Virus record (IMG/VR): IMGVR_UViG_3300028827_000129
Span: 64,001 to 128,000 of that record
Reading direction: 5' to 3' (one strand)
From: a virus
Length of the DNA: 64,000 bases
Positions 1 through 64,000 of the stretch are shown here, piece after piece. How positions within the stretch are numbered: the first letter of the stretch is position 1; each line of letters starts with the position of its first letter. Under the pieces are notes generated by a model. That model had not been told where the DNA came from and made no database searches. It worked only from the letters and a program-made list of their open reading frames with translations. The position numbers and the translations under genes were made by a program.

Positions 1-160
1 ACTGTAATCTTTTCGCTTCTCTTGAGTAATAATTTGGTTTAGCAAACGGATGCTCTTCTCCGGTAATTTCTGATATCGTTGCCTGTGGATAAATTCCTTG
101 CATATCTTCAATCTCAAGATGAAGCTTCTTAGGAGTAATGTCATTCGGTAAAGTGCTCAT
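1..160 (-). CDS. hypothetical protein, runs off window edge (MSTLPNDITPKKLHLEIEDMQG...)
   Basis: ATG at 160 with AAGGAGG SD; open frame to window edge (translated by hand). Confidence 0.7.
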   Translation of the reverse strand, partial: MSTLPNDITPKKLHLEIEDMQGIYPQATISEITGEEHPFAKPNYYSREAKRLQ

Positions 161-186
161 TTTTGCCTCCTTTTTTATCTTAACAT

Positions 187-218
187 AAAAAAAGCCGGCA
201 ACGCAAAGCGTTGCCGGC
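187..218 (-). terminator. intrinsic terminator
   Basis: GCCGGCAACGC-AAA-GCGTTGCCGGC 11-bp stem followed by a T-tract on the minus strand, downstream of the 258..821 gene. Confidence 0.85.
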
Positions 219-257
219 CAAAGCCGAAGAAGGGAGAATATGTTTTAGTTTGCGTCA

Positions 258-821
258 TTAAGACGCCAGCGGGAGAGAGCGGACCGTCAGTCCCATTGTG
301 TACCACGTGTTCCGTCCGCCGTTCTTGTGCCTGATGAGGAATGCCTGAGCATCTTCCGGAATGTCAGGAGATGTCTTTGCATTGTTCTTGATGAAGTCTT
401 TCGTGATATCAACGATTTCGCCATCGTGGTTCCTCTGAACCTTCCAGAGGCTGTATGCCCTGCTGTAGAGATTCTCGCCCGAAGCATCGACGAACGGAAG
501 TGCCTGCTTGGGAATCCTTGCGCGGCCCTCTGCATCGGAAAGCACACGCAACAGCTTTTCCGTCTCATCCTTCACAGCCTGACTGAAGGACAGCGGGATG
601 CGCTGCGTCTGAATCTCTCGCACATCGTCGAAGGGAAAGTCCTTCGTGAAGAAATTGCCTTCGTTGTCGATGATCTGCAGCTTTGCGATCTTTTCGTCAT
701 CGTTTGTGGCGAGCAAAAGCCCGAACTCGCCGTCTTTGGTGACGCAGATCTTCTTCTTGGGAGTCTCTTCTTCTGTGATTTCTTCGACCTGCAGATTGAA
801 AAGGTTGAGTCCGTGACGCAT
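258..821 (-). CDS. hypothetical protein (187 aa)
   Basis: AGGAGA SD, protein-like composition, followed by a terminator. Confidence 0.75.
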   Translation of the reverse strand: MRHGLNLFNLQVEEITEEETPKKKICVTKDGEFGLLLATNDDEKIAKLQIIDNEGNFFTKDFPFDDVREIQTQRIPLSFSQAVKDETEKLLRVLSDAEGRARIPKQALPFVDASGENLYSRAYSLWKVQRNHDGEIVDITKDFIKNNAKTSPDIPEDAQAFLIRHKNGGRNTWYTMGLTVRSLPLAS

Positions 822-922
822 TTTAACGTCTCCTTTCTGAGAAAGAAATTATACTCTCAAAGAGAGCACTCAAAGATTTATAAGGCGCGAAGCGCCTAGC
901 CTCTTGTTCGCCTTTTAAAGCC

Positions 923-1081
923 TCATTTTCTCCTTTCCCATACCTCATATTGGCCTTTTTTGCCGGGGAAAGAAATCTTGAATCCTGTTTTCATAAAAGG
1001 CTTACCCATCTTCTTTTCTCTCGCAATAAGAGACTTTTTCATCTTATGTAACTCTCTTAATAATTTCTTTTCAAGATTCAT
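923..1081 (-). CDS. small basic hypothetical protein (52 aa, MNLEKKLLRELHKMKK...)
   Basis: Translated by hand; AAGGAG SD; below the ORF-track cutoff. Confidence 0.6.
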   Translation of the reverse strand: MNLEKKLLRELHKMKKSLIAREKKMGKPFMKTGFKISFPGKKGQYEVWERRK

Positions 1082-1093
1082 TGTTATCTCCTT

Positions 1094-1576
1094 TCAAAAT
1101 AAGTTTATTTGAATATTTTCTTTCTCTTTAAGTTCTTTTCTTACTTTCATAAGAATTTTACCCAAATAATTATACTTTTTCTTATTAATACATTTACTAC
1201 AAAGACAAGCGCCCCAATAATTATCGTGCCAATAATTACCTCCTATCAGAAGGTTTTCGCCTGTCATTAAAAGGTCTCTCTTGAGTGCTTTATGATTTAT
1301 TACTGATTTTGAAGTAAATTTTAACCGTACTAACTCCGTCATAATGCGGAGTTTATTTGCATTAAAGTCTTCTCTCATAATTACATATCGCCCGCGTTTT
1401 TTAGCCATTGCAGGCGTAACACAGCGCCGAATCTCACGCTTTTCTTTTTCATGCTTACACTTCATTGCCTGGTAAGCATGCTCTACAGTCTGCCATACAA
1501 GACCGTCATATATCAATCCTTTGCATTCAGCAAAGTTTGAGAGAAAGAAATATTTGCCTCTGAAAAAGCGTATCAT
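1094..1576 (-). CDS. NADAR (YbiA-like) family ADP-ribose/N-glycosidase
   Basis: Motifs FLSNF, TVEHAYQAMK, AKKRGR, RLKF, LLMTG, WHDNYWG, NYLGKILMKVR. Confidence 0.9.
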   Translation of the reverse strand: MIRFFRGKYFFLSNFAECKGLIYDGLVWQTVEHAYQAMKCKHEKEKREIRRCVTPAMAKKRGRYVIMREDFNANKLRIMTELVRLKFTSKSVINHKALKRDLLMTGENLLIGGNYWHDNYWGACLCSKCINKKKYNYLGKILMKVRKELKEKENIQINLF

Positions 1577-1592
1577 AAAGACCTCCTTCGAA

Positions 1593-1735
1593 TTTTCGGC
1601 TTTTTTTGAAAAAAACTTACACTATCCTGTAAGGAGTGAGTGAATGAAATTTTCTAGCATTGAAGTCAAGAACGTTTTAAGAAACTTCGGTTCTTAAAAC
1701 GCAAAGACGGAAATGCAAAAGAAAATTTCATTCAC
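1593..1735 (+). ncRNA. candidate structured element A: conserved 33-nt motif plus ~96-nt rod hairpin with cUUCGg loop
   Basis: Motif shared with 17481-17514; GTGAATGAAATTTTCT/AGAAAATTTCATTCAC outer stem; inner stem capped by CTTCGG. Confidence 0.5.
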
Positions 1736-1879
1736 GGCATTCATTAAATTACAGTTTCCAGTTTACCATTTTCCAGTGTACCTCCTTCCTTTTTACCTCT
1801 TACCAAGCAAAGATAAAACAAAGAGGCCTTATATTAGCCTGATGTTATGCCGCGGAGTTACTTATTCGAAAGCCTTATG

Positions 1880-2215
1880 TTATGCAGATGAGCCGGGCTT
1901 AGAAAAAGAGTTGCGGAGTAAGAAAAGAAAAACCGTCCAGAAAGCAATCTCGTAAGCAGCAAAATAAACAAGTGCCCACAAGATGCCCGCAAAGCCATGA
2001 AGAACATATACAAGCGTAAACATCGCAAGAATCATCACTGACACAATAATAGTGTCAGGACGATCGTACCTAAAAAAGTTCTTTAACAACATCCACACAC
2101 CCTCCATCACAGCACAGAGCTTATCCTTCAAATACTTAAAGAAGCTCTTGCGCCTAAAAACACCATCCTTCTCCTCAAGCTCAATAACAACCAACTTCTT
2201 TCTTCTCTTACACAT
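1880..2215 (-). CDS. membrane protein (111 aa, about 2 TM)
   Basis: AAGGAGG SD; hydrophobic C-terminal half. Confidence 0.7.
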   Translation of the reverse strand: MCKRRKKLVVIELEEKDGVFRRKSFFKYLKDKLCAVMEGVWMLLKNFFRYDRPDTIIVSVMILAMFTLVYVLHGFAGILWALVYFAAYEIAFWTVFLFLLRNSFSKPGSSA

Positions 2216-2308
2216 GTTAGTTACCTCCTTTAAAGAGATGTACTACCCAATACGAGTAGAAGACAAAGAAGTATATTACACCAATAGCAAGGTACTGAAG
2301 AAAAGCTT

Positions 2309-2542
2309 TCATTGTTTTTTCTCCTTTCTTTTAAGATATTCCTTAGCTACACCACTTAAAGGGTCTTTTTTATCCCGCGCAATTTTTCTAATGCACGGAA
2401 CAAGATCTCGTAAACGATGCATTCTCCCATCATCCGGTACACAACGAATCAAAAGATAATACTTCTCATAGCCGGTCAACTTATAGTCGGCTTCTGCAAC
2501 GCCGACTAACAACAACACAACCAAAAAAGCGCGCCAAAACAT
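2309..2542 (-). CDS. exported small protein (77 aa)
   Basis: Signal-peptide-like N-terminus ending VAEA; GGAGG SD. Confidence 0.7.
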   Translation of the reverse strand: MFWRAFLVVLLLVGVAEADYKLTGYEKYYLLIRCVPDDGRMHRLRDLVPCIRKIARDKKDPLSGVAKEYLKRKEKKQ

Positions 2543-2543
2543 A

Positions 2544-2771
2544 CTAAACCTCCTTAATCCTAACGGTCAAACCGTTATAGCAATTATGGTACTTTACATA
2601 AGTACCATTACGACTCCTTTTAAACAAAGAAAGTACAGAAATTAACCCATTCTTAATGGGTATATCAAAACCAAACAACCTCCTACAATAATCATCTAAA
2701 CATCCCTCCAGTGTTGGATAATAAACATCCAACACTTTCTTCTTGCCAAGATAATAAGTAACCTTGAACAT
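2544..2771 (-). CDS. hypothetical protein (75 aa)
   Basis: Tightly packed operon arrangement. Confidence 0.65.
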   Translation of the reverse strand: MFKVTYYLGKKKVLDVYYPTLEGCLDDYCRRLFGFDIPIKNGLISVLSLFKRSRNGTYVKYHNCYNGLTVRIKEV

Positions 2772-2772
2772 A

Positions 2773-3453
2773 CTAAATATCCTTCAAAATATCATAAGAA
2801 ACGCGCAAATGCCAATTACAAAACAAGCACTGCGTGATATAACTACCTCCATATTCTTTCTCATCCAAATTACCAAACACAGACTCACCGCAATTAGGGC
2901 AAAGTCCATCATCCGGCACACGAGGCATCAAATCATTTTCGGCACAAAACCGTTTTTGTGCCAAAACCTTTCTCTTCAAATCACCAAACATCTCCTCAAA
3001 TACCTCCAAAGAAATAACTCTCCTACCCATAATACACAAACAGTTCTTCAATGGCTCAGTGTAAGCATACATACACCTTCCCCAAGCCCAAAAGAACTGC
3101 TTATATCCCTTCAAAGCCGGGGCATAAAACTTCATCATAGTAGCCTCTTCTACATCCTTCGCAGGAATAATCATCTTAGAGGGCCAAAAATAAAGCCCAA
3201 AAGGCAACCTCTTAACAGGATATACTCCCTGCTTTATCCGCGCATACACACTATCTAACTTTGCTCTCATATCAGGTGCCACAAGAGCAAACTGCACAAG
3301 TTCATAATCACTATGCTTTCTCAGAAAATTCGATATGGAACCCCAAGAACCATATCTACCTTTCTGAGTAAAATAAAAAGGGTTACAACCCAAAGGGTAC
3401 TGTAACCCAATCGTCTCATTTTCCTTACTATACAACATAAACCGATAAGCCAT
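2773..3453 (-). CDS. hypothetical protein with C-terminal Zn ribbon (CPNC...CLFC)
   Basis: GGAGG SD; CxxC pairs. Confidence 0.75.
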   Translation of the reverse strand: MAYRFMLYSKENETIGLQYPLGCNPFYFTQKGRYGSWGSISNFLRKHSDYELVQFALVAPDMRAKLDSVYARIKQGVYPVKRLPFGLYFWPSKMIIPAKDVEEATMMKFYAPALKGYKQFFWAWGRCMYAYTEPLKNCLCIMGRRVISLEVFEEMFGDLKRKVLAQKRFCAENDLMPRVPDDGLCPNCGESVFGNLDEKEYGGSYITQCLFCNWHLRVSYDILKDI

Positions 3454-3464
3454 AACAAACCTCC

Positions 3465-3731
3465 TTAACGTCCGTTAAAAGGCGCGCGGTGATAAATTAT
3501 CACAATCTTACGCACAATAGGGCATATCTTCTCATAAACAAAATCATCTACCAAAGAAACAGAAGGCAAAATAACCTCCTCTATATCTTCTCTTTCCATT
3601 ATCTCAGCTATAGAACTAACTCCATAACCAAGACAAAAAGACAAATACATCCTCATAGCACTCTCTTTATCGCGATACACCAACCGCGACTCAACATTAT
3701 AGTCAAAATCACAAACATCAAAGATCCACAT
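3465..3731 (-). CDS. hypothetical protein (88 aa)
   Basis: GGAGG SD. Confidence 0.7.
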   Translation of the reverse strand: MWIFDVCDFDYNVESRLVYRDKESAMRMYLSFCLGYGVSSIAEIMEREDIEEVILPSVSLVDDFVYEKICPIVRKIVIIYHRAPFNGR

Positions 3732-3734
3732 AAC

Positions 3735-3911
3735 TCAACCTCCATAAAAAGGTAGTTCCTGCACGGGAGAACTATAAGAATAATAAGGGATACGTAGAGT
3801 TTTAGCAAGGCGCTTGAGATCCCTTTCAGTCTTCCCGTTTTTTATCTGGCGTAAACCGTGCCGATTATGGTGTCTCCTGCGAATATTAGTTTTACTTGAA
3901 CTACGAGCCAT
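3735..3911 (-). CDS. small basic protein (58 aa, MARSSSKTNIRRRHHNRHG...)
   Basis: Translated by hand; AAGGAGG SD. Confidence 0.6.
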   Translation of the reverse strand: MARSSSKTNIRRRHHNRHGLRQIKNGKTERDLKRLAKTLRIPYYSYSSPVQELPFYGG

Positions 3912-4034
3912 CTCAAATTCCTCCTTAAACGATTCTTAGAGCCTCTTAGAGGCTATTTAACCTTAAAGCAGTATATTGGTATTACTTATACCCTTAATAC
4001 GCTTATACGGTCTCTAAAGTACCTTAAAAGAGAT

Positions 4035-4196
4035 TTACTTCTTTTCGTACTTTTCCTTCAGACGCTGCCTTGCCTTGGCGTTGTTGACTCCCTCTTTGAA
4101 GCCTTCCACAATATCCCTCTTCAGGGCATTGTAGAAGTCTTTGCCAATAGACATGCCAATGGCAAAAACAATCCCATAAATAACAATGTGTACCAT
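4035..4196 (-). CDS. small membrane protein (53 aa, MVHIVIYGIVFAIGMSIG...)
   Basis: Translated by hand; AAGGAGG SD; N-terminal TM. Confidence 0.65.
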   Translation of the reverse strand: MVHIVIYGIVFAIGMSIGKDFYNALKRDIVEGFKEGVNNAKARQRLKEKYEKK

Positions 4197-4235
4197 GTTT
4201 TACCTCCTTTTTAACAAAAAGTTATTGATTTTACG

Positions 4236-4592
4236 TTACTTTTTCCAAAAAATAACGTATTTCTTTAACTTTTCTTGCCTTTTTCTCTTCATTGCTTCGA
4301 TATTACGGTTAATGTAACGGCAAAGAAGAGATGAGAACACAAAAGCATAAAACATGTTCTCAACACCTACCGTTTCTGCCAATCCCTTAAAGAGCCCAAA
4401 ATAATGCTCAATAAGATAGGCAAGGAATGTGATTCCTGTAGCCTGGACAATATCCTTAGCATGTAAAATTTGCCTCGGATATGTCACTTTGTGCAGATTG
4501 CCTGCGAGAATCCAACCAAGGACCTTATCCCAATTTGTGATAAAGATCCCGGCACGGATGCCCCATGCTGTACCGTTGAACCACTTTTTCAT
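4236..4592 (-). CDS. membrane protein (118 aa)
   Basis: AAGGAGG SD; hydrophobic segments. Confidence 0.7.
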   Translation of the reverse strand: MKKWFNGTAWGIRAGIFITNWDKVLGWILAGNLHKVTYPRQILHAKDIVQATGITFLAYLIEHYFGLFKGLAETVGVENMFYAFVFSSLLCRYINRNIEAMKRKRQEKLKKYVIFWKK

Positions 4593-4688
4593 TTCTTACC
4601 TCCTTTACGCGGCCTATCGGAATCGATTATCCCATAGATAATCGCTTTGAGCATCACGAAGAAGACAATGATCGGAACACCACAGATC

Positions 4689-4994
4689 TCAAGCATGCTT
4701 CGACTCCCTCATGAGCTTTTTTGCCTGGTTTTTCATCCAGGTTCGCACGATAATGCCGGCCAACCTCGTCTTATGGACGGCAAGGGAAAGGATTACACTT
4801 CCCATAGCGCCCATAAGCACCAGCTGTCCGGTTGCACCGAACAGCGTGGCAAGGACGAAGTTGATCAGCACCGACGAGACGATGGACGCCCAAGGGTTTC
4901 TGAGCGTCAAGTCCCGATAAAGCGCAAATTTGTACATGAGCTTGAGCTCAATGTACGTCCCGGCAATGGCCAACAATGCAGCAGCGATAAGCAT
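4689..4994 (-). CDS. membrane protein (101 aa, about 3 TM)
   Basis: GGAGG SD; hydrophobic. Confidence 0.7.
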   Translation of the reverse strand: MLIAAALLAIAGTYIELKLMYKFALYRDLTLRNPWASIVSSVLINFVLATLFGATGQLVLMGAMGSVILSLAVHKTRLAGIIVRTWMKNQAKKLMRESKHA

Positions 4995-4995
4995 A

Positions 4996-5169
4996 TCACT
5001 TACCTCCTTTCACACCAATTTTCTCACGAATGTGAGATTCATAGCACTTTACGCAGAATACGTACTGACAGTACACATATCTGCCTTCATCATCCACAAT
5101 TACTTTTCCGCAGTAATTGCACTTTTCTCCGCCACTGCGGATGCCTTCTTCAACGATAAACGAAGACAT
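4996..5169 (-). CDS. C4 zinc-finger microprotein (57 aa)
   Basis: CNYC...CVKC; SD supports a start at 5169 rather than 5259. Confidence 0.7.
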   Translation of the reverse strand: MSSFIVEEGIRSGGEKCNYCGKVIVDDEGRYVYCQYVFCVKCYESHIREKIGVKGGK

Positions 5170-5182
5170 ACATTCCCTCCTT

Positions 5183-5326
5183 TCAAGCACGTGGAGCCTC
5201 TCCGCGAAGGAGCAAATGACTCTTCTTTTTGAAGCAATCATCACAGATGACAAAGTCACCGTAATGCCACCTCGACTCTTCCGTCAAGATATCCTTGTTA
5301 CAAAAGGGACACTTAACCTTAACCAT
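5183..5326 (-). CDS. C4 zinc-finger microprotein (47 aa), paralog of 4996..5169
   Basis: Translated by hand: MVKVKCPFCNKDIL...VICDDCFKK; AAGGAGG SD. Confidence 0.7.
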   Translation of the reverse strand: MVKVKCPFCNKDILTEESRWHYGDFVICDDCFKKKSHLLLRGEAPRA

Positions 5327-5379
5327 GCTACCTCCTTTGATTATTAATTACGATATAGCTAGCTGCTACATCACTTTGC

Positions 5380-5855
5380 TTACTCACCAGTAAGCTTGTA
5401 GAGCTTGAGCTTCAAGGCCGCAAGCTTGCTCGCCAAAACGAGATGTTGGGCCTTTTCTGTGCAGCTACAAAGCTCTTCAGAGACCTTTTCGATCTCTTTC
5501 TTTATTCTCTTTATACGCTTCTCCCTAATCTTATCAACGACTTCGTTGATAGGACCAGTAGAACACGTCTTATTGCACACGTCTGAGAGCTTCTCAGAGG
5601 CTTTCTGAGCCACTTTCTTCGTAGACTCGACTGTAACCTCCTTGATTGTCTCAGAAACGTCTCTCACGTCCTCTAAGGGCTTCTGAGAGGATTCCTTTAC
5701 TTTGGACACAATGTCATGTGCCTTCTTCTTGGCTTTCTTGTAGAAATCCGTCATAGCGATTTCTTCGAAAACCGTTTTGCTCTTATCAGTAAAGAGCACA
5801 CACCTCTTGTGCTTTTTCTTGGTAGGTACCATAGCACGTTCCTCCTTTCTGGCCA

Positions 5856-5856
<1 letters not shown>
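5380..5856 (-). CDS. Lys/Glu-rich coiled-coil protein (158 aa)
   Basis: Start overlaps the upstream stop (TAATG); helical composition. Confidence 0.7.
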
Positions 5857-6306
<450 letters not shown>

Positions 6307-6314
<8 letters not shown>

Positions 6315-6465
6315 TTGCAACCTCCTTTTCTCTCTTAATTCTGCGCACCATCACATACGCAAAGTGTCTCTTCACGTATGAGGTATGCCACGAGCAAAGT
6401 GGCTGACGGTGTTTGCCGACAATAAAGTCGGCTTTTTCTTTGCACCCAAGATAGATGCACTTCAT
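6307..6465 (-). CDS. small Cys/His protein (52 aa, MKCIYLGCKEKA...LCSWH)
   Basis: Translated by hand; AGGAGG SD; C-x4-C...C-x2-H. Confidence 0.6.
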
Positions 6466-6484
6466 AGTTTTTTATACCTCCTTA

Positions 6485-7051
6485 TTAGTTTTTGAGGCCG
6501 GCAATGACCAACCTCTTAAGCCTTTCGACTTCCTCCGCAACAATCTCAATTTCGTAGGTCGTCATAAAGGCCGTAAGTGTCACACGATACAACATCTCGT
6601 CCAACGGTTTGACTTCAATAGAAGTCAAATGCTGAACAGGAATCATAATCGTTCGACACTTATTGATAATCTCAAGAACGAAGCCGTCAATAAGGCCAAA
6701 TGTCGTTTCTTCCTTGAAAAGAAGAGCAATATTCTTCTTCTCTTCTCTTTCTTTTTTCTTGGCCTTCTTTCGGACTTCTTTTTCCACCTCCCTCAAAAGA
6801 GAGATCCACTTCTGGGAGATGTTGTAATAGCCGAGGAAGTTCCCGTACTTGTCCTTTTTCGGGATAAAAAATCCCTGCTTCCCGCAATAAGGACACTTCG
6901 GGACCTCCACTGCCGTCCCATCCTTTGAGACGATCACTTCTCGGTCTTCCCAATTGGCATTGTGGAGGGAAACCTTTTTGCCGCAACCAACCGCATGCGG
7001 CATGACCTTAGATTTTCTGTAACAATACTTAGTCACAGAGTAAACGTTCAT
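6485..7051 (-). CDS. hypothetical protein with N-terminal Zn-binding motif (CPYC)
   Basis: AAGGAGG SD. Confidence 0.75.
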   Translation of the reverse strand: MNVYSVTKYCYRKSKVMPHAVGCGKKVSLHNANWEDREVIVSKDGTAVEVPKCPYCGKQGFFIPKKDKYGNFLGYYNISQKWISLLREVEKEVRKKAKKKEREEKKNIALLFKEETTFGLIDGFVLEIINKCRTIMIPVQHLTSIEVKPLDEMLYRVTLTAFMTTYEIEIVAEEVERLKRLVIAGLKN

Positions 7052-7074
7052 CTCTACCTCCTTTATTTAAAAGT

Positions 7075-7099
7075 GCCCCAGGGGATAAACCCCTGGGGC
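7075..7099 (-). terminator. repeated intergenic hairpin, copy 1
   Basis: GCCCCAGGGG-ATAAA-CCCCTGGGGC followed by ACTTTT on the minus strand. Confidence 0.6.
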
Positions 7100-7110
7100 T
7101 AAGATTTAGC

Positions 7111-7380
7111 TTACTTACGACTCACGTAATCGTCGTAGAGATTCTTGATCTCTTCGTCGATCCCCATAATATTGACGTCCTTGTACTTGTCACGAAGCTT
7201 GACAAGCTTCTCGAACGTCGCACGGGCCTTTTTGGAGGCGTTTACCATTTTCTTGGCACGACGTCTGCCACAGACGTCGTTCTTCGCCTCCTCCATCTTT
7301 GTCTTGATTTTGACCAGGGTGTTCCTGGTACGAAGTAAAGCGTCCTTTCCTTTGCTGAGGATGTTCTTCAGTCTGCTCAT
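7111..7380 (-). CDS. basic helical protein (89 aa)
   Basis: AAGGAGG SD. Confidence 0.75.
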   Translation of the reverse strand: MSRLKNILSKGKDALLRTRNTLVKIKTKMEEAKNDVCGRRRAKKMVNASKKARATFEKLVKLRDKYKDVNIMGIDEEIKNLYDDYVSRK

Positions 7381-7411
7381 AACAGTACCTCCTTAAGTGG
7401 GTTAAAAGAGT

Positions 7412-7435
7412 GCCCCAGGGATAATTCCCTGGGGC
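7412..7435 (-). terminator. repeated intergenic hairpin, copy 2
   Basis: GCCCCAGGGA-TAAT-TCCCTGGGGC followed by ACTCTTTT on the minus strand. Confidence 0.6.
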
Positions 7436-7465
7436 GTTAGGACTTTAGGTGAATACCTCTAAGGA

Positions 7466-8416
7466 TTAGTTACCTTCCCCCATGGGGCATTCACCGCTAG
7501 CGATGACCTCCTGGCAGTAAGGCGCATCGTTCCCGTATGTGCAAATGGCGATACGGTGATACTTGCACGTCTTCCCGCCCGCGAAGCCACGCTCCGGGTC
7601 GCCGTAGGAATCACGGAGCGGCCCGACAACGTAGCCATCAAGGAAGGCCTTGATGTGGTCGGGGCTCCCGGCCTGGCAGACCGTGCGGCCGTCCTGGAGG
7701 GTAGAAACGAAACAAACCCCCTCACGAGCCGCAGCCTCCGGCAACTCCGGAACGTGAATGTCCAGGAAGTTGGCGTAGCTAAGTACTTTGCCATCGAGAT
7801 CTTCCCGGTCTTCCGGATCAAAATAATGAACCAGAATCTTCCGAGACATTCTGATGGCGTCACGAGCCGCTTCCACGTCCCGAAGGATCTCCTCCTCCGA
7901 ACGGCCCTGGAACTTCGCCCTGGAACTGATGCGCCAGCGCATCAGTTCGTCGGGGTCCACCCCAGGACACTTCCCGCGATAAGCAGCGGCCAGACAGTGG
8001 TCCGCTGCCGCAACGAGCTTCAGATTCTCATGAAACTCGTTGCACCTCGGGTAGAGGAGCTTCAGAACCTGCCCCAGGGACGAGGCTTCCCAATACTTCT
8101 TGGGATCCTTCCCGTACCCAGGGTCCCCAGGCCGGTGGTGGTCGAGGAGCTTGCTGTCGTTGAGGCTAGCTGCCTCGCCAACAAACTCACACTCCACCCG
8201 AACGATCTGGGTCGTCGGGTCCTTTACGATCTCCGGGATCGTAGCCTCCGCCTTGTAAGCCTCGAAAGGCTTCACTCGGCAGAGGGTTTCGGCATCGCCA
8301 CAATTGCGAACGGCCGCGTAAGCCACCGGGATTCGGTGTGCTCGCAGCAGCTCTTCGATGGCTGCCATTTCGGGGTCAGGCGCCCCCAGAATGAAGAAGA
8401 GGGTGTTAGTACCCAT
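7466..8416 (-). CDS. DHH-superfamily phosphoesterase-like protein (316 aa)
   Basis: ILGAPDPE, RVEC, LLDHH, AAADH in DHH motif order; AAGGAGG SD. Confidence 0.5.
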   Translation of the reverse strand: MGTNTLFFILGAPDPEMAAIEELLRAHRIPVAYAAVRNCGDAETLCRVKPFEAYKAEATIPEIVKDPTTQIVRVECEFVGEAASLNDSKLLDHHRPGDPGYGKDPKKYWEASSLGQVLKLLYPRCNEFHENLKLVAAADHCLAAAYRGKCPGVDPDELMRWRISSRAKFQGRSEEEILRDVEAARDAIRMSRKILVHYFDPEDREDLDGKVLSYANFLDIHVPELPEAAAREGVCFVSTLQDGRTVCQAGSPDHIKAFLDGYVVGPLRDSYGDPERGFAGGKTCKYHRIAICTYGNDAPYCQEVIASGECPMGEGN

Positions 8417-8448
8417 ATGTACCTCCTTCTCGTGTGTGTTTTAGCCCC

Positions 8449-8685
8449 TTAGAGGGCCAGAGACCGAATTTCGGTCTCGGTGACTTTGCCACCCAAAACG
8501 GAGACAATCTCCTGGATGGCGAGGAGCCTTTCGCTCTGAGTAGGCACCAACTCCTTGAGAAGGTACCTGTAGAACTCAGAGTCTTTGCCGCTAAACCAAG
8601 CGGCCTTTATCGCCAATTTGGCGTTCATACTCTCAACACAGTCTGTATCAAGAGTATTGATGGCGTTAAGCAACTTGTCAGCCAT
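8449..8685 (-). CDS. hypothetical protein (78 aa)
   Basis: Probable start MADKLL at 8685; the longer start lies inside the terminator; weak SD. Confidence 0.5.
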   Translation of the reverse strand: MADKLLNAINTLDTDCVESMNAKLAIKAAWFSGKDSEFYRYLLKELVPTQSERLLAIQEIVSVLGGKVTETEIRSLAL

Positions 8686-8727
8686 GTTTGTATTAACCGT
8701 TACTCTTAAGGGCGTACCTGAGTACGC

Positions 8728-8765
8728 AAAAAACAACGGCTACGACAAGAATGTCGTAGCCGTTG
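8728..8765 (-). terminator. intrinsic terminator
   Basis: CAACGGCTACGACA-AGAA-TGTCGTAGCCGTTG 14-bp stem plus T-tract on the minus strand. Confidence 0.8.
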
Positions 8766-8787
8766 CAGCCCTTAAGACTTTCGAGAA

Positions 8788-9099
8788 TTATCTGCACTGA
8801 ATCTGGATTTCGACTGCATCCTCGCCAATATGACTGAGGAGGGTTTCGAAATCCTTATCCCCAGGCTTAATGACGAAGCCGGCAATCGTCTGCCAGCTGA
8901 CGTTAACCTTCTTTAGAAGGTCTCTGCTTGCCTGAACACCAATGACTTTACCGTTGTCCTTGCAACGGATTATGACGTTCTGCCCCGTCGTATAAAGCAT
9001 GACTTTGTGGGAACGAACCCACAGGGCAGAACCGATTGCCGCCGTGCCAATGGCAACGATGGCGACTTTTTTGATAACATTCACAATCTTCTTACTCAT
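8788..9099 (-). CDS. membrane-anchored protein with two conserved Cys, paralog 1
   Basis: N-terminal TM; AAGGAGG SD before ATG 9099; aligns with 9190..9462. Confidence 0.75.
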   Translation of the reverse strand: MSKKIVNVIKKVAIVAIGTAAIGSALWVRSHKVMLYTTGQNVIIRCKDNGKVIGVQASRDLLKKVNVSWQTIAGFVIKPGDKDFETLLSHIGEDAVEIQIQCR

Positions 9100-9189
9100 A
9101 ATGTCCTCCTTAAATCGGCGTACCTTATACGCCATTATTAGCTGAACTTAGATGTTCAGCTCTTTAGGGTTTTTGGAGATGTTTGTGGG

Positions 9190-9462
9190 TTATTTACAAT
9201 TAACCCTGATCTCCATAACGTCGTCTCCGACGTTTTTGACGAGGGTCGTGAACACCTCGTCTTCCGGCCGGATGATCAGTCCAAGGTAGGACTTCACTCC
9301 GGTCTTTTTGAGGAGTTCAGAGTCGGGCTGAATCCCGACAATTTCTCCTCCCTTTTCGCACCGAAAGATAACGGTGCGGTCGCTGGCGTAGAAGTCGAAC
9401 TTCCACGTCACGTACACCGAAATGGCGAGAAAAAGTGTCAGAACAACCAGAAACCTTTTCAT
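9190..9462 (-). CDS. membrane-anchored protein with two conserved Cys, paralog 2
   Basis: N-terminal TM; AAGGAGG SD. Confidence 0.75.
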   Translation of the reverse strand: MKRFLVVLTLFLAISVYVTWKFDFYASDRTVIFRCEKGGEIVGIQPDSELLKKTGVKSYLGLIIRPEDEVFTTLVKNVGDDVMEIRVNCK

Positions 9463-9542
9463 CTGTGTCCTCCTTAGTTTACCCTTTAAAAGGGTTGTTT
9501 GTCCTTTAATAAGGACTTTCTTTAGTCTTTTACGACTCCTCC

Positions 9543-10325
9543 TTAGAGGAGGTAGTCGTAAAAGACGAAGTAGGGCAGCTTGTCAAGTCGCCTCTTTCCC
9601 CCATCGGCGTACCCGACGATGGGGTATTCCGCCTCCTGGGCGTGGCCACCAAAGTATTCCCTGGTGACCAGGTGCCCAGACCAGGTATTATCCCCGTCAT
9701 ACCTGATCCGGAGGCGGAAGAGCTCCTCGTGCTGCGGCTTGTACAGCCGCTTTGCAATGAGCTCGACCTCCTCCCATTTCTTTTCCCCCTCCTCGTCGGA
9801 GAGGTTCCCTCCGAGGATGCCCTCCAGGATCTCTTCGATGAGACCCTTGACCCGGGCCATCGCCTCGGGAGTGTCCCACTCCCCTTCAGCGATGCCCAGC
9901 GAGGGCACCTCATCGAGGGAGATGACGTCACTCCCGCAGTCACGCGGGGTGACGTCCCCGAACCTCTCGACCTCGATGAGGTCGGGTTCCTCCCTCTTGT
10001 AGAGGAACTCTTTTTTGGGGTGGTCCTGGCGGAAGATCCGCTGGACCTCCCTGTCGGAGGAGACGAGGATCTCCCAGTCCTCGTCCCTGGGGTCAATAAT
10101 GACCGCCCTTCCGAGGATGCGGGAGATGGCCCTAACGGCCTTGATCTCCTCCTCCTTTCCAACCCGGAAGTCGAAAACGACCGGGTTGTGAGGGCTATCC
10201 TCGCCGAAGTACTCGGCGAGGTACCCCTCCGCCTCTTGAATGCCGAAGAGCTCATAGAGCTCCTCGGCCTTTGCCCGACTAACATGTCGGGACGCCTCGT
10301 GGATCGCCATTTCAAACTTTTCCAT
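9543..10325 (-). CDS. acidic hypothetical protein (260 aa)
   Basis: AGGAGG SD before ATG 10325; strong GC3 codon bias. Confidence 0.8.
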   Translation of the reverse strand: MEKFEMAIHEASRHVSRAKAEELYELFGIQEAEGYLAEYFGEDSPHNPVVFDFRVGKEEEIKAVRAISRILGRAVIIDPRDEDWEILVSSDREVQRIFRQDHPKKEFLYKREEPDLIEVERFGDVTPRDCGSDVISLDEVPSLGIAEGEWDTPEAMARVKGLIEEILEGILGGNLSDEEGEKKWEEVELIAKRLYKPQHEELFRLRIRYDGDNTWSGHLVTREYFGGHAQEAEYPIVGYADGGKRRLDKLPYFVFYDYLL

Positions 10326-10524
10326 GGCTATCCTCCTTTCCCTTTGTTTTGCCGGTGAAACCGGCGTCTTTAGGCCTTGTAGAGGCCCTTTACCCGCCAA
10401 ATGCGGGTATTGATCCTCTTAATGAGGATCTTTTCCCCCTTCTGACGGGGGTCATGGGAGGCCGTAGCCTCCCCCTTTTCGCGGGAGATCCACCTCCCGC
10501 CAATACGACAGGACCGGGCCTTCA

Positions 10525-10707
10525 TTAGAAGCCCTCCCGGTCCTTTTCGCCCTGAAGAATCAGGGCGGTGAGGTCGTGGATGTTGGGGCCGCGGTCCCCC
10601 TTCATCCACATCTCGTACTGGGAAATCCAGTACTTCCTTTCGCCGCTCTTGAAGCGGTCCTTTCCGTACTCGCTGAGTACGGTTTTGAGAAATCTCTTTT
10701 TCGTCAT
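10525..10707 (-). CDS. hypothetical protein (60 aa)
   Basis: AAGGAG SD. Confidence 0.65.
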   Translation of the reverse strand: MTKKRFLKTVLSEYGKDRFKSGERKYWISQYEMWMKGDRGPNIHDLTALILQGEKDREGF

Positions 10708-10742
10708 CTTCTCTCTCCTTTCCTTCCTTTCCTTTTCCCGCT

Positions 10743-10898
10743 CTAGCGGGTGCTGTTGGTCAGAGTGACCATGTTCTGACCAACCTTTGCCCAGTCACTT
10801 TCAAACTGGGCTTTGGCGGCGTCGAACAGGCGACATCCGCCGTAAATCATGACAACCATCGCCACGGCGATGGCGATGGCCGTCTTCTTCACAGTCAT
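10743..10898 (-). CDS. signal-peptide/lipoprotein-like microprotein (51 aa), in frame with the upstream gene
   Basis: Translated by hand: MTVKKTAIAIAVAMVVMIYGGCRLF...; no clear SD. Confidence 0.55.
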   Translation of the reverse strand: MTVKKTAIAIAVAMVVMIYGGCRLFDAAKAQFESDWAKVGQNMVTLTNSTR

Positions 10899-10937
10899 CT
10901 TCTTCTTCGTGGTCTTCTTGATCGTCTTCTTTGTGGT

Positions 10938-11882
10938 CTACTTCTTCGCCGTGGTCTTCTTGGCCTTCTTCGCGGCCTTGAAGGCCGCGGCCATCGGGCC
11001 GCGGCCCTTAGCCGCGATGGCCCCGGCCGGTTTGGCCGGGGCCTTTTTGGCCATGACCCAGGCCACGGCCTCGACCACGAGCCGAGGCAACGGCTCGTGG
11101 CCGGAGAGGGCCTTCCTGGCCCCCTCCAAGGCCCTGACGTCGTGCCGCCAGAGGCGGCCGACGCCAAGGCCCTTCATGGCCTGGCGCTGGGCCTCCTTGG
11201 AGGCCCGGCGGGTTTCCTGCAGCCGGGCCTCCTTCTTCTTGAGGGAGGCCTCCTCCTCCAGGAGGCCCTCCATGGCCTCCTGGAGGTCCTCAAGGAGACC
11301 CAGGGCATCCGCCCCGGCCTCCCCGGCCTCCCGGATCTCGGCGATGGCCTTCCAGCCCTCGCCGAGGAGCCGGCGGATGTACCGCCGCCGGCGGCTGACC
11401 TCCTTCAGCCGCTTTCCGGCGACGTAACCGCGCCAGTAGGCGCGGTCCACCGACTCAAACCACGTCGCCGGCCTTTCGGCCAGCGACGTGATGTCAATGA
11501 GGGCCTTCTGGGTCTTCCTGGCCCAGAAGGCCTTCTCCTCGCCCCTCTTGAGGGCGAGGAGAAGGGCCCTCTCCTCCCGGTTAAGGGAGGAGAGGGCCTC
11601 CCTGAAGGCCTTCTCGCCCTTCTTGATGGCCGCCTCAAGGGCGGCCTCCTCCTCAGCGGACCGCTGAGGAGGAACGACCTTCTCCCCCTCCTCCTTCATC
11701 CGCACCTTCTCGGTACGGATAAAAGACTTCGGCCGCGGCTTGTAGGCCTCGGCCTTCTTGGCCTCGGCCTTGGCCTTCCTGGCCGAGGCCTCGGCTTTGC
11801 GGGCCTCGGCCCTCCTGGCCGAGGCCTCTTCCTTTGCCTGCTCCAGGAGCAGGCGCACATCGTAGAGGTCCATGGTCTTCAT
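10938..11882 (-). CDS. Ala/Lys/Glu/Arg-rich helical protein with histone-H1-like C-terminal tail
   Basis: AAGGAGG SD; KKAPAKPA...KAAKKAKKTTAKK; GC3 bias. Confidence 0.8.
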   Translation of the reverse strand: MKTMDLYDVRLLLEQAKEEASARRAEARKAEASARKAKAEAKKAEAYKPRPKSFIRTEKVRMKEEGEKVVPPQRSAEEEAALEAAIKKGEKAFREALSSLNREERALLLALKRGEEKAFWARKTQKALIDITSLAERPATWFESVDRAYWRGYVAGKRLKEVSRRRRYIRRLLGEGWKAIAEIREAGEAGADALGLLEDLQEAMEGLLEEEASLKKKEARLQETRRASKEAQRQAMKGLGVGRLWRHDVRALEGARKALSGHEPLPRLVVEAVAWVMAKKAPAKPAGAIAAKGRGPMAAAFKAAKKAKKTTAKK

Positions 11883-12148
11883 GGCTCCTCCTTAAGCCCT
11901 ATCACGTAGCCAGGCAACGTCAAAGACGCCGTCCATGGCTTACGTTTCCCAGCGGTCGGGCTAAGCCGCTGGGCTCTTTCGGGCCTTATCGGCCCTTTTT
12001 CTGGCATCGTCTCAAGGACGTGCCAAAGAATCCCTCCTACAAAAGCAGAAGAGATTCTTTGGCACCCCGAATCACTTCAGGGATGCCGTGTGGGGGCGGG
12101 CCGTACAGCATCGGGGCGGCCCGCCCCCGGAGGTCCTCCGGTACCTGG

Positions 12149-12487
12149 CTATGCAGCCAGATACCGAAGGATCCGATCATCGTCGTCCTGGCAGCCCACC
12201 AGGACAACGAGTCGCCTGAGAGCGCAATAGCGCTCTCCAGACAACTGCAGATGCTCCCGAAGGAGCACCTTGAACCTCCTGATGTCGCCGCCGCAGTATG
12301 CGGCGGCCCGGAGGGCCATCAGTTCCTCCGGGCTCCTGGCCATGTCCGGATCCAGGGTTGCGAGGCCCTGGAGGACCGCCAAAACCATCTCCTCGAAGGA
12401 GACGACCACCTTCTCCTTCTGCGCCTCGGCCTTCTTGGCCGCCCTCCTGGCGGCCTTTTTCAGTTTCTTCTTTTCACGCTTTTTCAT
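12149..12487 (-). CDS. hypothetical protein with basic N-terminus (112 aa); first gene of the leftward block
   Basis: AGGAG SD; GC3 bias. Confidence 0.7.
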   Translation of the reverse strand: MKKREKKKLKKAARRAAKKAEAQKEKVVVSFEEMVLAVLQGLATLDPDMARSPEELMALRAAAYCGGDIRRFKVLLREHLQLSGERYCALRRLVVLVGCQDDDDRILRYLAA

Positions 12488-12489
12488 GA

Positions 12490-13100
12490 CGGTTCTCTCT
12501 CCTTTCTGGGCCTTTTTATGACCTGCCCAGGTCTGATTATGGGGGTAAAACCCCCTCTATATACCCGATTGCTCGGGCATATAGAGGGGGCCTCTGCCAG
12601 AGCCAGAGGCCACATACGGTGGGTGCCTAGGCATACTAGGATATGCCCACTATGCCCCATCATGGGGCGTGGCATGGTCTCTGGCAGAGGCCCACCAGCC
12701 CAGGGATCGATGGACATCCACTCCCTGGGCATGGGGCGGGATATTTATCGCTACGCGCCTCCTTCTCCAGACACATACTCACCTCTAATCATGGCTCGTT
12801 AGAGCCATTGGGCTTTCGTGCCTATGGAGATTTTTCCGCCACAGGCGCGTGCCACCACCCGGGGATGCAGATGCCTGCAGAGCCCCGGGCTGCCAGGTAG
12901 CAGCTCGGTGGACTTGTACGCGATGCACGTGGCATCACTGGGGCGCTGGCAGTCCCCTCCTCCAGGAGCTGGGGTTACGATGGGTGGGGTAGAGAGGCTG
13001 GAGAACCTCTCTGAGACCCCCCGGGCTCGTAACTGCCCTTTAGCTCCCTTTGGAGCCTCATTACACCAGGCCTTCTCCCCCTACCTCTCACCCCTGTCCT
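12490..13100. other. GC-rich, hairpin-tiled, probably non-coding region
   Basis: Many adjacent inverted repeats; no convincing ORF with an SD. Confidence 0.6.
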
Positions 13101-13223
13101 TCTTTTTGGTTGTTTCCTTATGTTCTTGTTTTGAGGGCTTTGCGAAAAAAATATATATATTTTTTAGGGTGTTATATAGGGTTATTTCCTTTATTTGTGA
13201 GGGATTATATTATACTTGTGGTT

Positions 13224-13412
13224 ATGGATGATATAGAGAAGATATATATAATTGCCAAAGAGAGGGAATGTAGTGAATATGATGTATTTGTAAAGGCTGG
13301 TAAGATATGGGGTATTGATGATATAGATTATTATTTTAAGAATTATTTATTAAGAGATATAGTTCCTTATTTTGTAAGGGATTATATAAGGAAGGTGTTA
13401 TTAGATGGATAA
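13224..13412 (+). CDS. hypothetical protein (62 aa), C-poor gene
   Basis: Protein-like translation from ATG 13224; only 5 C in 189 nt. Confidence 0.6.
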   Translation: MDDIEKIYIIAKERECSEYDVFVKAGKIWGIDDIDYYFKNYLLRDIVPYFVRDYIRKVLLDG

Positions 13413-13578
13413 GGGGTATATATTAAAGAGGGTATTGGGTATAGAGGGGACGTGTAAGAGTTGTAGATATTGGAAGGGTGATTATGTATTTGATGAATGT
13501 GGGGAGTGTAGTATTAGAAATAATGAGATAGTAGATGGGAATGATTATTGTTGGGGGTATGATTGTAGGGATATATAA
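13405..13578 (+). CDS. Cys-rich microprotein (57 aa), one cytosine in the whole gene
   Basis: Translated by hand: MDKGYILKRVLGIEGTCKSCRYWKGDYVFDECGECSIRNNEIVDGNDYCWGYDCRDI. Confidence 0.6.
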   Translation: MDKGYILKRVLGIEGTCKSCRYWKGDYVFDECGECSIRNNEIVDGNDYCWGYDCRDI

Positions 13579-13644
13579 TATAAAGGGAGGGGTTTGTTTT
13601 TTTAAAAAAAATATATATATCTTTGCCCCGCTTTTTTTGTAATT

Positions 13645-13923
13645 ATGGAGATTATACAGATGGCAGATTTATCTTGGGCTGAACATATAGACGTTCTTAA
13701 TATTCTTATCGGGCTTTTATTTTCCGGAGTTACATGGTTTGCTATAAGGGCATTGAGACTTATAGATAGAAATCAAACTGAGCTGTTTAGAAGGTTGAAT
13801 ACATTGGAAAAAGAGTTTTATGCTCTTAAGGGAGAGCATATGGCGCTTGGTACGATATGTAAATACAGAAGAGGGTATTCTGATTCTGTTTGTAAAGAAT
13901 TTAATGAGAATAATGGAGGGTGA
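13645..13923 (+). CDS. single-TM protein with coiled coil (holin/hemolysin-like?)
   Basis: TM segment ILIGLLFSGVTWFAI followed by heptads. Confidence 0.55.
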   Translation: MEIIQMADLSWAEHIDVLNILIGLLFSGVTWFAIRALRLIDRNQTELFRRLNTLEKEFYALKGEHMALGTICKYRRGYSDSVCKEFNENNGG

Positions 13924-13925
13924 AG

Positions 13926-14303
13926 ATGGCTCTTTTATACGCTCCTAAAGAGTACTGGTTATTATCTGATGAAGAGAGGGATGATATAGTTGGTGGGTGT
14001 GGGCCTGGCAAAGGCTGGAAAGAGTATTTGGTTCCTGACAAGATATGGGGATTGAATATTATTGAATGTTGTAAAATACATGATTATATGTATTTTGCTG
14101 GCAAGACACATTTAGATAAAGAACAAGCAGATAGAGTATTTTTATACAATATGCTCAGACTTATTGATTATGAGACGAATAGTGTGATATTAAAATTTCT
14201 TAGACAAAGAAGGGCCTGGTTATACTACCAGGCTGTAAGTAAATTTGGTGGGCCTGCTTTTTGGGCTAATAAGAATGAAGATGAGGAGATGAAAAGGGTA
14301 TGA
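13926..14303 (+). CDS. phospholipase-A2-like / DUF1353-like phage protein
   Basis: GCGPG, CCKIHDYMY, ADRVFLYNM, YYQAVSKFGG. Confidence 0.65.
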   Translation: MALLYAPKEYWLLSDEERDDIVGGCGPGKGWKEYLVPDKIWGLNIIECCKIHDYMYFAGKTHLDKEQADRVFLYNMLRLIDYETNSVILKFLRQRRAWLYYQAVSKFGGPAFWANKNEDEEMKRV

Positions 14304-14716
14304 GAAAATTTTTAATATTTCTTGCCGCGATTTTTTTGGTAATGTCTATTGGCTGTGCGACATTGGATAGTTTACAATCTTTGATTGCTGTCGACATCAC
14401 TACGAGGGTGGTTCTTGACAAATACCCACAATGGGCTGATGAAATAAGTTATGTATGCGATAATGCAATAAAAGCAATCGATGCCGGTCTTATTGAAAAT
14501 GTTGACCAATTGGAAGTTTGGATCCGAGATTATGTGAATTGGAATTCATTAGTTCCTTCAGAAAAGGCTATCGTTGATGAATTTATTAAAAATATAATCA
14601 TGGATATCAAAGCCAATGTCCCAGATATGGACGAACAAGATAAAGCATCGATTGAAAAGATGCGAACTGTTCTTGTTCTAATAAAAGAACTTGCAGAGCA
14701 AGAAATAAACAAATAA
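14300..14716 (+). CDS. lipoprotein (138 aa)
   Basis: Signal peptide with lipobox SIGC. Confidence 0.7.
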   Translation: MRKFLIFLAAIFLVMSIGCATLDSLQSLIAVDITTRVVLDKYPQWADEISYVCDNAIKAIDAGLIENVDQLEVWIRDYVNWNSLVPSEKAIVDEFIKNIIMDIKANVPDMDEQDKASIEKMRTVLVLIKELAEQEINK

Positions 14717-14720
14717 AAAT

Positions 14721-14746
14721 AAAAGGCCCCTTTTATGGGGCCTTTT
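14721..14746. terminator. bidirectional terminator between convergent operons
   Basis: AAAAGGCCCC-TTTTAT-GGGGCCTTTT. Confidence 0.85.
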
Positions 14747-14752
14747 AAATTG

Positions 14753-15025
14753 CTACTCTGCCATTTTTAATAAAATCAAGTATCCTAAAAGATCTTCTAC
14801 TGTATCTTCGTTCTGATATTCATTGCCCCGCATCAATCTGGATAACTTGTCATCAATTCTTACCTTTAATTGTTCTGTTGTACTTGCTTTAGAAAATATT
14901 CGCACCGGGTTGAGTGCGGAATTACCGTAAGAACGGTTTTTAGATATCAACTTGTCCCTTATACGCCGTAATACTTTGTCTAGCTTATTTTCAAATTCAG
15001 AGTTGACATCTTTTGCTTTAGCCAT
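14753..15025 (-). CDS. DUF1599 / nucleotide-modification-associated helical domain protein
   Basis: KNRSYG, RIDDKLSRL, EDTVEDLLGY motifs. Confidence 0.7.
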   Translation of the reverse strand: MAKAKDVNSEFENKLDKVLRRIRDKLISKNRSYGNSALNPVRIFSKASTTEQLKVRIDDKLSRLMRGNEYQNEDTVEDLLGYLILLKMAE

Positions 15026-15290
15026 TTATTTTTGAACCTCCTTTATTTGTTTCTTTACTTGTTTCTGCTTCAAGTATGTCTTTTCGCGGTATACATAAGA
15101 AGTCTTTGTTTTCATGTGTCAAATAATTGAACATAATGATTTGCCCGGCCTTTAAGCCGTTTCTATAACCTAAAACAATGCCAGCCCTATATGCATCTGT
15201 GTATACCTTATTATACGTTTTATGACCAATGTAAAATAATGAAGTCATGACGAAAAGTGTTGAAAAAACAATAAGAATACGCTTATACAC
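15018..15290 (-). CDS. single-TM hypothetical protein
   Basis: N-terminal TM; overlaps its neighbours. Confidence 0.65.
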   Translation of the reverse strand: MYKRILIVFSTLFVMTSLFYIGHKTYNKVYTDAYRAGIVLGYRNGLKAGQIIMFNYLTHENKDFLCIPRKDILEAETSKETNKGGSKING

Positions 15291-16002
15291 TTCTGTTGAA
15301 CCTCGCTAAAATTTGATCTAATTGAAAGTCATAAATATGAAGACCTGAAGAATAGCAAAACATCCTCCCGTTCTTTAGTCCAGTCGTATCTGCAACAAAT
15401 TGCTTCAATATTTCAAACCCTCCAAGATTTGTAGGTAATCCAGCATACAAATCCCATGATCTAAAATATAACGAAATCGTTAACTCTTTAGGCGGTACAA
15501 CCTTGAAGTCAATCAAACGACAACAAGGAGGGTCATATTTGCCATCTTTGCCCCAACATTCATTGTAATCGTTCGGGGTTCCAATTTCTATGATTGCCTG
15601 ATTGGTAAACGGCGTTCTTTTTAATAAATCAATAACAAAATCAAATTGCGAACCAGTATATTTTCTATTCTCTAAATCAGACTTTAAATTACCTTGATGA
15701 TGAATTCTATGACCATATCTATACGTCTCATTCTCACTTACAGTAGAAGGATCCATTAAATAATTCGCAAAATAGTCCTCTATATACTCCATCGTTGTGG
15801 GCGGCATTAAACCACTGCCCTCCGGCATTATCGGCACTATATCATCCCAAGGCATCTCAATCTCTGCAGAAAAAGACGAAAGCTGAAGCCTATAATTACC
15901 CTCAAAGCTGCCCTGCTGAATCTCTTGCCTATACCCATGATTCAACATGTAAACAAGACTCCTAAACCATAAATCAGAAATCGTCTTGGCCTCTATGTGC
16001 AT
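15283..16002 (-). CDS. thyA: thymidylate synthase family enzyme (short, archaeal-like ThyA)
   Basis: YRYGHRI, PPCC (catalytic Cys), FRSWD, GLPTN, LHIY; SD before ATG 16002. Confidence 0.85.
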   Translation of the reverse strand: MHIEAKTISDLWFRSLVYMLNHGYRQEIQQGSFEGNYRLQLSSFSAEIEMPWDDIVPIMPEGSGLMPPTTMEYIEDYFANYLMDPSTVSENETYRYGHRIHHQGNLKSDLENRKYTGSQFDFVIDLLKRTPFTNQAIIEIGTPNDYNECWGKDGKYDPPCCRLIDFKVVPPKELTISLYFRSWDLYAGLPTNLGGFEILKQFVADTTGLKNGRMFCYSSGLHIYDFQLDQILARFNRSV

Positions 16003-16003
16003 C

Positions 16004-16441
16004 TCATTCCTCCTTGATCCTAAACTTGATAAAGCTAACCTTCTTGTTCTCAATTAAACGCTTTACTAATACCTGCTCCTTCGATAACTTCGGAGAAGTT
16101 CCGGTTTTTACATCTATGAAATCTACACTACCACCGTTACCATCTTTGTCCGGGAATTTGATTCCTATAAAATCAACAACATTTCCTACCGTAAAAAGAC
16201 GATCATATACAACTTTAAGCTTTATATATCCGATCAGTTCTCCTAATTTCCCTTTATACGTATTGGAGACGCTCTGTGCGCTCATAATTACCCTCTGTGG
16301 GATAGAAGATACTAGTTCGAAAAGTTTTTGGCTCTCAGAGGCTCTCAGGGCCTCTGAGCGTCTTATGCTAAAAATTGCTATTAAAACGCTTACTGATGAT
16401 ATGATGGAGATTATGATTGCTGCAAGAAGTAAAGCGTTCAT
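16004..16441 (-). CDS. membrane-anchored Holliday-junction-resolvase-like PD-(D/E)xK endonuclease
   Basis: N-terminal TM; KGKLGE, VDFI, FIDVKTG, LSKEQ. Confidence 0.75.
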   Translation of the reverse strand: MNALLLAAIIISIISSVSVLIAIFSIRRSEALRASESQKLFELVSSIPQRVIMSAQSVSNTYKGKLGELIGYIKLKVVYDRLFTVGNVVDFIGIKFPDKDGNGGSVDFIDVKTGTSPKLSKEQVLVKRLIENKKVSFIKFRIKEE

Positions 16442-16737
16442 TATTTATTTGCTCCTGCTCCGCGTGTTGAACCTGATAAACTAACTACATTACCTCCTGC
16501 GTTATTCTCTTTTTTACTTTCATTGCCCGGCTCTTTATCGTTCTTTTCGCCGTGGATAATCTTTTGTACATCATCTGTGCTCAATACACTCTTCTCTACA
16601 AGGACCTCTAAAAATCTAGTGATAATCTCTTCGTAAGCCCCAAAAGCACGTTGCATCCCCATGATCGCTTGATAAAGAACGCCTAAGTCTTTAACAATAT
16701 CAGCTTTGCGAATCTTGTTCTCTTTTATCTTGTACAT
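16441..16737 (-). CDS. hypothetical protein (98 aa)
   Basis: AAGGAGG SD. Confidence 0.7.
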   Translation of the reverse strand: MYKIKENKIRKADIVKDLGVLYQAIMGMQRAFGAYEEIITRFLEVLVEKSVLSTDDVQKIIHGEKNDKEPGNESKKENNAGGNVVSLSGSTRGAGANK

Positions 16738-16749
16738 TTCAGTCCTCCT

Positions 16750-17325
16750 TTAGATGATCTCATGAATAATGCCGCGATTTAAAGCTTCCCATGCAGTGAA
16801 CCAAAATTCTTTGCCCGACTTAATATAACTTAATTCCTCGTTAGAAAAATAATCACCGAAAAAATCATGAAGCCGCGCTTCTGTATTTGTTCTCAAAATA
16901 TCTATACATGACGTATGATGACTGATTTGATCTTGCCCCAGCGAAGTAGAAGCCTCATGTAACATGAAAGTAGAATACTTATAAGCCTTACGTGTCTTAC
17001 CAAGCATAAGAATATAAAGCCCGGCAGATAAACAATTGCCGCTTGCAACAGTTGTAAAATTATCAATTTCTCCTACTAGACCCTCTAAGAGGTCTAGTGC
17101 TGCTAAATCACCACCTGATGTCGTAATGTTTAAAATAACTTCATCATCACTATGTGCATCTTGTAAGATCTTCGTAACGTCAAGTATATTCTTTCTGTTT
17201 ACCTCGCCGCTAAAGAAAACTTCGTACCTCGTTTTCAGCGGCGTAACCTTTCCGAAAACTTCCTCGCCCCCCGCTTCCTCGCGGGGGTCTTCATCTTCTT
17301 CCAACCTAATACGGGGTAAAGTCAT
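16750..17325 (-). CDS. ClpP-like serine protease
   Basis: ITTSGGD, CLSAG (catalytic Ser), FMLHEAS (His), WFTAWEALNRGII. Confidence 0.85.
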   Translation of the reverse strand: MTLPRIRLEEDEDPREEAGGEEVFGKVTPLKTRYEVFFSGEVNRKNILDVTKILQDAHSDDEVILNITTSGGDLAALDLLEGLVGEIDNFTTVASGNCLSAGLYILMLGKTRKAYKYSTFMLHEASTSLGQDQISHHTSCIDILRTNTEARLHDFFGDYFSNEELSYIKSGKEFWFTAWEALNRGIIHEII

Positions 17326-17480
17326 ATAAAAACCTCCTGCCTTATGGGATATGTTTTATTATACCACAGCGCAGCGCCATAAACAAAGCCGCTGCGCTTT
17401 CTATATTGGCTATTACCACAAAAATTAGCATATCGTCTTTGGACGATATGTTTAGTAAGCAATAACCGTGCTAAAATTTT

Positions 17481-17628
17481 TTTTCGGCTTTTTCCGAAAA
17501 AAAACTTACACTATACGTTGACAAACGTAAAGGCGAGGAAAAGAACGGATAAAGCTTACGGTTAATATAAAACATGGTAATGTTCTTATATTTAAGCTTT
17601 AGACGTTCTTTGACGAGACTTTACGTTT
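17481..17628 (+). ncRNA. candidate structured element B: conserved motif plus ~105-nt rod hairpin
   Basis: Motif shared with 1593-1625; nested pairs AAACGTAAAG/CTTTACGTTT, AAGAACG/CGTTCTT, AAAGCTTA/TAAGCTTT, AATATAA/TTATATT, AACAT/ATGTT. Confidence 0.5.
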
Positions 17629-17650
17629 ATTAAAAATAATAAAACCATAA

Positions 17651-17931
17651 ATATCTCTCCCTTAAGGGGAGAGATATAAAACATAACCGTAAATATATAT
17701 ATAAAGCATAAATATATATATAAAACACACATAGGGATACGTTACTTAATATACCTTTAAGGTATATTAAGTAACGTATCCCGTATATAAAACATAAAAC
17801 ATAAAGGCCATAAGATATTCTTTAGAATATCTTATGGCCGTACCTAGGATATAAGATACTCTTTAATAGAGTATCTTATATCCGTAAAACATAAAAAACA
17901 TAGTAATAGAAAGTCGTCTTAAAAAGACGAC
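17651..17931. repeat. array of five perfect palindromes with AAAACATA-type spacers (origin-like)
   Basis: Arms of 11, 24, 16, 16 and 8 bp at 17651, 17734, 17806, 17847 and 17913. Confidence 0.9.
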
Positions 17932-17942
17932 GATAAAAAGAG

Positions 17943-17970
17943 AAAAAAATAAGGCCCCCTGCCGGGGGCC
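17943..17970 (-). terminator. intrinsic terminator
   Basis: GGCCCCC-TGCC-GGGGGCC plus T-tract on the minus strand, after the 18008 gene end. Confidence 0.8.
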
Positions 17971-18007
17971 ATGTAATTTTTCGTGGTAAACGGTAATATA
18001 AAGAACT

Positions 18008-18310
18008 TTAGTTCTTAACGGGCTTTTCATCGTCCCGCGCCGCGCTTTCTGATTTTACCTTCTCTACCATCTTGTCGATGACTTCTCTGATCTCACCTTC
18101 ATTAACGATTCCCTTGTTAACCAGTAACTGGGCTAAACCCTCGATCATAATGGCACAAGAGAGGAAGGTATGATTGTTTGTTTCTAGAATTGCTTTGTGT
18201 AGATCCTTGCCAAAGTCAGAGAGAATTGAATAGATCTCTCTTGTGATTCTTTGTAGGTCTTCTTGAGTGGGTGCTGTGTGAGAATTATTATCTTTTACTT
18301 GTTCCGCCAT
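18008..18310 (-). CDS. hypothetical protein (100 aa)
   Basis: AGGAGG SD. Confidence 0.75.
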   Translation of the reverse strand: MAEQVKDNNSHTAPTQEDLQRITREIYSILSDFGKDLHKAILETNNHTFLSCAIMIEGLAQLLVNKGIVNEGEIREVIDKMVEKVKSESAARDDEKPVKN

Positions 18311-18471
18311 TTGATCCTCCTGCTTGACTTGAAGCTTTTAATGCCTTCTTTGATGTGAGCTACTTTTATGAGCCCCATAAACGATTTGTCATCACACGTC
18401 TTTTCTAGCTGAGCTAGAAAGTTTTCATATTCCATCAAAAGATTTTTAAGTTTACTGTATGAGTTAGCCAT
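18295..18471 (-). CDS. hypothetical protein (58 aa)
   Basis: AAGGAGG SD before ATG 18471. Confidence 0.7.
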   Translation of the reverse strand: MANSYSKLKNLLMEYENFLAQLEKTCDDKSFMGLIKVAHIKEGIKSFKSSRRIKWRNK

Positions 18472-18546
18472 AAGTACCTCCTTGAATGTATTTGGTCTAG
18501 CAATATAGTATAGCCATTGATTTTCTTGGATTTTAACGTTGTGGTA

Positions 18547-18555
18547 TGGTATAAT
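18547..18555 (+). promoter_or_regulatory. sigma70-type extended -10 (TGGTATAAT)
   Basis: Lies at the divergence point upstream of 18597. Confidence 0.55.
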
Positions 18556-18596
18556 ACAAGTAGGAAGTAATATTTTTGCCATGCGGAGGTAGGCAT

Positions 18597-19088
18597 ATGA
18601 AAGACATCGATGCATATTATGACGATATGATCGAAGACGACTCTGTCGACTACAGAGTCGAGCTCAGAAAAGACAAGAACATAAGCGTTAAAACAATCAC
18701 CGGAACAACATTCAATAACTCATGTAAACGCCAAATCGACGGAGTGTGTAAGAATCATAAGCAAATTCCAATGCGCATAAACGATAAAATCGTGCATATA
18801 GACCAAGGAATAGCCAATATCGTATACGCCATGAATAACATCGACGGCATTACTACCAAGTATAGTTGCGAAGGAGATGATGCAGCTGGACAAAAGCCCT
18901 ACATTCTGTTTTCTGCGAAGTCTATAAACGCCATCAAAACCGTATGTAATCTATTTCGAGACAATGCACAAGAGGTAGATATAGTTTTAGAATGCCTTAG
19001 AGCCTCACAGAGCAGTTTTTCTAAAGAACTTGACCTAGCGGTCATATTTCATAAGAAATCGTCTCTACGGGGCTCTAAGATGCCTTAG
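18597..19088 (+). CDS. hypothetical protein with a TYW3-N-like motif (IDxxI...N..GITTKYSCEG)
   Basis: GGAGG SD before ATG 18597. Confidence 0.65.
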   Translation: MKDIDAYYDDMIEDDSVDYRVELRKDKNISVKTITGTTFNNSCKRQIDGVCKNHKQIPMRINDKIVHIDQGIANIVYAMNNIDGITTKYSCEGDDAAGQKPYILFSAKSINAIKTVCNLFRDNAQEVDIVLECLRASQSSFSKELDLAVIFHKKSSLRGSKMP

Positions 19089-19106
19089 AATCGAAAATGG
19101 AGGTAC

Positions 19107-19250
19107 ATGGACATGGTAAATTCTTATAGCTGCCCTAAATGTGGAAAAGAAGACATTGTACATCTATGGTTTCTGGACCAACAAGGAGAAGTTTGGCTAC
19201 AATGTTCTGTCTGCGAGCACGTGTGGTATCTTATTCAGAAAAATTGTTGA
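19107..19250 (+). CDS. Zn-ribbon microprotein (47 aa, CPKCG...CSVCEHVW)
   Basis: Translated by hand; GGAGG SD. Confidence 0.7.
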   Translation: MDMVNSYSCPKCGKEDIVHLWFLDQQGEVWLQCSVCEHVWYLIQKNC

Positions 19251-19263
19251 TATAATATAAAGC

Positions 19264-20091
19264 ATGAGCAACGAAAAACCAAACAAGAAACAAATCGAAG
19301 ATTTGTTGGGCGAAGACATGAAAGATGTAAAGTTTTATAGTCCTGAAGGTTATGGCAGAGCAAAGAAGGCGCTTGTAACGCTTAGTGGGCTAGCTTTGAC
19401 TCAAGATGGAAAGCTAACAAAGCACGATTGGTTTGACTTTCTTGATGTTAAGCTAGACAATTATGACGATATCATTTTGTCAGCTGATGATGCTAGACGA
19501 TTACAACATTATTTCAAGAAGTTGTCTACCGGCACTGTTTCTACGATACCCATGTATTGCGGAGGAGAAAAACATTGCCCACAAGCTGACTTTTGTGAGT
19601 TTGTAAAGTTAGGTAAAATACCTTTGGGTAGAAGATGTTTAGTGGAAGTTGAGTTAGTTGATTTTTGGACCAAACGGTATCTTGAAGAATATGATGTCGA
19701 TGTAAATGACCAGACGGATGTTTATATGATTGGTGAGCTAGCTGAGCTTAATGTCTTAGAAATGCGGATTAATAACATTTTAGCCAAATTTGAAAACTCA
19801 GAATTATCTGAAGTTACAATAGCTGGTCAGGACCAAGATGGCAGACCGATAGAAACGGTAAAAATTAGCCGTTTTTGGGAAATTAAAGAGTCGATTAAAA
19901 ACCGCAGACTTAAAATACTTGAGGCATTAGTAGGAACAAGAAAAGATAAGTATAAGAGGGATGCTGCACTAAAGCGGATGGACAGTAGTGATGGAAAGAC
20001 TTCGCTTGCAGAATTAAAACGTACTATCGATGAATATTTAAAGCAGCAAGAAATTGTAATAGACCAAGCAGAAGATATTACAAGGAAGTAA
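19264..20091 (+). CDS. putative terminase small subunit
   Basis: First large gene of the virion module; helical, Cys cluster; assignment mainly positional. Confidence 0.45.
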   Translation: MSNEKPNKKQIEDLLGEDMKDVKFYSPEGYGRAKKALVTLSGLALTQDGKLTKHDWFDFLDVKLDNYDDIILSADDARRLQHYFKKLSTGTVSTIPMYCGGEKHCPQADFCEFVKLGKIPLGRRCLVEVELVDFWTKRYLEEYDVDVNDQTDVYMIGELAELNVLEMRINNILAKFENSELSEVTIAGQDQDGRPIETVKISRFWEIKESIKNRRLKILEALVGTRKDKYKRDAALKRMDSSDGKTSLAELKRTIDEYLKQQEIVIDQAEDITRK

Positions 20092-20092
20092 A

Positions 20093-23000
20093 ATGTTACA
20101 TAGTAATAATTTTTTTAGGAATGCTTGGTTTCTTGATTTTGAGACGACTGGTCTTAACCCATCCCAGCATTATATCTGGGAAGTTGGTTATGCCAGATTC
20201 AGTGATTTAGTTTCTCCTAAAGGTAAATATAGACATTTCTTCATTAAGCCCCCGGGTGAATACAACACGGGGGCTCAAGAATTTTTAGCACATTATCGAT
20301 CTATCACTTCCCCAAAAGTTCTTGATCTTTTTGGCGTCAGAGGCTCTGAGAAGCCGTTTGTCGAGCATACACGACATCTCTTATCGAAACTATCTCAAGA
20401 CGAAAGAGAACGCCTTGGATTGCATGAGAGACGTCCGTGGCAGGAAGAAATTTCATTTATTAAAGAAAGACAGAAAGGCCGCGTTACTGGGTTTGCTGCT
20501 TTAGAGCATGCTTTAAGAGGACAGAAAGGTGCTAGTCATGTTAGGTCGTTAGAAGAGTTTTGGAATAGATTTTTTATAGAAGTCCCAATGAGAGGGTCAG
20601 ATGTCTGGGTTCAAAACTTATACTTTGAATCTAGCTTTGCTGCACAACATATCCCGAATAATTTATGGACTCAACATAAGCGTTCAATAGAGCGGTTTGA
20701 CCCAATAAGCCGTCGATTTCAACAACCTCTAGAGTTATTACAGGCAAGATCAAAAGCTTTTACTGCAGGCGATCAAATTTCCGCATGGGCTGATTATTAC
20801 AAGACATTAAGAGATGTTGTAGCAGCCGGGCCACAGAAGGGACAAATGCGGTTTTTTGACCTTATGGACCTTAGCCGCAGCATGGTAGCTCTTGCTAAGC
20901 AAAGAGGATATATAAATCCTAATCAGGGTATAGGTCTTTCAGTTGAGAGCTTCTTAAGGGCTGCTACTGCATCTGGAGATAAGCAATTTGAGTCTTTTAG
21001 GGGGAAGCTTGATGAGATTTTATCATTGGGCTATGGTGATTTAGAGAAGCATAGAGCCGTAAGTGACATTAGAGTCGAAGCGTTAATGGCCCAAAGATAT
21101 CAGCGCATAGCTGAAGCTTTATACCAAGGCCATGCTTTATCTGAAGAAGACGCCGCATTGTTAAATGCTTTACAAGATAAAAAGTTACATAGAGACATAC
21201 ACATAGAAAGGTTCAAGAATACAATTAGTGAAGCATATGAAATTGCTAAGAGTCCAGCTGGATATAAGCTGCTTGTTGGTAAGTATCCAGACTTATTCCC
21301 CGAATTTGGTACATTCAGGCCTGTTGTTGAGAAAACAAGGCCAAGTTTACGTGGACAAACATTAGAGTTGGAGCAATTTAATTACAGCTATTTTCATTCA
21401 GAGGTTGCTACAGAAAAAGATTTAAAGTCTATTTTGAAGTATCATATTCATGAGCTTAAACAGTATGTCGATATCGGAAACGAAGAATTACGGGATATTA
21501 TTAAGAAAGCTATTCCAAGAGACGTTGATGTCTCTGGCATTGTAGAAAAGCCTTCATTTGCAGAGAGCGCAGCTGGTGGACTTAAAAGATTTATTCGAGC
21601 ATCGGCAAGAGACTTGAAGGGCATTAGGTATGGTAATTTACTCGGAGTGCCGCTTGGACTTCTTGCTGTTGCATATGGCGTGCGTTCATATATGATGAAA
21701 AATGAAGATGACTTTGAAGCTATTGTATCAGACGCGCAAATTTCTAGCGATGATGAGGATTATATCCAGGTAGAAGCATTAAGTCACAAGGGCCTATCTC
21801 ATATCTCCAGAAGACAGTTGACTGATTTTGGGAGTGGCTGGCAAGGATTGCCAAAGAAGATTTTCCATGGTGCTCATGTTGGGATTTTAGAAAAAGAATT
21901 CAAAGGCTTATTAGCTAGAACAACAAAGCATATTCATGAAGGTGTTGCTGAAAGAATTTATGGCGTTTGGTTTACATCAAGCTTTAAGGAAGCAGAGGAG
22001 ATAGCTCAATTAAGAGCAGCAGCAAGAGGTACAGAGCCAGCAATCTTTGAAATTGATACAGAAGTCTTGCAGAAATATCATGTGCCTTTCCAGTCGTTTA
22101 AGGCTGAAGATGATATTATGCATTATGCTGTACAAAGAGATATCCCTATATCATTTTTGAAGATGCATAAATTAAAGACGCGCAGCCTTGAGAAAGAAGA
22201 GAAGGTTTTTGAGCTTGATATTGATGATGTATTAAAAGATTCAAAAATATCAGCCAAAGATGATGATTACAATACTATCGAATCCCTAAAACATGAAGGC
22301 GTAGCCGGAAAAAAGCGTAAAAAGAATACTGATTTCGGTAGTGGATATAGAGGTTTGCTTAGTGCACATAATTGGGAAGGCAGAAATATAGCAGAAGAGA
22401 TATTGGATTTTAGAAATGAATATATTCTTGACAAGCGCAATAGAGATGATTTGCGAGGTAGATTGCACCAAGAGCAGATTAAGGCATTAGCGAGACTTGG
22501 GCGATTCAAAGGGAAAGAAGTGCATTTAGCGACCGATCTGCCTGAATTTATTCATACAAACAAGAAGTTATATTATGTAAACACTGATGATTTTAAAGTA
22601 ACTATTGAAGACGCAGACACGTTGATTCTTAAAAGACGAGGGCTTTTAAATATATTCGACAAGCCAATCTATATCCGCGTTGCTGGCCTTGACGCCCCTG
22701 AAACTGAAGCCCACGATTTAGATCCACTATCTTTTGTTAGATGGCACCAGTCACAACCTATGGGCGAAGAGACGACAGAATTATCTAGAGATGTATACAA
22801 AAATTTGTCTCGCATCTATTTCAATCCTAGCAGACTGACATATGGTAGATATGTTGGAGTCTTAACGGACGATGAAGGAACTAATTTAAACATAAAGGCC
22901 CTAGAGGCAGGCTTGGGTACAGAGCTTTATTGGAGCAGAGATAGTTTATTTAATAAATCAGATCTTAAAAATGCGGAAGATTTTGCGAAGATAAGAGGCA

Positions 23001-23323
23001 ATGGGTTATGGCAAAGTACATATTGGCTTGCAGAAGATTATATTAATCATAACATTACGCATAACACATTGACTAGGATAGACAAGCTTGCTGAGGATGC
23101 AAACTATGCCGAGCTTGAAACTTTGCTTTATGACATAGAGAATCGTGGTAAAATCACAAAGGAAGATAGGGCTAAATTACGTATTTTGAGTGATAGTATT
23201 GTTGCAGATAAGGCATATAGGAAACGTTCGATGTCTTATTATGCTTATAAAAAATATTATTCTGGGCATGTAGGGACTGTCCAGGGGCTGCACGATAGGA
23301 AAATAAGCCACACAAAGTATTAA
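20093..23323 (+). CDS. multidomain protein: DEDDh exonuclease, TM, ART-like domain, thermonuclease
   Basis: FLDFETTGL and HRAVSD; IFHG..GVWFTSS..AIFEID..IPISFL; DADTL..IRVAGLDAPET..YGRYVG; duplicated 40-aa linker. Confidence 0.8.
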   Translation: MLHSNNFFRNAWFLDFETTGLNPSQHYIWEVGYARFSDLVSPKGKYRHFFIKPPGEYNTGAQEFLAHYRSITSPKVLDLFGVRGSEKPFVEHTRHLLSKLSQDERERLGLHERRPWQEEISFIKERQKGRVTGFAALEHALRGQKGASHVRSLEEFWNRFFIEVPMRGSDVWVQNLYFESSFAAQHIPNNLWTQHKRSIERFDPISRRFQQPLELLQARSKAFTAGDQISAWADYYKTLRDVVAAGPQKGQMRFFDLMDLSRSMVALAKQRGYINPNQGIGLSVESFLRAATASGDKQFESFRGKLDEILSLGYGDLEKHRAVSDIRVEALMAQRYQRIAEALYQGHALSEEDAALLNALQDKKLHRDIHIERFKNTISEAYEIAKSPAGYKLLVGKYPDLFPEFGTFRPVVEKTRPSLRGQTLELEQFNYSYFHSEVATEKDLKSILKYHIHELKQYVDIGNEELRDIIKKAIPRDVDVSGIVEKPSFAESAAGGLKRFIRASARDLKGIRYGNLLGVPLGLLAVAYGVRSYMMKNEDDFEAIVSDAQISSDDEDYIQVEALSHKGLSHISRRQLTDFGSGWQGLPKKIFHGAHVGILEKEFKGLLARTTKHIHEGVAERIYGVWFTSSFKEAEEIAQLRAAARGTEPAIFEIDTEVLQKYHVPFQSFKAEDDIMHYAVQRDIPISFLKMHKLKTRSLEKEEKVFELDIDDVLKDSKISAKDDDYNTIESLKHEGVAGKKRKKNTDFGSGYRGLLSAHNWEGRNIAEEILDFRNEYILDKRNRDDLRGRLHQEQIKALARLGRFKGKEVHLATDLPEFIHTNKKLYYVNTDDFKVTIEDADTLILKRRGLLNIFDKPIYIRVAGLDAPETEAHDLDPLSFVRWHQSQPMGEETTELSRDVYKNLSRIYFNPSRLTYGRYVGVLTDDEGTNLNIKALEAGLGTELYWSRDSLFNKSDLKNAEDFAKIRGNGLWQSTYWLAEDYINHNITHNTLTRIDKLAEDANYAELETLLYDIENRGKITKEDRAKLRILSDSIVADKAYRKRSMSYYAYKKYYSGHVGTVQGLHDRKISHTKY

Positions 23324-23342
23324 ATTTATATTATATTACAGC

Positions 23343-23933
23343 ATGAGACAGAATCAAATATATAAATTCGCTAGACGGGCTCAAAGGTCAGTTCAACGTT
23401 TTGGTTCTAGGGTTGCTAGAGATTCAGAGCGTTTTGTTGTTGGTAACCCGATCAAGAGGGGGCTGACTTGGGGCGCATTTACGTTTGGGATTGAAGCCCC
23501 TTTTATGAAGAGCCCATTTATGAAAGCAGCTATATTGGGCGGAGGGATATTGACAGCTAATCAAGTTCTTAACAGCGAAAGGGGCGTAATTGTAGAATCT
23601 GCAGATATTATGTTTTCAGGCTTTGGTGCAGGTTTTGGATCGTCTGCTTTTGCAATGCTTGGCGGTGCTGTTATGCCTGGATTAGGTCATGTGATTGGGT
23701 GGGCGGCAGGAGCTTTAATTGGTGGCGGTTTAGGATCAGAAGTTGTTGATGAGATCCATAGAGCTGCTATAAAGGGTCATTCGTTAGCAGTGCCTACCTT
23801 TAGAGGTGGTAATAAATTTATAGATTCTGAAATGACGTATACAATGAGACAGAGGGCAGTTGCTGCTATTCAAAAATCACATATGAATGCTAGGTTTATG
23901 TTAGGCAATGAAGCAAGAATTATGCATGTTTAA
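23343..23933 (+). CDS. Gly/Ala-rich hydrophobic protein (ejection/membrane-protein-like)
   Basis: GxxxG glycine-zipper segments. Confidence 0.6.
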   Translation: MRQNQIYKFARRAQRSVQRFGSRVARDSERFVVGNPIKRGLTWGAFTFGIEAPFMKSPFMKAAILGGGILTANQVLNSERGVIVESADIMFSGFGAGFGSSAFAMLGGAVMPGLGHVIGWAAGALIGGGLGSEVVDEIHRAAIKGHSLAVPTFRGGNKFIDSEMTYTMRQRAVAAIQKSHMNARFMLGNEARIMHV

Positions 23934-23945
23934 GGGGAATATAAC

Positions 23946-24530
23946 ATGGCTAATATAAGGTCTAATGAAGGGTTTAATAGCTGGGATGCAATAAGACTTG
24001 GTACCGGGCTTATGTTAGGCGGATGGGGTATCCGCATAGCGTCTAAAGCGATGTCTCGCTTTGTTGGAGATACTCTTTTCGGTACTTTAAAAGGTGCTGG
24101 TAGTTATGCTATGAGAAAGGGGACAAAGCTTGCTGGTAGGTCTTATGAGTTCTCTAAGAATGCAGCGACTTCTGCATATTCTGGGTTTCTTTCTGGCTAT
24201 AGAGGTGAGGCTGGTGTAGGTACAGCTTTTATGGCAGGTAGTCGCGCAAGGGCTTTAAGTGCTGCAGCAAGGAGGAGCGCTTCTGCTTTTTCTTATGGTT
24301 TTTCTGGACGTGGGCCAATGTCTGCTTTTGGCGGCACTAAATATACCCGCGCTGCTGCTAGTCTTGGCAATTATTTTGGCGGTGGTGCGGCTGGCCTGGG
24401 AGCTTCTAAAACTTTATATAGCAGATTGCAGCCTCATCTTGGTGATATTTCTCAAAGGGCTTTTACTAGAGCTATGAGGGTTGGAGGAGCATCTCTAGGC
24501 GCTTATATGCTAAACCCGTTTAGTGATTGA
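23946..24530 (+). CDS. Gly/Ala/Ser-rich basic protein
   Basis: Low-complexity composition; located between TerS and TerL. Confidence 0.6.
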   Translation: MANIRSNEGFNSWDAIRLGTGLMLGGWGIRIASKAMSRFVGDTLFGTLKGAGSYAMRKGTKLAGRSYEFSKNAATSAYSGFLSGYRGEAGVGTAFMAGSRARALSAAARRSASAFSYGFSGRGPMSAFGGTKYTRAAASLGNYFGGGAAGLGASKTLYSRLQPHLGDISQRAFTRAMRVGGASLGAYMLNPFSD

Positions 24531-24538
24531 GGCAATTT

Positions 24539-26425
24539 ATGGCAGACAATGATTCTCAACGCTATGTAAAGAATGGTCCAAACTTCGACAATCCTATCTG
24601 TCAGGAATGTCTTAAAGAAGAGAGGAACCATTATGTAAAATGCAGAGGGATTATAGACCCGGAGAAGTTTATACCTCCGGGTCTTGCTACTTCACTTGAT
24701 GAGGATCAATTGCTTGAGTTAAAGGCAGCTTATGACCCTGTTACTTGGGCCAATTTATATCTTGGCTGGTCTCCAAGGTCTAGTAGGGAGTATCATTTTT
24801 ACGATAGAGATTCAAATATACCAGATATACATATAGAGGCGGGGATTGAGTATCAAAAGACAATGTTAAACTGTTCTGCCTACAGGACTATGTATCGCGT
24901 CGGTAGGCGTGCAGGTAAAACAGATGCTTTATGCGTGTTTACTCTATATAAGCTTGTAACAAATAGTGATTATAAGGTCTTGTTTATTGCCCCGCAAAAA
25001 TCTCATGTAGATAACTTTTTCGAGAGATTTGATAAGTTAATAGAAAGTAGTGATAGAATTTCTGCTGATGTTGTCAGAAATGTATCGTCGCCACATAAGA
25101 GGATAGAGTTTAGTAACGGCAGTCGTATTGTAGGCTTTACGTCTGGGTCTTCTTCTGGCTCGCAAGCCACCAATGTTCGAGGGCAGTCAGCTGATTTAAT
25201 TGTTATAGACGAGTGGGATTATCTTAATCCTGAAGACATGAAAGCTATCCGGGCTATTTTGATGACAACCCCGGATACTATTTTAAAAGGGGCGTCTACC
25301 CCTTCTGGGCGTAGAGATCTTTTCTATGTTGAGTGCAACACGATTGGCCACAAAGAATTTCATTATCCATCACAGGTTTTACCATTCTGGAATGATGACA
25401 TGGAGCGCGAAATGCGCTCTATGTATACGGCAAATGAATATAGACAAGAGATTCTTGCCGAATGGGGCTTTGATAATGTTGGTGTCTTCCAGAAAGAACA
25501 TGTAGATAAATGTCTTTTAGATTATTCATATGAAGATATAAAGCCTGAGTCAAAGTTTTTATATGGAATAGGCGTTGACTGGAATGACGATAAAATAGGG
25601 ACGCAAATTTATGTAATAGGTTATAGTACTGAAGATTGTTTATTTTATGGAGCTGCTAAATATAATGTTGCTAAAGCTGGATGGACCCAAGCTTTAGCCA
25701 TAAAGAAAATTATAGAACTAAACAGAATATGGAATCCAGTTTTTATTTACGTAGACGAAGGATATGGAGCGACGCAGATTCAATTATTACGGCAATATTC
25801 TTATGAAAAGATAGGTAAAGTTTCGCCTAGCGATCCAGATGTCAAGTTAAAGGATATAGTAAAGGGCATCAATTTTTCGTCTAAGGTAGATGTTAGAGAT
25901 CCTATTACAAGGCAGCCTGACAGAAAAGATATGAAGCAATTTTTAGTTCAGAATGCTGTTAGGCGGGTAGAAGATGCTACTGTCAGAATACCATCGACTG
26001 ACAAGGAGTTAATTGGACAATTACTTAATTATATTATTTTAAGGCGTAGCGCTACTGGCAAGCCTATTTATAGCCCGAATAGTACTAAGATAGGCGACCA
26101 TTTATTAGATGCATTTATGCTTGCTTTACTTGGGTTTACTTTAGAATATGGAGACCTTATTAAAACCAAGGCCGTGTCTACTGTCAGCTTTGTGAATACT
26201 GGTGATAGCACTAGAGAAGATTTAATCCAAAAAAGATATCCAGAAGAAAGATCGGTTGATAGAACCAATTATTTTGCTATTGGAAGAACAGGGACTGGCA
26301 AAGTAACAAGGGATAATATTTGGAAATGGCCAGGGTTTTTGAGAGATGAACCATTACCTAGACCTAACAGAATGTTTCTTGGTCGTGGTAGACGCAACCA
26401 TATAAATAGAAGGAGCGTTTGGTAA
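24539..26425 (+). CDS. terL: terminase large subunit
   Basis: Walker A GRRAGKT, Walker B LIVIDE, ASTP coupling motif, nuclease GIGVDW and DHLLDA. Confidence 0.93.
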   Translation: MADNDSQRYVKNGPNFDNPICQECLKEERNHYVKCRGIIDPEKFIPPGLATSLDEDQLLELKAAYDPVTWANLYLGWSPRSSREYHFYDRDSNIPDIHIEAGIEYQKTMLNCSAYRTMYRVGRRAGKTDALCVFTLYKLVTNSDYKVLFIAPQKSHVDNFFERFDKLIESSDRISADVVRNVSSPHKRIEFSNGSRIVGFTSGSSSGSQATNVRGQSADLIVIDEWDYLNPEDMKAIRAILMTTPDTILKGASTPSGRRDLFYVECNTIGHKEFHYPSQVLPFWNDDMEREMRSMYTANEYRQEILAEWGFDNVGVFQKEHVDKCLLDYSYEDIKPESKFLYGIGVDWNDDKIGTQIYVIGYSTEDCLFYGAAKYNVAKAGWTQALAIKKIIELNRIWNPVFIYVDEGYGATQIQLLRQYSYEKIGKVSPSDPDVKLKDIVKGINFSSKVDVRDPITRQPDRKDMKQFLVQNAVRRVEDATVRIPSTDKELIGQLLNYIILRRSATGKPIYSPNSTKIGDHLLDAFMLALLGFTLEYGDLIKTKAVSTVSFVNTGDSTREDLIQKRYPEERSVDRTNYFAIGRTGTGKVTRDNIWKWPGFLRDEPLPRPNRMFLGRGRRNHINRRSVW

Positions 26426-26841
26426 TGCTTGGTTTATATGAAAAATCGACAGCAAGTGGGGATTATATTCCGTTTTCATTTAATGATGACATTTCTAACG
26501 TAATTAAAGAATCTTTTAATAGTTCTACTGGAGCAATAAAAGAGCGCCAGTTTTTTATCAGAAATGACGACGCTAACGTTTCTTACTCGTCAATTACTCT
26601 AACTCCACTTCCGAATGAATTAGTTAATGTAAGTGCTGATATAAATATCAAGTTGAAATTAGGTGATATGCGCCCTAGCCAAGATGAATGGTCTAATGTG
26701 GTAGCTGGTGCCTCATTGTCTATTCCTGATATTTCAGACACGCTTTATCATAGTTTTTGGGTTAGGATCGAAGTGAGGCAAAATGCAGCTATTAGAGTCG
26801 AAGATGATATATATTTTGAATTGAGGGCAATAGAGGCATGA
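26425..26841 (+). CDS. beta-rich virion-associated hypothetical protein
   Basis: Operon context. Confidence 0.65.
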   Translation: MLGLYEKSTASGDYIPFSFNDDISNVIKESFNSSTGAIKERQFFIRNDDANVSYSSITLTPLPNELVNVSADINIKLKLGDMRPSQDEWSNVVAGASLSIPDISDTLYHSFWVRIEVRQNAAIRVEDDIYFELRAIEA

Positions 26842-27212
26842 ATAAGAGTCTCTTTGGTAAAAAGAATGTTACATGGCAAGATCCATATGTAGCTCCGTCT
26901 TTATATAGAAGCAAAAGTAAGAAAAAAGCTGCTGAACCTGTAACACCTGATGATGTTAAGAGTAAGGTGGAAGAAGCTATTCGTCAAACTCAAGAAAATA
27001 TAAAGATTATAGATTCGAGAGGCTCTGGTATATTTTATGAGTTTTCTTATGATAAAAACCCTGAAGTTGCTGATGCAGTTGATATGCTTTTTGATGGGGC
27101 TAAAAATATTATTTCATACGAAATGTATAAGACTGCACTTGGTTATGCGATAAAAATTTTAAAGAATAAGGTTTCCGATTCTAGTACAGTTGGGGATATT
27201 GTTGATTGGTAG
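26838..27212 (+). CDS. hypothetical protein (124 aa)
   Basis: ATGA overlap with the upstream gene. Confidence 0.7.
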   Translation: MNKSLFGKKNVTWQDPYVAPSLYRSKSKKKAAEPVTPDDVKSKVEEAIRQTQENIKIIDSRGSGIFYEFSYDKNPEVADAVDMLFDGAKNIISYEMYKTALGYAIKILKNKVSDSSTVGDIVDW

Positions 27213-27221
27213 GTGAGAGTT

Positions 27222-27635
27222 ATGGCAGGCGGCGTAGATTTAGTAGATAAAGTCGACTTTGAAGGTGAAAATGTAATACAACAAAATATTAAGGATTTAT
27301 ATGGGAGACTGTATCAATATATTATGAAAGATTTTAGGCATGTTGAAGACTGTAAAAAATGCCATGAAAAATTAAACGATCTATTTAATGGACATACACA
27401 CAATATAGACCATGAGCACCGCTTTGATTGGTATTGGAGTCATCCTGGTGGGTCTGCAACAGGAGTTACAAATATCATACTATCTGAAAGCGCATCCCCG
27501 ACTCAGCGTTCTACAGTTATTGCATTGCCAGCCAACGCCGAAAGTAAGAAGACTTTTGATGTTTTGAGAGGGAATCAGATTGTACATAAAAACTTTATTG
27601 CTAAGGGCATTAAACCATTTAAGGTGGTTTTTTAA
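27222..27635 (+). CDS. hypothetical protein with HTHxxxHEH motif
   Basis: HxH motif reminiscent of metal-binding spike tips. Confidence 0.65.
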   Translation: MAGGVDLVDKVDFEGENVIQQNIKDLYGRLYQYIMKDFRHVEDCKKCHEKLNDLFNGHTHNIDHEHRFDWYWSHPGGSATGVTNIILSESASPTQRSTVIALPANAESKKTFDVLRGNQIVHKNFIAKGIKPFKVVF

Positions 27636-27637
27636 TT

Positions 27638-27835
27638 ATGTTTGGTGTAGAAGATAAGCATCTTGGAGCATGTTTGGCAATTATTAACTTTTTCGAAGAA
27701 AAACTATCTAAGGATAATCGAGATGTTGCTACTGATGTTTTAATGCTAAAGCCAAGCTTTAGAAGTTTAGAGAATTTATATGCAATGAGAAGTGTTTTAA
27801 ACTCTTACGTAGACCAAAGTGAAGAAGATGAGTAG
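27638..27835 (+). CDS. hypothetical protein (65 aa)
   Basis: Operon packing. Confidence 0.6.
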   Translation: MFGVEDKHLGACLAIINFFEEKLSKDNRDVATDVLMLKPSFRSLENLYAMRSVLNSYVDQSEEDE

Positions 27836-29072
27836 TAAGTTTATAAAAGAATGCGTTCCATGTTCAGAGCGGCTAAATTTGTCTGAAGAGTTTAATGTAT
27901 CAGATGATTTAGTAAATATTTTTATGCATTGGGCTGATTTTTCTTTAGAAAATGCTAAGGCTATCAATAGACTTCTTAATAGCACTGATGTCTATGACTC
28001 ATATTGTGAGTTGTTAGATTTTTTTGATTCCCAATGCGTCGTAGATCTAAAGGCCATTTTTAGCCTTCTTGCATGGCAACTTGCTAATCTTAATACTGCT
28101 TTATTGTATAATTTACGTTCTGGTATTTTTAGCTTATTATCTCCATTTTTTATGCCGCTAACTGGCAAGTTAACTGATCTTTTAAATAAGTATATAAGTT
28201 TGGTTTTGCCTAAGATTGACTGTTCTATAAATTCCCTTATTGATGTTCTAGATAAGATCCCAGGGGAAACAGAGATAGAAGAGATTGTTTATAGATATAA
28301 ACTTGCAAAAGAGGAACTGTCTACGCATGAGTACAATATAAAAAATCGTATTTTAGAAAGGGACCATGCAATTTTATCTGGTAGTGACTTATCTTCACTT
28401 AAGACGTCTTCTTATGCATCTGCTGATAATTACGGAGATGCTATAGAGATGATAAAGCAGGTAGGGAAGCGGAGTAAGTCACTGCCGAGAGACAAGTATT
28501 TCAATTTTATTGTTAAACCAATGGCTGATGCTAGAAATAAGATTAATAATAAACTACAAGAGCTTAAGAATGACCTAGAAGGATTCATTAGACTTGACGC
28601 ATCATCGTCCAGTGATTTTGCATTTTTAATCCAACAGATTACATCTGTTAAGCGCATATTGTCTTTTTTAGAGCCAGTAATAAATGGGCAATTCTCTCGT
28701 TCTGCAGCTGGATGTGATGGTACTTCCTTTTTTAGAAAGAAGCCTGATGTTGGACAAAGTGTGCCAAAAAATACCACAAATAACAAAGGGGATACATTCG
28801 GAGATAATACTGATAATACTGCAGAAGTTATGTCAAGAAATGTCGCCAAGAATGAAAAAACTATAATATCTGATGAGATAGTTTTACAAAATTTGAATGC
28901 TATTTTGGAAGATTCTGGCTTTGAAGTTGTAACAGAGAATAATAAAATAACGTTAAAAACTAAAGACTTAGATAAAAATGTTGTTTCAAGTGTACAGGCG
29001 AATTTTGGATTTTTTGCACGTTTGAGTAATGGAATTGATGCTAAGACAGATTCTAAGGATTTTTGTACATGA
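27828..29072 (+). CDS. helical hypothetical protein (~414 aa)
   Basis: Long ORF directly upstream of the portal. Confidence 0.75.
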   Translation: MSSKFIKECVPCSERLNLSEEFNVSDDLVNIFMHWADFSLENAKAINRLLNSTDVYDSYCELLDFFDSQCVVDLKAIFSLLAWQLANLNTALLYNLRSGIFSLLSPFFMPLTGKLTDLLNKYISLVLPKIDCSINSLIDVLDKIPGETEIEEIVYRYKLAKEELSTHEYNIKNRILERDHAILSGSDLSSLKTSSYASADNYGDAIEMIKQVGKRSKSLPRDKYFNFIVKPMADARNKINNKLQELKNDLEGFIRLDASSSSDFAFLIQQITSVKRILSFLEPVINGQFSRSAAGCDGTSFFRKKPDVGQSVPKNTTNNKGDTFGDNTDNTAEVMSRNVAKNEKTIISDEIVLQNLNAILEDSGFEVVTENNKITLKTKDLDKNVVSSVQANFGFFARLSNGIDAKTDSKDFCT

Positions 29073-30856
29073 GCAATATTAATAATATTAAAAAACGCAA
29101 CACAAGAAGAAAAAAGCGTGGCGCTGGCACTAATATGAATCCTGATCGTCAGTTGAAAGTTGTCAGGTCATCTCATATTCCTTTATATTACGAGGCCGGT
29201 AGGGACTCTTTTGTAGTTGCAGAATATGACTTGCGAGAAATTTCTACTATTGAAGATGTCGAGTCTTTCGTAAGACAAGCTTTTAGAAAAAAAACATCTT
29301 TAATGTTCAAGGAAGGATATGATCTTGTAGGTGAAAATATCGAAACTATAAATTATATTAAGGAGAGATTCAGGCAAATTTCATATGTTTCCGATAAGCC
29401 GATCGATTTGCTGTTGCGAGAGATTGGTGCTGACTTAATAAAGTTCTCTAATGCGTTTTTGTATAAAGCTAGAAGCGCTAGATCTTCAGGCGGGCGTGTT
29501 AGGGTTTCAAAAACGGGCAAACGTAAGTTAGACCCTGTTGCTGCATACTTTAGAATCCCACCTGAAACTGTTCAAATAAGACTTAGTAAGTCTAATAAGA
29601 TTACACATTACAGACAAATGATGCCGGATGGTAGATATAAAGATTTTGCTGCTGAAGATATTATTCATATCTATCATGATCGCAAGGCTGGGTTTATCAT
29701 GGGAACTCCGGCATTAATCCCAGTTATTGACGACATTAAGGTTTTGCGTAGGATTGAAGAAAATGTAGAGTTAATGGTATATAAAGACCTTTTCCCTCTT
29801 TATCATTATAAGGTTGGGACTGAAGATGCTCCGGCGATGACATATGGGGATGGCACTACGGAAGTTGACATAGTGCGTGATGCCATAGAACAAATGCCAT
29901 TAGAAGGTACTGTAGTAACTTCTGAACGTCATAATATTAATGTGATAGGCGCTGAAGGTCATGCATTAAAGGCTAGTGAATATCTTGATTATTTTAAAAA
30001 GCGTGTCTATGCTGGACTAGGGTGTTCTTCAATTGACTTTGGAGAAAGTGGTACTTCTAACAGATCTACGTCTGAGACTCTATCGAAAGCTCTTATAGAT
30101 GATGTGAAGGGCTATCAGAAAGTATTGTCAATCTTTATTAATCATTATATCATTAAGGAACTTTTATTAGAAAGTCCGTTTGTTGTAGGATGGAATGTTA
30201 ATACGAAGGATGAGGTTTACTTTAAGTTTAAAGAGATAGATGTAGATACAAATATTAAGAAGAGCGCTGATGCTGTTAATCTTTTTAACTCTAATTTGAT
30301 AGAAGAAAATGAGGCGCGTGAAATGATTGGATATGAGCCAATGACTGAAGAGCAGCGCAAACGGACTTTCAGTGAACTTGTTGGCAAACCAATGGCTGAA
30401 CATGAATCTTTACTTAAAAACAAAGTAGAAGGTTCTGTTTCATCTGCAAAGAATAGGGTGCAGCCTGAGAATCAACATGGGAAGAAAACAGGACCTCAGA
30501 AGTCAGTTAAAGATCTCGTATCTTTTGTTTTTGACGGATTAAAGGCAGGTAAAAATAAAGATATTAATGCCATATTAGCTTCAATGTTCAGCGATATGTT
30601 TATTGTTAAATATACTATACTTCTTGAGGAAGAAGTTAAAGATAAATTAAAACTTGAAGAATATTCTACTTTGTTAGTTAATACTGTTAATGAATCTATT
30701 AATGATTTATCTGTTATTGCTTTAGATTCACTTAATAGAGATTTAAGCAGAAATAGAGAAGATTTGCCAAGTTTAGATGTTTTAAAGAAAGTGTTTGTAA
30801 AGCATATACAAGCTACTAAAGATGGGTTCAGTGCTGCTTGTGAGCTTTTGCAATAA
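29069..30856 (+). CDS. portal protein
   Basis: Size; position between TerL and protease; DLIKFSNAFLYK, EDIIHI..GFIMGTP, ENEAREMIGYEP. Confidence 0.85.
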   Translation: MSNINNIKKRNTRRKKRGAGTNMNPDRQLKVVRSSHIPLYYEAGRDSFVVAEYDLREISTIEDVESFVRQAFRKKTSLMFKEGYDLVGENIETINYIKERFRQISYVSDKPIDLLLREIGADLIKFSNAFLYKARSARSSGGRVRVSKTGKRKLDPVAAYFRIPPETVQIRLSKSNKITHYRQMMPDGRYKDFAAEDIIHIYHDRKAGFIMGTPALIPVIDDIKVLRRIEENVELMVYKDLFPLYHYKVGTEDAPAMTYGDGTTEVDIVRDAIEQMPLEGTVVTSERHNINVIGAEGHALKASEYLDYFKKRVYAGLGCSSIDFGESGTSNRSTSETLSKALIDDVKGYQKVLSIFINHYIIKELLLESPFVVGWNVNTKDEVYFKFKEIDVDTNIKKSADAVNLFNSNLIEENEAREMIGYEPMTEEQRKRTFSELVGKPMAEHESLLKNKVEGSVSSAKNRVQPENQHGKKTGPQKSVKDLVSFVFDGLKAGKNKDINAILASMFSDMFIVKYTILLEEEVKDKLKLEEYSTLLVNTVNESINDLSVIALDSLNRDLSRNREDLPSLDVLKKVFVKHIQATKDGFSAACELLQ

Positions 30857-30867
30857 GGAGATATGAA

Positions 30868-32781
30868 ATGGCTCATATATCGTTTAAAGATTTTTTCCAT
30901 TTTGATGCTAGCGCAATTAAAGATAATGTAAAGTTTTTTCATGAAACAAAGGATAGTGCTTCTGAAACTGGGCATTCAATAAAATGTCAAATCAGAGCTA
31001 CATTTTCTGCTGTTATAAATAAAAATAATAGATTTGATATGCCTCATGCTGTTAAAAAGGGCGCTGCATCATTACTTGACGAGTACCCAAAACCTATATT
31101 AGTAGGTCATTATGATGAAATTGATCCTATTGGTCGCGTCTCCGATTATGAATATGTAGATATTTCTTCACAGTTCCAAATTCCTAAAATAAAATCATTT
31201 CTTGACCCTAAGACATCTTATATATCTAAGTTAAAAGTTGTTGATTTCATTGTCGAAAACTTGATTCCGCTAAAAGGTTATAAAGGCCTTGGCTATATAG
31301 ATGTCATAGCAGACATAAGCGACCCGAGGGCTATAAGAAAGATATTAGATGGCAGGTATTTAACTGTGTCAATTGGCGGTAGATCCGACAAAATGGTCTG
31401 CTCAGTATGCAAGACGGATTGGGTTAGCGAAGATTATTGTGAACATACTCCTGGCGTCGTTTATGACGGGAAAAGGGCTTTTCTTATAAGTGGCAATATA
31501 TTATATAACGAAATATCATTTGTGAATAAGCCCGCCAATCCACATAGTCAGGTAGTGAAGATTGACGAAGCAAATAATGTGAGGGATGAAGTAAGAATTG
31601 GTTCTAATGATGATTTTAATGATCATTGCTTAGTGAGTTTTGATTTAACAGATTCTTGTCAAGGAGAAGAAGAGATGGCGGTAAAGAAGAAGAGAAAGAA
31701 GAAGGTTGAAGATATTGAAAAAGACATCAAAGATAAAGATGTCAATACTGAAGATAAAGAAGAGGTAAAAGATTCTAAAGCCAATGATGACGTAAAAGAT
31801 AATAATGTTGATGAAGAGCAGAAAGAGCATGAGAATGTAAAAGCTTCTTCTGAAGATAACGAAAATAATGGTAATGTAGTTGACGAAGAAGAAAAAGAGG
31901 ATAGTTCTAAAGAAGAAGAGCTTCCTGCTATTGAAGAAATTATCAAAGACGAAGAGGCTAATTATGAGGCGATTGCTGCTGTTTTAGATGAATTAGAGTT
32001 AAGCGATGCAAAATTAAGCGCAGAACAGCGTAAAAAGTTAAAGGGTTCTACATTCTGCGGCCCTAATAGATCTTTTCCTGTTCCTGATTGCGCTCACGTA
32101 ACTGCTGCGAAGCGTCTTTTAGGGAGATATAAAGGAAGCGGTTCTAAGTCTGCTATTCTTGCTTGCGTTGAAAGAAAGGCAAAGAAACTTGGATGTAATA
32201 AAGATGCTGAAGAAGAAAAGAGTAACAATCAAGCTACTAATGAAACTAAAGTAACTGATAAAGAGCTTCTTGAGCAATTTAATGGTCTAGTTGAGCAATT
32301 GAAAGAGCGCGGTATTTATAAGTGCCCAGAGTGTGAATCGCTCCAGAAGGATCTAGAAGATAAAAATAATGAGTTATTTGTTGTTAATTCAAGGAATACA
32401 GTTCTTGAAGATGAGATTAACGCTGTAGAAGAAAGTTATGTTGAATTAAAAGATAAATTTAATGAATATAAAAAAGACGTGTTAAAGGTATACAAGAAGG
32501 CTTTAGGAGAAGATGAGAGTATTACAGATAAAGAAGTTGAGGATTTAGATAACATTTTAGATAGCTATAAGGAGAAGATTAATAATCCTCAGTCAAAGAC
32601 AGAAGATAAGGATTTCGAAAAAATAGAAGACCCGACTCTGAAAGATGACAACAACAGTGAAGACAAGAGTAAAGTTGCTGCAGTTAAAGACATTATGGAT
32701 AAATATCATTTAATCCGTAGATTATATGGACTGAAGGCTGCTAGCGATTTTATTCAAAAATCGATCAAGAGTAACAAATAA
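30868..32781 (+). CDS. prohead protease fused to an acidic scaffold region
   Basis: PILVGH..PIGRV, TVSIG, EISFVNKPA; acidic coiled-coil C-terminus with a small DUF6582-like insert (LSAEQRKKL..FPVPDCAHV). Confidence 0.85.
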   Translation: MAHISFKDFFHFDASAIKDNVKFFHETKDSASETGHSIKCQIRATFSAVINKNNRFDMPHAVKKGAASLLDEYPKPILVGHYDEIDPIGRVSDYEYVDISSQFQIPKIKSFLDPKTSYISKLKVVDFIVENLIPLKGYKGLGYIDVIADISDPRAIRKILDGRYLTVSIGGRSDKMVCSVCKTDWVSEDYCEHTPGVVYDGKRAFLISGNILYNEISFVNKPANPHSQVVKIDEANNVRDEVRIGSNDDFNDHCLVSFDLTDSCQGEEEMAVKKKRKKKVEDIEKDIKDKDVNTEDKEEVKDSKANDDVKDNNVDEEQKEHENVKASSEDNENNGNVVDEEEKEDSSKEEELPAIEEIIKDEEANYEAIAAVLDELELSDAKLSAEQRKKLKGSTFCGPNRSFPVPDCAHVTAAKRLLGRYKGSGSKSAILACVERKAKKLGCNKDAEEEKSNNQATNETKVTDKELLEQFNGLVEQLKERGIYKCPECESLQKDLEDKNNELFVVNSRNTVLEDEINAVEESYVELKDKFNEYKKDVLKVYKKALGEDESITDKEVEDLDNILDSYKEKINNPQSKTEDKDFEKIEDPTLKDDNNSEDKSKVAAVKDIMDKYHLIRRLYGLKAASDFIQKSIKSNK

Positions 32782-32805
32782 TCTTGTTAGGAGGAGTTTA
32801 AAGAA

Positions 32806-33792
32806 ATGGCTCAACAATATAATGCTAATTTTAAACCTTGGGACCACCAGGGAACATTAACTCCTAACCTCGAAGTAATGGAGGGTGTTCGGCCTGGTAT
32901 TTATAAGGTGGCCGATTATCTTCCATTGGTTAGGTTTGATAAGTACTTTGAAGAGTTTTATGTAATTCACCGTGGTAAGGCAGTTGCTTTAGACCATGGC
33001 AACGCTATGGTTCCTGCTGGCCTGAAGGCCCAGATTGATTGGGCTGTAGATGGGGCTGGTGCTGCTATTATTCAGACTGGTTCTGATACAGCTGCAACGC
33101 AGGTAGCTAATCTTCGTGCAGCTGCTGCAGCTAATAATCTTACAGTTTACACTCAAACAGATGTTGATGAAGGTGTTGTCAATGCTGCCGGTAACGCTGT
33201 TGTTGCTGGAGAATGTGTTATTGAAAGCTTTTTGGACTTAGTAGACTCTCAGCCGCCAGCTCGCAGTTCTGTTCGTACAGTTTCAGAGGCTATCGGTGTC
33301 AATTTCCAGAATGCTTGGCGTTGGGTTGGTGGAGACGGTGTGAATCCTGCTAACTTCCGTCAGCATAACCACAATCTACAGCATGGCGTTGGCTTGCTGT
33401 GTGACTATGTTATTGAACTTCCTGCTGTGACAGATACTGATTATGCAAATGCCGCTATGACTGGTGTTGCTGCTGCTATTTACACTTCTGGGTCTCCGTT
33501 CAAGCCCGGAGATTTCTTGAAGTACGATTTCAATTCTAATTGGGTTAAGGCAGATCTTTCTGCTGATACTATTGGGAATATTTTAGGCCAGATTATTAAG
33601 GTTGACACTGACTTCCCGAAGGATTATCTTGATAGAGTTAAGACTGCTTATGATAATCTTGGCTCTACTGCAGCTCAGCGTGCCCTGAACCAAATGCCTG
33701 GTTCTGCTTCAAGCGGTATGCCTGATGCAATTAATTTCGCTGGCGGTTCATCCGCACCGACTCTGCTGTGGGTGAACTTGATCAACCGCTAA
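32806..33792 (+). CDS. head decoration / minor capsid protein
   Basis: Between protease and major capsid; strong SD; Ala/Gly-rich. Confidence 0.6.
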   Translation: MAQQYNANFKPWDHQGTLTPNLEVMEGVRPGIYKVADYLPLVRFDKYFEEFYVIHRGKAVALDHGNAMVPAGLKAQIDWAVDGAGAAIIQTGSDTAATQVANLRAAAAANNLTVYTQTDVDEGVVNAAGNAVVAGECVIESFLDLVDSQPPARSSVRTVSEAIGVNFQNAWRWVGGDGVNPANFRQHNHNLQHGVGLLCDYVIELPAVTDTDYANAAMTGVAAAIYTSGSPFKPGDFLKYDFNSNWVKADLSADTIGNILGQIIKVDTDFPKDYLDRVKTAYDNLGSTAAQRALNQMPGSASSGMPDAINFAGGSSAPTLLWVNLINR

Positions 33793-33824
33793 GCAAGATA
33801 TATCAAATAGGAGGAAAACATTCA

Positions 33825-35051
33825 ATGGAATTTAAAGATTTTCATGAATATGAGTATGTATGGCGTAGCGGTGGTCATACACCCGATGGCGATAAGGTTC
33901 CTATTACTGACGCCATTAACATCGCTAGCGCTCCTGAATATTTACCGAAAGTGATTTCAAATATTGTCAAAGAGGCTGTGGAGCCATTGCTGGTTGGCAC
34001 TAGCCTTTTACAGCGCATTAATTATAAGGCTGGACAAGTTATTTCTTTCCCTGCAACTGGTGCCTTGTCTGCAGCCGATATCCCAGAGGGTGGTGAGTAC
34101 CCAGAAACTCAACTGAACATCGCTGGTGGGACAGTTGTGGCTAACATCGGGAAGAGCGGTATTGCAGTGAAAGTTACAGAAGAAATGATCCGCTATTCTC
34201 AGTATGATGTGATTGCTATGCATCTGCGTGCAGCAGGTCGTGCATTAGCTCGCCATAAGGAAAAGAAGATTTTTGATTACATTACATCCATGGGAACTGT
34301 CTGCTTCGATAATGATAATATTTCTAATGGTATTTTTGGTCGGCCTACAACTGGTCGTGGTTTTGACGGTTCAGCTAATGGTTCTATTACAATGGATGAC
34401 ATTTTTGATACTTATGGTCAGATTGTGGCCCAGGGCTTTATTCCTGATACTCTGATTATGCATCCTCTTACTTGGACAATGTTTGTTAAGGACCCCACCC
34501 TTCGTGCTTTTGCAATGCAGGCAGGAGGCGGGACAATGTTTGCTAGCTACTCTGGTAATCCTGCTGGCAGAACTCCTTGGGATAATATGGGCGGTCTTGG
34601 TATGGGCACTGGTCAGAATGTGACTCCAAGCTCTCCTGTGAATGAGTATTCACAGACAATCACTTCTGCTCCTCAGCTGCCTAGCTATCTACCAACTCCT
34701 TTCCGGATTATTGTGTCACCTTTTGTGCCTTATAATCCTACTGGCGGGCCTAATTCCAGCCCTGTTACTGATATTTATATGGTTGATAGCCGCGAAGTTG
34801 GTGCTCTTATTGTTGACGAGGATGTGACAACTGACGAATGGAATGATCCTTCTGTGGATATCCGCAAAATTAAGCTTCGTGAGCGTTATGGCATTGCTAT
34901 TCTTAACGAGGGGCAGGCCATTGGAGTGATCAAGAATGTTGTTAATGTCCAGAATCATTGGGATTCTGGCCCGGCACAGAAGACTGGCGGTGTCCAGCTT
35001 GCTGCTGGTGAGATTTCTGAGATCAACGCTTCTACTGGCGATATCTTCTAA
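33825..35051 (+). CDS. major capsid protein (HK97 fold)
   Basis: IPEGGEYP, KSGIAVKVTEEMI..., TLIMHP, RERYG; AGGAGG SD; terminator downstream. Confidence 0.9.
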   Translation: MEFKDFHEYEYVWRSGGHTPDGDKVPITDAINIASAPEYLPKVISNIVKEAVEPLLVGTSLLQRINYKAGQVISFPATGALSAADIPEGGEYPETQLNIAGGTVVANIGKSGIAVKVTEEMIRYSQYDVIAMHLRAAGRALARHKEKKIFDYITSMGTVCFDNDNISNGIFGRPTTGRGFDGSANGSITMDDIFDTYGQIVAQGFIPDTLIMHPLTWTMFVKDPTLRAFAMQAGGGTMFASYSGNPAGRTPWDNMGGLGMGTGQNVTPSSPVNEYSQTITSAPQLPSYLPTPFRIIVSPFVPYNPTGGPNSSPVTDIYMVDSREVGALIVDEDVTTDEWNDPSVDIRKIKLRERYGIAILNEGQAIGVIKNVVNVQNHWDSGPAQKTGGVQLAAGEISEINASTGDIF

Positions 35052-35073
35052 AGATACGGCTACTGCATATAAC

Positions 35074-35101
35074 AAAGGGCGAGGGGCAACCCTCGCCCTT
35101 T
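35074..35101 (+). terminator. intrinsic terminator after the capsid gene
   Basis: AAAGGGCGAGGG-GCAA-CCCTCGCCCTTT. Confidence 0.85.
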
Positions 35102-35115
35102 AACGAGAGGTAACT

Positions 35116-35304
35116 GTGGAAGTAAAAGTAGAGAACGGGAACGTAGATAAAGCATTAAGGAAGTTGGCTAAGAAATTAGATAAAGACGGTCTTTTCAGAG
35201 ATTTGGCTGACCGGATAAAATATCCTACTGTCAAAGAAAGGAGACGTCTAAAGAAACGTCGAGCTGCTTTAAAGCAAAAATATCGCAAAACTATAGAAGA
35301 TTGA
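35116..35304 (+). CDS. rpsU: phage-encoded ribosomal protein bS21
   Basis: VKVENGNVDKALRKLAKKLDKDGLFRDL..R..Y....ERRRLKKRRA; GAGG SD; GTG start. Confidence 0.85.
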   Translation: MEVKVENGNVDKALRKLAKKLDKDGLFRDLADRIKYPTVKERRRLKKRRAALKQKYRKTIED

Positions 35305-35312
35305 GGTCTACT

Positions 35313-35753
35313 ATGAAAATTAAATTAAAGCCTAATTGTCCAGCTTGGGGGTTATTAGATCAAGATGGCAAGAAGGCTATCTTTTTTTTAAATCGCAGAA
35401 ACCCTGAAGTTGAAATTGATTATTTTTCTTTACCAGAACATTTGAGAGGTGTAATCAATAGAGGTGTGGCTTTAGATTTTATTGAAGTTAGTGAAGAGCC
35501 AAAGGTAGAAGTTGTAGAGCCTGAAAAAGTTGAAACTGTTAAAGACGACCGCGTGATTAAACCAGCTGAATTAAATAGACGGGCCAAGGATTTATTGCGT
35601 GGTAATATTACTAAAATTCGCAAGAATATTAAGGACGAAACTCTTACTTGCACGATTGTAAAAAGAGCGCTTTATTTAGAAAAATCTAGAAAGAAGCCTC
35701 GTAAGATGGTTGTTAGTGTTTTAAGCGGATGGTTAGAAAAAAATGAATGTTAG
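35313..35753 (+). CDS. hypothetical protein (~146 aa)
   Basis: GAGG SD. Confidence 0.7.
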   Translation: MKIKLKPNCPAWGLLDQDGKKAIFFLNRRNPEVEIDYFSLPEHLRGVINRGVALDFIEVSEEPKVEVVEPEKVETVKDDRVIKPAELNRRAKDLLRGNITKIRKNIKDETLTCTIVKRALYLEKSRKKPRKMVVSVLSGWLEKNEC

Positions 35754-36642
35754 TTTTTTTTATCCATCAGATGGAACTACTGGTGTGCCGATTGGAGAGA
35801 CTATTTATGCAGACTTTGACGCTATAGTTGATCCAGGATCAATTAATGCTTCAACCTTTATTGTTGTAGATACTTCTGATAATAATCGTGTGGTTGAGGG
35901 TTCATATGATATTACAGATACATCGTCTGGAAGTAGAGTATCATTCACCCCATCTTTTGATTATAATTCATTAACTACATACAAAATAATTTTATCAAAA
36001 TATATTACTGCTGATACATTAATTAATTTTACAGGAGATGCGTCTAAAGTTTCTTTTAGTGGGCCTTATTTGGGGTCTTCTGCTGATACGTATCATATTA
36101 CCATAGCTGATCCTGGAGGTGCCGTCGGCGAAGCTCAATTCACGTGGTATAAAGCTTCGGCTCCATTGACGATAGAAGGTCCATTTACTGCAGATGGAAC
36201 TGTCATTTTAGATTCAGGCATTGTAGTAAATTTTTGGGGTGGGACTTTAGCTTCAGGAGAAACTTTTTCTATAGATGTTATCCCTGCCGATTATTTACCC
36301 CAAACTTATTCTTGGACATTTACAACGGGTTCTGGGGATGCAACATCTGCTCCTCCAGCGCCATCTACATCTATTTCTAATGTTGATGCGATTGTCAGTA
36401 AGTTATTGTCGGTTATTAATATTACACCAGAGTTTGGGTCTTATAACGTAGTCCCTAGTAGCAATGGTACTTTAGATATAAGAATAAAATTATCTGATGA
36501 CATAGACCAAGCAACAGTCAATAGTGATAATATTTCTATTTCAGTAAAAGACATTGAAACTGGTGTAATAAAGACTGCTACCTTTACGCTTTCTGTAGAG
36601 AACAATGATACAATTTTAATTAGTATTTCTGATATCAGTTGA
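35743..36642 (+). CDS. Ig-like (Big_5/SbsA-type) domain virion protein
   Basis: PSDGTTGVP..I..DFD..VDPGSINASTF..., YSWTFTTG. Confidence 0.75.
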   Translation: MNVSFFYPSDGTTGVPIGETIYADFDAIVDPGSINASTFIVVDTSDNNRVVEGSYDITDTSSGSRVSFTPSFDYNSLTTYKIILSKYITADTLINFTGDASKVSFSGPYLGSSADTYHITIADPGGAVGEAQFTWYKASAPLTIEGPFTADGTVILDSGIVVNFWGGTLASGETFSIDVIPADYLPQTYSWTFTTGSGDATSAPPAPSTSISNVDAIVSKLLSVINITPEFGSYNVVPSSNGTLDIRIKLSDDIDQATVNSDNISISVKDIETGVIKTATFTLSVENNDTILISISDIS

Positions 36643-36650
36643 GGTGTTTT

Positions 36651-37025
36651 ATGGGTGATTTGACGGTTAATTTTTCACGTAAAGAATTTGCATGTAAATG
36701 CGGCTGCGGTGCTGATCATATAGATCTTGGGTTAGTGTATAGGCTACAAGCAGCTAGGTTTATTGCTGGTGTTCCATTTGTAATTAATTCTGGCGTTAGA
36801 TGTAAAGAACATAATTCAGCATTTAGTTCTCCTACTAGTTCTCATATTCCTGGGTATGCTGTGGATATTGCCTGCAATGAAAGTCGCAGTAGATTCAAAA
36901 TTATAGATGCTCTTTTAAAAGCTGGATTTGAAAGGATAGGTATTCGTCACGATTTTATTCATGCTGATGTTGACCCAGAGAAACCAGCGGAGGTAATGTG
37001 GGACTATAACAGAAAGGAGAAATAA
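36651..37025 (+). CDS. peptidase M15 family endolysin
   Basis: NFSRKEFACKCGCG, INSGVRC..HN, SSH..GYAVDI, FIHAD. Confidence 0.9.
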   Translation: MGDLTVNFSRKEFACKCGCGADHIDLGLVYRLQAARFIAGVPFVINSGVRCKEHNSAFSSPTSSHIPGYAVDIACNESRSRFKIIDALLKAGFERIGIRHDFIHADVDPEKPAEVMWDYNRKEK

Positions 37026-37029
37026 TAAG

Positions 37030-37314
37030 ATGACAAAGCAACTTGAATATATAATGAAAGCAGTTTTACTCTTTAAAAATATTTCTGAAGAAGCAGAATT
37101 TAAGGATAAAGAAAAGCCGTTATGGCTTCGGCGTCGTGTATTAGGTAGCATTGTTGGTTTATTCGGAGTTGTCTCTGTTGCCTTTTTTGGCAGGGAAATT
37201 TCTCCAGAGGTGATATCAAGTTTAACCAATAATCTAGAAGTTGTTGTTGGTGGCGTTGTGGCCATTTGGGGGACTGTACTCACAATAGTTGGGCATACTA
37301 ATAAGAAGGAATAA
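37030..37314 (+). CDS. holin-like membrane protein (2 TM)
   Basis: Two TM segments; follows the endolysin. Confidence 0.65.
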   Translation: MTKQLEYIMKAVLLFKNISEEAEFKDKEKPLWLRRRVLGSIVGLFGVVSVAFFGREISPEVISSLTNNLEVVVGGVVAIWGTVLTIVGHTNKKE

Positions 37315-37319
37315 TACAA

Positions 37320-37853
37320 ATGGCTTTGGGGTATTCTATCAGCAAGCCAATAGTTTTTTATAAGGCATTTTGGGAAGGTTTAACGAATTTTGTTTTAGAC
37401 GGTTATCCTATAGACCTTGGCAAAGATAAAATATTTTGCATGCTTTTAACCAGCGATTATGAGCCTAGTGTCGAGAACCATCAGTATTTACTTGACGTAA
37501 GTAATTATGAAGTCAATACAAGTTCTCGATATTCAGAAGGCGGCTTCTTGATGAGAATATACCCAGTTATTTATGATGGTAAAGATTCTAAGACAGGTGA
37601 CACTGTTTCAAATATACTGTGGAAAGCTAGTCCAATAGTTTTTTACCCCGTAGAGCAAGGAGACGAAGCAAACGCTTTTGACAATGCAAGGTTTGCTATT
37701 TTGTATAAAGAGGTCAGAGATCAATCTGGATCTCTGTTAACCGCTAGTTCACCTCTTATAGGTTATTTGGATTTTGGTTATGAATATACTAACCTTAATG
37801 CTGTATTGAGGGTTGACTTTGAAGATAGTGGGTTTTTAAAGATCTCTAGGTGA
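37320..37853 (+). CDS. virion structural protein (177 aa)
   Basis: Beta-rich; structural context. Confidence 0.6.
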   Translation: MALGYSISKPIVFYKAFWEGLTNFVLDGYPIDLGKDKIFCMLLTSDYEPSVENHQYLLDVSNYEVNTSSRYSEGGFLMRIYPVIYDGKDSKTGDTVSNILWKASPIVFYPVEQGDEANAFDNARFAILYKEVRDQSGSLLTASSPLIGYLDFGYEYTNLNAVLRVDFEDSGFLKISR

Positions 37854-37947
37854 GAAAAGAATATTTAGGGGGCGTATTTTTTTGTTTTTTATATTTGTTC
37901 ATGTCGTAAGTTTGGTCCCCTGACTCCGACATGATAAATGAAGATTT

Positions 37948-37975
37948 AAAGCCCCTCTTACAAGAGGGGTTTTTT
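37948..37975 (+). terminator. intrinsic terminator
   Basis: CCCCTCTT-AC-AAGAGGGG followed by a T-tract. Confidence 0.85.
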
Positions 37976-38028
37976 GTGTCGGGTTTTTATAGTATTCTAT
38001 AATATAATATGACTGGAGATTTACTACC

Positions 38029-38715
38029 TTGAGTATACTAGAAGCGAAAATAGGTTCTTATTCTGCAAATGGGACAACTGAAGATGATCCCTTTAAGAAT
38101 TTAGTCATAGAAGTAGAAATAAAGAATATTAAAAATTCTGAAGGGTTTGTATATCCTGAAGTAAAGACAGTTTTTTTAACTGGGTTATACCCATATTACG
38201 GTAATGCAGAAAAGGTAATGTCAGATATTGGTTCACAACGTTCTGACGTTACGTATGCTGATGTCGCTAAGTTTATTTTTGACAATAGTGCATATGCTCT
38301 ATATCAATTTAGAGCAGAGCAGATTACTGATGATTATTTAAAATTTGCTTTGAAGCAATGGGTTAATTGTAAGACTGCATATGATTTATTAATTTATGGC
38401 AATTCGTTTTCTAATAAAATTTTTAAATCATTAGCAGATTTTTCTGTTTCTAAAGCAATTGGTACAGGTGGAGGCAATATTGCAGGAGATTTAGCAGAGA
38501 GATTACTTGATTGCATAAATAAATGGGCCGATGTATTATTATTTAAGGTTGCAGATGCAAATACTGGTTTTGCTACTGCAGTAAGATCTAAGGATGCTAT
38601 AGAAAGTGCTGGTATAGGCAGGACTTATATTATGAATCCAACTCACCCTGGTGCCAATACAAAAATCGTTGTTAAAAAGCGTAGATATGGTAGGACATAT
38701 CAGAGACGTTTTTAG
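38029..38715 (+). CDS. putative head-tail connector/neck protein
   Basis: Position; GGAG SD with TTG start. Confidence 0.5.
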   Translation: MSILEAKIGSYSANGTTEDDPFKNLVIEVEIKNIKNSEGFVYPEVKTVFLTGLYPYYGNAEKVMSDIGSQRSDVTYADVAKFIFDNSAYALYQFRAEQITDDYLKFALKQWVNCKTAYDLLIYGNSFSNKIFKSLADFSVSKAIGTGGGNIAGDLAERLLDCINKWADVLLFKVADANTGFATAVRSKDAIESAGIGRTYIMNPTHPGANTKIVVKKRRYGRTYQRRF

Positions 38716-38717
38716 AT

Positions 38718-39215
38718 ATGGATATTAGAAAAGAATTTAATGAATTAATGGATGAGATTGCTCATCTAGTAATATATCGCCGTTTTAGAAGAAATAATAA
38801 TGGGAAAAGAATAAGATGTGTGTGCTTTAGCGATCTTACGAGAGAAGGTGATAAAGATACAGGATGTCCATATTGTAATGGTGAAGGTTATTTATATGAT
38901 GAAGAATGGGCTCATGCTTATGATGTCCTAGCAACGAGTGGTCAGAAGGCTAAGGATCCAAGATTTTTTTTAGAGGCAGGTGTTTTGACTAAGCCTTACA
39001 AAACATATTATTTTAAATATAATTTTAATCCTGTCAGAAATGATGTTATTTTAGAAGTTAATTTAGACAGCGATGGTGTCCCAGTAAATCCTGTGCAAAT
39101 TGTTGAAACACATGATATTGTCTTGACAGACCCTGTTAGAGGCAAGAACGGACGGATAGAATACTGGAGATGTTTTGTTAGAGGTTATGGGGATGCCTTA
39201 AATAGCGCATTATGA
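38718..39215 (+). CDS. putative head-closure protein with Zn-binding insert
   Basis: CVC...CPYCNGEGY; position. Confidence 0.55.
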   Translation: MDIRKEFNELMDEIAHLVIYRRFRRNNNGKRIRCVCFSDLTREGDKDTGCPYCNGEGYLYDEEWAHAYDVLATSGQKAKDPRFFLEAGVLTKPYKTYYFKYNFNPVRNDVILEVNLDSDGVPVNPVQIVETHDIVLTDPVRGKNGRIEYWRCFVRGYGDALNSAL

Positions 39216-39889
39216 TTCATAATATTTCAAAAACATTAAAGGAAAGTGCTAGACATAACTTGGGGATAGAAGTAATAACCCAATATATTGCTAGTAAGCT
39301 AGATGTCAGCAACCAAGAAAAAAGATCTGGGGATATTGATAAATTTTATGAACTATTAAAGGAGATCGTTAAAGAAAAGCAAATAGATGAAAATATTAAA
39401 ACCCCGATAGAAATTATAGAAGCTGTAAACCCTGAAGAATTTAATGGTGAAATAATAACATTTCATTTGAAATCAAGACGACCTGGGGTATTTGGCAAAG
39501 GCGAGCCAATGAGCGATGTGCCGCCAAAAGCTTATCGTGCTGTTTATAGAGGTAGCGAGCCGGACAAGGTGAACCCAGGTTACAGTAAGATGACTTTTAG
39601 TTTATTTTATGATAATATTATAGAAATAACATGTTGGGCTGGGACGAATAAACAAGCAAATTATAGAGCTTTATGGTTTGAAGAGTTAATGAATGAATAT
39701 ATTTGGCTTTTTAAACTAAATGGGTTGATTCAGGTTTTATATTTAGGGAGAGAAGAGGATGTTACTGAGTCGGGTATGGGTATACATGGCAGGCCTCTTC
39801 GGTATTATGTCAGAAGCGAGAGAATATTCTCAGTTTCTGAAAAGAATGTCGATAAGTATATTTTAAAATTAAAACCAATGAAGGAGTGA
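39212..39889 (+). CDS. putative tail terminator/neck protein
   Basis: Directly upstream of the sheath gene. Confidence 0.5.
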   Translation: MIHNISKTLKESARHNLGIEVITQYIASKLDVSNQEKRSGDIDKFYELLKEIVKEKQIDENIKTPIEIIEAVNPEEFNGEIITFHLKSRRPGVFGKGEPMSDVPPKAYRAVYRGSEPDKVNPGYSKMTFSLFYDNIIEITCWAGTNKQANYRALWFEELMNEYIWLFKLNGLIQVLYLGREEDVTESGMGIHGRPLRYYVRSERIFSVSEKNVDKYILKLKPMKE

Positions 39890-39896
39890 ATAAGTA

Positions 39897-41678
39897 ATGG
39901 CTGATTTTACAAATCTTCCAGGTTTAACAGTCACTAGGGCTGATGGCAACTTGAACCTTCCTGGTCAAGATATTCGCCCTCGTGTTCTTATTCTTGGTAC
40001 TGCTTCAAAAGGAACTTCTTTTGGACTTTATCGAGTCGACCGTTCCGATGAAGCTGAATACGTTTTTGGGTCTGGTGACCTAATTAAGGGAATGTATGAG
40101 GTGGGTGCTGCTGGAGCTAGAACAATTTATCTTATGAGATTAGGGCGGCCAGCTACATTAACTGGTTTTTTGAGTGCTAATACTTCAGCTAAGGTCACTA
40201 TTTTAAACGAAGATCAGACTTATGTCGATAATGTCACTATTAGCTGGGATGACACTAATGGATATCTTACTGTAACGCATACTAACCCAAATACTGGTGC
40301 TAGTGACGTTTTATACGATAATGGTTCTTCTGTTTATCAAACTGATAAAGTGGCAGTTGATGAAGGAGCTGGTTTTGCTGCTGGAGATAATGGTGGCTCT
40401 GATATTACAGCCACTGCGTTTCCAAGTGTTTCTGGTACATATACTCCTGTAGTTACTTCATCTAATGCTTCTAAGATGGCACTTTATGAAATGTTAGACG
40501 AGGCTTTTAAAGAATTAGAAGCTGCTGATATGGATATGATTGTACCAATGAATGTGCACTTAGATGACCCAAATATTGCCGAAGGCGCTACTGGTGTTTC
40601 TATGACAGATTATCCTGCAGCTGGTGGCTCTAATGATATTCTTGGTAAGGTTTACAAGCAAGAATATCAAGGCAAGACGTATTATTGGTGGGATACAGAT
40701 AACGATGGTTCAGCTGACATTTTCCCATCAGTTGGTTCAGCTTCTGCTACTACTGATATTGATGGCAATACCATCGCAGCTTCAGCATATGAGTCTGTTA
40801 ACTTCGCTCATCTATTAGCAAGTTATTGCTACAACTTGTCTAGAAATGAAAATGAGGCAAGGGGCTTTATTGCAGTTAAGCCACCGACTTCATATGCTAT
40901 TAAGGATTTAGTTGCATGGATCGGATCAGCTCCGACACGCGATAGCAATGGTAATGTGACGGCAAATGGGACAGGACTTCTTGGTAATAAATGGATGGTT
41001 GGCACTACTGACGTTGGAACCCCTGGCTTTTTTGCCACAGACAATGATATGCCTAGCGGGAGCCCAATCCTGGACTCGAATGATCAGAAGATTGATATTG
41101 GTCAGTATATTTCTGTTGTAGCTTCTCCTGTGACATTTTATAATTCTTCTGACAGTACTGGTCTTGGATATACTGGCACTGGTCATACTGCGTATGCAGG
41201 CCTTGCTGCAACGCTGGACAGTAAAGAAGCTCCTACATATAAAACTGTTCCTGGAGTATCGTTGCATTACGCGCTCCATAAAGACAAGTTGGATGCGTTA
41301 GTGGGTGCTGGTTATGTTACTTTTTCAACAAAGACAAATCGAGTCGCTGTCTTGGATGGCATCACCGCCGCATTGTCAACATCTGACTATAAGCGTTATT
41401 CTACTTTCGCTATTGCTTCTGATGTGATTACTGATATTCGCAGAGTATGTGAGCCGTTTATTGGTCGCGTACTTGCTTCTGTTGAGCGCGCGGCGATCAA
41501 TACCGCAGTTGAAGGCGTTCTAAATACGCGTCGTGAACAGAATTATATTTCTAACTATGAATATCAAGTTACTTCTACTGCGGCAGAATTGACTGCAGGA
41601 ATTGTTAATGTAGAGGTTATTATTGTTCCTGCTTTTGAGATTAAGAAGATTCAGCTTACAATTTCTATGAGTGTTTAA
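39897..41678 (+). CDS. contractile tail sheath protein
   Basis: N-terminal LPG..., ILGTASKG; C-terminal IVPAFEIKKIQLTI; size. Confidence 0.9.
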   Translation: MADFTNLPGLTVTRADGNLNLPGQDIRPRVLILGTASKGTSFGLYRVDRSDEAEYVFGSGDLIKGMYEVGAAGARTIYLMRLGRPATLTGFLSANTSAKVTILNEDQTYVDNVTISWDDTNGYLTVTHTNPNTGASDVLYDNGSSVYQTDKVAVDEGAGFAAGDNGGSDITATAFPSVSGTYTPVVTSSNASKMALYEMLDEAFKELEAADMDMIVPMNVHLDDPNIAEGATGVSMTDYPAAGGSNDILGKVYKQEYQGKTYYWWDTDNDGSADIFPSVGSASATTDIDGNTIAASAYESVNFAHLLASYCYNLSRNENEARGFIAVKPPTSYAIKDLVAWIGSAPTRDSNGNVTANGTGLLGNKWMVGTTDVGTPGFFATDNDMPSGSPILDSNDQKIDIGQYISVVASPVTFYNSSDSTGLGYTGTGHTAYAGLAATLDSKEAPTYKTVPGVSLHYALHKDKLDALVGAGYVTFSTKTNRVAVLDGITAALSTSDYKRYSTFAIASDVITDIRRVCEPFIGRVLASVERAAINTAVEGVLNTRREQNYISNYEYQVTSTAAELTAGIVNVEVIIVPAFEIKKIQLTISMSV

Positions 41679-41733
41679 TTGGTGTATATAACTAAAGCCT
41701 ATTGCTTTAGTTAATTTTAGGGAGGAAATTAAT

Positions 41734-42351
41734 ATGCCTAGCAATACTGGATATGAGCGGCAAACATATAATAGCTTTTCTGGTGTAGATATTAGAGCTT
41801 CTTTTGGTGACCAGATTATTGGAGAAATCCAGGCTATTAGCTATTCTGTAACAAGAGAAAAGGCTCCTATCTATACCATGGGCGATCCAAATCCACGCTC
41901 TTTTTCTCGTGGAAAGCGCGGTATCGCCGGTTCATTAATCTTTATCATGTTTGATACGAATGCTCTCCTTGATGCATTTAAGGACAAGGATAATTATCGT
42001 TTTTATGATTGGCCTAATTCTGTTAAGCCACCTCGTACAGAGGGGCAACTACTTGGTGGAACTAGTTTAACAAGTTCGCAGCTTGCATTAATTAATAATC
42101 AGAAGGCCTCGGACGCTACTGTTGCTAAAGAATTGACAAATCCTTATTTTACTGACCAAATTCCGCCTTTTGATATTACGTTGACTGGCGAGAATGAATA
42201 CGGCGCTGTTACTTCTATGAAAATTTGGGGCGTTGAGCTATTGAATGAGGGCTCTGGAGTAAGCGTTGATGATATGGTTATTGAGCAACAATATACCTTT
42301 GTTGCAAGAAATATTTCACAGTGGACTAAAGGAACAGCTAGAGTAGCTTAA
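41734..42351 (+). CDS. tail tube protein
   Basis: Follows the sheath; strong SD; hairpin downstream; GEIQAISYS..REK.P. Confidence 0.8.
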   Translation: MPSNTGYERQTYNSFSGVDIRASFGDQIIGEIQAISYSVTREKAPIYTMGDPNPRSFSRGKRGIAGSLIFIMFDTNALLDAFKDKDNYRFYDWPNSVKPPRTEGQLLGGTSLTSSQLALINNQKASDATVAKELTNPYFTDQIPPFDITLTGENEYGAVTSMKIWGVELLNEGSGVSVDDMVIEQQYTFVARNISQWTKGTARVA

Positions 42352-42357
42352 AGAGGG

Positions 42358-42379
42358 TGGCCCCGCGAAAGCGGGGCCA
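42358..42379 (+). terminator. hairpin with GAAA tetraloop after the tube gene
   Basis: TGGCCCCGC-GAAA-GCGGGGCCA; no clear T-tract. Confidence 0.6.
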
Positions 42380-42388
42380 TAAAATAGT

Positions 42389-43135
42389 ATGTCAGGTAAA
42401 TTACCTTATTCTAACAATACTGAACCTTTATTATCTCAATTTGATCCCTATCGCGAACAATCTTCTGGTATCACAGAAGATAAGCACAAGCTTGATAAAA
42501 TAGACGATGTTATTATTTATGACAAGGCTTCATATTCAGGAGTCGACATTAAATGTTTGGTCATGGGACCTCCAGGTGCAGCTGAAGGAGCAGAAGAGGG
42601 ATGGATAAAAGTACTGGGGGAAGTACAGACTGTTTCTTATCAAATCCATAGAGAGAAGGTCCCAGTTAGAACATTAGGCAGAAGTGCGCCAAAAACGTAT
42701 ACGAAAGGTACTAAGACCGTTGCAGGGTCAATGATATTCACGCTATTTGATCGTCATGTTTTTAATTCAATGTTATTAGGATCTAAGCTTTATGGTTCTG
42801 CTAAGGATACAGCAAATCCTTATGTTACTGTAGACCAATTACCGAGATTTGATTTTGTATTATATTTTGCCAATGAACGTGGTAGTGAGTCGTTGCTTGC
42901 TATCTTAGATTTAGAAATTGTCAATGAGGGTGGTGTATTTAGTGTGAATGACATGATATCTGAAGCAACTATGAATTGGGTTGCGCAGCATATTATGCCA
43001 TTAAGGTCTTTAGATGAATATAAACGAGCAATTAATAGTAAGCAAGGGGCGGTTCAGAAGGGGAAGAGATTTTCAGACATAGTTAACCAATTAGGCTATA
43101 AAGAAGTTTTAGCCAGCAATAATCCATTTATTTAA
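42389..43135 (+). CDS. tail tube paralog 2
   Basis: Shares SGVDI, GEVQ.VSY, REK.P, AGSMIF..FD with the tube protein. Confidence 0.75.
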   Translation: MSGKLPYSNNTEPLLSQFDPYREQSSGITEDKHKLDKIDDVIIYDKASYSGVDIKCLVMGPPGAAEGAEEGWIKVLGEVQTVSYQIHREKVPVRTLGRSAPKTYTKGTKTVAGSMIFTLFDRHVFNSMLLGSKLYGSAKDTANPYVTVDQLPRFDFVLYFANERGSESLLAILDLEIVNEGGVFSVNDMISEATMNWVAQHIMPLRSLDEYKRAINSKQGAVQKGKRFSDIVNQLGYKEVLASNNPFI

Positions 43136-43142
43136 TCAAATT

Positions 43143-43886
43143 ATGACAGACGTAGTTAAGAGAGATATACCTGCAGCTAGATGGGATAACGACTTTTTTA
43201 CTGGTGCCCAAGTAAATGTGTATTTTGGAGACGTTTGGGTAGACGACATTGTATCTCTAAGCTTTAGTTTAGAACAAACAAAGAGACCTATTTATGGTTA
43301 TGCTTCTCAATATTATGATGCTGTTGCTAAGGGTAAAATTTCAGTAAGAGGCAATTTTACAATTAATTTTAAAGAAAATGGATATTTATATGTTATACTA
43401 GATTATCTGAAGAATAATTTTTATACTAAAGAAGAAAAAGGTGGTTCTTCAGAAACTTTGCAAAAAGCATTTTTTATGGAAAAGGCAGAGTCTGGTCGAG
43501 GTGATGCAAAGGTAATTTCTAGGAATATAGAAAATATTCTTGAGAAAAAATCTTCAGGAGCCGAAGGATTTGATAGATTAACATATTTTTTAAATGCCGA
43601 TATGTCTAAATTTGAAGATTTAGCTGAAGCATATGAAGATAGTGTATGGTCAGATGAAGGGGTTTCTGTAAAGACTATTGGAGGCATCAATAAAAAATAC
43701 AAAAGACCAGATGAATTTGGCCCTTTTGATATTATTATTACTTACGGCGATATTAATGCCAGCAAGGAAGATCATACAGTAAAGAGGATTACAGGTGTTG
43801 AGTTATTGGGGGCGTCTCAAATAGTAAATTCGGACAGTGAGCCGATATATGAAGCATACCAATTTATAGCTCGCAATATTCTTTAG
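43143..43886 (+). CDS. tail tube paralog 3
   Basis: FTGAQV, KRPIYG, PFDIIITYG, GVELL, YQFIARNI. Confidence 0.7.
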   Translation: MTDVVKRDIPAARWDNDFFTGAQVNVYFGDVWVDDIVSLSFSLEQTKRPIYGYASQYYDAVAKGKISVRGNFTINFKENGYLYVILDYLKNNFYTKEEKGGSSETLQKAFFMEKAESGRGDAKVISRNIENILEKKSSGAEGFDRLTYFLNADMSKFEDLAEAYEDSVWSDEGVSVKTIGGINKKYKRPDEFGPFDIIITYGDINASKEDHTVKRITGVELLGASQIVNSDSEPIYEAYQFIARNIL

Positions 43887-43895
43887 GAGGTTTTT

Positions 43896-44318
43896 ATGTC
43901 TAAAGCAGAAAAAGATTTAGATGTCCAGGCTGAAGAGCAGGTAGAAGGTAGTAAAGAGGCAGTAGATCCTATTATGGCTGCATTTGAGAAGATGGAGAAT
44001 GGTCCATCTAAAGAGCAAATAGAGCTATGGAAAAATGAACATAATGGGGAGGTTTATATCTCCGCTTTTGATGAAGATGAAATTTATGTTTGGAGACCAT
44101 TGTACCGTCTTGAGTATAAGAATATTATCAAGATGGTTAAGGACCCAATTATGGCAGACGAGAAGATGCTAGAGAAGTGTTTACTTTTTCCTAGAGTCAC
44201 TCCAGAGTTTTTATCTATGACTAAAGCAGGTACTATTGAAACTATGGCTGCACAAATTAGGGAAGTTTCTAATTTTGTTAATCCAGAAACTGCCATTGGG
44301 CTTGTACGTAAGCTTTAA
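43896..44318 (+). CDS. tail assembly chaperone
   Basis: Position; YVWRPL.R.EY, KAGTIET. Confidence 0.65.
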   Translation: MSKAEKDLDVQAEEQVEGSKEAVDPIMAAFEKMENGPSKEQIELWKNEHNGEVYISAFDEDEIYVWRPLYRLEYKNIIKMVKDPIMADEKMLEKCLLFPRVTPEFLSMTKAGTIETMAAQIREVSNFVNPETAIGLVRKL

Positions 44319-44328
44319 AATGTAAAGG

Positions 44329-44838
44329 ATGCGTTTATTTGAAGAAAGGTATGGTATAGAATTCCAGGACGGGGAGTTTATAGTTTTTAAACTCCTCTCC
44401 TGGGGTCAATATAGGCGCTACAGAGAAATTTATTTTTCTAATCCTGATGCTCTTCCTGAAATAGAGGAAGAGATTTTTGATTTATGCGTATATAACGCTC
44501 ATTTATATGATAAAAACTATCTAAAAGCTGGGACTGTCTCTACTGTCGCATATGCAATACTTAAATTATCAGGCCCAAATAGTTTAAAAGACGTAGAAGA
44601 ATCTTTAACAATAGCTAGAAATAATATTAGTGATGTTGGGTATCAATTGGCTGGATTTGTTTGCAAGGCATTTCCTGCATATAAATTAAGCGATATTGAC
44701 GACTTAACGTGGCATGAATTTATGAATCTCGTTGCATTATCGGAGCAGATATTAGGTAAGGACATAGATTTTAATCAAAACCAATCTATGCAGAACCAAC
44801 ATCAATACAACTATGTAAATAAGAAATTTCATAGGTAG
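44329..44838 (+). CDS. second tail assembly chaperone-like protein
   Basis: Similar FKLLSW.QY and KAGTVST motifs. Confidence 0.55.
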   Translation: MRLFEERYGIEFQDGEFIVFKLLSWGQYRRYREIYFSNPDALPEIEEEIFDLCVYNAHLYDKNYLKAGTVSTVAYAILKLSGPNSLKDVEESLTIARNNISDVGYQLAGFVCKAFPAYKLSDIDDLTWHEFMNLVALSEQILGKDIDFNQNQSMQNQHQYNYVNKKFHR

Positions 44839-44849
44839 GATTTTTTGTT

Positions 44850-47800
44850 ATGCCTCAACCTACTCCTTTAATCCCTGTTGATCCTGAAGAAAGAAAAAAG
44901 AAAGGGATGCCGTGGGGGGCTGCTACTACAGCAGCCCTTATTGCTGGGCATGATCTAATAGAGATTCCTCTTATTAAGAGGTGGTTTTCTGCTAGATCTG
45001 GAATAAGGAGCTCAAGATTAACTTATCTTAATTTAGGTCTTTTTATAGCCCCCAATCAGCGTCCTGCTGGTATACAAAGTTTTAGAGATTTAACTGGCCG
45101 TTCAGAAGCTCTCGTTAAAGATGTTATTTATGAGGGCATAAGGCGACTAGAAGAGACTCCTACTAGAATTTTCCGCACTTTTGAATTATCTTCTTTATTT
45201 TCGACCATTGTATTTAGGGACACTAGCGGTGCAGTTGCTAGGTTTTCTGGAGAAGAAGCCTTAAAGTTACGTAAATATGTTACTCGTTTAGCCGGCAGAG
45301 ATATTGGAGTAGAAGAAATAGCTGGCGGCATGAGAGTTATTAAAGGCTCTTTATACGGAGTCAATGTCAATGGAGAAATAGGCAAAGAGCCACTCGTCAA
45401 ATTTGTAACATTCATGCAGCGCAAATGGACTCCGTATCATGAGAAAATTAAAGGAGCCAGGCAAGAAAGACTTTCTCATTACAGCAAATTAGCCAAAGAA
45501 TACGAGGCTATGATTGCTGGAGAGGACTTTGGCAGAATAGCTGCACACAGGGGCGAAAGCGACTTTTTACTTTTGGTAGGTGGACGTAATCGCTCTGAAA
45601 GTTCTATGCGCACAATCAATGCCTTTTTGAGAGTGCAAAGTAAGAAATTTTTTCATTTGCTTGACGATCCTTTTGAAGCTTTACAAGAGATTACAGGCGT
45701 TGTTAGCAAAAGGTTAGGTCGCGGTTCTCGTCTTTGGGAAAAAATAGGCATTAGGGGTAAATTAGGTCTAGCAGGTGATTATTCTGGGTCTCTAGCTGAA
45801 ATGTGGGCCAGATGGCTTTTGCCTGGCAAAGGTAAAATGGGATGGAGGCTTGGTGCAATTGGAAGCTTTGTAGCGCTGCCTTTTATTTATAAAATAGCAG
45901 AAGCGCATTTAAAGGTCCCTAACACCATTCTGGAGGAAGGCCCGACAGCAGCATTGGCCACCTTATATGCTAAGGGGGATATTTTAAGAGGTCAAGTTAG
46001 TGAAGCTTTAGGAATACAAAGCTTCATTGAAAAACAAGAAGAATTAGCGCCGGGATCTACAAAGGGCATAATGTCTTACTTAGCATTCCCTGCCTCGTTC
46101 GCTATGACGGGCGCTGTGGCCTCCGGAGCCCTTACCATGACCCATCGGTTAAGTAAGGGTATGTTAGGGGCTAGAGAGGAGGCTCAGGCCCTCAGAAGGC
46201 TTTCTGGGCCGCTAGGTAAGCTTATAAAGAAGAGTTTGCCGAGAGCTCATCGTTGGGCATATTACGGAGCTGCTATTGGAGCTATTGCTGCTGCTCCATT
46301 TGCTTTGGGTGCTGCCTTAGCGACAGTATTTGGACGCAAGCCAGTGCAGCAGCGAAAAGAAGAATATGCAGGAATTAGAGAAATACCAATCCGTAAAGGC
46401 AGATGGTGGGAAGCTGGAAGAACTCCTTATGAAGGCGGGCGCATTCTTACATATGCACCGCACTTTGTCGTAAGGGCCAGAACTCACGCTAAAGAGAAGG
46501 CATTGTATGGAGAGTACTGGGATAAACCGATTACTCGACTATTTAAATCTATAGTTGATCCTTATTGGCTTGAGCGTATGCATAATGAAGATAGACCATA
46601 TCCAATATGGGGGCCATCTGATCCAGGGTTAGGATTTTTGGGTACAATATGGCAGCATACATTAGGGGCTCTATTCAAGCCGCCAGTTTATGTAAATCAG
46701 GACAAGTATATTACTGAATCAGGAGAATATATCGATAGAGACACTAATTTAAAATATGAACCATCCTATCGTTTAGGTGGAGAATTACCAGATATGCCTG
46801 AGCCTAAGACTGGCTGGAAATATGCACTCTCAGAGATAAAGAGAAGGCTAGCTGATACATTTGGATTGACTGGTTTTGCCTTAGAGTCTGTAGAAGAGAA
46901 AATGACTGGCAGCACAGACCTATTTGAAGATAAAAGGTTTTTAGCTTCTTCTGCAGAACTAGATTCAACAGCTGCAGATTTCTGGGGATTGCACCTTGGC
47001 GGAGGTCTTACAACAACTGAAGCATTACGTAGGATCTATTTTAAAGAACGTCCTAATATAGAAGTTGTTAATCCTGCTGAAAACAATATGCCATCATGGC
47101 TGCCAGGTGACGATTATATGGTTAATTTCCATACTGGAAATCCTTATACAAAAATCCCTATGGGTGAATATGTTTTGCCAGGACCAGCATATGAGGAACT
47201 TCACCCAGAGTTAAAAGGTGTCCCTTATGAAGACTACCCGCTAATCCATAAATTGAATATTCTTAAGAATGTAGCTGTTTATAGTAAAGAATTTACTGAA
47301 TATGCAAAGACGGCTAAACGTATTATAGCTGAAGGGAAAGAGGACCAGGCATATATAGAGCAGCTTAATAGTATTTTGGAGCAAGCTGCTCAAATGAAAA
47401 AACTTGAAGTGCAAGAGATCCCTGATGATAATATTATATCTTCTTATTGGAGTCTTTTAAATGAATCTGCTGCTAACCCTACAGAATATTTAACTCCTAT
47501 TGCCCCTATTCATAAATTTGTCCATACAATGGGGCCTATAGATACATATAGAGATACGCAGATTCTTTCAAGTGAAGTTACTTTGTGGAATAAGCCTTAT
47601 GAGCATTTTATAAAGCCTGCTATTAGACATTTGTTTGGTGTAGCATATGATGATTATGTTCCTAAAGAAGTAAGAGAAAGGCAGAATTTATCTGATTATT
47701 TTGAAGCTTTAAAATATATCAAATATAAAAATCTTCTTAACATTGCTAAAGAACGTGGGCTGCCAAGTTACTTATATGAAAGAAGAGTAAAATCTAATTT

Positions 47801-48395
47801 ATTTGGCATTAGCTCTGCATCAAGAGAAGATGATTTATATTATGCATTACCAAGGATTGATAAAAAATTCTTTGAATTTTTTATCAATGCGGAAGGGGAA
47901 GAACGCGAGGAGATCAGTAATTTAGTTTCTCCCATGATAGCTAGGGCCTATAATATATTTTGGGCAAAGCATGATGGAAAATCTTCGTATATTCCGGCAT
48001 TTACAGCATCTGACGTAGAAGAATATTTGGAAGATAAACCGATTCCTGGACCTAATTGGATAGGCTGGGACAGTGATGTAGATTTAGAAGATATAAAACT
48101 AAAGCTTCTAGAAAGAAATTTTGAAGATTTTACGGAGTATGACATTTGGGGGGACCAGATTAGAGCATCTAAAAGGAAGCCTTATTTAGAAAGGGCTTTA
48201 GATGAGTTTAATGTCAAGAGGTCGAAAGCAGAAGTAAAGAAGCAAATAGAACAAATGTTATATGGCAATGGTTTAGAAAATGTAGAAGTTTTAGTCGATG
48301 ATTATACTGGGGAAAATGTTATATTTTTTGAAGGGAAGGATTCTCAAGAAAAGTACCTGAGATCGCAGATGAGAGATATGGGATTTTTTAGTTAA
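44850..48395 (+). CDS. large virion protein at the tape-measure position (1181 aa)
   Basis: Follows the chaperones; several Gly/Ala hydrophobic segments. Confidence 0.6.
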   Translation: MPQPTPLIPVDPEERKKKGMPWGAATTAALIAGHDLIEIPLIKRWFSARSGIRSSRLTYLNLGLFIAPNQRPAGIQSFRDLTGRSEALVKDVIYEGIRRLEETPTRIFRTFELSSLFSTIVFRDTSGAVARFSGEEALKLRKYVTRLAGRDIGVEEIAGGMRVIKGSLYGVNVNGEIGKEPLVKFVTFMQRKWTPYHEKIKGARQERLSHYSKLAKEYEAMIAGEDFGRIAAHRGESDFLLLVGGRNRSESSMRTINAFLRVQSKKFFHLLDDPFEALQEITGVVSKRLGRGSRLWEKIGIRGKLGLAGDYSGSLAEMWARWLLPGKGKMGWRLGAIGSFVALPFIYKIAEAHLKVPNTILEEGPTAALATLYAKGDILRGQVSEALGIQSFIEKQEELAPGSTKGIMSYLAFPASFAMTGAVASGALTMTHRLSKGMLGAREEAQALRRLSGPLGKLIKKSLPRAHRWAYYGAAIGAIAAAPFALGAALATVFGRKPVQQRKEEYAGIREIPIRKGRWWEAGRTPYEGGRILTYAPHFVVRARTHAKEKALYGEYWDKPITRLFKSIVDPYWLERMHNEDRPYPIWGPSDPGLGFLGTIWQHTLGALFKPPVYVNQDKYITESGEYIDRDTNLKYEPSYRLGGELPDMPEPKTGWKYALSEIKRRLADTFGLTGFALESVEEKMTGSTDLFEDKRFLASSAELDSTAADFWGLHLGGGLTTTEALRRIYFKERPNIEVVNPAENNMPSWLPGDDYMVNFHTGNPYTKIPMGEYVLPGPAYEELHPELKGVPYEDYPLIHKLNILKNVAVYSKEFTEYAKTAKRIIAEGKEDQAYIEQLNSILEQAAQMKKLEVQEIPDDNIISSYWSLLNESAANPTEYLTPIAPIHKFVHTMGPIDTYRDTQILSSEVTLWNKPYEHFIKPAIRHLFGVAYDDYVPKEVRERQNLSDYFEALKYIKYKNLLNIAKERGLPSYLYERRVKSNLFGISSASREDDLYYALPRIDKKFFEFFINAEGEEREEISNLVSPMIARAYNIFWAKHDGKSSYIPAFTASDVEEYLEDKPIPGPNWIGWDSDVDLEDIKLKLLERNFEDFTEYDIWGDQIRASKRKPYLERALDEFNVKRSKAEVKKQIEQMLYGNGLENVEVLVDDYTGENVIFFEGKDSQEKYLRSQMRDMGFFS

Positions 48396-48397
48396 TC

Positions 48398-51300
48398 ATG
48401 ACTGAAAATAATGACTCTGGGCTAAGAAGTAGAATTCGTAATACTGCTGTTTTAGGTGCTGCTGTTGGCGGCAGTTGGCTTAGCTTGCAGTATCTTGCCA
48501 CAAGAGGGGTACATCTTGGCAGAGCTTCAGTCGCTAGCAAAAGTGCAAAGAAAATTAAGACAGCTGTAGAAAGCTTTGATGCTAAAAAGGCCTCTGAAGA
48601 GATCTTAGCGCTTTTAGAGCACCCAGATTTGTTTGAGTATCAAAAAACTGCTGCTCATGCAGCAGCTATCAGCATGGCCAAAAAACGATCTGGTGTTGTG
48701 CGAGAGTTTTCTACATTATCTGACGCTATAGCTTATGGCGAAACTAATGTTTCATTCCAGAAAAACTTGTTAAGTGCTTCAAGAGAATTAGAGAAGACGT
48801 TATTTGAAGAAGTAAGACATAGGGAAAAGTATTTAAAATCTCCTTTACGTTTCGCTACTACAGATTATATTTCTAAGCCGTTAGTAAAGCAATCTTCTGG
48901 ATTTTATCTTTTTGCCGAAAGGCGCGGATCTTGGTTTAACGATATAACTAAAGCTATTTCAGATATACCAGGGCTTAAGAATAGACAGGATATTAGCGCT
49001 TTAGCGCAAAGTATGGCGGATGTTGCAGCTTCTATAGCTGGCACGAGTAATATTTCTGTAAAGTTTTATGCTGCTGATATGCTGCACGGTGGTCAGATAC
49101 AGAGAGAAATTATTGGTGTCGGGTTTCTCAGAAATAATACCAATGAAGCATATTTTCCTATTTTAACTGCTAGCAATAAATATGTTGTTGGTAGAAACCA
49201 AACAACTATATATGCTCCCAAGCGTGTAGTAGTAGACCCAGATATGTTTGTAGAAACTCTTGGGGCTAAAGGACATGTAGGTTTAGACGTGTACCACATG
49301 TCTAAGTTTGTCGAACAATATAAGACTAATACCAATATAAACAAGCTCGCGCGAAGCACTCAATTAGATGTAATGAGGCATGCTGTTTATTCTGATGATT
49401 ATGGTAGATTTAAGCCTTCTTTTACAAGAAATAGTGTACGTGACGTTATAAGGTCGTCAGGATTTGTTTTCCCGACAATTTCACAGACTGCCTTTATTCA
49501 AAAAGCTGAGGAGTTAATAGAGAGGGGGGTTGACATTGGCGGGATTCCTGGTCAGCATATTGCTAAAAATACGTTATTCTTAAATTTGAATAAATATTAT
49601 ATGTTTGGTGATACTGGCGATCGTGATAAGTTCATGCGAATGATAACGCGCGATGTATCTTTTGACCCAGGTCGAGCTCAGAGGCTAATGCAGCATGGAG
49701 TAGATATGAGACCTATTGTCATGTCTGCTGATTTAGCTAATTTGATGAAGCAAGAAAATGATTTTTTGCCTCGGTTTACTAGACTTGGGGTTTCTGAAGA
49801 TAGATTAAGGGAACTTTTAAAGAGACATGGGCTTGAAGACTTTATGCCCACTGAAGATGAGTTTATTGCTCCGCAAAGTATTAGAGGTCGCTATATTGCC
49901 GAATCTGCTGGTACATACACTCTTTCTTCTGATACGCCGATTAGAGAAGAGCTTATTAAGGTAGCGAAGGGAGAGCAGAGCGGCGATATCTTCTTGCATG
50001 AAGGTGCTTTTCTTGGGGTTTCTCCGGAGGGTCGGGCTGTCACAACTAAAACAGCTGGAGAAAAAATAGAGAGCGTTGTCATGAATGACGACGGGACTGT
50101 TAAGATAGTGACGCGTAGAAAAAATGTTGGTACAGATATAAAGTTTTATGGGATGAATACCAAGCTTACTGGAGGCCACCAGGGCTTTATATCTAACAAG
50201 AAGTTTCGCGCTTTAGTTAAAGATATTTTAAGGGAAGATGTCGGCATAGAAAGTGGCCATGTTATATCTAGATTAGCCAGAAACATAGAGGGTATTTCTA
50301 TAGGTGCCCCTAAATCATCGTATGGTCATGCCCAAGTTGAAATGCGTCTTGCTAATATACTGAGGATAATGGAGACGTCTGAATTGAGCAAAGAACAGTT
50401 TGAGCATGTTAGCAGACAGTTATATGCCCTTGGGATTAAGGCTTCAAGTGACAACTTAGTTTCTAAGTATGTTGTTGAGAATAGTAGGCTTAATACAGAC
50501 CAGATAGCGCAACGCCTAAATGCGATTGAATCGTCCTTAGAAGAATATACAGGCATTAAAATGGCTAAATTAAGTAATGTTCTTTTCCATGATATTGTCA
50601 CACGCGGCGAACATCTTGTTTTGCAGGGCGCTGGTAAGCGTGCTACTCTTAGTAGGCAGACTCAGGCTGTCTTAGACACTCTAGCAAGAGACGAAGAGCT
50701 GGGGCAATATTATGCTGCTATTAAAGAAGATGTAGCATCTAGGATGAACCTTAAACCTGAGAATTTGCGTGAGGTAGCAAAATCTTATTTAGCTGTGGAT
50801 CGCATAGATGCTACTCCTGTGACGAGCGCTTATGAAAAGTATAAAAAAATGTTTGGTGGCGATATTGATGAATTTTTAGACTATATTTATGATCAGGATA
50901 TAGATGTAAGGCGCGAAAATTTGGCGGCGTTAGGTATTAAGGATGAAATGATTGGCCTTGGCACTACGCTAAGGACAGAAACAGGTGTATCATTATCGGC
51001 CCTTAGAATTAGTACAGATCCATCAGGGTATACTGGAATGATGTCGATAAGTAGCGGCCGTCCGTTTCATAAGTCTCTCGATAAGGCTGGTAGATCTTTG
51101 TTGAGGGCTGTACTTGTCGAAGGTGTTGAGGGCGAAATGCCATTTGCTGTAGAAGAGGCATTAACTAATTATATTGATGAGCTAACGAATGTAGCTGGCA
51201 AGAATTTGTTAAAAAGTGCTTATTCAGGGAAAGTGTTTGGGTCTGCGTTACTGAAGGCAGCTGGCTATAGAGGAGGCCGTATAGAAGGGTTTAATCAGGA

Positions 51301-52789
51301 TTATGCGATTATTGTACATAGAGATATTTACCGTAAAATGCTTGAAGATATGGGGCTGCAAAGGGGTGAAATAGCGAGGAGGCTTAAGCAAGCTTCTAAG
51401 ACTGGGGATTACGCGTTGTTAACAAAAGACCCTACATGGGGAAGGATGAAAACTCCAGTTGTTAGAGTTTATACAAATAAGGCTGCAGGCCTTAAAAAGA
51501 TGTCGAAGCATAATGTATTGGTCAGCGAACGCATATTAGGGTTAATTGAATCAGAAGTGCCAGTAGGGACACATATTGATACAGACGGTGACATTTTAAA
51601 TATTTTGCCGTTAAAAACTGCAACATCAAGAAATGCTGCAAAGGTATTACTTGGTCAAAAAGGTCAAGGTAAGCTGTTTGAAATGATGGATGAATTCTAT
51701 AAAAACATTCATGTTTCTACATTTGATGCTAAAAAGAGCGTGCAGTATTTTGATCCTGAAACTGGCCTGGTAAGGAAGGAAATTTTAAAAGGGCAGTTTA
51801 GAAAAGCATTAATGTCAAAGTCTGAAGTTGGTAAGATTACAAACAAAATTGAGCTATTAAGGGCGTCATTATTAAATTCTCCTTCTGTAACGCCGAGACA
51901 ACTTAGTTTGCTTGATGCTTGGTCAACCGAAATGATTGAGCGCGGTATTCTTGCTAAGCATATTTCACCTGAAGAGATTAGTAAGTACAATATTTTAAAC
52001 GACCTAGAGTCTGCTGTTGAATCTTATAGAGACCCAGATCAGGCATTTAAGCATTTAGTTTCTGCTACTCGCAAGGTGTACAATATCGCAGATATGCCAG
52101 AAGAGACAATTAGAAGTGCTTCTGTCATTAAAGATGCGAAAGGCAAATTGTTTAATATGGCTGCCTATAGAGAGCAAGAGGTAATGCTCAGAGAGATGGC
52201 TAAGCAGATGGTTGCGTTTAAGAGTTCCGCTGAATACAGAGCATTAGAAGAAGTGCATAGCTTAGCTGGCAGTAATTTTAAGAGTAAGCAAAGATTTTTT
52301 GAGAGAGTTGCTGATCTATCTGATACATCTTCTGTTGGCGCTAGGGCAAGAGCTTTTGTTGGCATTCCTGAAGAAGGTGTTGGGGCGGCAAAGAAAGTCA
52401 CGAAAGCCTTAGAAAAAGAAGCTGGCCTTTTTCAAGGTATAGCTATTTCTACTTTGCGCAAGTATAAGCGGCCTATAGGATTGGCTGTTGGTGTTTTGGC
52501 TGGTTTAGGAATGATGATGTCTAAACCAAGCGATTTAGATATAGATACTTTACAAACAGAACACGCTGAGCCTATGCCTGCTAAAGTTCCTATGGGTGGG
52601 CATAATCTACCTGTTGGACAACGTAACGGATATAAGATACGCATTCGTGCCAAAGGGGATGGGCATGATTTTGGTCATTTAGGTAGAAAAGCTGCAGATA
52701 TTGCAGGTGGTGGGAGAGTTCATGTCTCCGTAAGTGATACAAGAAGAAAACTTTATAAAGAAGATTTAGAGAAGCTTATTTATGCATAA
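48398..52789 (+). CDS. single-chain two-barrel (DPBB) RNA polymerase, probably virion-packaged
   Basis: beta-like TEDEFIAP and VKIVTRRKNVGTDIKFYGMNTK; beta'-like GKVFGS, LLTKDPT, HIDTDGDILNILPL; KSEVGKIT; ERGILAKH. Confidence 0.75.
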   Translation: MTENNDSGLRSRIRNTAVLGAAVGGSWLSLQYLATRGVHLGRASVASKSAKKIKTAVESFDAKKASEEILALLEHPDLFEYQKTAAHAAAISMAKKRSGVVREFSTLSDAIAYGETNVSFQKNLLSASRELEKTLFEEVRHREKYLKSPLRFATTDYISKPLVKQSSGFYLFAERRGSWFNDITKAISDIPGLKNRQDISALAQSMADVAASIAGTSNISVKFYAADMLHGGQIQREIIGVGFLRNNTNEAYFPILTASNKYVVGRNQTTIYAPKRVVVDPDMFVETLGAKGHVGLDVYHMSKFVEQYKTNTNINKLARSTQLDVMRHAVYSDDYGRFKPSFTRNSVRDVIRSSGFVFPTISQTAFIQKAEELIERGVDIGGIPGQHIAKNTLFLNLNKYYMFGDTGDRDKFMRMITRDVSFDPGRAQRLMQHGVDMRPIVMSADLANLMKQENDFLPRFTRLGVSEDRLRELLKRHGLEDFMPTEDEFIAPQSIRGRYIAESAGTYTLSSDTPIREELIKVAKGEQSGDIFLHEGAFLGVSPEGRAVTTKTAGEKIESVVMNDDGTVKIVTRRKNVGTDIKFYGMNTKLTGGHQGFISNKKFRALVKDILREDVGIESGHVISRLARNIEGISIGAPKSSYGHAQVEMRLANILRIMETSELSKEQFEHVSRQLYALGIKASSDNLVSKYVVENSRLNTDQIAQRLNAIESSLEEYTGIKMAKLSNVLFHDIVTRGEHLVLQGAGKRATLSRQTQAVLDTLARDEELGQYYAAIKEDVASRMNLKPENLREVAKSYLAVDRIDATPVTSAYEKYKKMFGGDIDEFLDYIYDQDIDVRRENLAALGIKDEMIGLGTTLRTETGVSLSALRISTDPSGYTGMMSISSGRPFHKSLDKAGRSLLRAVLVEGVEGEMPFAVEEALTNYIDELTNVAGKNLLKSAYSGKVFGSALLKAAGYRGGRIEGFNQDYAIIVHRDIYRKMLEDMGLQRGEIARRLKQASKTGDYALLTKDPTWGRMKTPVVRVYTNKAAGLKKMSKHNVLVSERILGLIESEVPVGTHIDTDGDILNILPLKTATSRNAAKVLLGQKGQGKLFEMMDEFYKNIHVSTFDAKKSVQYFDPETGLVRKEILKGQFRKALMSKSEVGKITNKIELLRASLLNSPSVTPRQLSLLDAWSTEMIERGILAKHISPEEISKYNILNDLESAVESYRDPDQAFKHLVSATRKVYNIADMPEETIRSASVIKDAKGKLFNMAAYREQEVMLREMAKQMVAFKSSAEYRALEEVHSLAGSNFKSKQRFFERVADLSDTSSVGARARAFVGIPEEGVGAAKKVTKALEKEAGLFQGIAISTLRKYKRPIGLAVGVLAGLGMMMSKPSDLDIDTLQTEHAEPMPAKVPMGGHNLPVGQRNGYKIRIRAKGDGHDFGHLGRKAADIAGGGRVHVSVSDTRRKLYKEDLEKLIYA

Positions 52790-55700
52790 TAACTACTTCA
52801 AAATAAACGATATTGAATTAGCAGTTTCACCGTCCAATATTCGTGTAGATAAAAGTACAAAGAATATAAAAATTCCCATTGTACGCGAGTCAGAAGCGGT
52901 AAAGAACCGTAGTGGACACGGTGACATAAACGTGTCTTTTGATGTAATATTTTCATACAACGAAAATATTACATCATCATCTAAACATAATGACATCAAG
53001 AATGACTTATTGAAGATAGTAGCTCAGCTACAGTTAACTCCATTTTTCATAGTAGAAAATGAATTTGTTACTAAATCTATAAAGCCAGAGTACCAAGATT
53101 CAGAGCCTTTAATGTTGGTGCTCAATAATATGTCTATCTCTACTTCTCCTGAGTTACACAATTCCATCATTGCCCAATTTAATTGTTTTTATGTAGAGCA
53201 TTCTGCATTTACTCCATTTTTGTTTTTCAAAAGAACGGAGACATCTGGGGCGGATGAGAAGCCAGTAAAAATCAGCGAAAGTGGGGCATGGAAGGCATTT
53301 TACAAACCGTATTGGGATCGATTGAGAAGTATGGCTCCGTCATCCTTTAATGGGAGTTGTCATTTTCTTTTTCCTGTATTAATAAACGAGGATGGTAATG
53401 TAACTTTTGGCACAACAGGGTTTGATATCGATGGGACACAGGTCCCGGTGTCTGTTACTGTGAATTTCTATAATCGCCTAGCAGTAATGCCTTTTATAGG
53501 TCTTGAATATCCAGCTTATCAGTACATGGGTGGATCAGATAGAGAGGTTTTTATAACAATTGAAGATGTTAGTGGGCGAGACCAAAAGTTTAAAGACTTG
53601 CTTAAGTTGTTACAGCATTTTAATCAACTTGCTATAAATGATAGACAAACAGCTGGCAATGATGCAATAGTTGTAAAAAATGATATTCTAAATATGCTTG
53701 GAATAGAAGAGGTTATTTGTGAAAGCGTTTCAGTAGAGACTCATCCGTCTGAACCAGAGACTTCAATCATTAATTTACATTTATTGTCTCATAACATAGA
53801 TAAAGTAAAAGAAGCAGAAAGTCTCGAACGCGAAGAATATAATACTGTTGAGTCATTAGTTGAAGAGATTATAGATAACTTCATTAATTATACAGACGCA
53901 TCTATTGTAAGGCGTAAAGTGACAGATTCTGTATATGATGATACGTTTTTGTTAAATTATGATTTTGAAAGAAGTGTTTTTGTGATGACATCTGGCATAC
54001 CAGATTTGCCAGCTCCATTAGACTCATTATTTGAAGATTTTAAGAAGACTTTATCAAACATATATTCAGGATCTATAGTTTATAAATTGCGTGATGATTT
54101 TTATGATTTTATGAATCATGTTGACGACGCTGTTTTTGGGATTAAGACTAAATTAGGCGTTGGTCCTTCTATTTATAAAAATAAAGATAATGAAGCAAAT
54201 AGTGCGGCAAGACGTGTTCTTACTGATTTTGCCTTTAAGGCATTTCATGTTTTGAAGGATTACCCAGATGCTTATCCTGAAATGAAAATTATAGCAGAGA
54301 AAGTCGACTATGAACTGAAGCATGGGATGAGAAAAAATGTCCAGCCGTGCTATCCTGATATAGTCCCAGATGATATCAATAAAAACCCAGACGATTACTT
54401 TTTTTACAGTGGTTCGCTGAAAGAAATAATTAAAGAAGCGAAATTGTTTGGTGCAGATGCTATTTCTAAAACATTTGATGCAGTTGAAGACTTTACTGAC
54501 AAGAATGGCATCCACTGGGATTTTTCTGGTCTTTCTAGTGGTGACAAGGCGTCGATTAATAATATTAAGAGTTCATTAAGCGGCGATGGCGTAACAATTA
54601 CAGATGGTAGGCCGGCTGAATTTATTTCTAAGCATAAGAATCAGGGTAGATTTACAAAAACTTCCATTGTCGATAAGGAGTTATTCCTTGACGGCTATAA
54701 TGACACATCTATGTCATTAAAAGCTGAAATGAATGCTACCCATCGATTCGATAAGGCTTCATTTAAATCACAGTTTGAATTAATTGATTTCCCGGATGAT
54801 TTTATGACCTTTAGAAAGGCATACCCAACATTTCGTTTATATTTTATTGAAGAATATTCTCAAAAAACAAGAATGCGTAAATTAGACGATAAGTTTGTCT
54901 ATAGAGCAATAAAAGAAATTAGAGTTATAAGATCTAGGAAAAACCCGATAGATACTGCAATTATCCAATTGAGTAATGTAGATGGATCATTTTATATTAG
55001 AAATTTTAAGCGCAATGACCTAAAGGGTACATATGCAAAAGAGCTTGTCCGTGGGAAATATGACTATAGAGGGCATGACGTTTATTCATCCGACAATAAA
55101 AAAGACAATTTATTAGATGAAAAGCCTATCTTCCAAGAGGGTTCTGTAATCCAGATACGATTGGGATATGATAACAACCCAGATAAATTGACTACGGTTT
55201 TAAATGGCAAAATAACAGAAATAGACGGTGACGGGTTTGGTATTATTACGATTGTTGTTCAAAGTTTTGGGTATGAACTCTTGGAAGATACTTGGGGGAC
55301 TCCTGGCGATGGCATGAGTCTTGGCGGATGGTTTAATAATACAACTCCTTCTATTATCACGGAGATTTTGAGCAGTCCTTCTATTACACACTTTGGCAGG
55401 TGGACTTATGGATATACTAAAGAAGTAGATCCTGATGAAATTGAGCGTAAAGCAAGGCATTCTATGTTGCCGAACTTTATCGTAAGGCATATTTACAGAT
55501 GGATCGATACGCCCAAGGATGACAATATCTTCGCTCCTTATGAAAGCTTTTATCGTAAGTATATAGAAGATTTTGCTATATTGCGTGGTTGGAAAGATTA
55601 TTATTCATATGGATATACAACTTGGGATATATTGAAAGACATGGAGCGTAGGTGGCCTGGGTATGTATGTCAGCCAGTACCTTATGAAAACAGAATGACA

Positions 55701-64000: not shown

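Follow-up and report, generated by a model that had tools for sequence, protein, structure and literature searches.

The question raised by positions 1593–1735 of this phage DNA is what a conserved 33-nt motif, followed by a rod-shaped hairpin of about 100 nt, might specify. An earlier note had proposed, from the letters alone, a promoter and a small structured RNA read from the + strand, opposite to the surrounding genes and divergent from a NADAR gene.

The window, that is the whole stretch of 64,000 nucleotides analyzed here, corresponds to bases 64001–128000 of a 170,083-bp IMG/VR phage record with a GC content of 35.7% and a 54-bp terminal overlap. Coordinates are those of the window unless they are given as genome positions. 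The phage has a contractile tail, and the genes for the sheath, the large terminase, the portal, and the major head protein are on the + strand from ~18.6 kb onward. Its genome is organized in two arms: genes and GC skew run leftward over 1–82.5 kb and rightward over 82.5–170 kb. The switch between the arms is at window positions 18474–18597, and both copies of the motif lie within the leftward arm. This is an orphan phage: no deposited phage has a terminase more than 37% identical to its own, nothing among 5.8 billion proteins or in IMG/VR exceeds 43–44% identity, and a megablast search with 8 kb of the window against 50,697 phage records returned no match. All eight tRNA genes belong to the leftward arm. 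A GC-rich island at 7500–13000 (GC 0.55–0.71, genome mean 0.36) is dense in GC-rich hairpins, folds to −91 kcal/mol per 120 nt, and has ORFs overlapping on both strands; at its edge, around 13.0 kb, the GC content falls abruptly to 0.35 and the coding strand switches.

One motif in two copies, each followed by a different rod

The motif is present exactly twice in the whole 170,083-bp genome, at 1593–1625 and 17481–17514, both times on the + strand. The recurrence reported in the earlier note is therefore confirmed, and no further copy was found elsewhere in the genome, even when two mismatches were allowed in the halves of its core. The 23-nt core pattern matches twice in the window and not once in 100 shuffles. 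The two copies, with the rod that follows each of them, define modules A and B, whose features and neighbors are as follows:

1094–1576, − strand: NADAR-domain gene (Pfam E = 3e-22), with its RBS and start 8–17 nt left of motif A
1593–1625, + strand: motif copy A, made of a T/A-rich inverted repeat TTTTCGG-N6-TTGAAAA (1593–1612), an A-tract, and the −10-like hexamer TACACT (1618–1623)
1634–1742 (core 1640–1735), + strand: rod A, 40 pairs, with purine-rich internal loops and a c(UUCG)g cap
1880–2215, − strand: upstream leftward gene of module A, 111 aa, no family
16750–17325, − strand: ClpP-like protease gene, left of module B
17429–17450, − strand: terminator-like hairpin with a T-run, between motif B and the promoter of the ClpP-like gene
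17481–17514, + strand: motif copy B, in which the inverted repeat is perfect (TTTTCGG-N6-CCGAAAA), an A is added, and TACACT occupies 17507–17512
17518–17633 (core 17523–17628), + strand: rod B, 44 pairs, with three 2×2 GA/GA loops and a GGUA apical loop
17651–17970, − strand: array of six different, mostly perfect palindromes with arms of 7–24 bp, ATAAAACATA-type spacers, and (TA)n tracts
18008–18310, − strand: upstream leftward gene of module B, 100 aa, no family, bounding a 680-bp noncoding gap

Besides its extra A, copy B differs from copy A by a TT/CC difference. Sequence identity between the modules covers ~25 nt upstream of TACACT and ends 2 nt past this hexamer; the rods downstream are unrelated and have no sequence in common. 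Judged from sequence, 33 conserved nucleotides followed by unrelated rods are the pattern that would be expected of a conserved promoter with variable products. The upstream inverted repeat of the motif could be the binding site of a factor. Extra operator-like sites of the form TTTCGG-N-CCGAAA are not enriched, as there are 20 in the genome versus 17.7 in shuffles.

Each copy of the motif is followed, 5–16 nt further on, by a long unbranched rod hairpin, at 1634–1742 in module A and at 17518–17633 in module B. In the core of rod A, an outer stem of 16 bp gives way to three shorter helices (5, 3, and 11 bp) and to a UUCG cap closed by a C-G pair. Folding bears out this interrupted rod as the earlier note had drawn it at 1640–1735 (RNA MFE −45.1 kcal/mol, z = −7.6, none of 200 shuffles as stable) and adds five further pairs, which extend it to 1634–1742. 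For rod B, z is −7.3. Both rods are 65–68% A+T. In a genome-wide fold scan, no other unbranched rod of more than 75 nt and a GC content below 0.36 was as stable as these two, and they were the only intergenic rods of such a kind in a seed-based search of the 64-kb window. Two unrelated sequences of one shape, right behind the only two copies of a motif, cannot be chance.

Two other sequence features came up in the course of this survey. At 1631–1697, on the + strand, a consensus Shine–Dalgarno sequence AAGGAG (1631–1636) stands 7 nt before the ATG of a 17-codon ORF (1644–1697, MKFSSIEVKNVLRNFGS), and the outer stem of rod A hides both the Shine–Dalgarno sequence and the ATG. This ORF has neither a counterpart in module B nor toxin-like hydrophobicity, and it is probably fortuitous as a gene; no toxin-like ORF was found. 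At genome positions 22051–22210, a bidirectional terminator precedes a 56-nt near-perfect AT-rich hairpin. This third AT-rich hairpin pair (genome 22.05–22.2 kb) lacks the motif and was rejected as a further module.

Read leftward, the two modules have the same order: terminator or terminators, rod, motif, next gene. In module A, this next gene is the NADAR gene, whose start codon is 17 nt from the motif. As the earlier note had it, the gene faces away from the motif. The NADAR neighborhoods of 34 IMG/VR phages show no more than 48% identity. On the other side, the gene at 1880–2215 is followed by a weak terminator-like hairpin (1840–1824) and then by an unstructured spacer (1743–1879). Module B lies in the most AT-rich noncoding gap (GC 0.30, 680 bp), ~1 kb from the arm junction. 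At least four palindromes of the array at 17651–17970 carry a T-rich tail on the − strand; they look like terminators in tandem behind the gene at 18008–18310, and may also have a role in an origin. The ClpP-like gene has an extended −10 promoter of its own (TGTGGTATAAT, 17368–17358, − strand). As rod B is placed between the terminator array and this promoter, little leftward RNA should contain it.

Strand preference of the rods and the motif as a possible promoter

Several features distinguish the + strand of the rods. Among the internal-loop residues on this strand, 35 of 41 are purines (18 of 19 in A and 17 of 22 in B; binomial P = 2e-6). The GA/GA loops of rod B, which are tandem G·A on the + strand, are UC/UC on the opposite one. 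G·U pairs are found on the + strand only, one at the foot of each rod and two in the motif hairpin of module A, including the TT/CC difference. There is none among the 76 core pairs of the two rods; because these are all Watson–Crick, both strands can fold. The + strand nevertheless folds better than the − strand, by 2.5–4.6 kcal/mol as RNA (−45.1 vs. −40.5 in A and −52.8 vs. −50.3 in B) and also as single-stranded DNA (−27.6 vs. −24.8 and −28.1 vs. −25.5, respectively). These observations favor a single-stranded + strand molecule, RNA or DNA, as the functional form or as one of two functional forms. The lack of G·U pairs in the cores fits the need of a sense/antisense pair if both strands must fold, and it fits a DNA-level element too.

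TACACT stands near the end of the motif in both copies, in line with the earlier note, and matches TATAAT at four of six positions, including T1, A2, and T6. It is separated from the foot of the extended rod by 10 nt in A and by 5 nt in B, so that a normal start 6–8 nt downstream would fall at the base of the rod in both modules. The other elements of a promoter are missing: there is no −35 hexamer (TTCGGC, at a 17-bp spacing, matches at only two of six positions), neither copy has a TG extension at −15/−14, and neither was called in a scan with the sigma-70 consensus. Other likely promoters of this phage have TGnTATAAT or TATAATATA boxes, unlike the TACACT of the motif. Moreover, the opposite strand at TACACT reads (T/G)ATAGT, a −10-like hexamer that is just as weak. 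Neither a Sigma70_r2 nor an RNase III gene was found in the phage genome.

The 3′ side of the putative transcripts is less marked. No + strand intrinsic terminator follows rod A in 1743–2709, and the flank at 1736–1900 is unstructured (z = +1.5). After rod B, the first terminator-like site on this strand is at 17953–17970 and has a poor U-tract. The 3′ ends of the transcripts are therefore undefined, and an RNA started at A would run antisense into coding genes.

Hence, of the promoter proposed in the earlier note, the three key −10 positions and a start that fits the rod foot stand, set against the missing −35 and TG elements, the failure of the sigma-70 scan, and the weak hexamer on the other strand. 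Its + strand RNA, opposite to the surrounding genes, gains from the strand-specific features of the rods (purine loops, tandem G·A, UUCG cap, G·U pairs, better + fold) and from the fit between TACACT and the rod foot, the promoter itself being predicted.

Searches for relatives, families, and targets

The rods match no family in the Infernal search that the earlier note had recommended: with the covariance models of Rfam 15, the window gave no hit at the gathering threshold and, at the E-value threshold, only generic microRNA-precursor look-alikes far below gathering. The motif search recommended at the same time gave no copy in this genome beyond the pair, and neither a diverged copy nor a comparable motif–rod pair was found in 1 Mb of sequence from 62 terminase loci of distant relatives. 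An exact scan of IMG/VR with the 23-nt core had no hit. The 17-nt 3′ part of the motif had 29 chance hits there, all without the upstream half and without rods. In GTDB (185,579 species genomes, one per species), we obtained 16 single, low-complexity chance matches to the motif. None of these 16 is in an array and none includes the 3′ part of the motif, and we rejected a CRISPR repeat or an RNA anti-CRISPR as its identity. Within the phage genome, the search for trans targets of the rods yielded only 13- to 14-mers at chance level. For the hypothetical roles put forward in the earlier note (decoy, antitoxin, or RNase III substrate), the genome offered neither a toxin-like ORF nor an RNase III gene nor a trans target.

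Exact 11-mers of the 3′ part of the motif in two loci, L068 and L106, were set aside as chance. The single hit in L068 is beside an extended −10; that in L106 is in a bidirectional terminator region, and the genome concerned has 11 hits versus 7 in the control, which is no enrichment. L068 comes from a syntenic relative (TerL 43% identical), in which a 760-bp gap full of short hairpins (2695–3455) occupies the corresponding arm junction, between leftward genes and a block encoding a 272-aa protein, a 1017-aa protein, and the terminase.

We also considered the two copies of the motif as att sites of a 15.9-kb segment. No Phage_integrase or Resolvase match was obtained genome-wide and there is no compositional boundary at the motif copies; this reading fails because no recombinase is encoded. 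The pair of elements is real, nonrandom, and strand-specific. In general type it is familiar (a promoter-like motif of a phage joined to a structured RNA or DNA), and it belongs to no known family.

Candidate functions of the two modules

Among the functions that can be proposed for these modules, we tentatively favor two paralogous structured RNAs of the + strand, probably cis-antisense, expressed from a dedicated factor-dependent promoter. The modules would then be genes for rod-shaped RNAs of ~100 nt whose transcription opposes that of the leftward gene blocks. Their promoter would be the 33-nt motif, nearly identical in the two copies, with TACACT as the −10 element and the T/A-rich inverted repeat, centered near −28, replacing the −35 element as the site of a phage or host factor; alternatively, the motif may be what a phage polymerase recognizes. 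Transcription would start 0–4 nt before the foot of each rod, and with such a start the 5′ end of the RNA would be buried in the long helix. The rods would be perfectly complementary to any leftward read-through transcript from the upstream operon, which makes cis-antisense their most likely action. In module A, the RNA might insulate the NADAR operon from read-through or process the read-through into it; in module B, it might pair with the 3′ region of the 18008–18473 operon.

Cis-antisense RNAs with a bulged rod are known in phages, plasmids, and IS elements, for example lambda OOP, P22 sar, CopA of R1, and RNA-OUT of IS10. Like the RNAs proposed here, they combine a short RNA opposite to its neighbors, a promoter of its own, a long bulged helix, and a 5′ end at the foot of this helix. 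These four RNAs have an intrinsic terminator and a mapped target, whereas the modules have no + strand terminator and their transcripts are predicted. The modules further differ from OOP-type RNAs in that two nonhomologous rods share one 33-nt promoter-like motif, and no sequence or Rfam kinship with these RNAs was found. If the modules are real RNA genes, this phage, which already seems unusually rich in noncoding RNAs, has two more that are structured, antisense, and under a private class of promoter, one of them facing an anti-defense-type gene (NADAR). Whichever reading is true, the 33-nt motif is a compact and directly testable element.

It is possible, if on the unlikely side, that the modules act at the DNA level in replication, each coupling a promoter-like sequence to a downstream stretch that unwinds or folds readily. 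They would be origins of the primer-RNA or R-loop type, or strand-specific single-stranded initiation hairpins read by the phage primase, the + strand hairpin forming in displaced single-stranded DNA. The logic is that of oriF and oriG of phage T4, which are ~100 bp long and consist of an activator-dependent promoter (−10 TAnnnT, no −35) and an A+T-rich downstream element; they have this promoter type in common and little other sequence (PMC3016281). The modules match this form by their common motif and unrelated A+T-rich rods, and origin activity is a candidate function for them. The T4 downstream elements are, however, unwinding elements and not long rods, and the MotA box is absent from the modules. 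The position of module B speaks for an origin, as it lies in the most AT-rich gap, among palindromes and ATAAAACATA repeats and ~1 kb from the divergence of arms and GC skew. So does the structure of the rods, with Watson–Crick-only helices, purine–purine mismatches that DNA hairpins tolerate, and a better fold of the + strand as single-stranded DNA too. Module A fits less well: it is 16 kb inside the leftward arm, has no other origin-like features, and is flanked by unstructured DNA (1743–1879). Furthermore, a long imperfect rod is not readily extruded from double-stranded DNA, and the UUCG cap confers special stability on RNA but not on DNA. As GC skew follows gene orientation in this genome, it gives no independent location for an origin.

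Instead of starting a + strand RNA, the motif might act on the − strand, as the promoter and/or 5′ leader of the NADAR and ClpP-like units, possibly for a phage polymerase; the rod would then be an insulator or a template-strand hairpin. We regard this as unlikely. Both modules are at the equivalent place in their leftward operons, the NADAR gene has no other recognizable promoter, 17 nt separate its ATG from the motif, and (T/G)ATAGT reads leftward. A precedent is provided by the virion RNA polymerase of phage N4, whose early promoters are present in three copies with a conserved inverted repeat and a strand-specific hairpin stability (PMC4496689). Because the + strand is the template for leftward genes, the asymmetry of the + hairpins would match that of N4, in which the template-strand hairpin is kept (PMC4496689). 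The N4 hairpins, which drive adjacent early genes, have a stem of 5–7 bp and a 3-nt loop centered at −11 (PMC4496689). By contrast, the motif hairpin has a 6-nt loop, the 100-nt rods are without counterpart in N4, and the N4 enzyme is of an unrelated polymerase family.

A second precedent is the tail-borne two-barrel polymerase of phage P23-45, a tail-fused virion enzyme that uses 14 copies of an AT-rich promoter located beside pre-early genes, in the orientation of these genes, together with a conserved 26-nt terminator motif (PMC10770324). The sequence HIDTDGDILN, with a DxDGD-type motif, is found at residue 1075 of a 1463-aa tail-module protein of our phage (48398–52789). Motifs of this type are present in the catalytic loop of RNA polymerases of the cellular type, and the protein is a putative tail-borne two-barrel RNA polymerase. 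A leftward promoter would gain from this protein, as the P23-45 type of enzyme uses its own AT-rich promoters (PMC10770324). The modules, however, are only two, few for the promoter class of a specific polymerase, and if they are + strand promoters they are opposite to their flanking genes. In addition, if the motif were a leftward promoter, its conservation would be nearly all in the transcribed leader while the −35 and upstream region would be unconserved, and the start would fall within an unfavorable run of seven or eight T. In module B, moreover, a terminator-like hairpin (17450–17429) and a separate good promoter intervene between the motif and the gene.

A related proposal, which we consider improbable, is that the motif and the strand-specific rod together form the recognition unit of a phage enzyme (the putative two-barrel RNA polymerase or the phage primase) and not of the host sigma-70 polymerase. 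Acting as a promoter or priming signal that depends on structure, with a logic like that of N4 but unrelated proteins, they would initiate the earliest synthesis of RNA or DNA at two defined sites of the genome. Should the modules mark origins, or drive transcription by a polymerase of the phage, they would offer a first handle on how replication or early transcription starts in this orphan lineage of large phages with contractile tails.

Rods with internal loops are typical substrates of RNase III, and rod A has a leftward cistron on either side and no more than a weak terminator ahead of it. Rods acting as processing or stability hairpins of the leftward polycistronic mRNA, like the R sites of T7, with the motif as an adjacent mRNA element, are nonetheless distinctly improbable. 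The strand asymmetry points to the opposite, non-mRNA strand, and rod B has a terminator array on one side and the promoter of the following gene on the other. The leftward arm, 82 kb long, has just two sites of this sort, the phage encodes no RNase III, and a conserved flank of 33 nt would be atypical.

Finally, the phage encodes a reverse transcriptase, and the layout of the modules, in which a long rod that varies comes after a small conserved hairpin, recalls the succession of msr and msd. Yet a role of the modules as msr-msd-like templates or recognition RNAs, used in trans by this retron-type enzyme, is highly improbable, as its gene is 37 and 53 kb away from the modules, no a1/a2 inverted repeats flank them, and nothing connects the two except an AT-rich match of 14 nt that is at chance level (E = 0.09). 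The reverse transcriptase itself is a 520-aa protein encoded at genome positions 27649–29211 on the − strand (locus L066, 1294–2856). It matches RVT_1 with E-values of about 8e-20 to 2e-18, and its best matches are retron reverse transcriptase models (E = 4e-28). The protein is extended by 240 aa at its N terminus, and its gene adjoins one encoding a glutamine-amidotransferase domain.

Follow-up and report, generated by a model that had tools for sequence, protein, structure and literature searches.

Architecture of the locus

The window, which is the whole stretch of 64,000 nucleotides analysed here, lies in an uncultured 170-kb phage contig of the tailed type, with terminase and sheath genes present and no tRNAs found. 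It contains a block of 13 leftward genes extending over ~8.4 kb, from ~13.1 to ~4.7 kb, and the interval flagged in an earlier note (10326-13100) is the promoter-proximal third of this block (Table 1). The block genes are most likely of early or accessory type. We observe that both the GC content and the folding excess climb towards 13.1 kb, where the leftward genes start, and then stop suddenly, the block reaching up to 69% GC versus ~36% in the remaining window. The right edge is sharp, with z ~0 from 13060 onward. Towards the left the block fades gradually, the folding excess persisting into genes at 44-47% GC before reaching its limit at 4689; the next gene (4236-4592) gives a z of -1.1.

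The block proteins have an amino-acid make-up unlike that of the rest of the phage, and their genes are ORFans, with the exception of the 316-aa gene (7466-8416), whose product belongs to a widespread unnamed family with 1644 homologues and has its best homologue on a 65-70% GC contig from the same sample. For the 260-aa ORF, a search among 1.8 billion representatives returned only the self-match. The 314-aa ORF is of low complexity, with GC1/2/3 of 0.67/0.48/0.91. Upstream of the first leftward gene, the stretch 12488-13100 contains an 18-bp hairpin (12551-12590) and a nested long hairpin (12589-12700), with no gene in one independent gene call and no Rfam family, and the spacer 10326-10524 leaves the next gene's ribosome-binding site (GGAGGA) unpaired.

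Table 1. Features of the folded leftward block and its boundaries (window coordinates; z for coding sequences against synonymous permutations, for non-coding stretches against dinucleotide shuffles).
Feature	Coordinates	Strand	Observations
Right boundary	13062..13200	.	Short pyrimidine-rich (+) tract; GC from ~60% to ~30%; AT palindrome 13146-13165
Non-coding stretch 5' of the first leftward gene, probably leader	12488..13100	-	z -9.8
112-aa ORF, GGAGA ribosome-binding site	12149..12487	-	z -5.3; 6 perfect hairpins in CDS
Intergenic spacer	11883..12148	-	Five or six hairpins including 21-bp and 12-bp stems; z -7.5
314-aa ORFan ORF, densest part of the block	10938..11882	-	24 perfect hairpins, stems up to 14 bp
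Two small ORFs, 51 aa and 60 aa	10525..10898	-	Hairpins within CDS; z -4.5 and -2.8
Intergenic spacer	10326..10524	-	Tandem short hairpins, 5-8 bp stems, A-rich linkers between; z -6.3
260-aa ORFan ORF	9543..10325	-	Strongly folded CDS, z -8.6
Two paralogous small ORFs (9190-9462 and 8788-9135)	8733..9462	-	z -3.2, -2.9
First sense-strand intrinsic terminator	8766-8733	-	15-bp stem and T run
95-aa ORF and 316-aa ORF	7466..8736	-	Folded CDSs, z -7.0, -6.1
Two paralogous terminator hairpins (7412-7435 and 7075-7099)	7075..7435	-	
Distal weaker block part, four ORFs	4689..7051	-	44-53% GC; z -5.1, -3.8, -4.8, -8.7

Folding excess of the block

The inverted repeats listed in the earlier note are all present where it placed them. 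Folding the three non-coding gaps as minus-strand RNA, we found that each is more stable than every one of its dinucleotide shuffles, with -98.5 versus -69.6 kcal/mol in 10326-10530 (z -6.3), z -7.5 in 11883-12150 and -311.7 versus -249.5 kcal/mol in 12488-13100 (z -9.8). When perfect hairpins were defined as Watson-Crick stems of at least 7 bp with loops of 3-9 nt, 38 were observed in 10326-13100, far above the expectation of 1.6 +/- 1.2, followed by 14 in 7400-10325 (1.7 expected) and 13 in 4000-7400 (1.3 expected), whereas a control region at 20-26 kb contained 2 (2.1 expected). Stems of at least 10 bp number only about a dozen, and most of the predicted structure consists of short imperfect stems. 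The note had confined the tiling to non-coding DNA; the gaps are indeed dense, but 31 of the 38 perfect hairpins fall within coding sequence, with the 314-aa ORF (10938-11882) alone accounting for 24, and the feature reaches down to ~4.7 kb. Across the whole 170-kb contig, 120-nt windows have a mean z of ~ -0.4, and the bin at 8-12 kb is the strongest of the genome (z -4.9). Both strands fold beyond dinucleotide shuffles from ~8.4 to 12.95 kb, with z values of -4.0 and -4.6.

We compared the fold energy of each coding sequence with synonymous permutations that keep both the protein and the codon usage. All 13 block ORFs are more stable than their own permutations (z -2.8 to -11.6), and the excess is thus independent of amino-acid sequence and codon usage. 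It is largest in the 314-aa gene, which gains 127 kcal/mol (-580.6 versus -453.5 kcal/mol; z -11.6, and z -19 against codon permutation) and has perfect intragenic stems of up to 14 bp. Among the controls, the z ranges from +0.3 to -2.2 in late genes of the phage, from +1.2 to -2.7 in the neighbouring minus-strand genes at 14.7-18.6 kb, and from +0.5 to -3.6 in genes of a GC-rich contig (L001). The suggestion of structured RNA leaders is supported but proved too narrow, as whole transcription units fold, ORFs included. In total, ~62% of the block mRNA bases are predicted to be paired, and translation starts are more open than other positions (unpaired probability of 0.54 versus 0.38 elsewhere), this being the case in 11 of 12 genes.

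The region from 3.5 to 13.2 kb contains 66 perfect hairpins, of which only 11 have 3-nt loops; they share no stem or loop motif, and stable RNA tetraloops are not enriched among their loops. Rfam 15 gave no match in the window at gathering score, with only sub-threshold chance matches in 10300-13250. Neither direct-repeat families beyond low-complexity coding repeats, nor DnaA boxes between 93 and 19139, nor a -35/-10 pair on either strand of 10326-13100 were detected. True terminators on the minus strand occur only at 8766-8733, 7435-7412 and 7099-7075. Since no terminator-like site lies on this strand in 10326-13100, we rejected intrinsic (Rho-independent) terminators as an account of the hairpins there, and the claim that they are not ordinary terminators holds for the transcribed direction, in which the first such site is at 8766-8733.

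Conservation of the fold in related phages

Contigs from several relatives of this phage, of which we studied four in detail, carry the same ramp in the same place on the map, although no homology was detected between their block proteins and those of this phage. In G001, which is syntenic with this phage at a TerL identity of ~42%, the z ramps from -2 to -7 over 99-110.5 kb and is ~0 from the start of the rightward late genes at 111 kb; its block enzymes recognised by Pfam (MoxR AAA, radical SAM, SAVED) reach z values of -9.7 to -11.2. The contigs L030 and L031 display a ramp like that of G001, with the excess falling with distance from the operon start, and in G002, G005 and G006 the ramp is present but weaker. 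The feature is absent from Moorella phage MTATph1, a cultured TerL relative. The sister blocks have a GC content of only 38-49%, compared with up to 69% in the window block, and encode domains that handle cyclic-oligonucleotide signals (SAVED and Csx3).

We examined compensation in the three contigs with orthologous genes (G001, L030 and L031), and the compensatory evidence refers to this sister group only. Among orthologues of 68-80% nucleotide identity, 149-183 of ~360 predicted pairs occupy the same alignment columns, against a null expectation of ~2. Pairs in genes in which both sides had changed were still paired in 203 of 360 cases (56%), versus 613 of 1686 (36%) among phase-preserving slid control pairs (odds ratio 2.3), and in the non-coding leader the corresponding counts were 102 of 147 (69%) and 241 of 601 (40%; odds ratio 3.4). 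RNAalifold identified 52 compensatory pairs among 341. One-sided stem substitutions showed no excess of pair-preserving changes (36% versus 37% in controls). The covariation that the earlier note had proposed to look for is found in the sister group, and since these phages keep folding through compensating mutations, the fold itself appears to be under selection. The block genes of the window are mostly ORFans, and selection on this phage's own block is therefore suggested by analogy with its relatives.

Strand preference

Watson-Crick hairpins fold both strands, and therefore the strand assignment rests on modest asymmetries. The summed excess energy is -1085 kcal/mol in the sense strand and -821 kcal/mol in the antisense strand, the antisense excess thus amounting to ~75% of the sense excess, and the sense excess is equal or larger in 8 of 10 genes. 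Single transition mismatches in stems give G:U in the sense strand 17 times and A:C 7 times, and wobble outcomes in orthologues number 278 versus 249 (control ratio 0.89). These asymmetries, with reciprocal double counting included, have p-values of ~0.02-0.06, and modestly favour the mRNA-sense strand. RNA is most likely the active molecule, the structure exerting its effect in the transcripts.

Comparison with known systems

Genome-scale ordered RNA structure (GORS) is known from positive-strand RNA viruses, and the genomes of the single-stranded RNA phages MS2 and Qbeta are heavily base-paired. The block resembles GORS in its coding-wide fold beyond order controls, placed mostly at synonymous sites, with ~60% of bases paired and, in the sister group, with compensatory change. 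It differs in that GORS covers whole RNA genomes, whereas here the folding belongs to a single block of 8 kb in a double-stranded DNA genome of 170 kb, is spatially graded and ends sharply on one side, and the remaining genome is ordinary. Because the GORS family is defined for RNA virus genomes, the GORS-type folding of the 13 block ORFs is a functional likeness only. Hairpins that stabilise bacterial and phage mRNAs, such as the ompA 5' stem-loop, REP and 3' terminator hairpins and the RNase III-processed ends of T7 early mRNAs, similarly combine stable stem-loops that hinder RNases with accessible ribosome-binding sites; however, the known stabilisers sit singly or in small numbers at message ends, in untranslated regions, in contrast to the continuous tiling of leader, spacers and ORFs observed here (38 perfect hairpins in 2.8 kb).

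The first-step-transfer DNA of T5 carries untranslated repeat regions and an injection-stop signal near one end, with the inverted-repeat region upstream of the pre-early genes (bioRxiv 10.1101/866236). The block would resemble them as a region close to a genome end in a large virulent phage, ahead of pre-early genes, rich in inverted repeats and palindromes and conserved in relatives, but the T5 elements are non-coding and sequence-conserved, with direct repeats and eight DnaA boxes (bioRxiv 10.1101/866236). The window block has neither DnaA boxes nor direct-repeat families, and most of its hairpins lie in ORFs, for which reasons injection-stop repeats of the T5 type, which would be sited in a long terminal repeat at the first-injected end, were rejected.

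Proposed explanation

The explanation that we favour, and to which we give about an even chance, is that the nucleic acid of the block has been selected for near end-to-end local hairpins that act as an armour of the early transcripts. Short stable hairpins would cover the coding sequences as much as the leader and the spacers between genes, and the raised GC content would be a by-product of selection for folding. The fold would work in the mRNA, where most bases would be paired and the ribosome-binding sites left open. Such a coat would limit access to the earliest transcripts of the infection, possibly by single-strand-specific RNases or by RNA-guided sensors such as type III CRISPR, or it may slow spontaneous decay; a protective purpose would be in keeping with this. 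Shielding is plausible, given that secondary structure in the target RNA cuts type III CRISPR detection up to 100-fold (PMC8682760) and that SAVED and Csx3 domains are encoded in the sister blocks. The need would be greatest while only one genome copy is present and the block's own proteins have not yet acted, and the fading of the fold with distance from the operon start would mirror a fading need.

A narrower version, which we regard as unlikely, is that the coat is a counter-defence at the nucleic-acid level against RNA-guided sensors (type III CRISPR, Cas13) and the single-strand RNases that these switch on. Every stretch of the first transcripts would be kept base-paired and thus hidden until proteins of the same block take over, which in the sister phages may include the SAVED-domain and Csx3-type proteins as candidate cyclic-oligonucleotide binders or degraders. 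The raised GC content would then be the cost of closed stems, and the ramp would follow the order of gene exposure.

Alternative explanations

We also considered readings in which the hairpins regulate expression, or reflect mutation or origin. They could time or dose expression, by slowing ribosomes, by coupling the translation of neighbouring genes or as RNase III-type processing sites for a temporal programme; the tiling crosses gene junctions with the ribosome-binding sites just open, and the excess declines from the operon start here and in L030 and L031, as a graded programme predicts. Regulation needs few sites, however, not ~60% pairing over 8 kb that includes radical SAM and MoxR genes, and there is no common motif for one factor to read, so that we find this quite improbable. 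Still more doubtful is a by-product of mutation with no function, through frequent exposure of single-stranded DNA, fold-back or template-switch repair, or GC-biased conversion near a hotspot of recombination or packaging at 13.1 kb. In its favour, perfect stems with short loops are numerous, GC and hairpin density climb jointly to one fixed point and then stop, and the gene densest in hairpins, an ORFan of low complexity, could accept changes of several bases at once. Against such an origin, pairs keep their positions although the nucleotide sequences diverge by 20-32%, compensatory double changes are in excess, conserved enzymes show an excess as strong as that of ORFans, synonymous sites are arranged for pairing with the proteins intact, and ribosome sites are spared; to some extent, stem-disrupting variants are also already seen to be purged. 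That the segment is foreign DNA or an assembly chimera, its hairpins merely reflecting the source, is very unlikely, as the junction is identical in two assemblies (possibly built from the same reads), the left edge is gradual with the excess reaching genes of 44-47% GC, the ramp of related phages lies at the same place at only 38-49% GC, and the GC-rich control genes of L001 lack the excess. The GC contrast (69% versus ~36%) at a sharp edge, the ORFan proteins of deviant make-up and the GC-rich contig bearing the best homologue of the 316-aa protein speak for it, and part of the block's character may be of foreign origin, because it is GC-richer than the sister blocks and its proteins are compositionally unlike the phage. 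The virion RNA polymerase of N4 uses three promoters with a conserved stem of 5-7 bp and a 3-nt loop, and the plasmid Frpo element, on DNA that arrives in the cell single-stranded, is a long imperfect hairpin whose stem rebuilds the sigma-70 -35 and -10 boxes. Hairpin promoters of either kind, which the earlier note had put forward, would share with N4 the short DNA hairpins in the early DNA of a phage possibly carrying its own polymerase. The region may be early, and 11 of the 66 hairpins do combine a short stem with a 3-nt loop, but these loops are all different, stem and loop sequences are not conserved, and the 66 hairpins are unrelated, dozens instead of a few, and mostly intragenic; together with the lack of a -35/-10 pair within 10326-13100, this leaves both the N4-type and the Frpo-type proposals extremely improbable.

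Another reading, rather unlikely in our view, places the function in the DNA. Because Watson-Crick pairing folds both strands, a general single-stranded DNA or cruciform role is possible, and the hairpins could act as cruciforms or single-strand folds in the DNA that enters the cell first, with the block adjoining a physical genome end. First-injected DNA is consistent with the geometry, since the ramp peaks at an abrupt boundary with the leftward operon start, here and in several related phages. The nearest TerL relatives include 0305phi8-36-type phages, which have fixed ends and long terminal repeats. Against this reading, the assembly of this phage closes on itself with a 54-bp overlap. A two-barrel virion RNA polymerase that prefers single-stranded DNA would be offered a template strand able to fold back once the enzyme has passed, freeing the transcript. 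The perfect Watson-Crick stems and the large z on both strands would suit this, as would the preference of the crAss-like virion polymerase gp66, which in vitro transcribes single-stranded or denatured but not double-stranded DNA (bioRxiv 10.1101/2020.03.07.982082). Yet the larger excess and the G:U bias are found in the sense strand, not the template strand, short imperfect stems (about a dozen of at least 10 bp) suit cruciform extrusion poorly, and selectively open ribosome sites are an mRNA property. Moreover, G001 has the ramp without a detectable homologue of the window's polymerase candidate, the 1542-aa ORF in the same gene slot having no detectable similarity to the window's 1463-aa protein (48398-52789). 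In Thermus phage P23-45, a tape-measure-fused virion polymerase transcribes a pre-early block adjoining the genome end (PMC10770324). The proposed likeness lies in a gene block by the genome end, thought to enter first, and in transcription by a two-barrel virion polymerase during entry, but the P23-45 enzyme uses a conserved AT-rich promoter motif, not hairpins, with a 26-nt terminator motif, and hairpin tiling is unreported there (PMC10770324). No shared motif of the P23-45 type was found in the window block.

Significance

Coding-wide selection on secondary structure is textbook knowledge for RNA viruses. To our knowledge it has not been described for a block of several genes in a phage with double-stranded DNA, and a narrow literature search found no precedent. 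The fold seen here is strong and spatially graded; it is conserved in place across phages without detected homology of their block proteins, and compensating mutations maintain it even in recognisable enzymes. For annotation, the z against synonymous permutations together with a local rise in GC provides a simple computable signature for such blocks in metagenomic phages, and a GC-rich island in an AT-rich phage genome need not mean foreign DNA. For the biology of these phages, the finding raises the testable question of what the first minutes of infection ask of a message, with resistance to RNases, invisibility to RNA-guided immunity and fit with a virion-borne polymerase as possible demands.

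Hairpin excess across a block of early-type genes

We found that the interval at 10326-13100 contains 38 perfect hairpins (stem of at least 7 bp, loop of 3-9), compared with 1.6 expected. All inverted repeats listed in the earlier note are present, and upon folding the three non-coding gaps as minus-strand RNA we obtained z of -6.3, -7.5 and -9.8 (folding energy against dinucleotide shuffles, negative being more folded), which no shuffle equals; here and below, every structure is a predicted one. The hairpins had been described there as a feature of non-coding DNA, but 31 of the 38 fall inside ORFs, and the 314-aa ORF alone, judged coding by its codon-position GC (0.67/0.48/0.91), accounts for 24, its longest perfect stem being 14 bp. 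Leftward, 14 perfect hairpins are observed at 7400-10325 (1.7 expected) and 13 at 4000-7400 (1.3 expected), whereas the control at 20-26 kb has 2 (2.1 expected). In sliding 120-nt windows, z lies between -3 and -9 on both strands, near-continuously over 8.4-12.95 kb, and is about 0 directly past 13.1 kb; in a contig-wide scan, 8-12 kb of the window stands out at -4.9 against a background of about -0.4.

Because GC-rich Glu/Leu and Ala/Gly codons are mutual reverse complements, two stricter nulls were applied to each ORF of the block, a codon permutation and a synonymous-codon permutation that keeps both protein and codon usage. All block ORFs are more folded than their codon permutations, and the synonymous-permutation z is -6.1, -7.0, -2.9, -3.2, -8.6, -2.8, -4.5, -11.6 and -5.3 from 7466 to 12487, while the four ORFs at 4689-7051 give -5.1, -3.8, -4.8 and -8.7. 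The controls gave +0.3 to -2.2 in late genes, +1.2 to -2.7 right of 13.1 kb (plus-strand cassette and minus-strand genes), and 0 to -3 in genes left of 4.6 kb. These nulls rule out an artefact of codon composition, and high GC is ruled out as the cause by genes on a GC-rich contig of the same sample (L001; 65-70% GC, z +0.5 to -3.6) and by the blocks of sister phages, still affected at 38-49% GC. Given these scores and the well-behaved controls, the unit comprises 13 genes and their spacers in a block of 8.4 kb; the interval at 10326-13100 is its densest third, and the synonymous sites of the block are arranged for pairing.

The phage and the proteins of the block

The 170,083-bp contig, of which the window covers bases 64001-128000, has ends sharing a 54-bp overlap, so that the assembly is self-closing, and it encodes a contractile-tailed phage with a large terminase and a sheath (table), the nearest terminases being those of Acinetobacter phage ME3, Moorella phage MTATph1 and Bacillus phage 0305phi8-36. 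The first 50 kb of the contig have a GC content of about 28%, and the structural genes one of about 36%; inside the window GC rises from about 44% at 4 kb, reaches 68% at 11-12 kb and, near 13.1 kb, falls over about 100 bases to 35%, a junction included in identical sequence of the ENA and JGI assemblies, both possibly from the same reads. Genes of the GC-rich stretch run leftward on the minus strand with GGAGG-type ribosome-binding sites, and a NADAR-domain protein (E 3e-22) is encoded farther along the same leftward arm.

The ten ORFs in 7.4-12.7 kb had no match in Pfam and PHROGs searches, the distal ORFs at 4.7-7.1 kb had none in Pfam, and blastn of 7000-13150 against GenBank phages returned nothing. 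Relatives of the 260-aa and 316-aa proteins were not found in viral contigs, and the 260-aa and 314-aa proteins are ORFans in large protein libraries. For the 316-aa protein there are 1644 homologues, which form an unnamed family without a Pfam domain; one member, in a bacterial contig (L035), has 61% GC and folds strongly (z -7.1) while its contig has about 38-43% GC, and it sits in a 7-kb island of small ORFs that is itself excess-folded. Two adjacent small ORFs of the block are paralogues whose products each have a hydrophobic helix at the N terminus and resemble one another in the C-terminal half. A 15-nt motif comprising the T-run flank and one stem arm recurs in two near-identical terminator hairpins, and the terminator module has therefore been duplicated.

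Block proteins (window 4689-12487) have an IVYWREL fraction of 0.426 and a charged-minus-polar bias of 0.188, compared with mesophile-like values of 0.384 and 0.033 in the whole-phage proteome. Either nucleotide constraints have shaped this composition or the block has a different origin, and since both its GC and its protein composition are unusual, we leave room for a partly foreign origin.

Occurrence in related phages

Because the block proteins lack relatives, flanking conserved genes were used to find related phages; a TerL (large terminase) search of viral contigs found nothing with a single query and succeeded only with a two-sequence alignment. The 155-kb relative G001 (IMGVR_UViG_3300005573_000055) is syntenic with the window's phage across the structural module, with TerL about 42% identical. 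GC in its block is raised (40-56% versus about 35%), and 11 kb contain 37 perfect hairpins; z ramps from -2 to -7 over 99-110.5 kb and then drops to about 0 at 111 kb, where the leftward genes and the rightward late genes start. Enzymes in this block are equally folded (MoxR-type AAA z -9.7, radical SAM -11.2, SAVED-domain -11.2), a 406-aa and a 778-aa protein reach -24.6 and -12.8, and late genes are at about -1. The G001 block has orthologues, at 57-60% protein identity, on two more contigs (L030 and L031), where the excess is likewise present, with z of -7.7 to -10 where the operon begins and weaker values farther downstream. Among farther TerL relatives, G002, G005 and G006 show a weaker form of the block, with raised GC and negative z, lying several kb upstream of TerL. 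The block is absent from the cultured relative Moorella phage MTATph1, and none was found in the sampled parts of G004. From this occurrence, the feature is a sub-lineage trait, tied to map position and not to particular genes.

A structured non-coding leader of about 350 nt before the MoxR gene is conserved in the three sister phages (G001, L030 and L031); its nhmmer profile had no match in the window, and there is thus no leader RNA family common to both. The G001 operon start has a tract of about 240 nt, nearly pure pyrimidine on the plus strand and purine on the sense strand, and in the window a far shorter pyrimidine-rich run lies at the block boundary; such a tract could be a triplex-forming or promoter-associated element. 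Gene products of the sister blocks include a SAVED-domain protein, a radical SAM enzyme, a MoxR-type AAA ATPase and a Csx3-family protein of 97 aa, which are candidates for countering defence signalling by cyclic oligonucleotides. The place that the 1463-aa candidate polymerase has in the window is taken in G001 by a 1542-aa ORF, flanked by homologues of the 1181-aa and 1376-aa proteins and without detectable sequence similarity to the candidate.

Coordinates of features in the window, in related phages and in a bacterial contig
Feature	Location	Strand	Remark
NADAR-domain protein	window 1094-1576
Terminator hairpins	window 7075-7099, 7412-7435
316-aa protein	window 7466-8416
Homologue of 316-aa protein	L035:10001-10915		GCA_964427585.1, CAYRVC010000002.1 (NCBI)
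Paralogous small ORFs	window 8788-9135, 9190-9462
Pyrimidine-rich run	window ~13062-13120
Large terminase	window 24527-26425
Sheath	window 39897-41678
Pyrimidine tract, G001	L008:4290-4530
1542-aa ORF, G001	142924-147550 (L025/L026)
Sister-phage leader	L008:3775-4139, L030:5363-5717, L031:8722-9070	- (L008)	compensatory changes
Sister-block SAVED, radical SAM, MoxR-type AAA and Csx3-family genes	L012:16174-16668, L012:16721-17572, L008:2917-3774; L030:13103-13396; L031:16693-16986	- (L012, L008)

Conservation of pairing

Covariation in related genomes, proposed earlier as a check, was found in the sister group as an excess of double changes, while the window's own block has no orthologues. The compensatory test covered three sequences with MFE-derived pairs, the sister blocks having 68-80% nucleotide identity. 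Across the three orthologous blocks, the predicted pairs that occupy the same codon-alignment columns number 149-183 of about 360 for the 400-aa gene and 103-133 of about 240 for the AAA gene, compared with only about 2 under phase-preserving random offsets, and of the 341 consensus pairs from RNAalifold, 52 show a compensatory double change. When the structure was taken from one sequence alone and scored in the others, with partners slid by whole codons as the control, pairs changed on both sides were still paired in 203/360 cases versus 613/1686 in genes (odds ratio 2.3) and in 102/147 versus 241/601 in the sister leader (69% versus 40%; odds ratio 3.4), counts that include reciprocal comparisons, making nominal p-values too small. 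One-sided changes showed no pairing preference (36% versus 37% in the control). Translation starts are predicted to be more often unpaired than the rest of the block (0.54 versus 0.38; 11/12 genes, p 0.002). Three observations (the excess of double changes, folding just as strong in conserved enzymes, and ribosome sites left open) favour selection acting on pairing over an origin by mutation alone.

Transcripts, DNA and known systems

A perfect repeat can fold on either strand, and a large excess persists in antisense; the summed energy gain over synonymous permutations is -1085 kcal/mol for sense versus -821 for antisense, with sense at least equal to antisense in 8/10 genes. G:U pairs, when allowed, help only the sense strand, single transition mismatches in otherwise perfect stems read as G:U in the sense strand 17 times and as A:C 7 times, and changed pairs in orthologues include 278 sense versus 249 antisense wobbles (control ratio 0.89). 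Together with the open translation starts, this lead of the sense strand is moderate evidence that the transcripts are what matters. A role at the DNA level, in which the hairpins act in first-entering DNA and serve a virion polymerase, keeps some weight, as the polarity of the block fits first-entering DNA and the crAss-like virion polymerase favours single-stranded templates (bioRxiv 10.1101/2020.03.07.982082); however, the P23-45 virion polymerase relies on an AT-rich motif and not on hairpins (PMC10770324), and no homologue of the window's candidate polymerase was detected in G001, nor in G002, G005 and G006.

The analogy drawn earlier with N4 hairpin promoters and plasmid Frpo promoters did not hold, each model failing on a defining feature that was tested, as did T5 injection-stop (iss) repeats with DnaA boxes. 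Intrinsic terminators fail likewise, and sense-strand terminator-like sites are absent from 10326-13100, in agreement with the earlier view that these are not ordinary terminators. Mobile hairpin elements (MITE or REP-like) are excluded because the hairpins share no sequence, and Rfam searches (gathering and E-value thresholds) and tRNA/tmRNA scans found no known RNA gene. In behaviour, the closest parallels are the genome-scale ordered structure known from RNA viruses and the terminal stabiliser hairpins found in mRNAs of bacteria and phages; to our knowledge, neither extends to a graded block of several genes in a DNA phage.

Possible protection of the first messages

Folded block RNA is predicted to be highly stable, about 57% paired at 75 °C versus about 20% for late mRNAs. 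Despite this, adaptation to heat is not relied on, because the whole-proteome composition has no thermophilic signature (the IVYWREL fraction corresponds to about 25 °C by the Zeldovich formula). Protection by folding appears the most economical reading, in which hairpins would shield the first messages of infection while one template exists and phage-made help is absent. An anti-defence version of this mRNA protection, though unproven, is made attractive by two observations: type III CRISPR sensing is reduced, by as much as two orders of magnitude, when the target RNA is structured (PMC8682760), and the sister blocks carry SAVED and Csx3 domains.

What the first reader, a model, noticed from the sequence alone, without database searches (positions are those of the whole stretch)
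20093..23323. Modular effector polyprotein (exonuclease, ART, thermonuclease) segmented by a duplicated 40-aa TDFGSG linker
Seen: two ungapped copies of a 40-aa segment, DAQISSDDEDYIQVEALSHKGLSHISRRQLTDFGSGWQGL (nt 21731-21850, aa 547-586) and DSKISAKDDDYNTIESLKHEGVAGKKRKKNTDFGSGYRGL (nt 22238-22357, aa 716-755), 19/40 identical but diverged at DNA level. They bracket a ~130-aa domain with ADP-ribosyltransferase/KptA-type signature (IFHG..GL..GVWFTSS..A...AIFEID..IPISFL). Upstream lie a DEDDh exonuclease and a TM helix; downstream lies a thermonuclease that keeps its catalytic D, R, D, E and R. The gene sits between TerS and TerL. Inference: the linker is a processing, capsid-targeting or recombination signal that lets enzyme cassettes be slotted into a packaged polyprotein, i.e. 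a polymorphic effector delivery system. The conserved Glu (VE/AL, IE/SL) could be a prohead-protease site, by analogy with Glu-specific T4 gp21.
Basis: partly seen in the sequence, partly recalled or inferred. Interest (0 to 1): 0.88.

Follow-up and report, generated by a model that had tools for sequence, protein, structure and literature searches.

The report
Phage multi-enzyme protein with swap-junction motif
A 1076-residue phage protein strings enzyme modules together with a very conserved 39-residue motif; the same motif occurs 1-6 times in about 150 related proteins of uncultured large phages, marks where modules have been swapped, and has not been described before.

Summary
ORF 20093-23323 encodes 1076 aa with two ungapped 40-aa copies (19/40 identical, 67/120 nt). 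Eleven of the 19 shared residues use different codons, so selection acts on the peptide.

A profile of the linker finds the motif FSGKDDxYNTIEGLxHGGxAxxxRKxxTDFGSGW in 150 non-redundant metagenomic proteins (459 copies, 1-6 each). In all 48 IMG/VR loci the copies lie in a single ORF. There are no hits in GenBank phages or GTDB genomes.

Modules between copies differ and change order: kinase, SNase, DEDDh exonuclease, GNAT-like and many unknowns. In near-identical pairs, homology breaks at the linker (37 of 44 breakpoints; 7 expected), often just after FGSG.

The gene keeps one position, after a gp112-like gene and before TerL, in complete ~170-207 kb phages distantly related to Bacillus phage 0305phi8-36.

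SNase is confirmed with intact catalytic residues. The DEDDh exonuclease is supported below threshold. The ART call rests on weak signals only; that module has no detectable sequence relative. TerS is unproven.

Cleavage, virion packaging and delivery are inferred, not shown. The linker has no confident fold of its own. I read it as a new variant of phage polyvalent proteins, with a conserved junction motif that is probably a processing or targeting signal recognised by another protein.

The parts
20093..23323 (+). Polyvalent multi-enzyme protein gene (P0001, 1076 aa). It starts 1 nt after the stop of the upstream gene.
20093..21112 (+). N-terminal DEDDh-type exonuclease-like module (aa 1-340). 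It has ExoI LDFETTGL, ExoIII HRAVSD, and an insert of about 100 aa.
   Evidence: below the Pfam threshold; motifs align to PolC exonuclease 2p1j
21113..21631 (+). Region of unknown function (aa 341-513). Its first ~80 residues are shared with a few family members.
21632..21682 (+). Gly-rich hydrophobic, TM-like segment (aa 514-530) about 20 aa before linker 1. In about half of family members such a segment directly abuts the first linker.
21731..21850 (+). Linker copy 1 (aa 547-586; profile match aa 550-586)
   Evidence: 45.5 bits
21851..22237 (+). Module with no detectable sequence relative (aa 587-715); a possible H-Y-E type ADP-ribosyltransferase
   Evidence: weak signals only; no homologue in 1.84 billion representatives
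22238..22357 (+). Linker copy 2 (aa 716-755; profile match aa 719-755)
   Evidence: 65.9 bits
22358..22672 (+). Conserved pre-nuclease region (aa 756-860) that travels with the SNase domain as one cassette of about 300 aa in other family members
22673..23047 (+). Staphylococcal-nuclease (thermonuclease) domain with intact D840/D842, R862, D867, E870 and R919
23048..23323 (+). Basic C-terminal tail (aa 986-1076), shared with P0002 and other members
19264..20091 (+). Upstream gene (275 aa), a homologue of 0305phi8-36 gp112. It always precedes the polyprotein in related loci; a TerS role is unproven.
24527..26425 (+). Large terminase
29063..30856 (+). Portal protein
30868..32781 (+). Prohead protease (aa ~25-250) fused to an acidic scaffold-like region. 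This is the candidate enzyme that would act on the linkers (inferred).
33768..35051 (+). Major capsid protein (homologue of 0305phi8-36 gp125)

Best explanation
P0001 belongs to a previously undescribed family of phage polyvalent (multi-effector) proteins. They are encoded at a fixed position at the head of the packaging and head-assembly gene block of large, apparently lytic, uncultured phages distantly related to Bacillus phage 0305phi8-36.

The family is defined by a 39-residue junction motif, FSGKDDxYNTIEGLxHGGxAxxxRKxxTDFGSGW, not by any enzyme domain. The motif precedes or separates interchangeable modules: exonuclease, SNase, kinase, GNAT-like, a possible ART, and many unknowns.

Shown:
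- The motif is under strong protein-level selection.
- It is the only universal element of these proteins.
- It occurs 1-6 times, in a single ORF at each locus examined.
- It marks where modules have been inserted, deleted or replaced between close relatives, often right after the FGSG core.

Inferred:
- The motif is an exposed peptide signal read by a phage protein encoded elsewhere. The most likely reader is the prohead protease during head maturation.
- The polyprotein would therefore be loaded into the procapsid and cut into separate enzymes, and/or each piece would keep a tag.
- The pieces would then leave with the DNA to act on host nucleic acids and proteins early in infection.
For: Family and copy number:
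- The linker profile finds 241 proteins, the top 120 at E<1e-28 and up to 309 bits. They carry 2-6 copies each.
- 48 IMG/VR loci each hold one ORF with 1-6 copies.
- In total there are 459 copies in 150 non-redundant proteins. F, G and S are 98-99% conserved; G13, G18 and R24 are 94-95%.

No universal enzyme module:
- Kinase occurs in 101 of 150 proteins, the DEDDh exonuclease in 60, SNase in 52 and the GNAT-like module in 12.
- Inter-linker segments fall into 93 clusters, 64 of them singletons. Most have no Pfam match.
- The SNase cassette sits at the N-terminal, middle or C-terminal position in different proteins.

Swap junctions:
- 37 of 44 internal homology breakpoints lie in or within 10 aa of a linker, against a random mean of 7.1 and a maximum of 16.
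- P0028/P0032 are 99% identical up to TDFGSG and then unrelated. P0054/P0079 (99% and 96% identical flanks) differ by a replaced cassette in gene neighbourhoods with otherwise the same gene sizes. P0004 equals P0085 plus two linker-bounded insertions.

Selection on the peptide:
- 11 of 19 shared residues use different codons.

Exposed, not part of a neighbouring domain:
- AF2 with a 149-row alignment gives pLDDT 61 and pTM 0.24.
- The motif flanks unrelated modules, occurs in tandem 11-40 aa apart, and can be the very N-terminus of complete genes.

Context:
- The order gp112-like gene, polyprotein, small genes, TerL, portal is conserved in every flanked locus inspected.
- The protease/scaffold and MCP follow the portal in the window.
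- In 0305phi8-36, the genes at the equivalent position (gp113, gp114, gp116) are annotated as virion proteins found by mass spectrometry.

Precedent:
- Phage polyvalent proteins are predicted to be packaged and injected (PMC5512222).
- Prohead proteases cut many packaged head proteins in SPN3US, and T4 propeptides target proteins to the prohead core (PMC10052503).
Against: - No data show cleavage, virion association or ejection. These phages are uncultured, and the motif is absent from 50,697 GenBank phage records.
- 39 conserved residues is far more than known prohead-protease sites need (3-4 residues), so the motif must do more than mark a scissile bond.
- No head protein in the window carries a short version of the motif.
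- Cultured relatives with a homologous protease (0305phi8-36, ME3) lack the motif in the TerL region. The protease alone therefore does not predict the motif.
- Hydrophobic TM-like segments next to many first linkers are unusual for capsid cargo. They could point to a membrane-associated role instead.
Confidence: 0.55

Rival explanations
1. The linker is a self-cleaving element. The invariant Gly-Ser in FGSG would undergo an N-to-O acyl shift, as in SEA, Nup98 or pyruvoyl enzymes. Alternatively the conserved Asn would cyclise, as in FlhB/YscU or nodavirus capsids. Either way the polyprotein would fall apart without a separate protease.
For: F-G-S is 98-99% invariant. N9, H16 (H or E) and R24 are also highly conserved, more than a docking peptide usually needs. 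No protease module is universal in the family. Cassette junctions lie right after FGSG.
Against: Known self-cleaving motifs work inside folded domains of 100 aa or more. The linker has no confident fold of its own (pLDDT 61), and its flanks are unrelated from copy to copy. 9% of copies have Pro after the Ser, and some lack the N-terminal half.
Confidence: 0.12
2. The linker is never cleaved. It is a repeated docking or tether peptide that binds a partner (capsid interior, scaffold, portal, DNA or a host protein), and the protein acts as intact beads on a string.
For: Conservation is long and strong, typical of an extended binding interface. Tandem copies 11-40 aa apart would add avidity. The helix is basic (RKxx), and the scaffold region of the window's protease protein is very acidic. 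N4 vRNAP-type polyvalent proteins are packaged uncleaved (PMC5512222).
Against: One motif at every module boundary, and module exchange exactly at the motif, is the pattern of processing sites in viral polyproteins. A pure docking tag would not need to sit between every pair of modules.
Confidence: 0.2
3. The protein is not virion cargo. It is made late (or read through early), stays in the infected cell, possibly anchored to the membrane by its hydrophobic segments, and degrades or modifies host components there. The linkers would be only flexible, evolvable connectors.
For: TM-like Gly-rich segments precede about half of the first linkers. There is no direct evidence for virion association. 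Nucleases and kinases also occur as non-packaged phage proteins.
Against: The gene holds a fixed, translationally coupled position inside the packaging and head block in every flanked locus inspected. The positional equivalents in 0305phi8-36 are virion proteins. Flexible connectors do not keep 98-99% invariant residues across phages whose TerL is only ~35% identical.
Confidence: 0.13

Closest known systems
Phage polyvalent proteins (Iyer, Burroughs, Anand, de Souza & Aravind 2017, PMC5512222)
   Same: One polypeptide carries several unrelated catalytic domains (nucleases, kinases, GNATs, ARTs). It is encoded beside virion and packaging genes of portal-terminase phages, has a highly variable architecture, and is predicted to be packaged and injected.
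   Different: That paper describes processing by embedded Zincin-like metallopeptidase domains and mentions no conserved inter-domain motif ('linker' occurs 0 times). Here a 39-aa motif is the only universal element. Only one of the 139 segments scanned matched a peptidase family. The motif is in neither Pfam nor PHROGs.
T4 internal proteins and Alt with capsid-targeting sequences cut by gp21; SPN3US/phiKZ head and ejection proteins cut by gp245/gp175 (PMC10052503; T4 details from general knowledge)
   Same: The cargo enzymes are made late, and a short peptide signal serves both targeting and protease cleavage. Some family members carry the motif at the very N-terminus, like a propeptide.
   Different: The known signals are single N-terminal propeptides with 3-4-residue cleavage motifs on separate small proteins. 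Here the signal is 39 aa, internal and repeated, and joins many enzymes in one chain. The protease here is of the 0305phi8-36 gp123 type (annotated HK97 gp4 / P2 gpO-like), not T4 gp21-like. Cleavage is unproven.
Polymorphic toxin systems (Rhs DPxGL, CdiA VENN, MuF-toxin fusions; general knowledge, with MuF noted in PMC5512222)
   Same: A conserved junction motif marks where variable effector modules are exchanged between relatives. In Rhs the junction is also a cleavage site.
   Different: Those systems carry one variable C-terminal toxin per protein, have immunity genes, and are bacterial secretion substrates or MuF head proteins. Here several junctions and several modules share one chain, no Pfam family beyond SNase and the weak exonuclease matches was found in P0001, and the carriers are apparently lytic phages only.
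RNA-virus polyproteins with repeated protease recognition sites (general knowledge)
   Same: The same recognition sequence recurs at each boundary between functional units.
   Different: The recognition sites are 4-10 residues and the gene order is fixed. Here the modules are shuffled and the motif is four times longer.
0305phi8-36 gp113, gp114 and gp116 and ME3 gp11/gp12 (positional equivalents)
   Same: They occupy the same slot between the gp112-like gene and TerL. The 0305phi8-36 proteins are virion proteins by mass spectrometry, and ME3_12 is annotated as a membrane protein.
   Different: There is no detectable sequence similarity to P0001 and no linker motif. They are separate small or medium genes, not one polyprotein.

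Membership tests
Polyvalent proteins (Iyer et al. 2017) | Two or more unrelated catalytic or effector domains in one polypeptide | tested here: met
   SNase is above the Pfam cutoff, with a DEDDh exonuclease-like N-terminus. Relatives add kinase, GNAT-like and other modules.
Polyvalent proteins (Iyer et al. 2017) | Encoded by a phage or conjugative element in the context of virion or packaging genes | tested here: met
   The genome is a complete 170-kb phage with terminal repeats. The gene lies between the gp112-like gene and TerL in every flanked locus inspected.
Polyvalent proteins (Iyer et al. 2017) | Architecture varies between related elements | tested here: met
Polyvalent proteins (Iyer et al. 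2017) | Packaged in the virion and delivered with the DNA | not testable with these tools
   Context and analogy only.
Prohead-protease substrates with a targeting propeptide (T4 CTS / SPN3US type) | Cleaved by the phage's prohead protease at a defined motif | not testable with these tools
   A protease homologue is present, but there are no cleavage data.
Staphylococcal nuclease family (PF00565) | Profile match above the curated cutoff, plus Ca-binding and catalytic residues D21, R35, D40, E43 and R87 | tested here: met
   32.4 bits against a cutoff of 21. The family profile matches 1ey7 at E 2e-14, and D842, R862, D867, E870 and R919 lie in invariant columns.
DEDDh 3'-5' exonuclease (RNase_T, PF00929) | Profile match above the cutoff, plus ExoI DxE, ExoII and ExoIII Hx4D motifs | tested here: inconclusive
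   18.6 bits is below the cutoff of 24. ExoI and ExoIII align to PolC exonuclease 2p1j at E 0.003. ExoII could not be placed because of an insert of about 100 aa.
ADP-ribosyltransferase superfamily (ART-PolyVal PF18760 / Tpt1-KptA) | Profile match above the cutoff, or an ART fold with an H-Y-E triad | tested here: inconclusive
   PF18760 gives 16.3 bits against a cutoff of 31.2, covering only profile positions 3-47 of 140. phrog_5470 gives E 0.049. ESM-Atlas neighbours score 0.92. The AF2 model is unusable at pLDDT 45. There are no homologues.
MuF / Rhs / CdiA polymorphic toxins | An N-terminal MuF, Rhs-YD or CdiA delivery domain with one variable C-terminal toxin | tested here: not met
   Pfam finds no family in P0001 beyond SNase and the two weak exonuclease/RNase H matches, and none of these delivery domains among the families found in 139 family segments. 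Several variable modules share each protein.

The most novel reading that the evidence does not exclude
The 39-residue motif is a self-sufficient, portable 'load-and-cut' signal. Any protein placed behind it would be carried into the procapsid of these phages, released from its neighbours by cleavage at or next to the FGSG core, and ejected into the host. Under this reading, evolution has used the motif as a plug-and-play socket to assemble and re-assort an arsenal of mostly unknown host-takeover enzymes.
Probability: 0.3. Interest if true: 0.9.

Novelty: new variant of a known kind. Interest (0 to 1): 0.78.

Why it matters
Phage proteins that are packaged with the DNA and act first in the host are hard to recognise from sequence. 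If the inference holds, this motif would give a simple sequence handle for a large, unexplored set of such candidate proteins. About 150 non-redundant proteins are already in hand, and most of their modules have no known family.

The motif also shows a concrete way in which phages can re-assort effector modules: exchange happens at a conserved junction peptide. This makes several questions directly testable. How is cargo targeted into large capsids? Is it processed? What do the unknown modules do to the host?

If the motif proves to be a portable loading and cleavage signal, it could be used to load chosen proteins into phage capsids.

Tried and rejected
- Complex prediction of the prohead-protease domain (alignment A4) with the linker (alignment A2): no verdict, score 0.01, controls not run. 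It is not used either way.
- AF2 of the ART-like module from a single sequence: pLDDT 45, unusable, so no fold search was run.
- Exhaustive HMMER search with that module: only the protein itself.
- PDB sequence search with that module: nothing meaningful.
- PDB phmmer with the SNase region of P0001 alone: no hit. The family profile did hit.
- tblastn of P0001 and of a high-scoring linker copy against 50,697 GenBank phage records: no match.
- Pattern scan of GTDB genomes: 7 pattern matches, none confirmed. Only one peptide pattern was used, so divergent prophage copies could be missed.
- Linker profile on the TerL regions of 0305phi8-36 and ME3: nothing.
- Short linker fragments (FGS, IEG, NxIE) in the window's head proteins: none in protease, MCP or TerL; a KVEGS in the portal and FGS triplets in the 196-aa ORF and two downstream ORFs look like chance.
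- Mapping crossovers at the DNA level in near-identical pairs: the DNA of P0054 and P0028 was not available, so junctions were mapped at protein level only.
- The 2007 Virology proteomics paper on 0305phi8-36 is not held, so protease cleavage sites in that relative could not be read.
- The text 'TDFGSG' occurs in no paper of the library.
- Linker as part of a neighbouring fold: rejected, because it flanks unrelated modules and occurs in tandem or at termini.
- Linker as a DNA-level recombination repeat: rejected, because of the synonymous differences.
- The 'C-tail' count of 120 of 150 from an iterated search probably drifted onto basic low-complexity sequence and is not used.
- Earlier scan notes added nothing beyond the same first reading.
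Full report
**1. Observation**

ORF 20093-23323 on the + strand is open and encodes 1076 aa (P0001). They align without gaps, with 19/40 identical residues and 67/120 identical bases. Eleven of the 19 shared residues use different synonymous codons, so the similarity is maintained at the protein level. Scored with a profile built from copies in other proteins, the two segments reach 45.5 and 65.9 bits. Nothing else in the window matches, nor in the complete 170,083-bp phage genome with direct terminal repeats.

**2. Anatomy of P0001**

- **aa 1-340:** a DEDDh-type exonuclease-like module. Pfam RNase_T is below threshold and phrog_192 matches at 7e-9. The ExoI and ExoIII motifs align to the PolC exonuclease 2p1j. 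An insert of about 100 aa is visible against family homologues.
- **aa 341-513:** no assignment.
- **aa 514-530:** a short Gly-rich hydrophobic segment.
- **aa 547-586:** linker 1.
- **aa 587-715:** a module with no detectable sequence relative among 1.84 billion representative proteins.
- **aa 716-755:** linker 2.
- **aa 756-1076:** a cassette of a conserved pre-nuclease region, a staphylococcal-nuclease domain and a basic tail. SNase scores 32.4 bits against a cutoff of 21. A 38-sequence family profile matches 1ey7 at 2e-14, and the residues equivalent to D21, R35, D40, E43 and R87 are invariant.

The ART reading of aa 587-715 rests on three weak leads that agree with each other:
- PF18760 ART-PolyVal at E 0.018.
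- phrog_5470, RNA 2'-phosphotransferase, at E 0.049.
- ESM-Atlas neighbours carrying PARP or Tox-ART-HYD1 at 0.92.

The single-sequence AF2 model is unusable (pLDDT 45). ART is therefore a lead, not a finding.

**3. The linker defines a family**

The only full-length relative found by a whole-protein search, P0002 (1456 aa, hydrothermal-vent metagenomes), has three copies of the linker. A GNAT-like stretch lies between copies 1 and 2, a kinase-like domain between copies 2 and 3, and the same SNase cassette at the end.

A profile of the five copies, searched against 5.8 billion proteins, returned 241 hits. The best 120 have E<1e-28 and up to 309 bits, with 2-6 copies each. A scan of IMG/VR found 48 further loci. 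In every one, all copies lie in a single ORF of 724-2418 aa carrying 1-6 copies.

After removing redundancy there are 459 copies in 150 proteins. The consensus is FSGKDDAYNTIEGLRHGGLAGKLRKKLTDFGSGWQGL. F30, G31 and S32 are 98-99% conserved; G13, G18 and R24 are 94-95%; N9 is 90% and E12 is 82%.

The motif was not found in:
- Pfam or PHROGs.
- 50,697 GenBank phage records.
- One genome for each of 185,579 prokaryote species, searched with a single peptide pattern.
- The text of any paper in the library.

**4. Modules are interchangeable, and the linker is the junction**

No enzyme module is universal. Kinase occurs in 101 of 150 proteins, the exonuclease in 60, SNase in 52 and the GNAT-like module in 12. 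The 461 inter-linker segments of 40 aa or more fall into 93 clusters, 64 of them singletons. Of 139 representative segments, only a minority match any Pfam family (SNase, several kinase families, RNase_T, intein, a Zn peptidase, DnaJ, DUF2441). The SNase cassette is found at the first, middle or last position in different proteins.

Among pairs with at least 60% identical stretches, 37 of 44 internal homology breakpoints lie in or within 10 aa of a linker. Random placement gives a mean of 7.1 and a maximum of 16 in 2000 trials. In 33 cases the breakpoint is at a linker in both partners.

Three examples:
- **P0028 and P0032** are 99% identical up to ...TDFGSG and unrelated after it.
- **P0054 and P0079** are 99% identical up to the first linker and 96% identical from the FGS core of a later linker onward, with different cassettes in between. 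Their gene neighbourhoods otherwise have the same gene sizes.
- **P0004** is P0085 plus two insertions, each bounded by linkers.

These counts include a few non-independent pairs. A BLAST segment also necessarily ends where homology ends. The finding is that this point is the linker.

**5. What kind of element the linker is**

With a 149-row alignment, AF2 gives no confident autonomous fold: pLDDT 61, pTM 0.24, two short helices. The motif flanks unrelated modules and occurs in tandem with only 11-40 aa between copies. It can be the very N-terminus of complete genes that directly follow the gp112-like gene (P0098, P0102, P0103, P0114). It can also be followed only by a 40-60-aa basic tail at the C-terminus.

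About half of the first linkers, and about one in eight of the later ones, are directly preceded by a Gly-rich hydrophobic helix. Some sub-classes lack the N-terminal NTIEGL half but keep RKxxTDFGSG[YW]. The second half is therefore the core, which weakens the idea that the conserved Glu is the cleavage site.

Together these features describe an exposed peptide signal that is autonomous of its neighbours and under very strong constraint. It is more conserved than TerL, which is only ~35% identical between the window and L001.

**6. Context and lineage**

The gene starts 1 nt after the stop of a 275-aa gene homologous to 0305phi8-36 gp112. It lies near the start of the ~45-kb rightward block. 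That block continues with two small ORFs, TerL, portal, a prohead protease fused to an acidic scaffold-like region, a 328-aa protein and the MCP.

The order gp112-like gene, polyprotein, small genes, TerL, portal recurs in every flanked locus inspected, on contigs up to 207 kb.

TerL and portal are 30-38% identical to those of Bacillus phage 0305phi8-36, Acinetobacter phage ME3 and Moorella phage MTATph1. These cultured relatives lack the motif in the TerL region. In 0305phi8-36, the genes in the same slot (gp113, gp114, gp116) are annotated as virion proteins found by mass spectrometry.

The upstream gene has only faint Terminase_4-like structural leads, so calling it TerS is not justified yet.

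**7. Mechanism**

Shown: a modular multi-enzyme protein whose modules are exchanged at a conserved peptide junction.

Inferred, in decreasing order of support:
1. The protein is virion cargo. This rests on its fixed place in the head and packaging block, on the positional equivalents in 0305phi8-36, and on analogy with polyvalent proteins (PMC5512222).
2. The motif is read in trans by a phage protein. The prohead protease (30868-32781) is the most economical candidate. It has 24 homologues with invariant His and Ser and a Cys3His insert.
3. Cleavage releases the modules, and/or the retained halves of the motif act as targeting or ejection tags. The precedents are T4 capsid-targeting propeptides and the multi-site processing of head proteins in SPN3US (PMC10052503).

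Rival readings are self-cleavage at the Gly-Ser, an uncleaved docking tether, and an intracellular protein that is never packaged. They are weighed in the dedicated fields.

**8. Comparison and novelty**

The closest concept is the phage polyvalent protein, and every membership feature I could test is met. The new elements are:
- A conserved junction motif as the family's only constant part.
- The motif's repetition within one chain.
- Direct evidence that cassettes are inserted, deleted and replaced at the motif.

This resembles the conserved pre-toxin junctions of polymorphic toxins and the repeated sites of RNA-virus polyproteins. However, the protein is not a member of either group. I class it as a new variant of a known kind.

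**9. Limits**

- All relatives are metagenomic.
- No experiment bears on cleavage or packaging.
- The complex prediction gave no verdict.
- The ART and TerS labels remain unproven.

Noticed in passing
L010:18252-22055, L012:20885-23272, L061:11184-14195, L012:8266-9981: Relatives of this phage carry inteins in the packaging block. TerL has Hint/intein (and LAGLIDADG) domains in three loci, and the gp112-like gene has an intein in L012. L012 also has two GIY-YIG genes between the polyprotein and TerL, and the polyprotein P0035 itself contains an intein with LAGLIDADG.
   Followed up: no
window 30868-32781 (aa 25-250 of the product): The prohead protease domain has an insert with invariant C-x2-C...C-x-H (Cys3His, zinc-knuckle-like) in all 25 homologues aligned, next to the invariant His and Ser. 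The rest of the protein is an extremely acidic scaffold-like region.
   Followed up: partly
window 53832-53927 (inside ORF 52782-56912): A weak linker-like match (E 0.067, profile positions 13-36) lies inside a 1376-aa tail-region ORF. It is probably chance.
   Followed up: no
window 23343-23933: The 196-aa ORF just after the polyprotein has a Gly-rich hydrophobic stretch (…FSGFGAGFGSSAFAMLGG…) with faint tape-measure-like PHROG hits. Its C-terminus is homologous to 0305phi8-36 gp115.
   Followed up: partly
family proteins P0002-P0120 and loci L010-L062: A truncated protein-kinase-like module is the commonest cargo (101 of 150 proteins), usually as the last module; P0001 lacks it. The invariant Ser (and Thr) of the TDFGSG core could be a phospho-acceptor. 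This was not tested.
   Followed up: no
L061:8001-9710, L062:6933-8675: Minimal family members (569-580 aa) consist of linker, kinase, linker and one further module, and begin with the linker at residue 1-12. They sit on contigs of 74-110 kb, so the N-terminal exonuclease 'head' is dispensable.
   Followed up: partly
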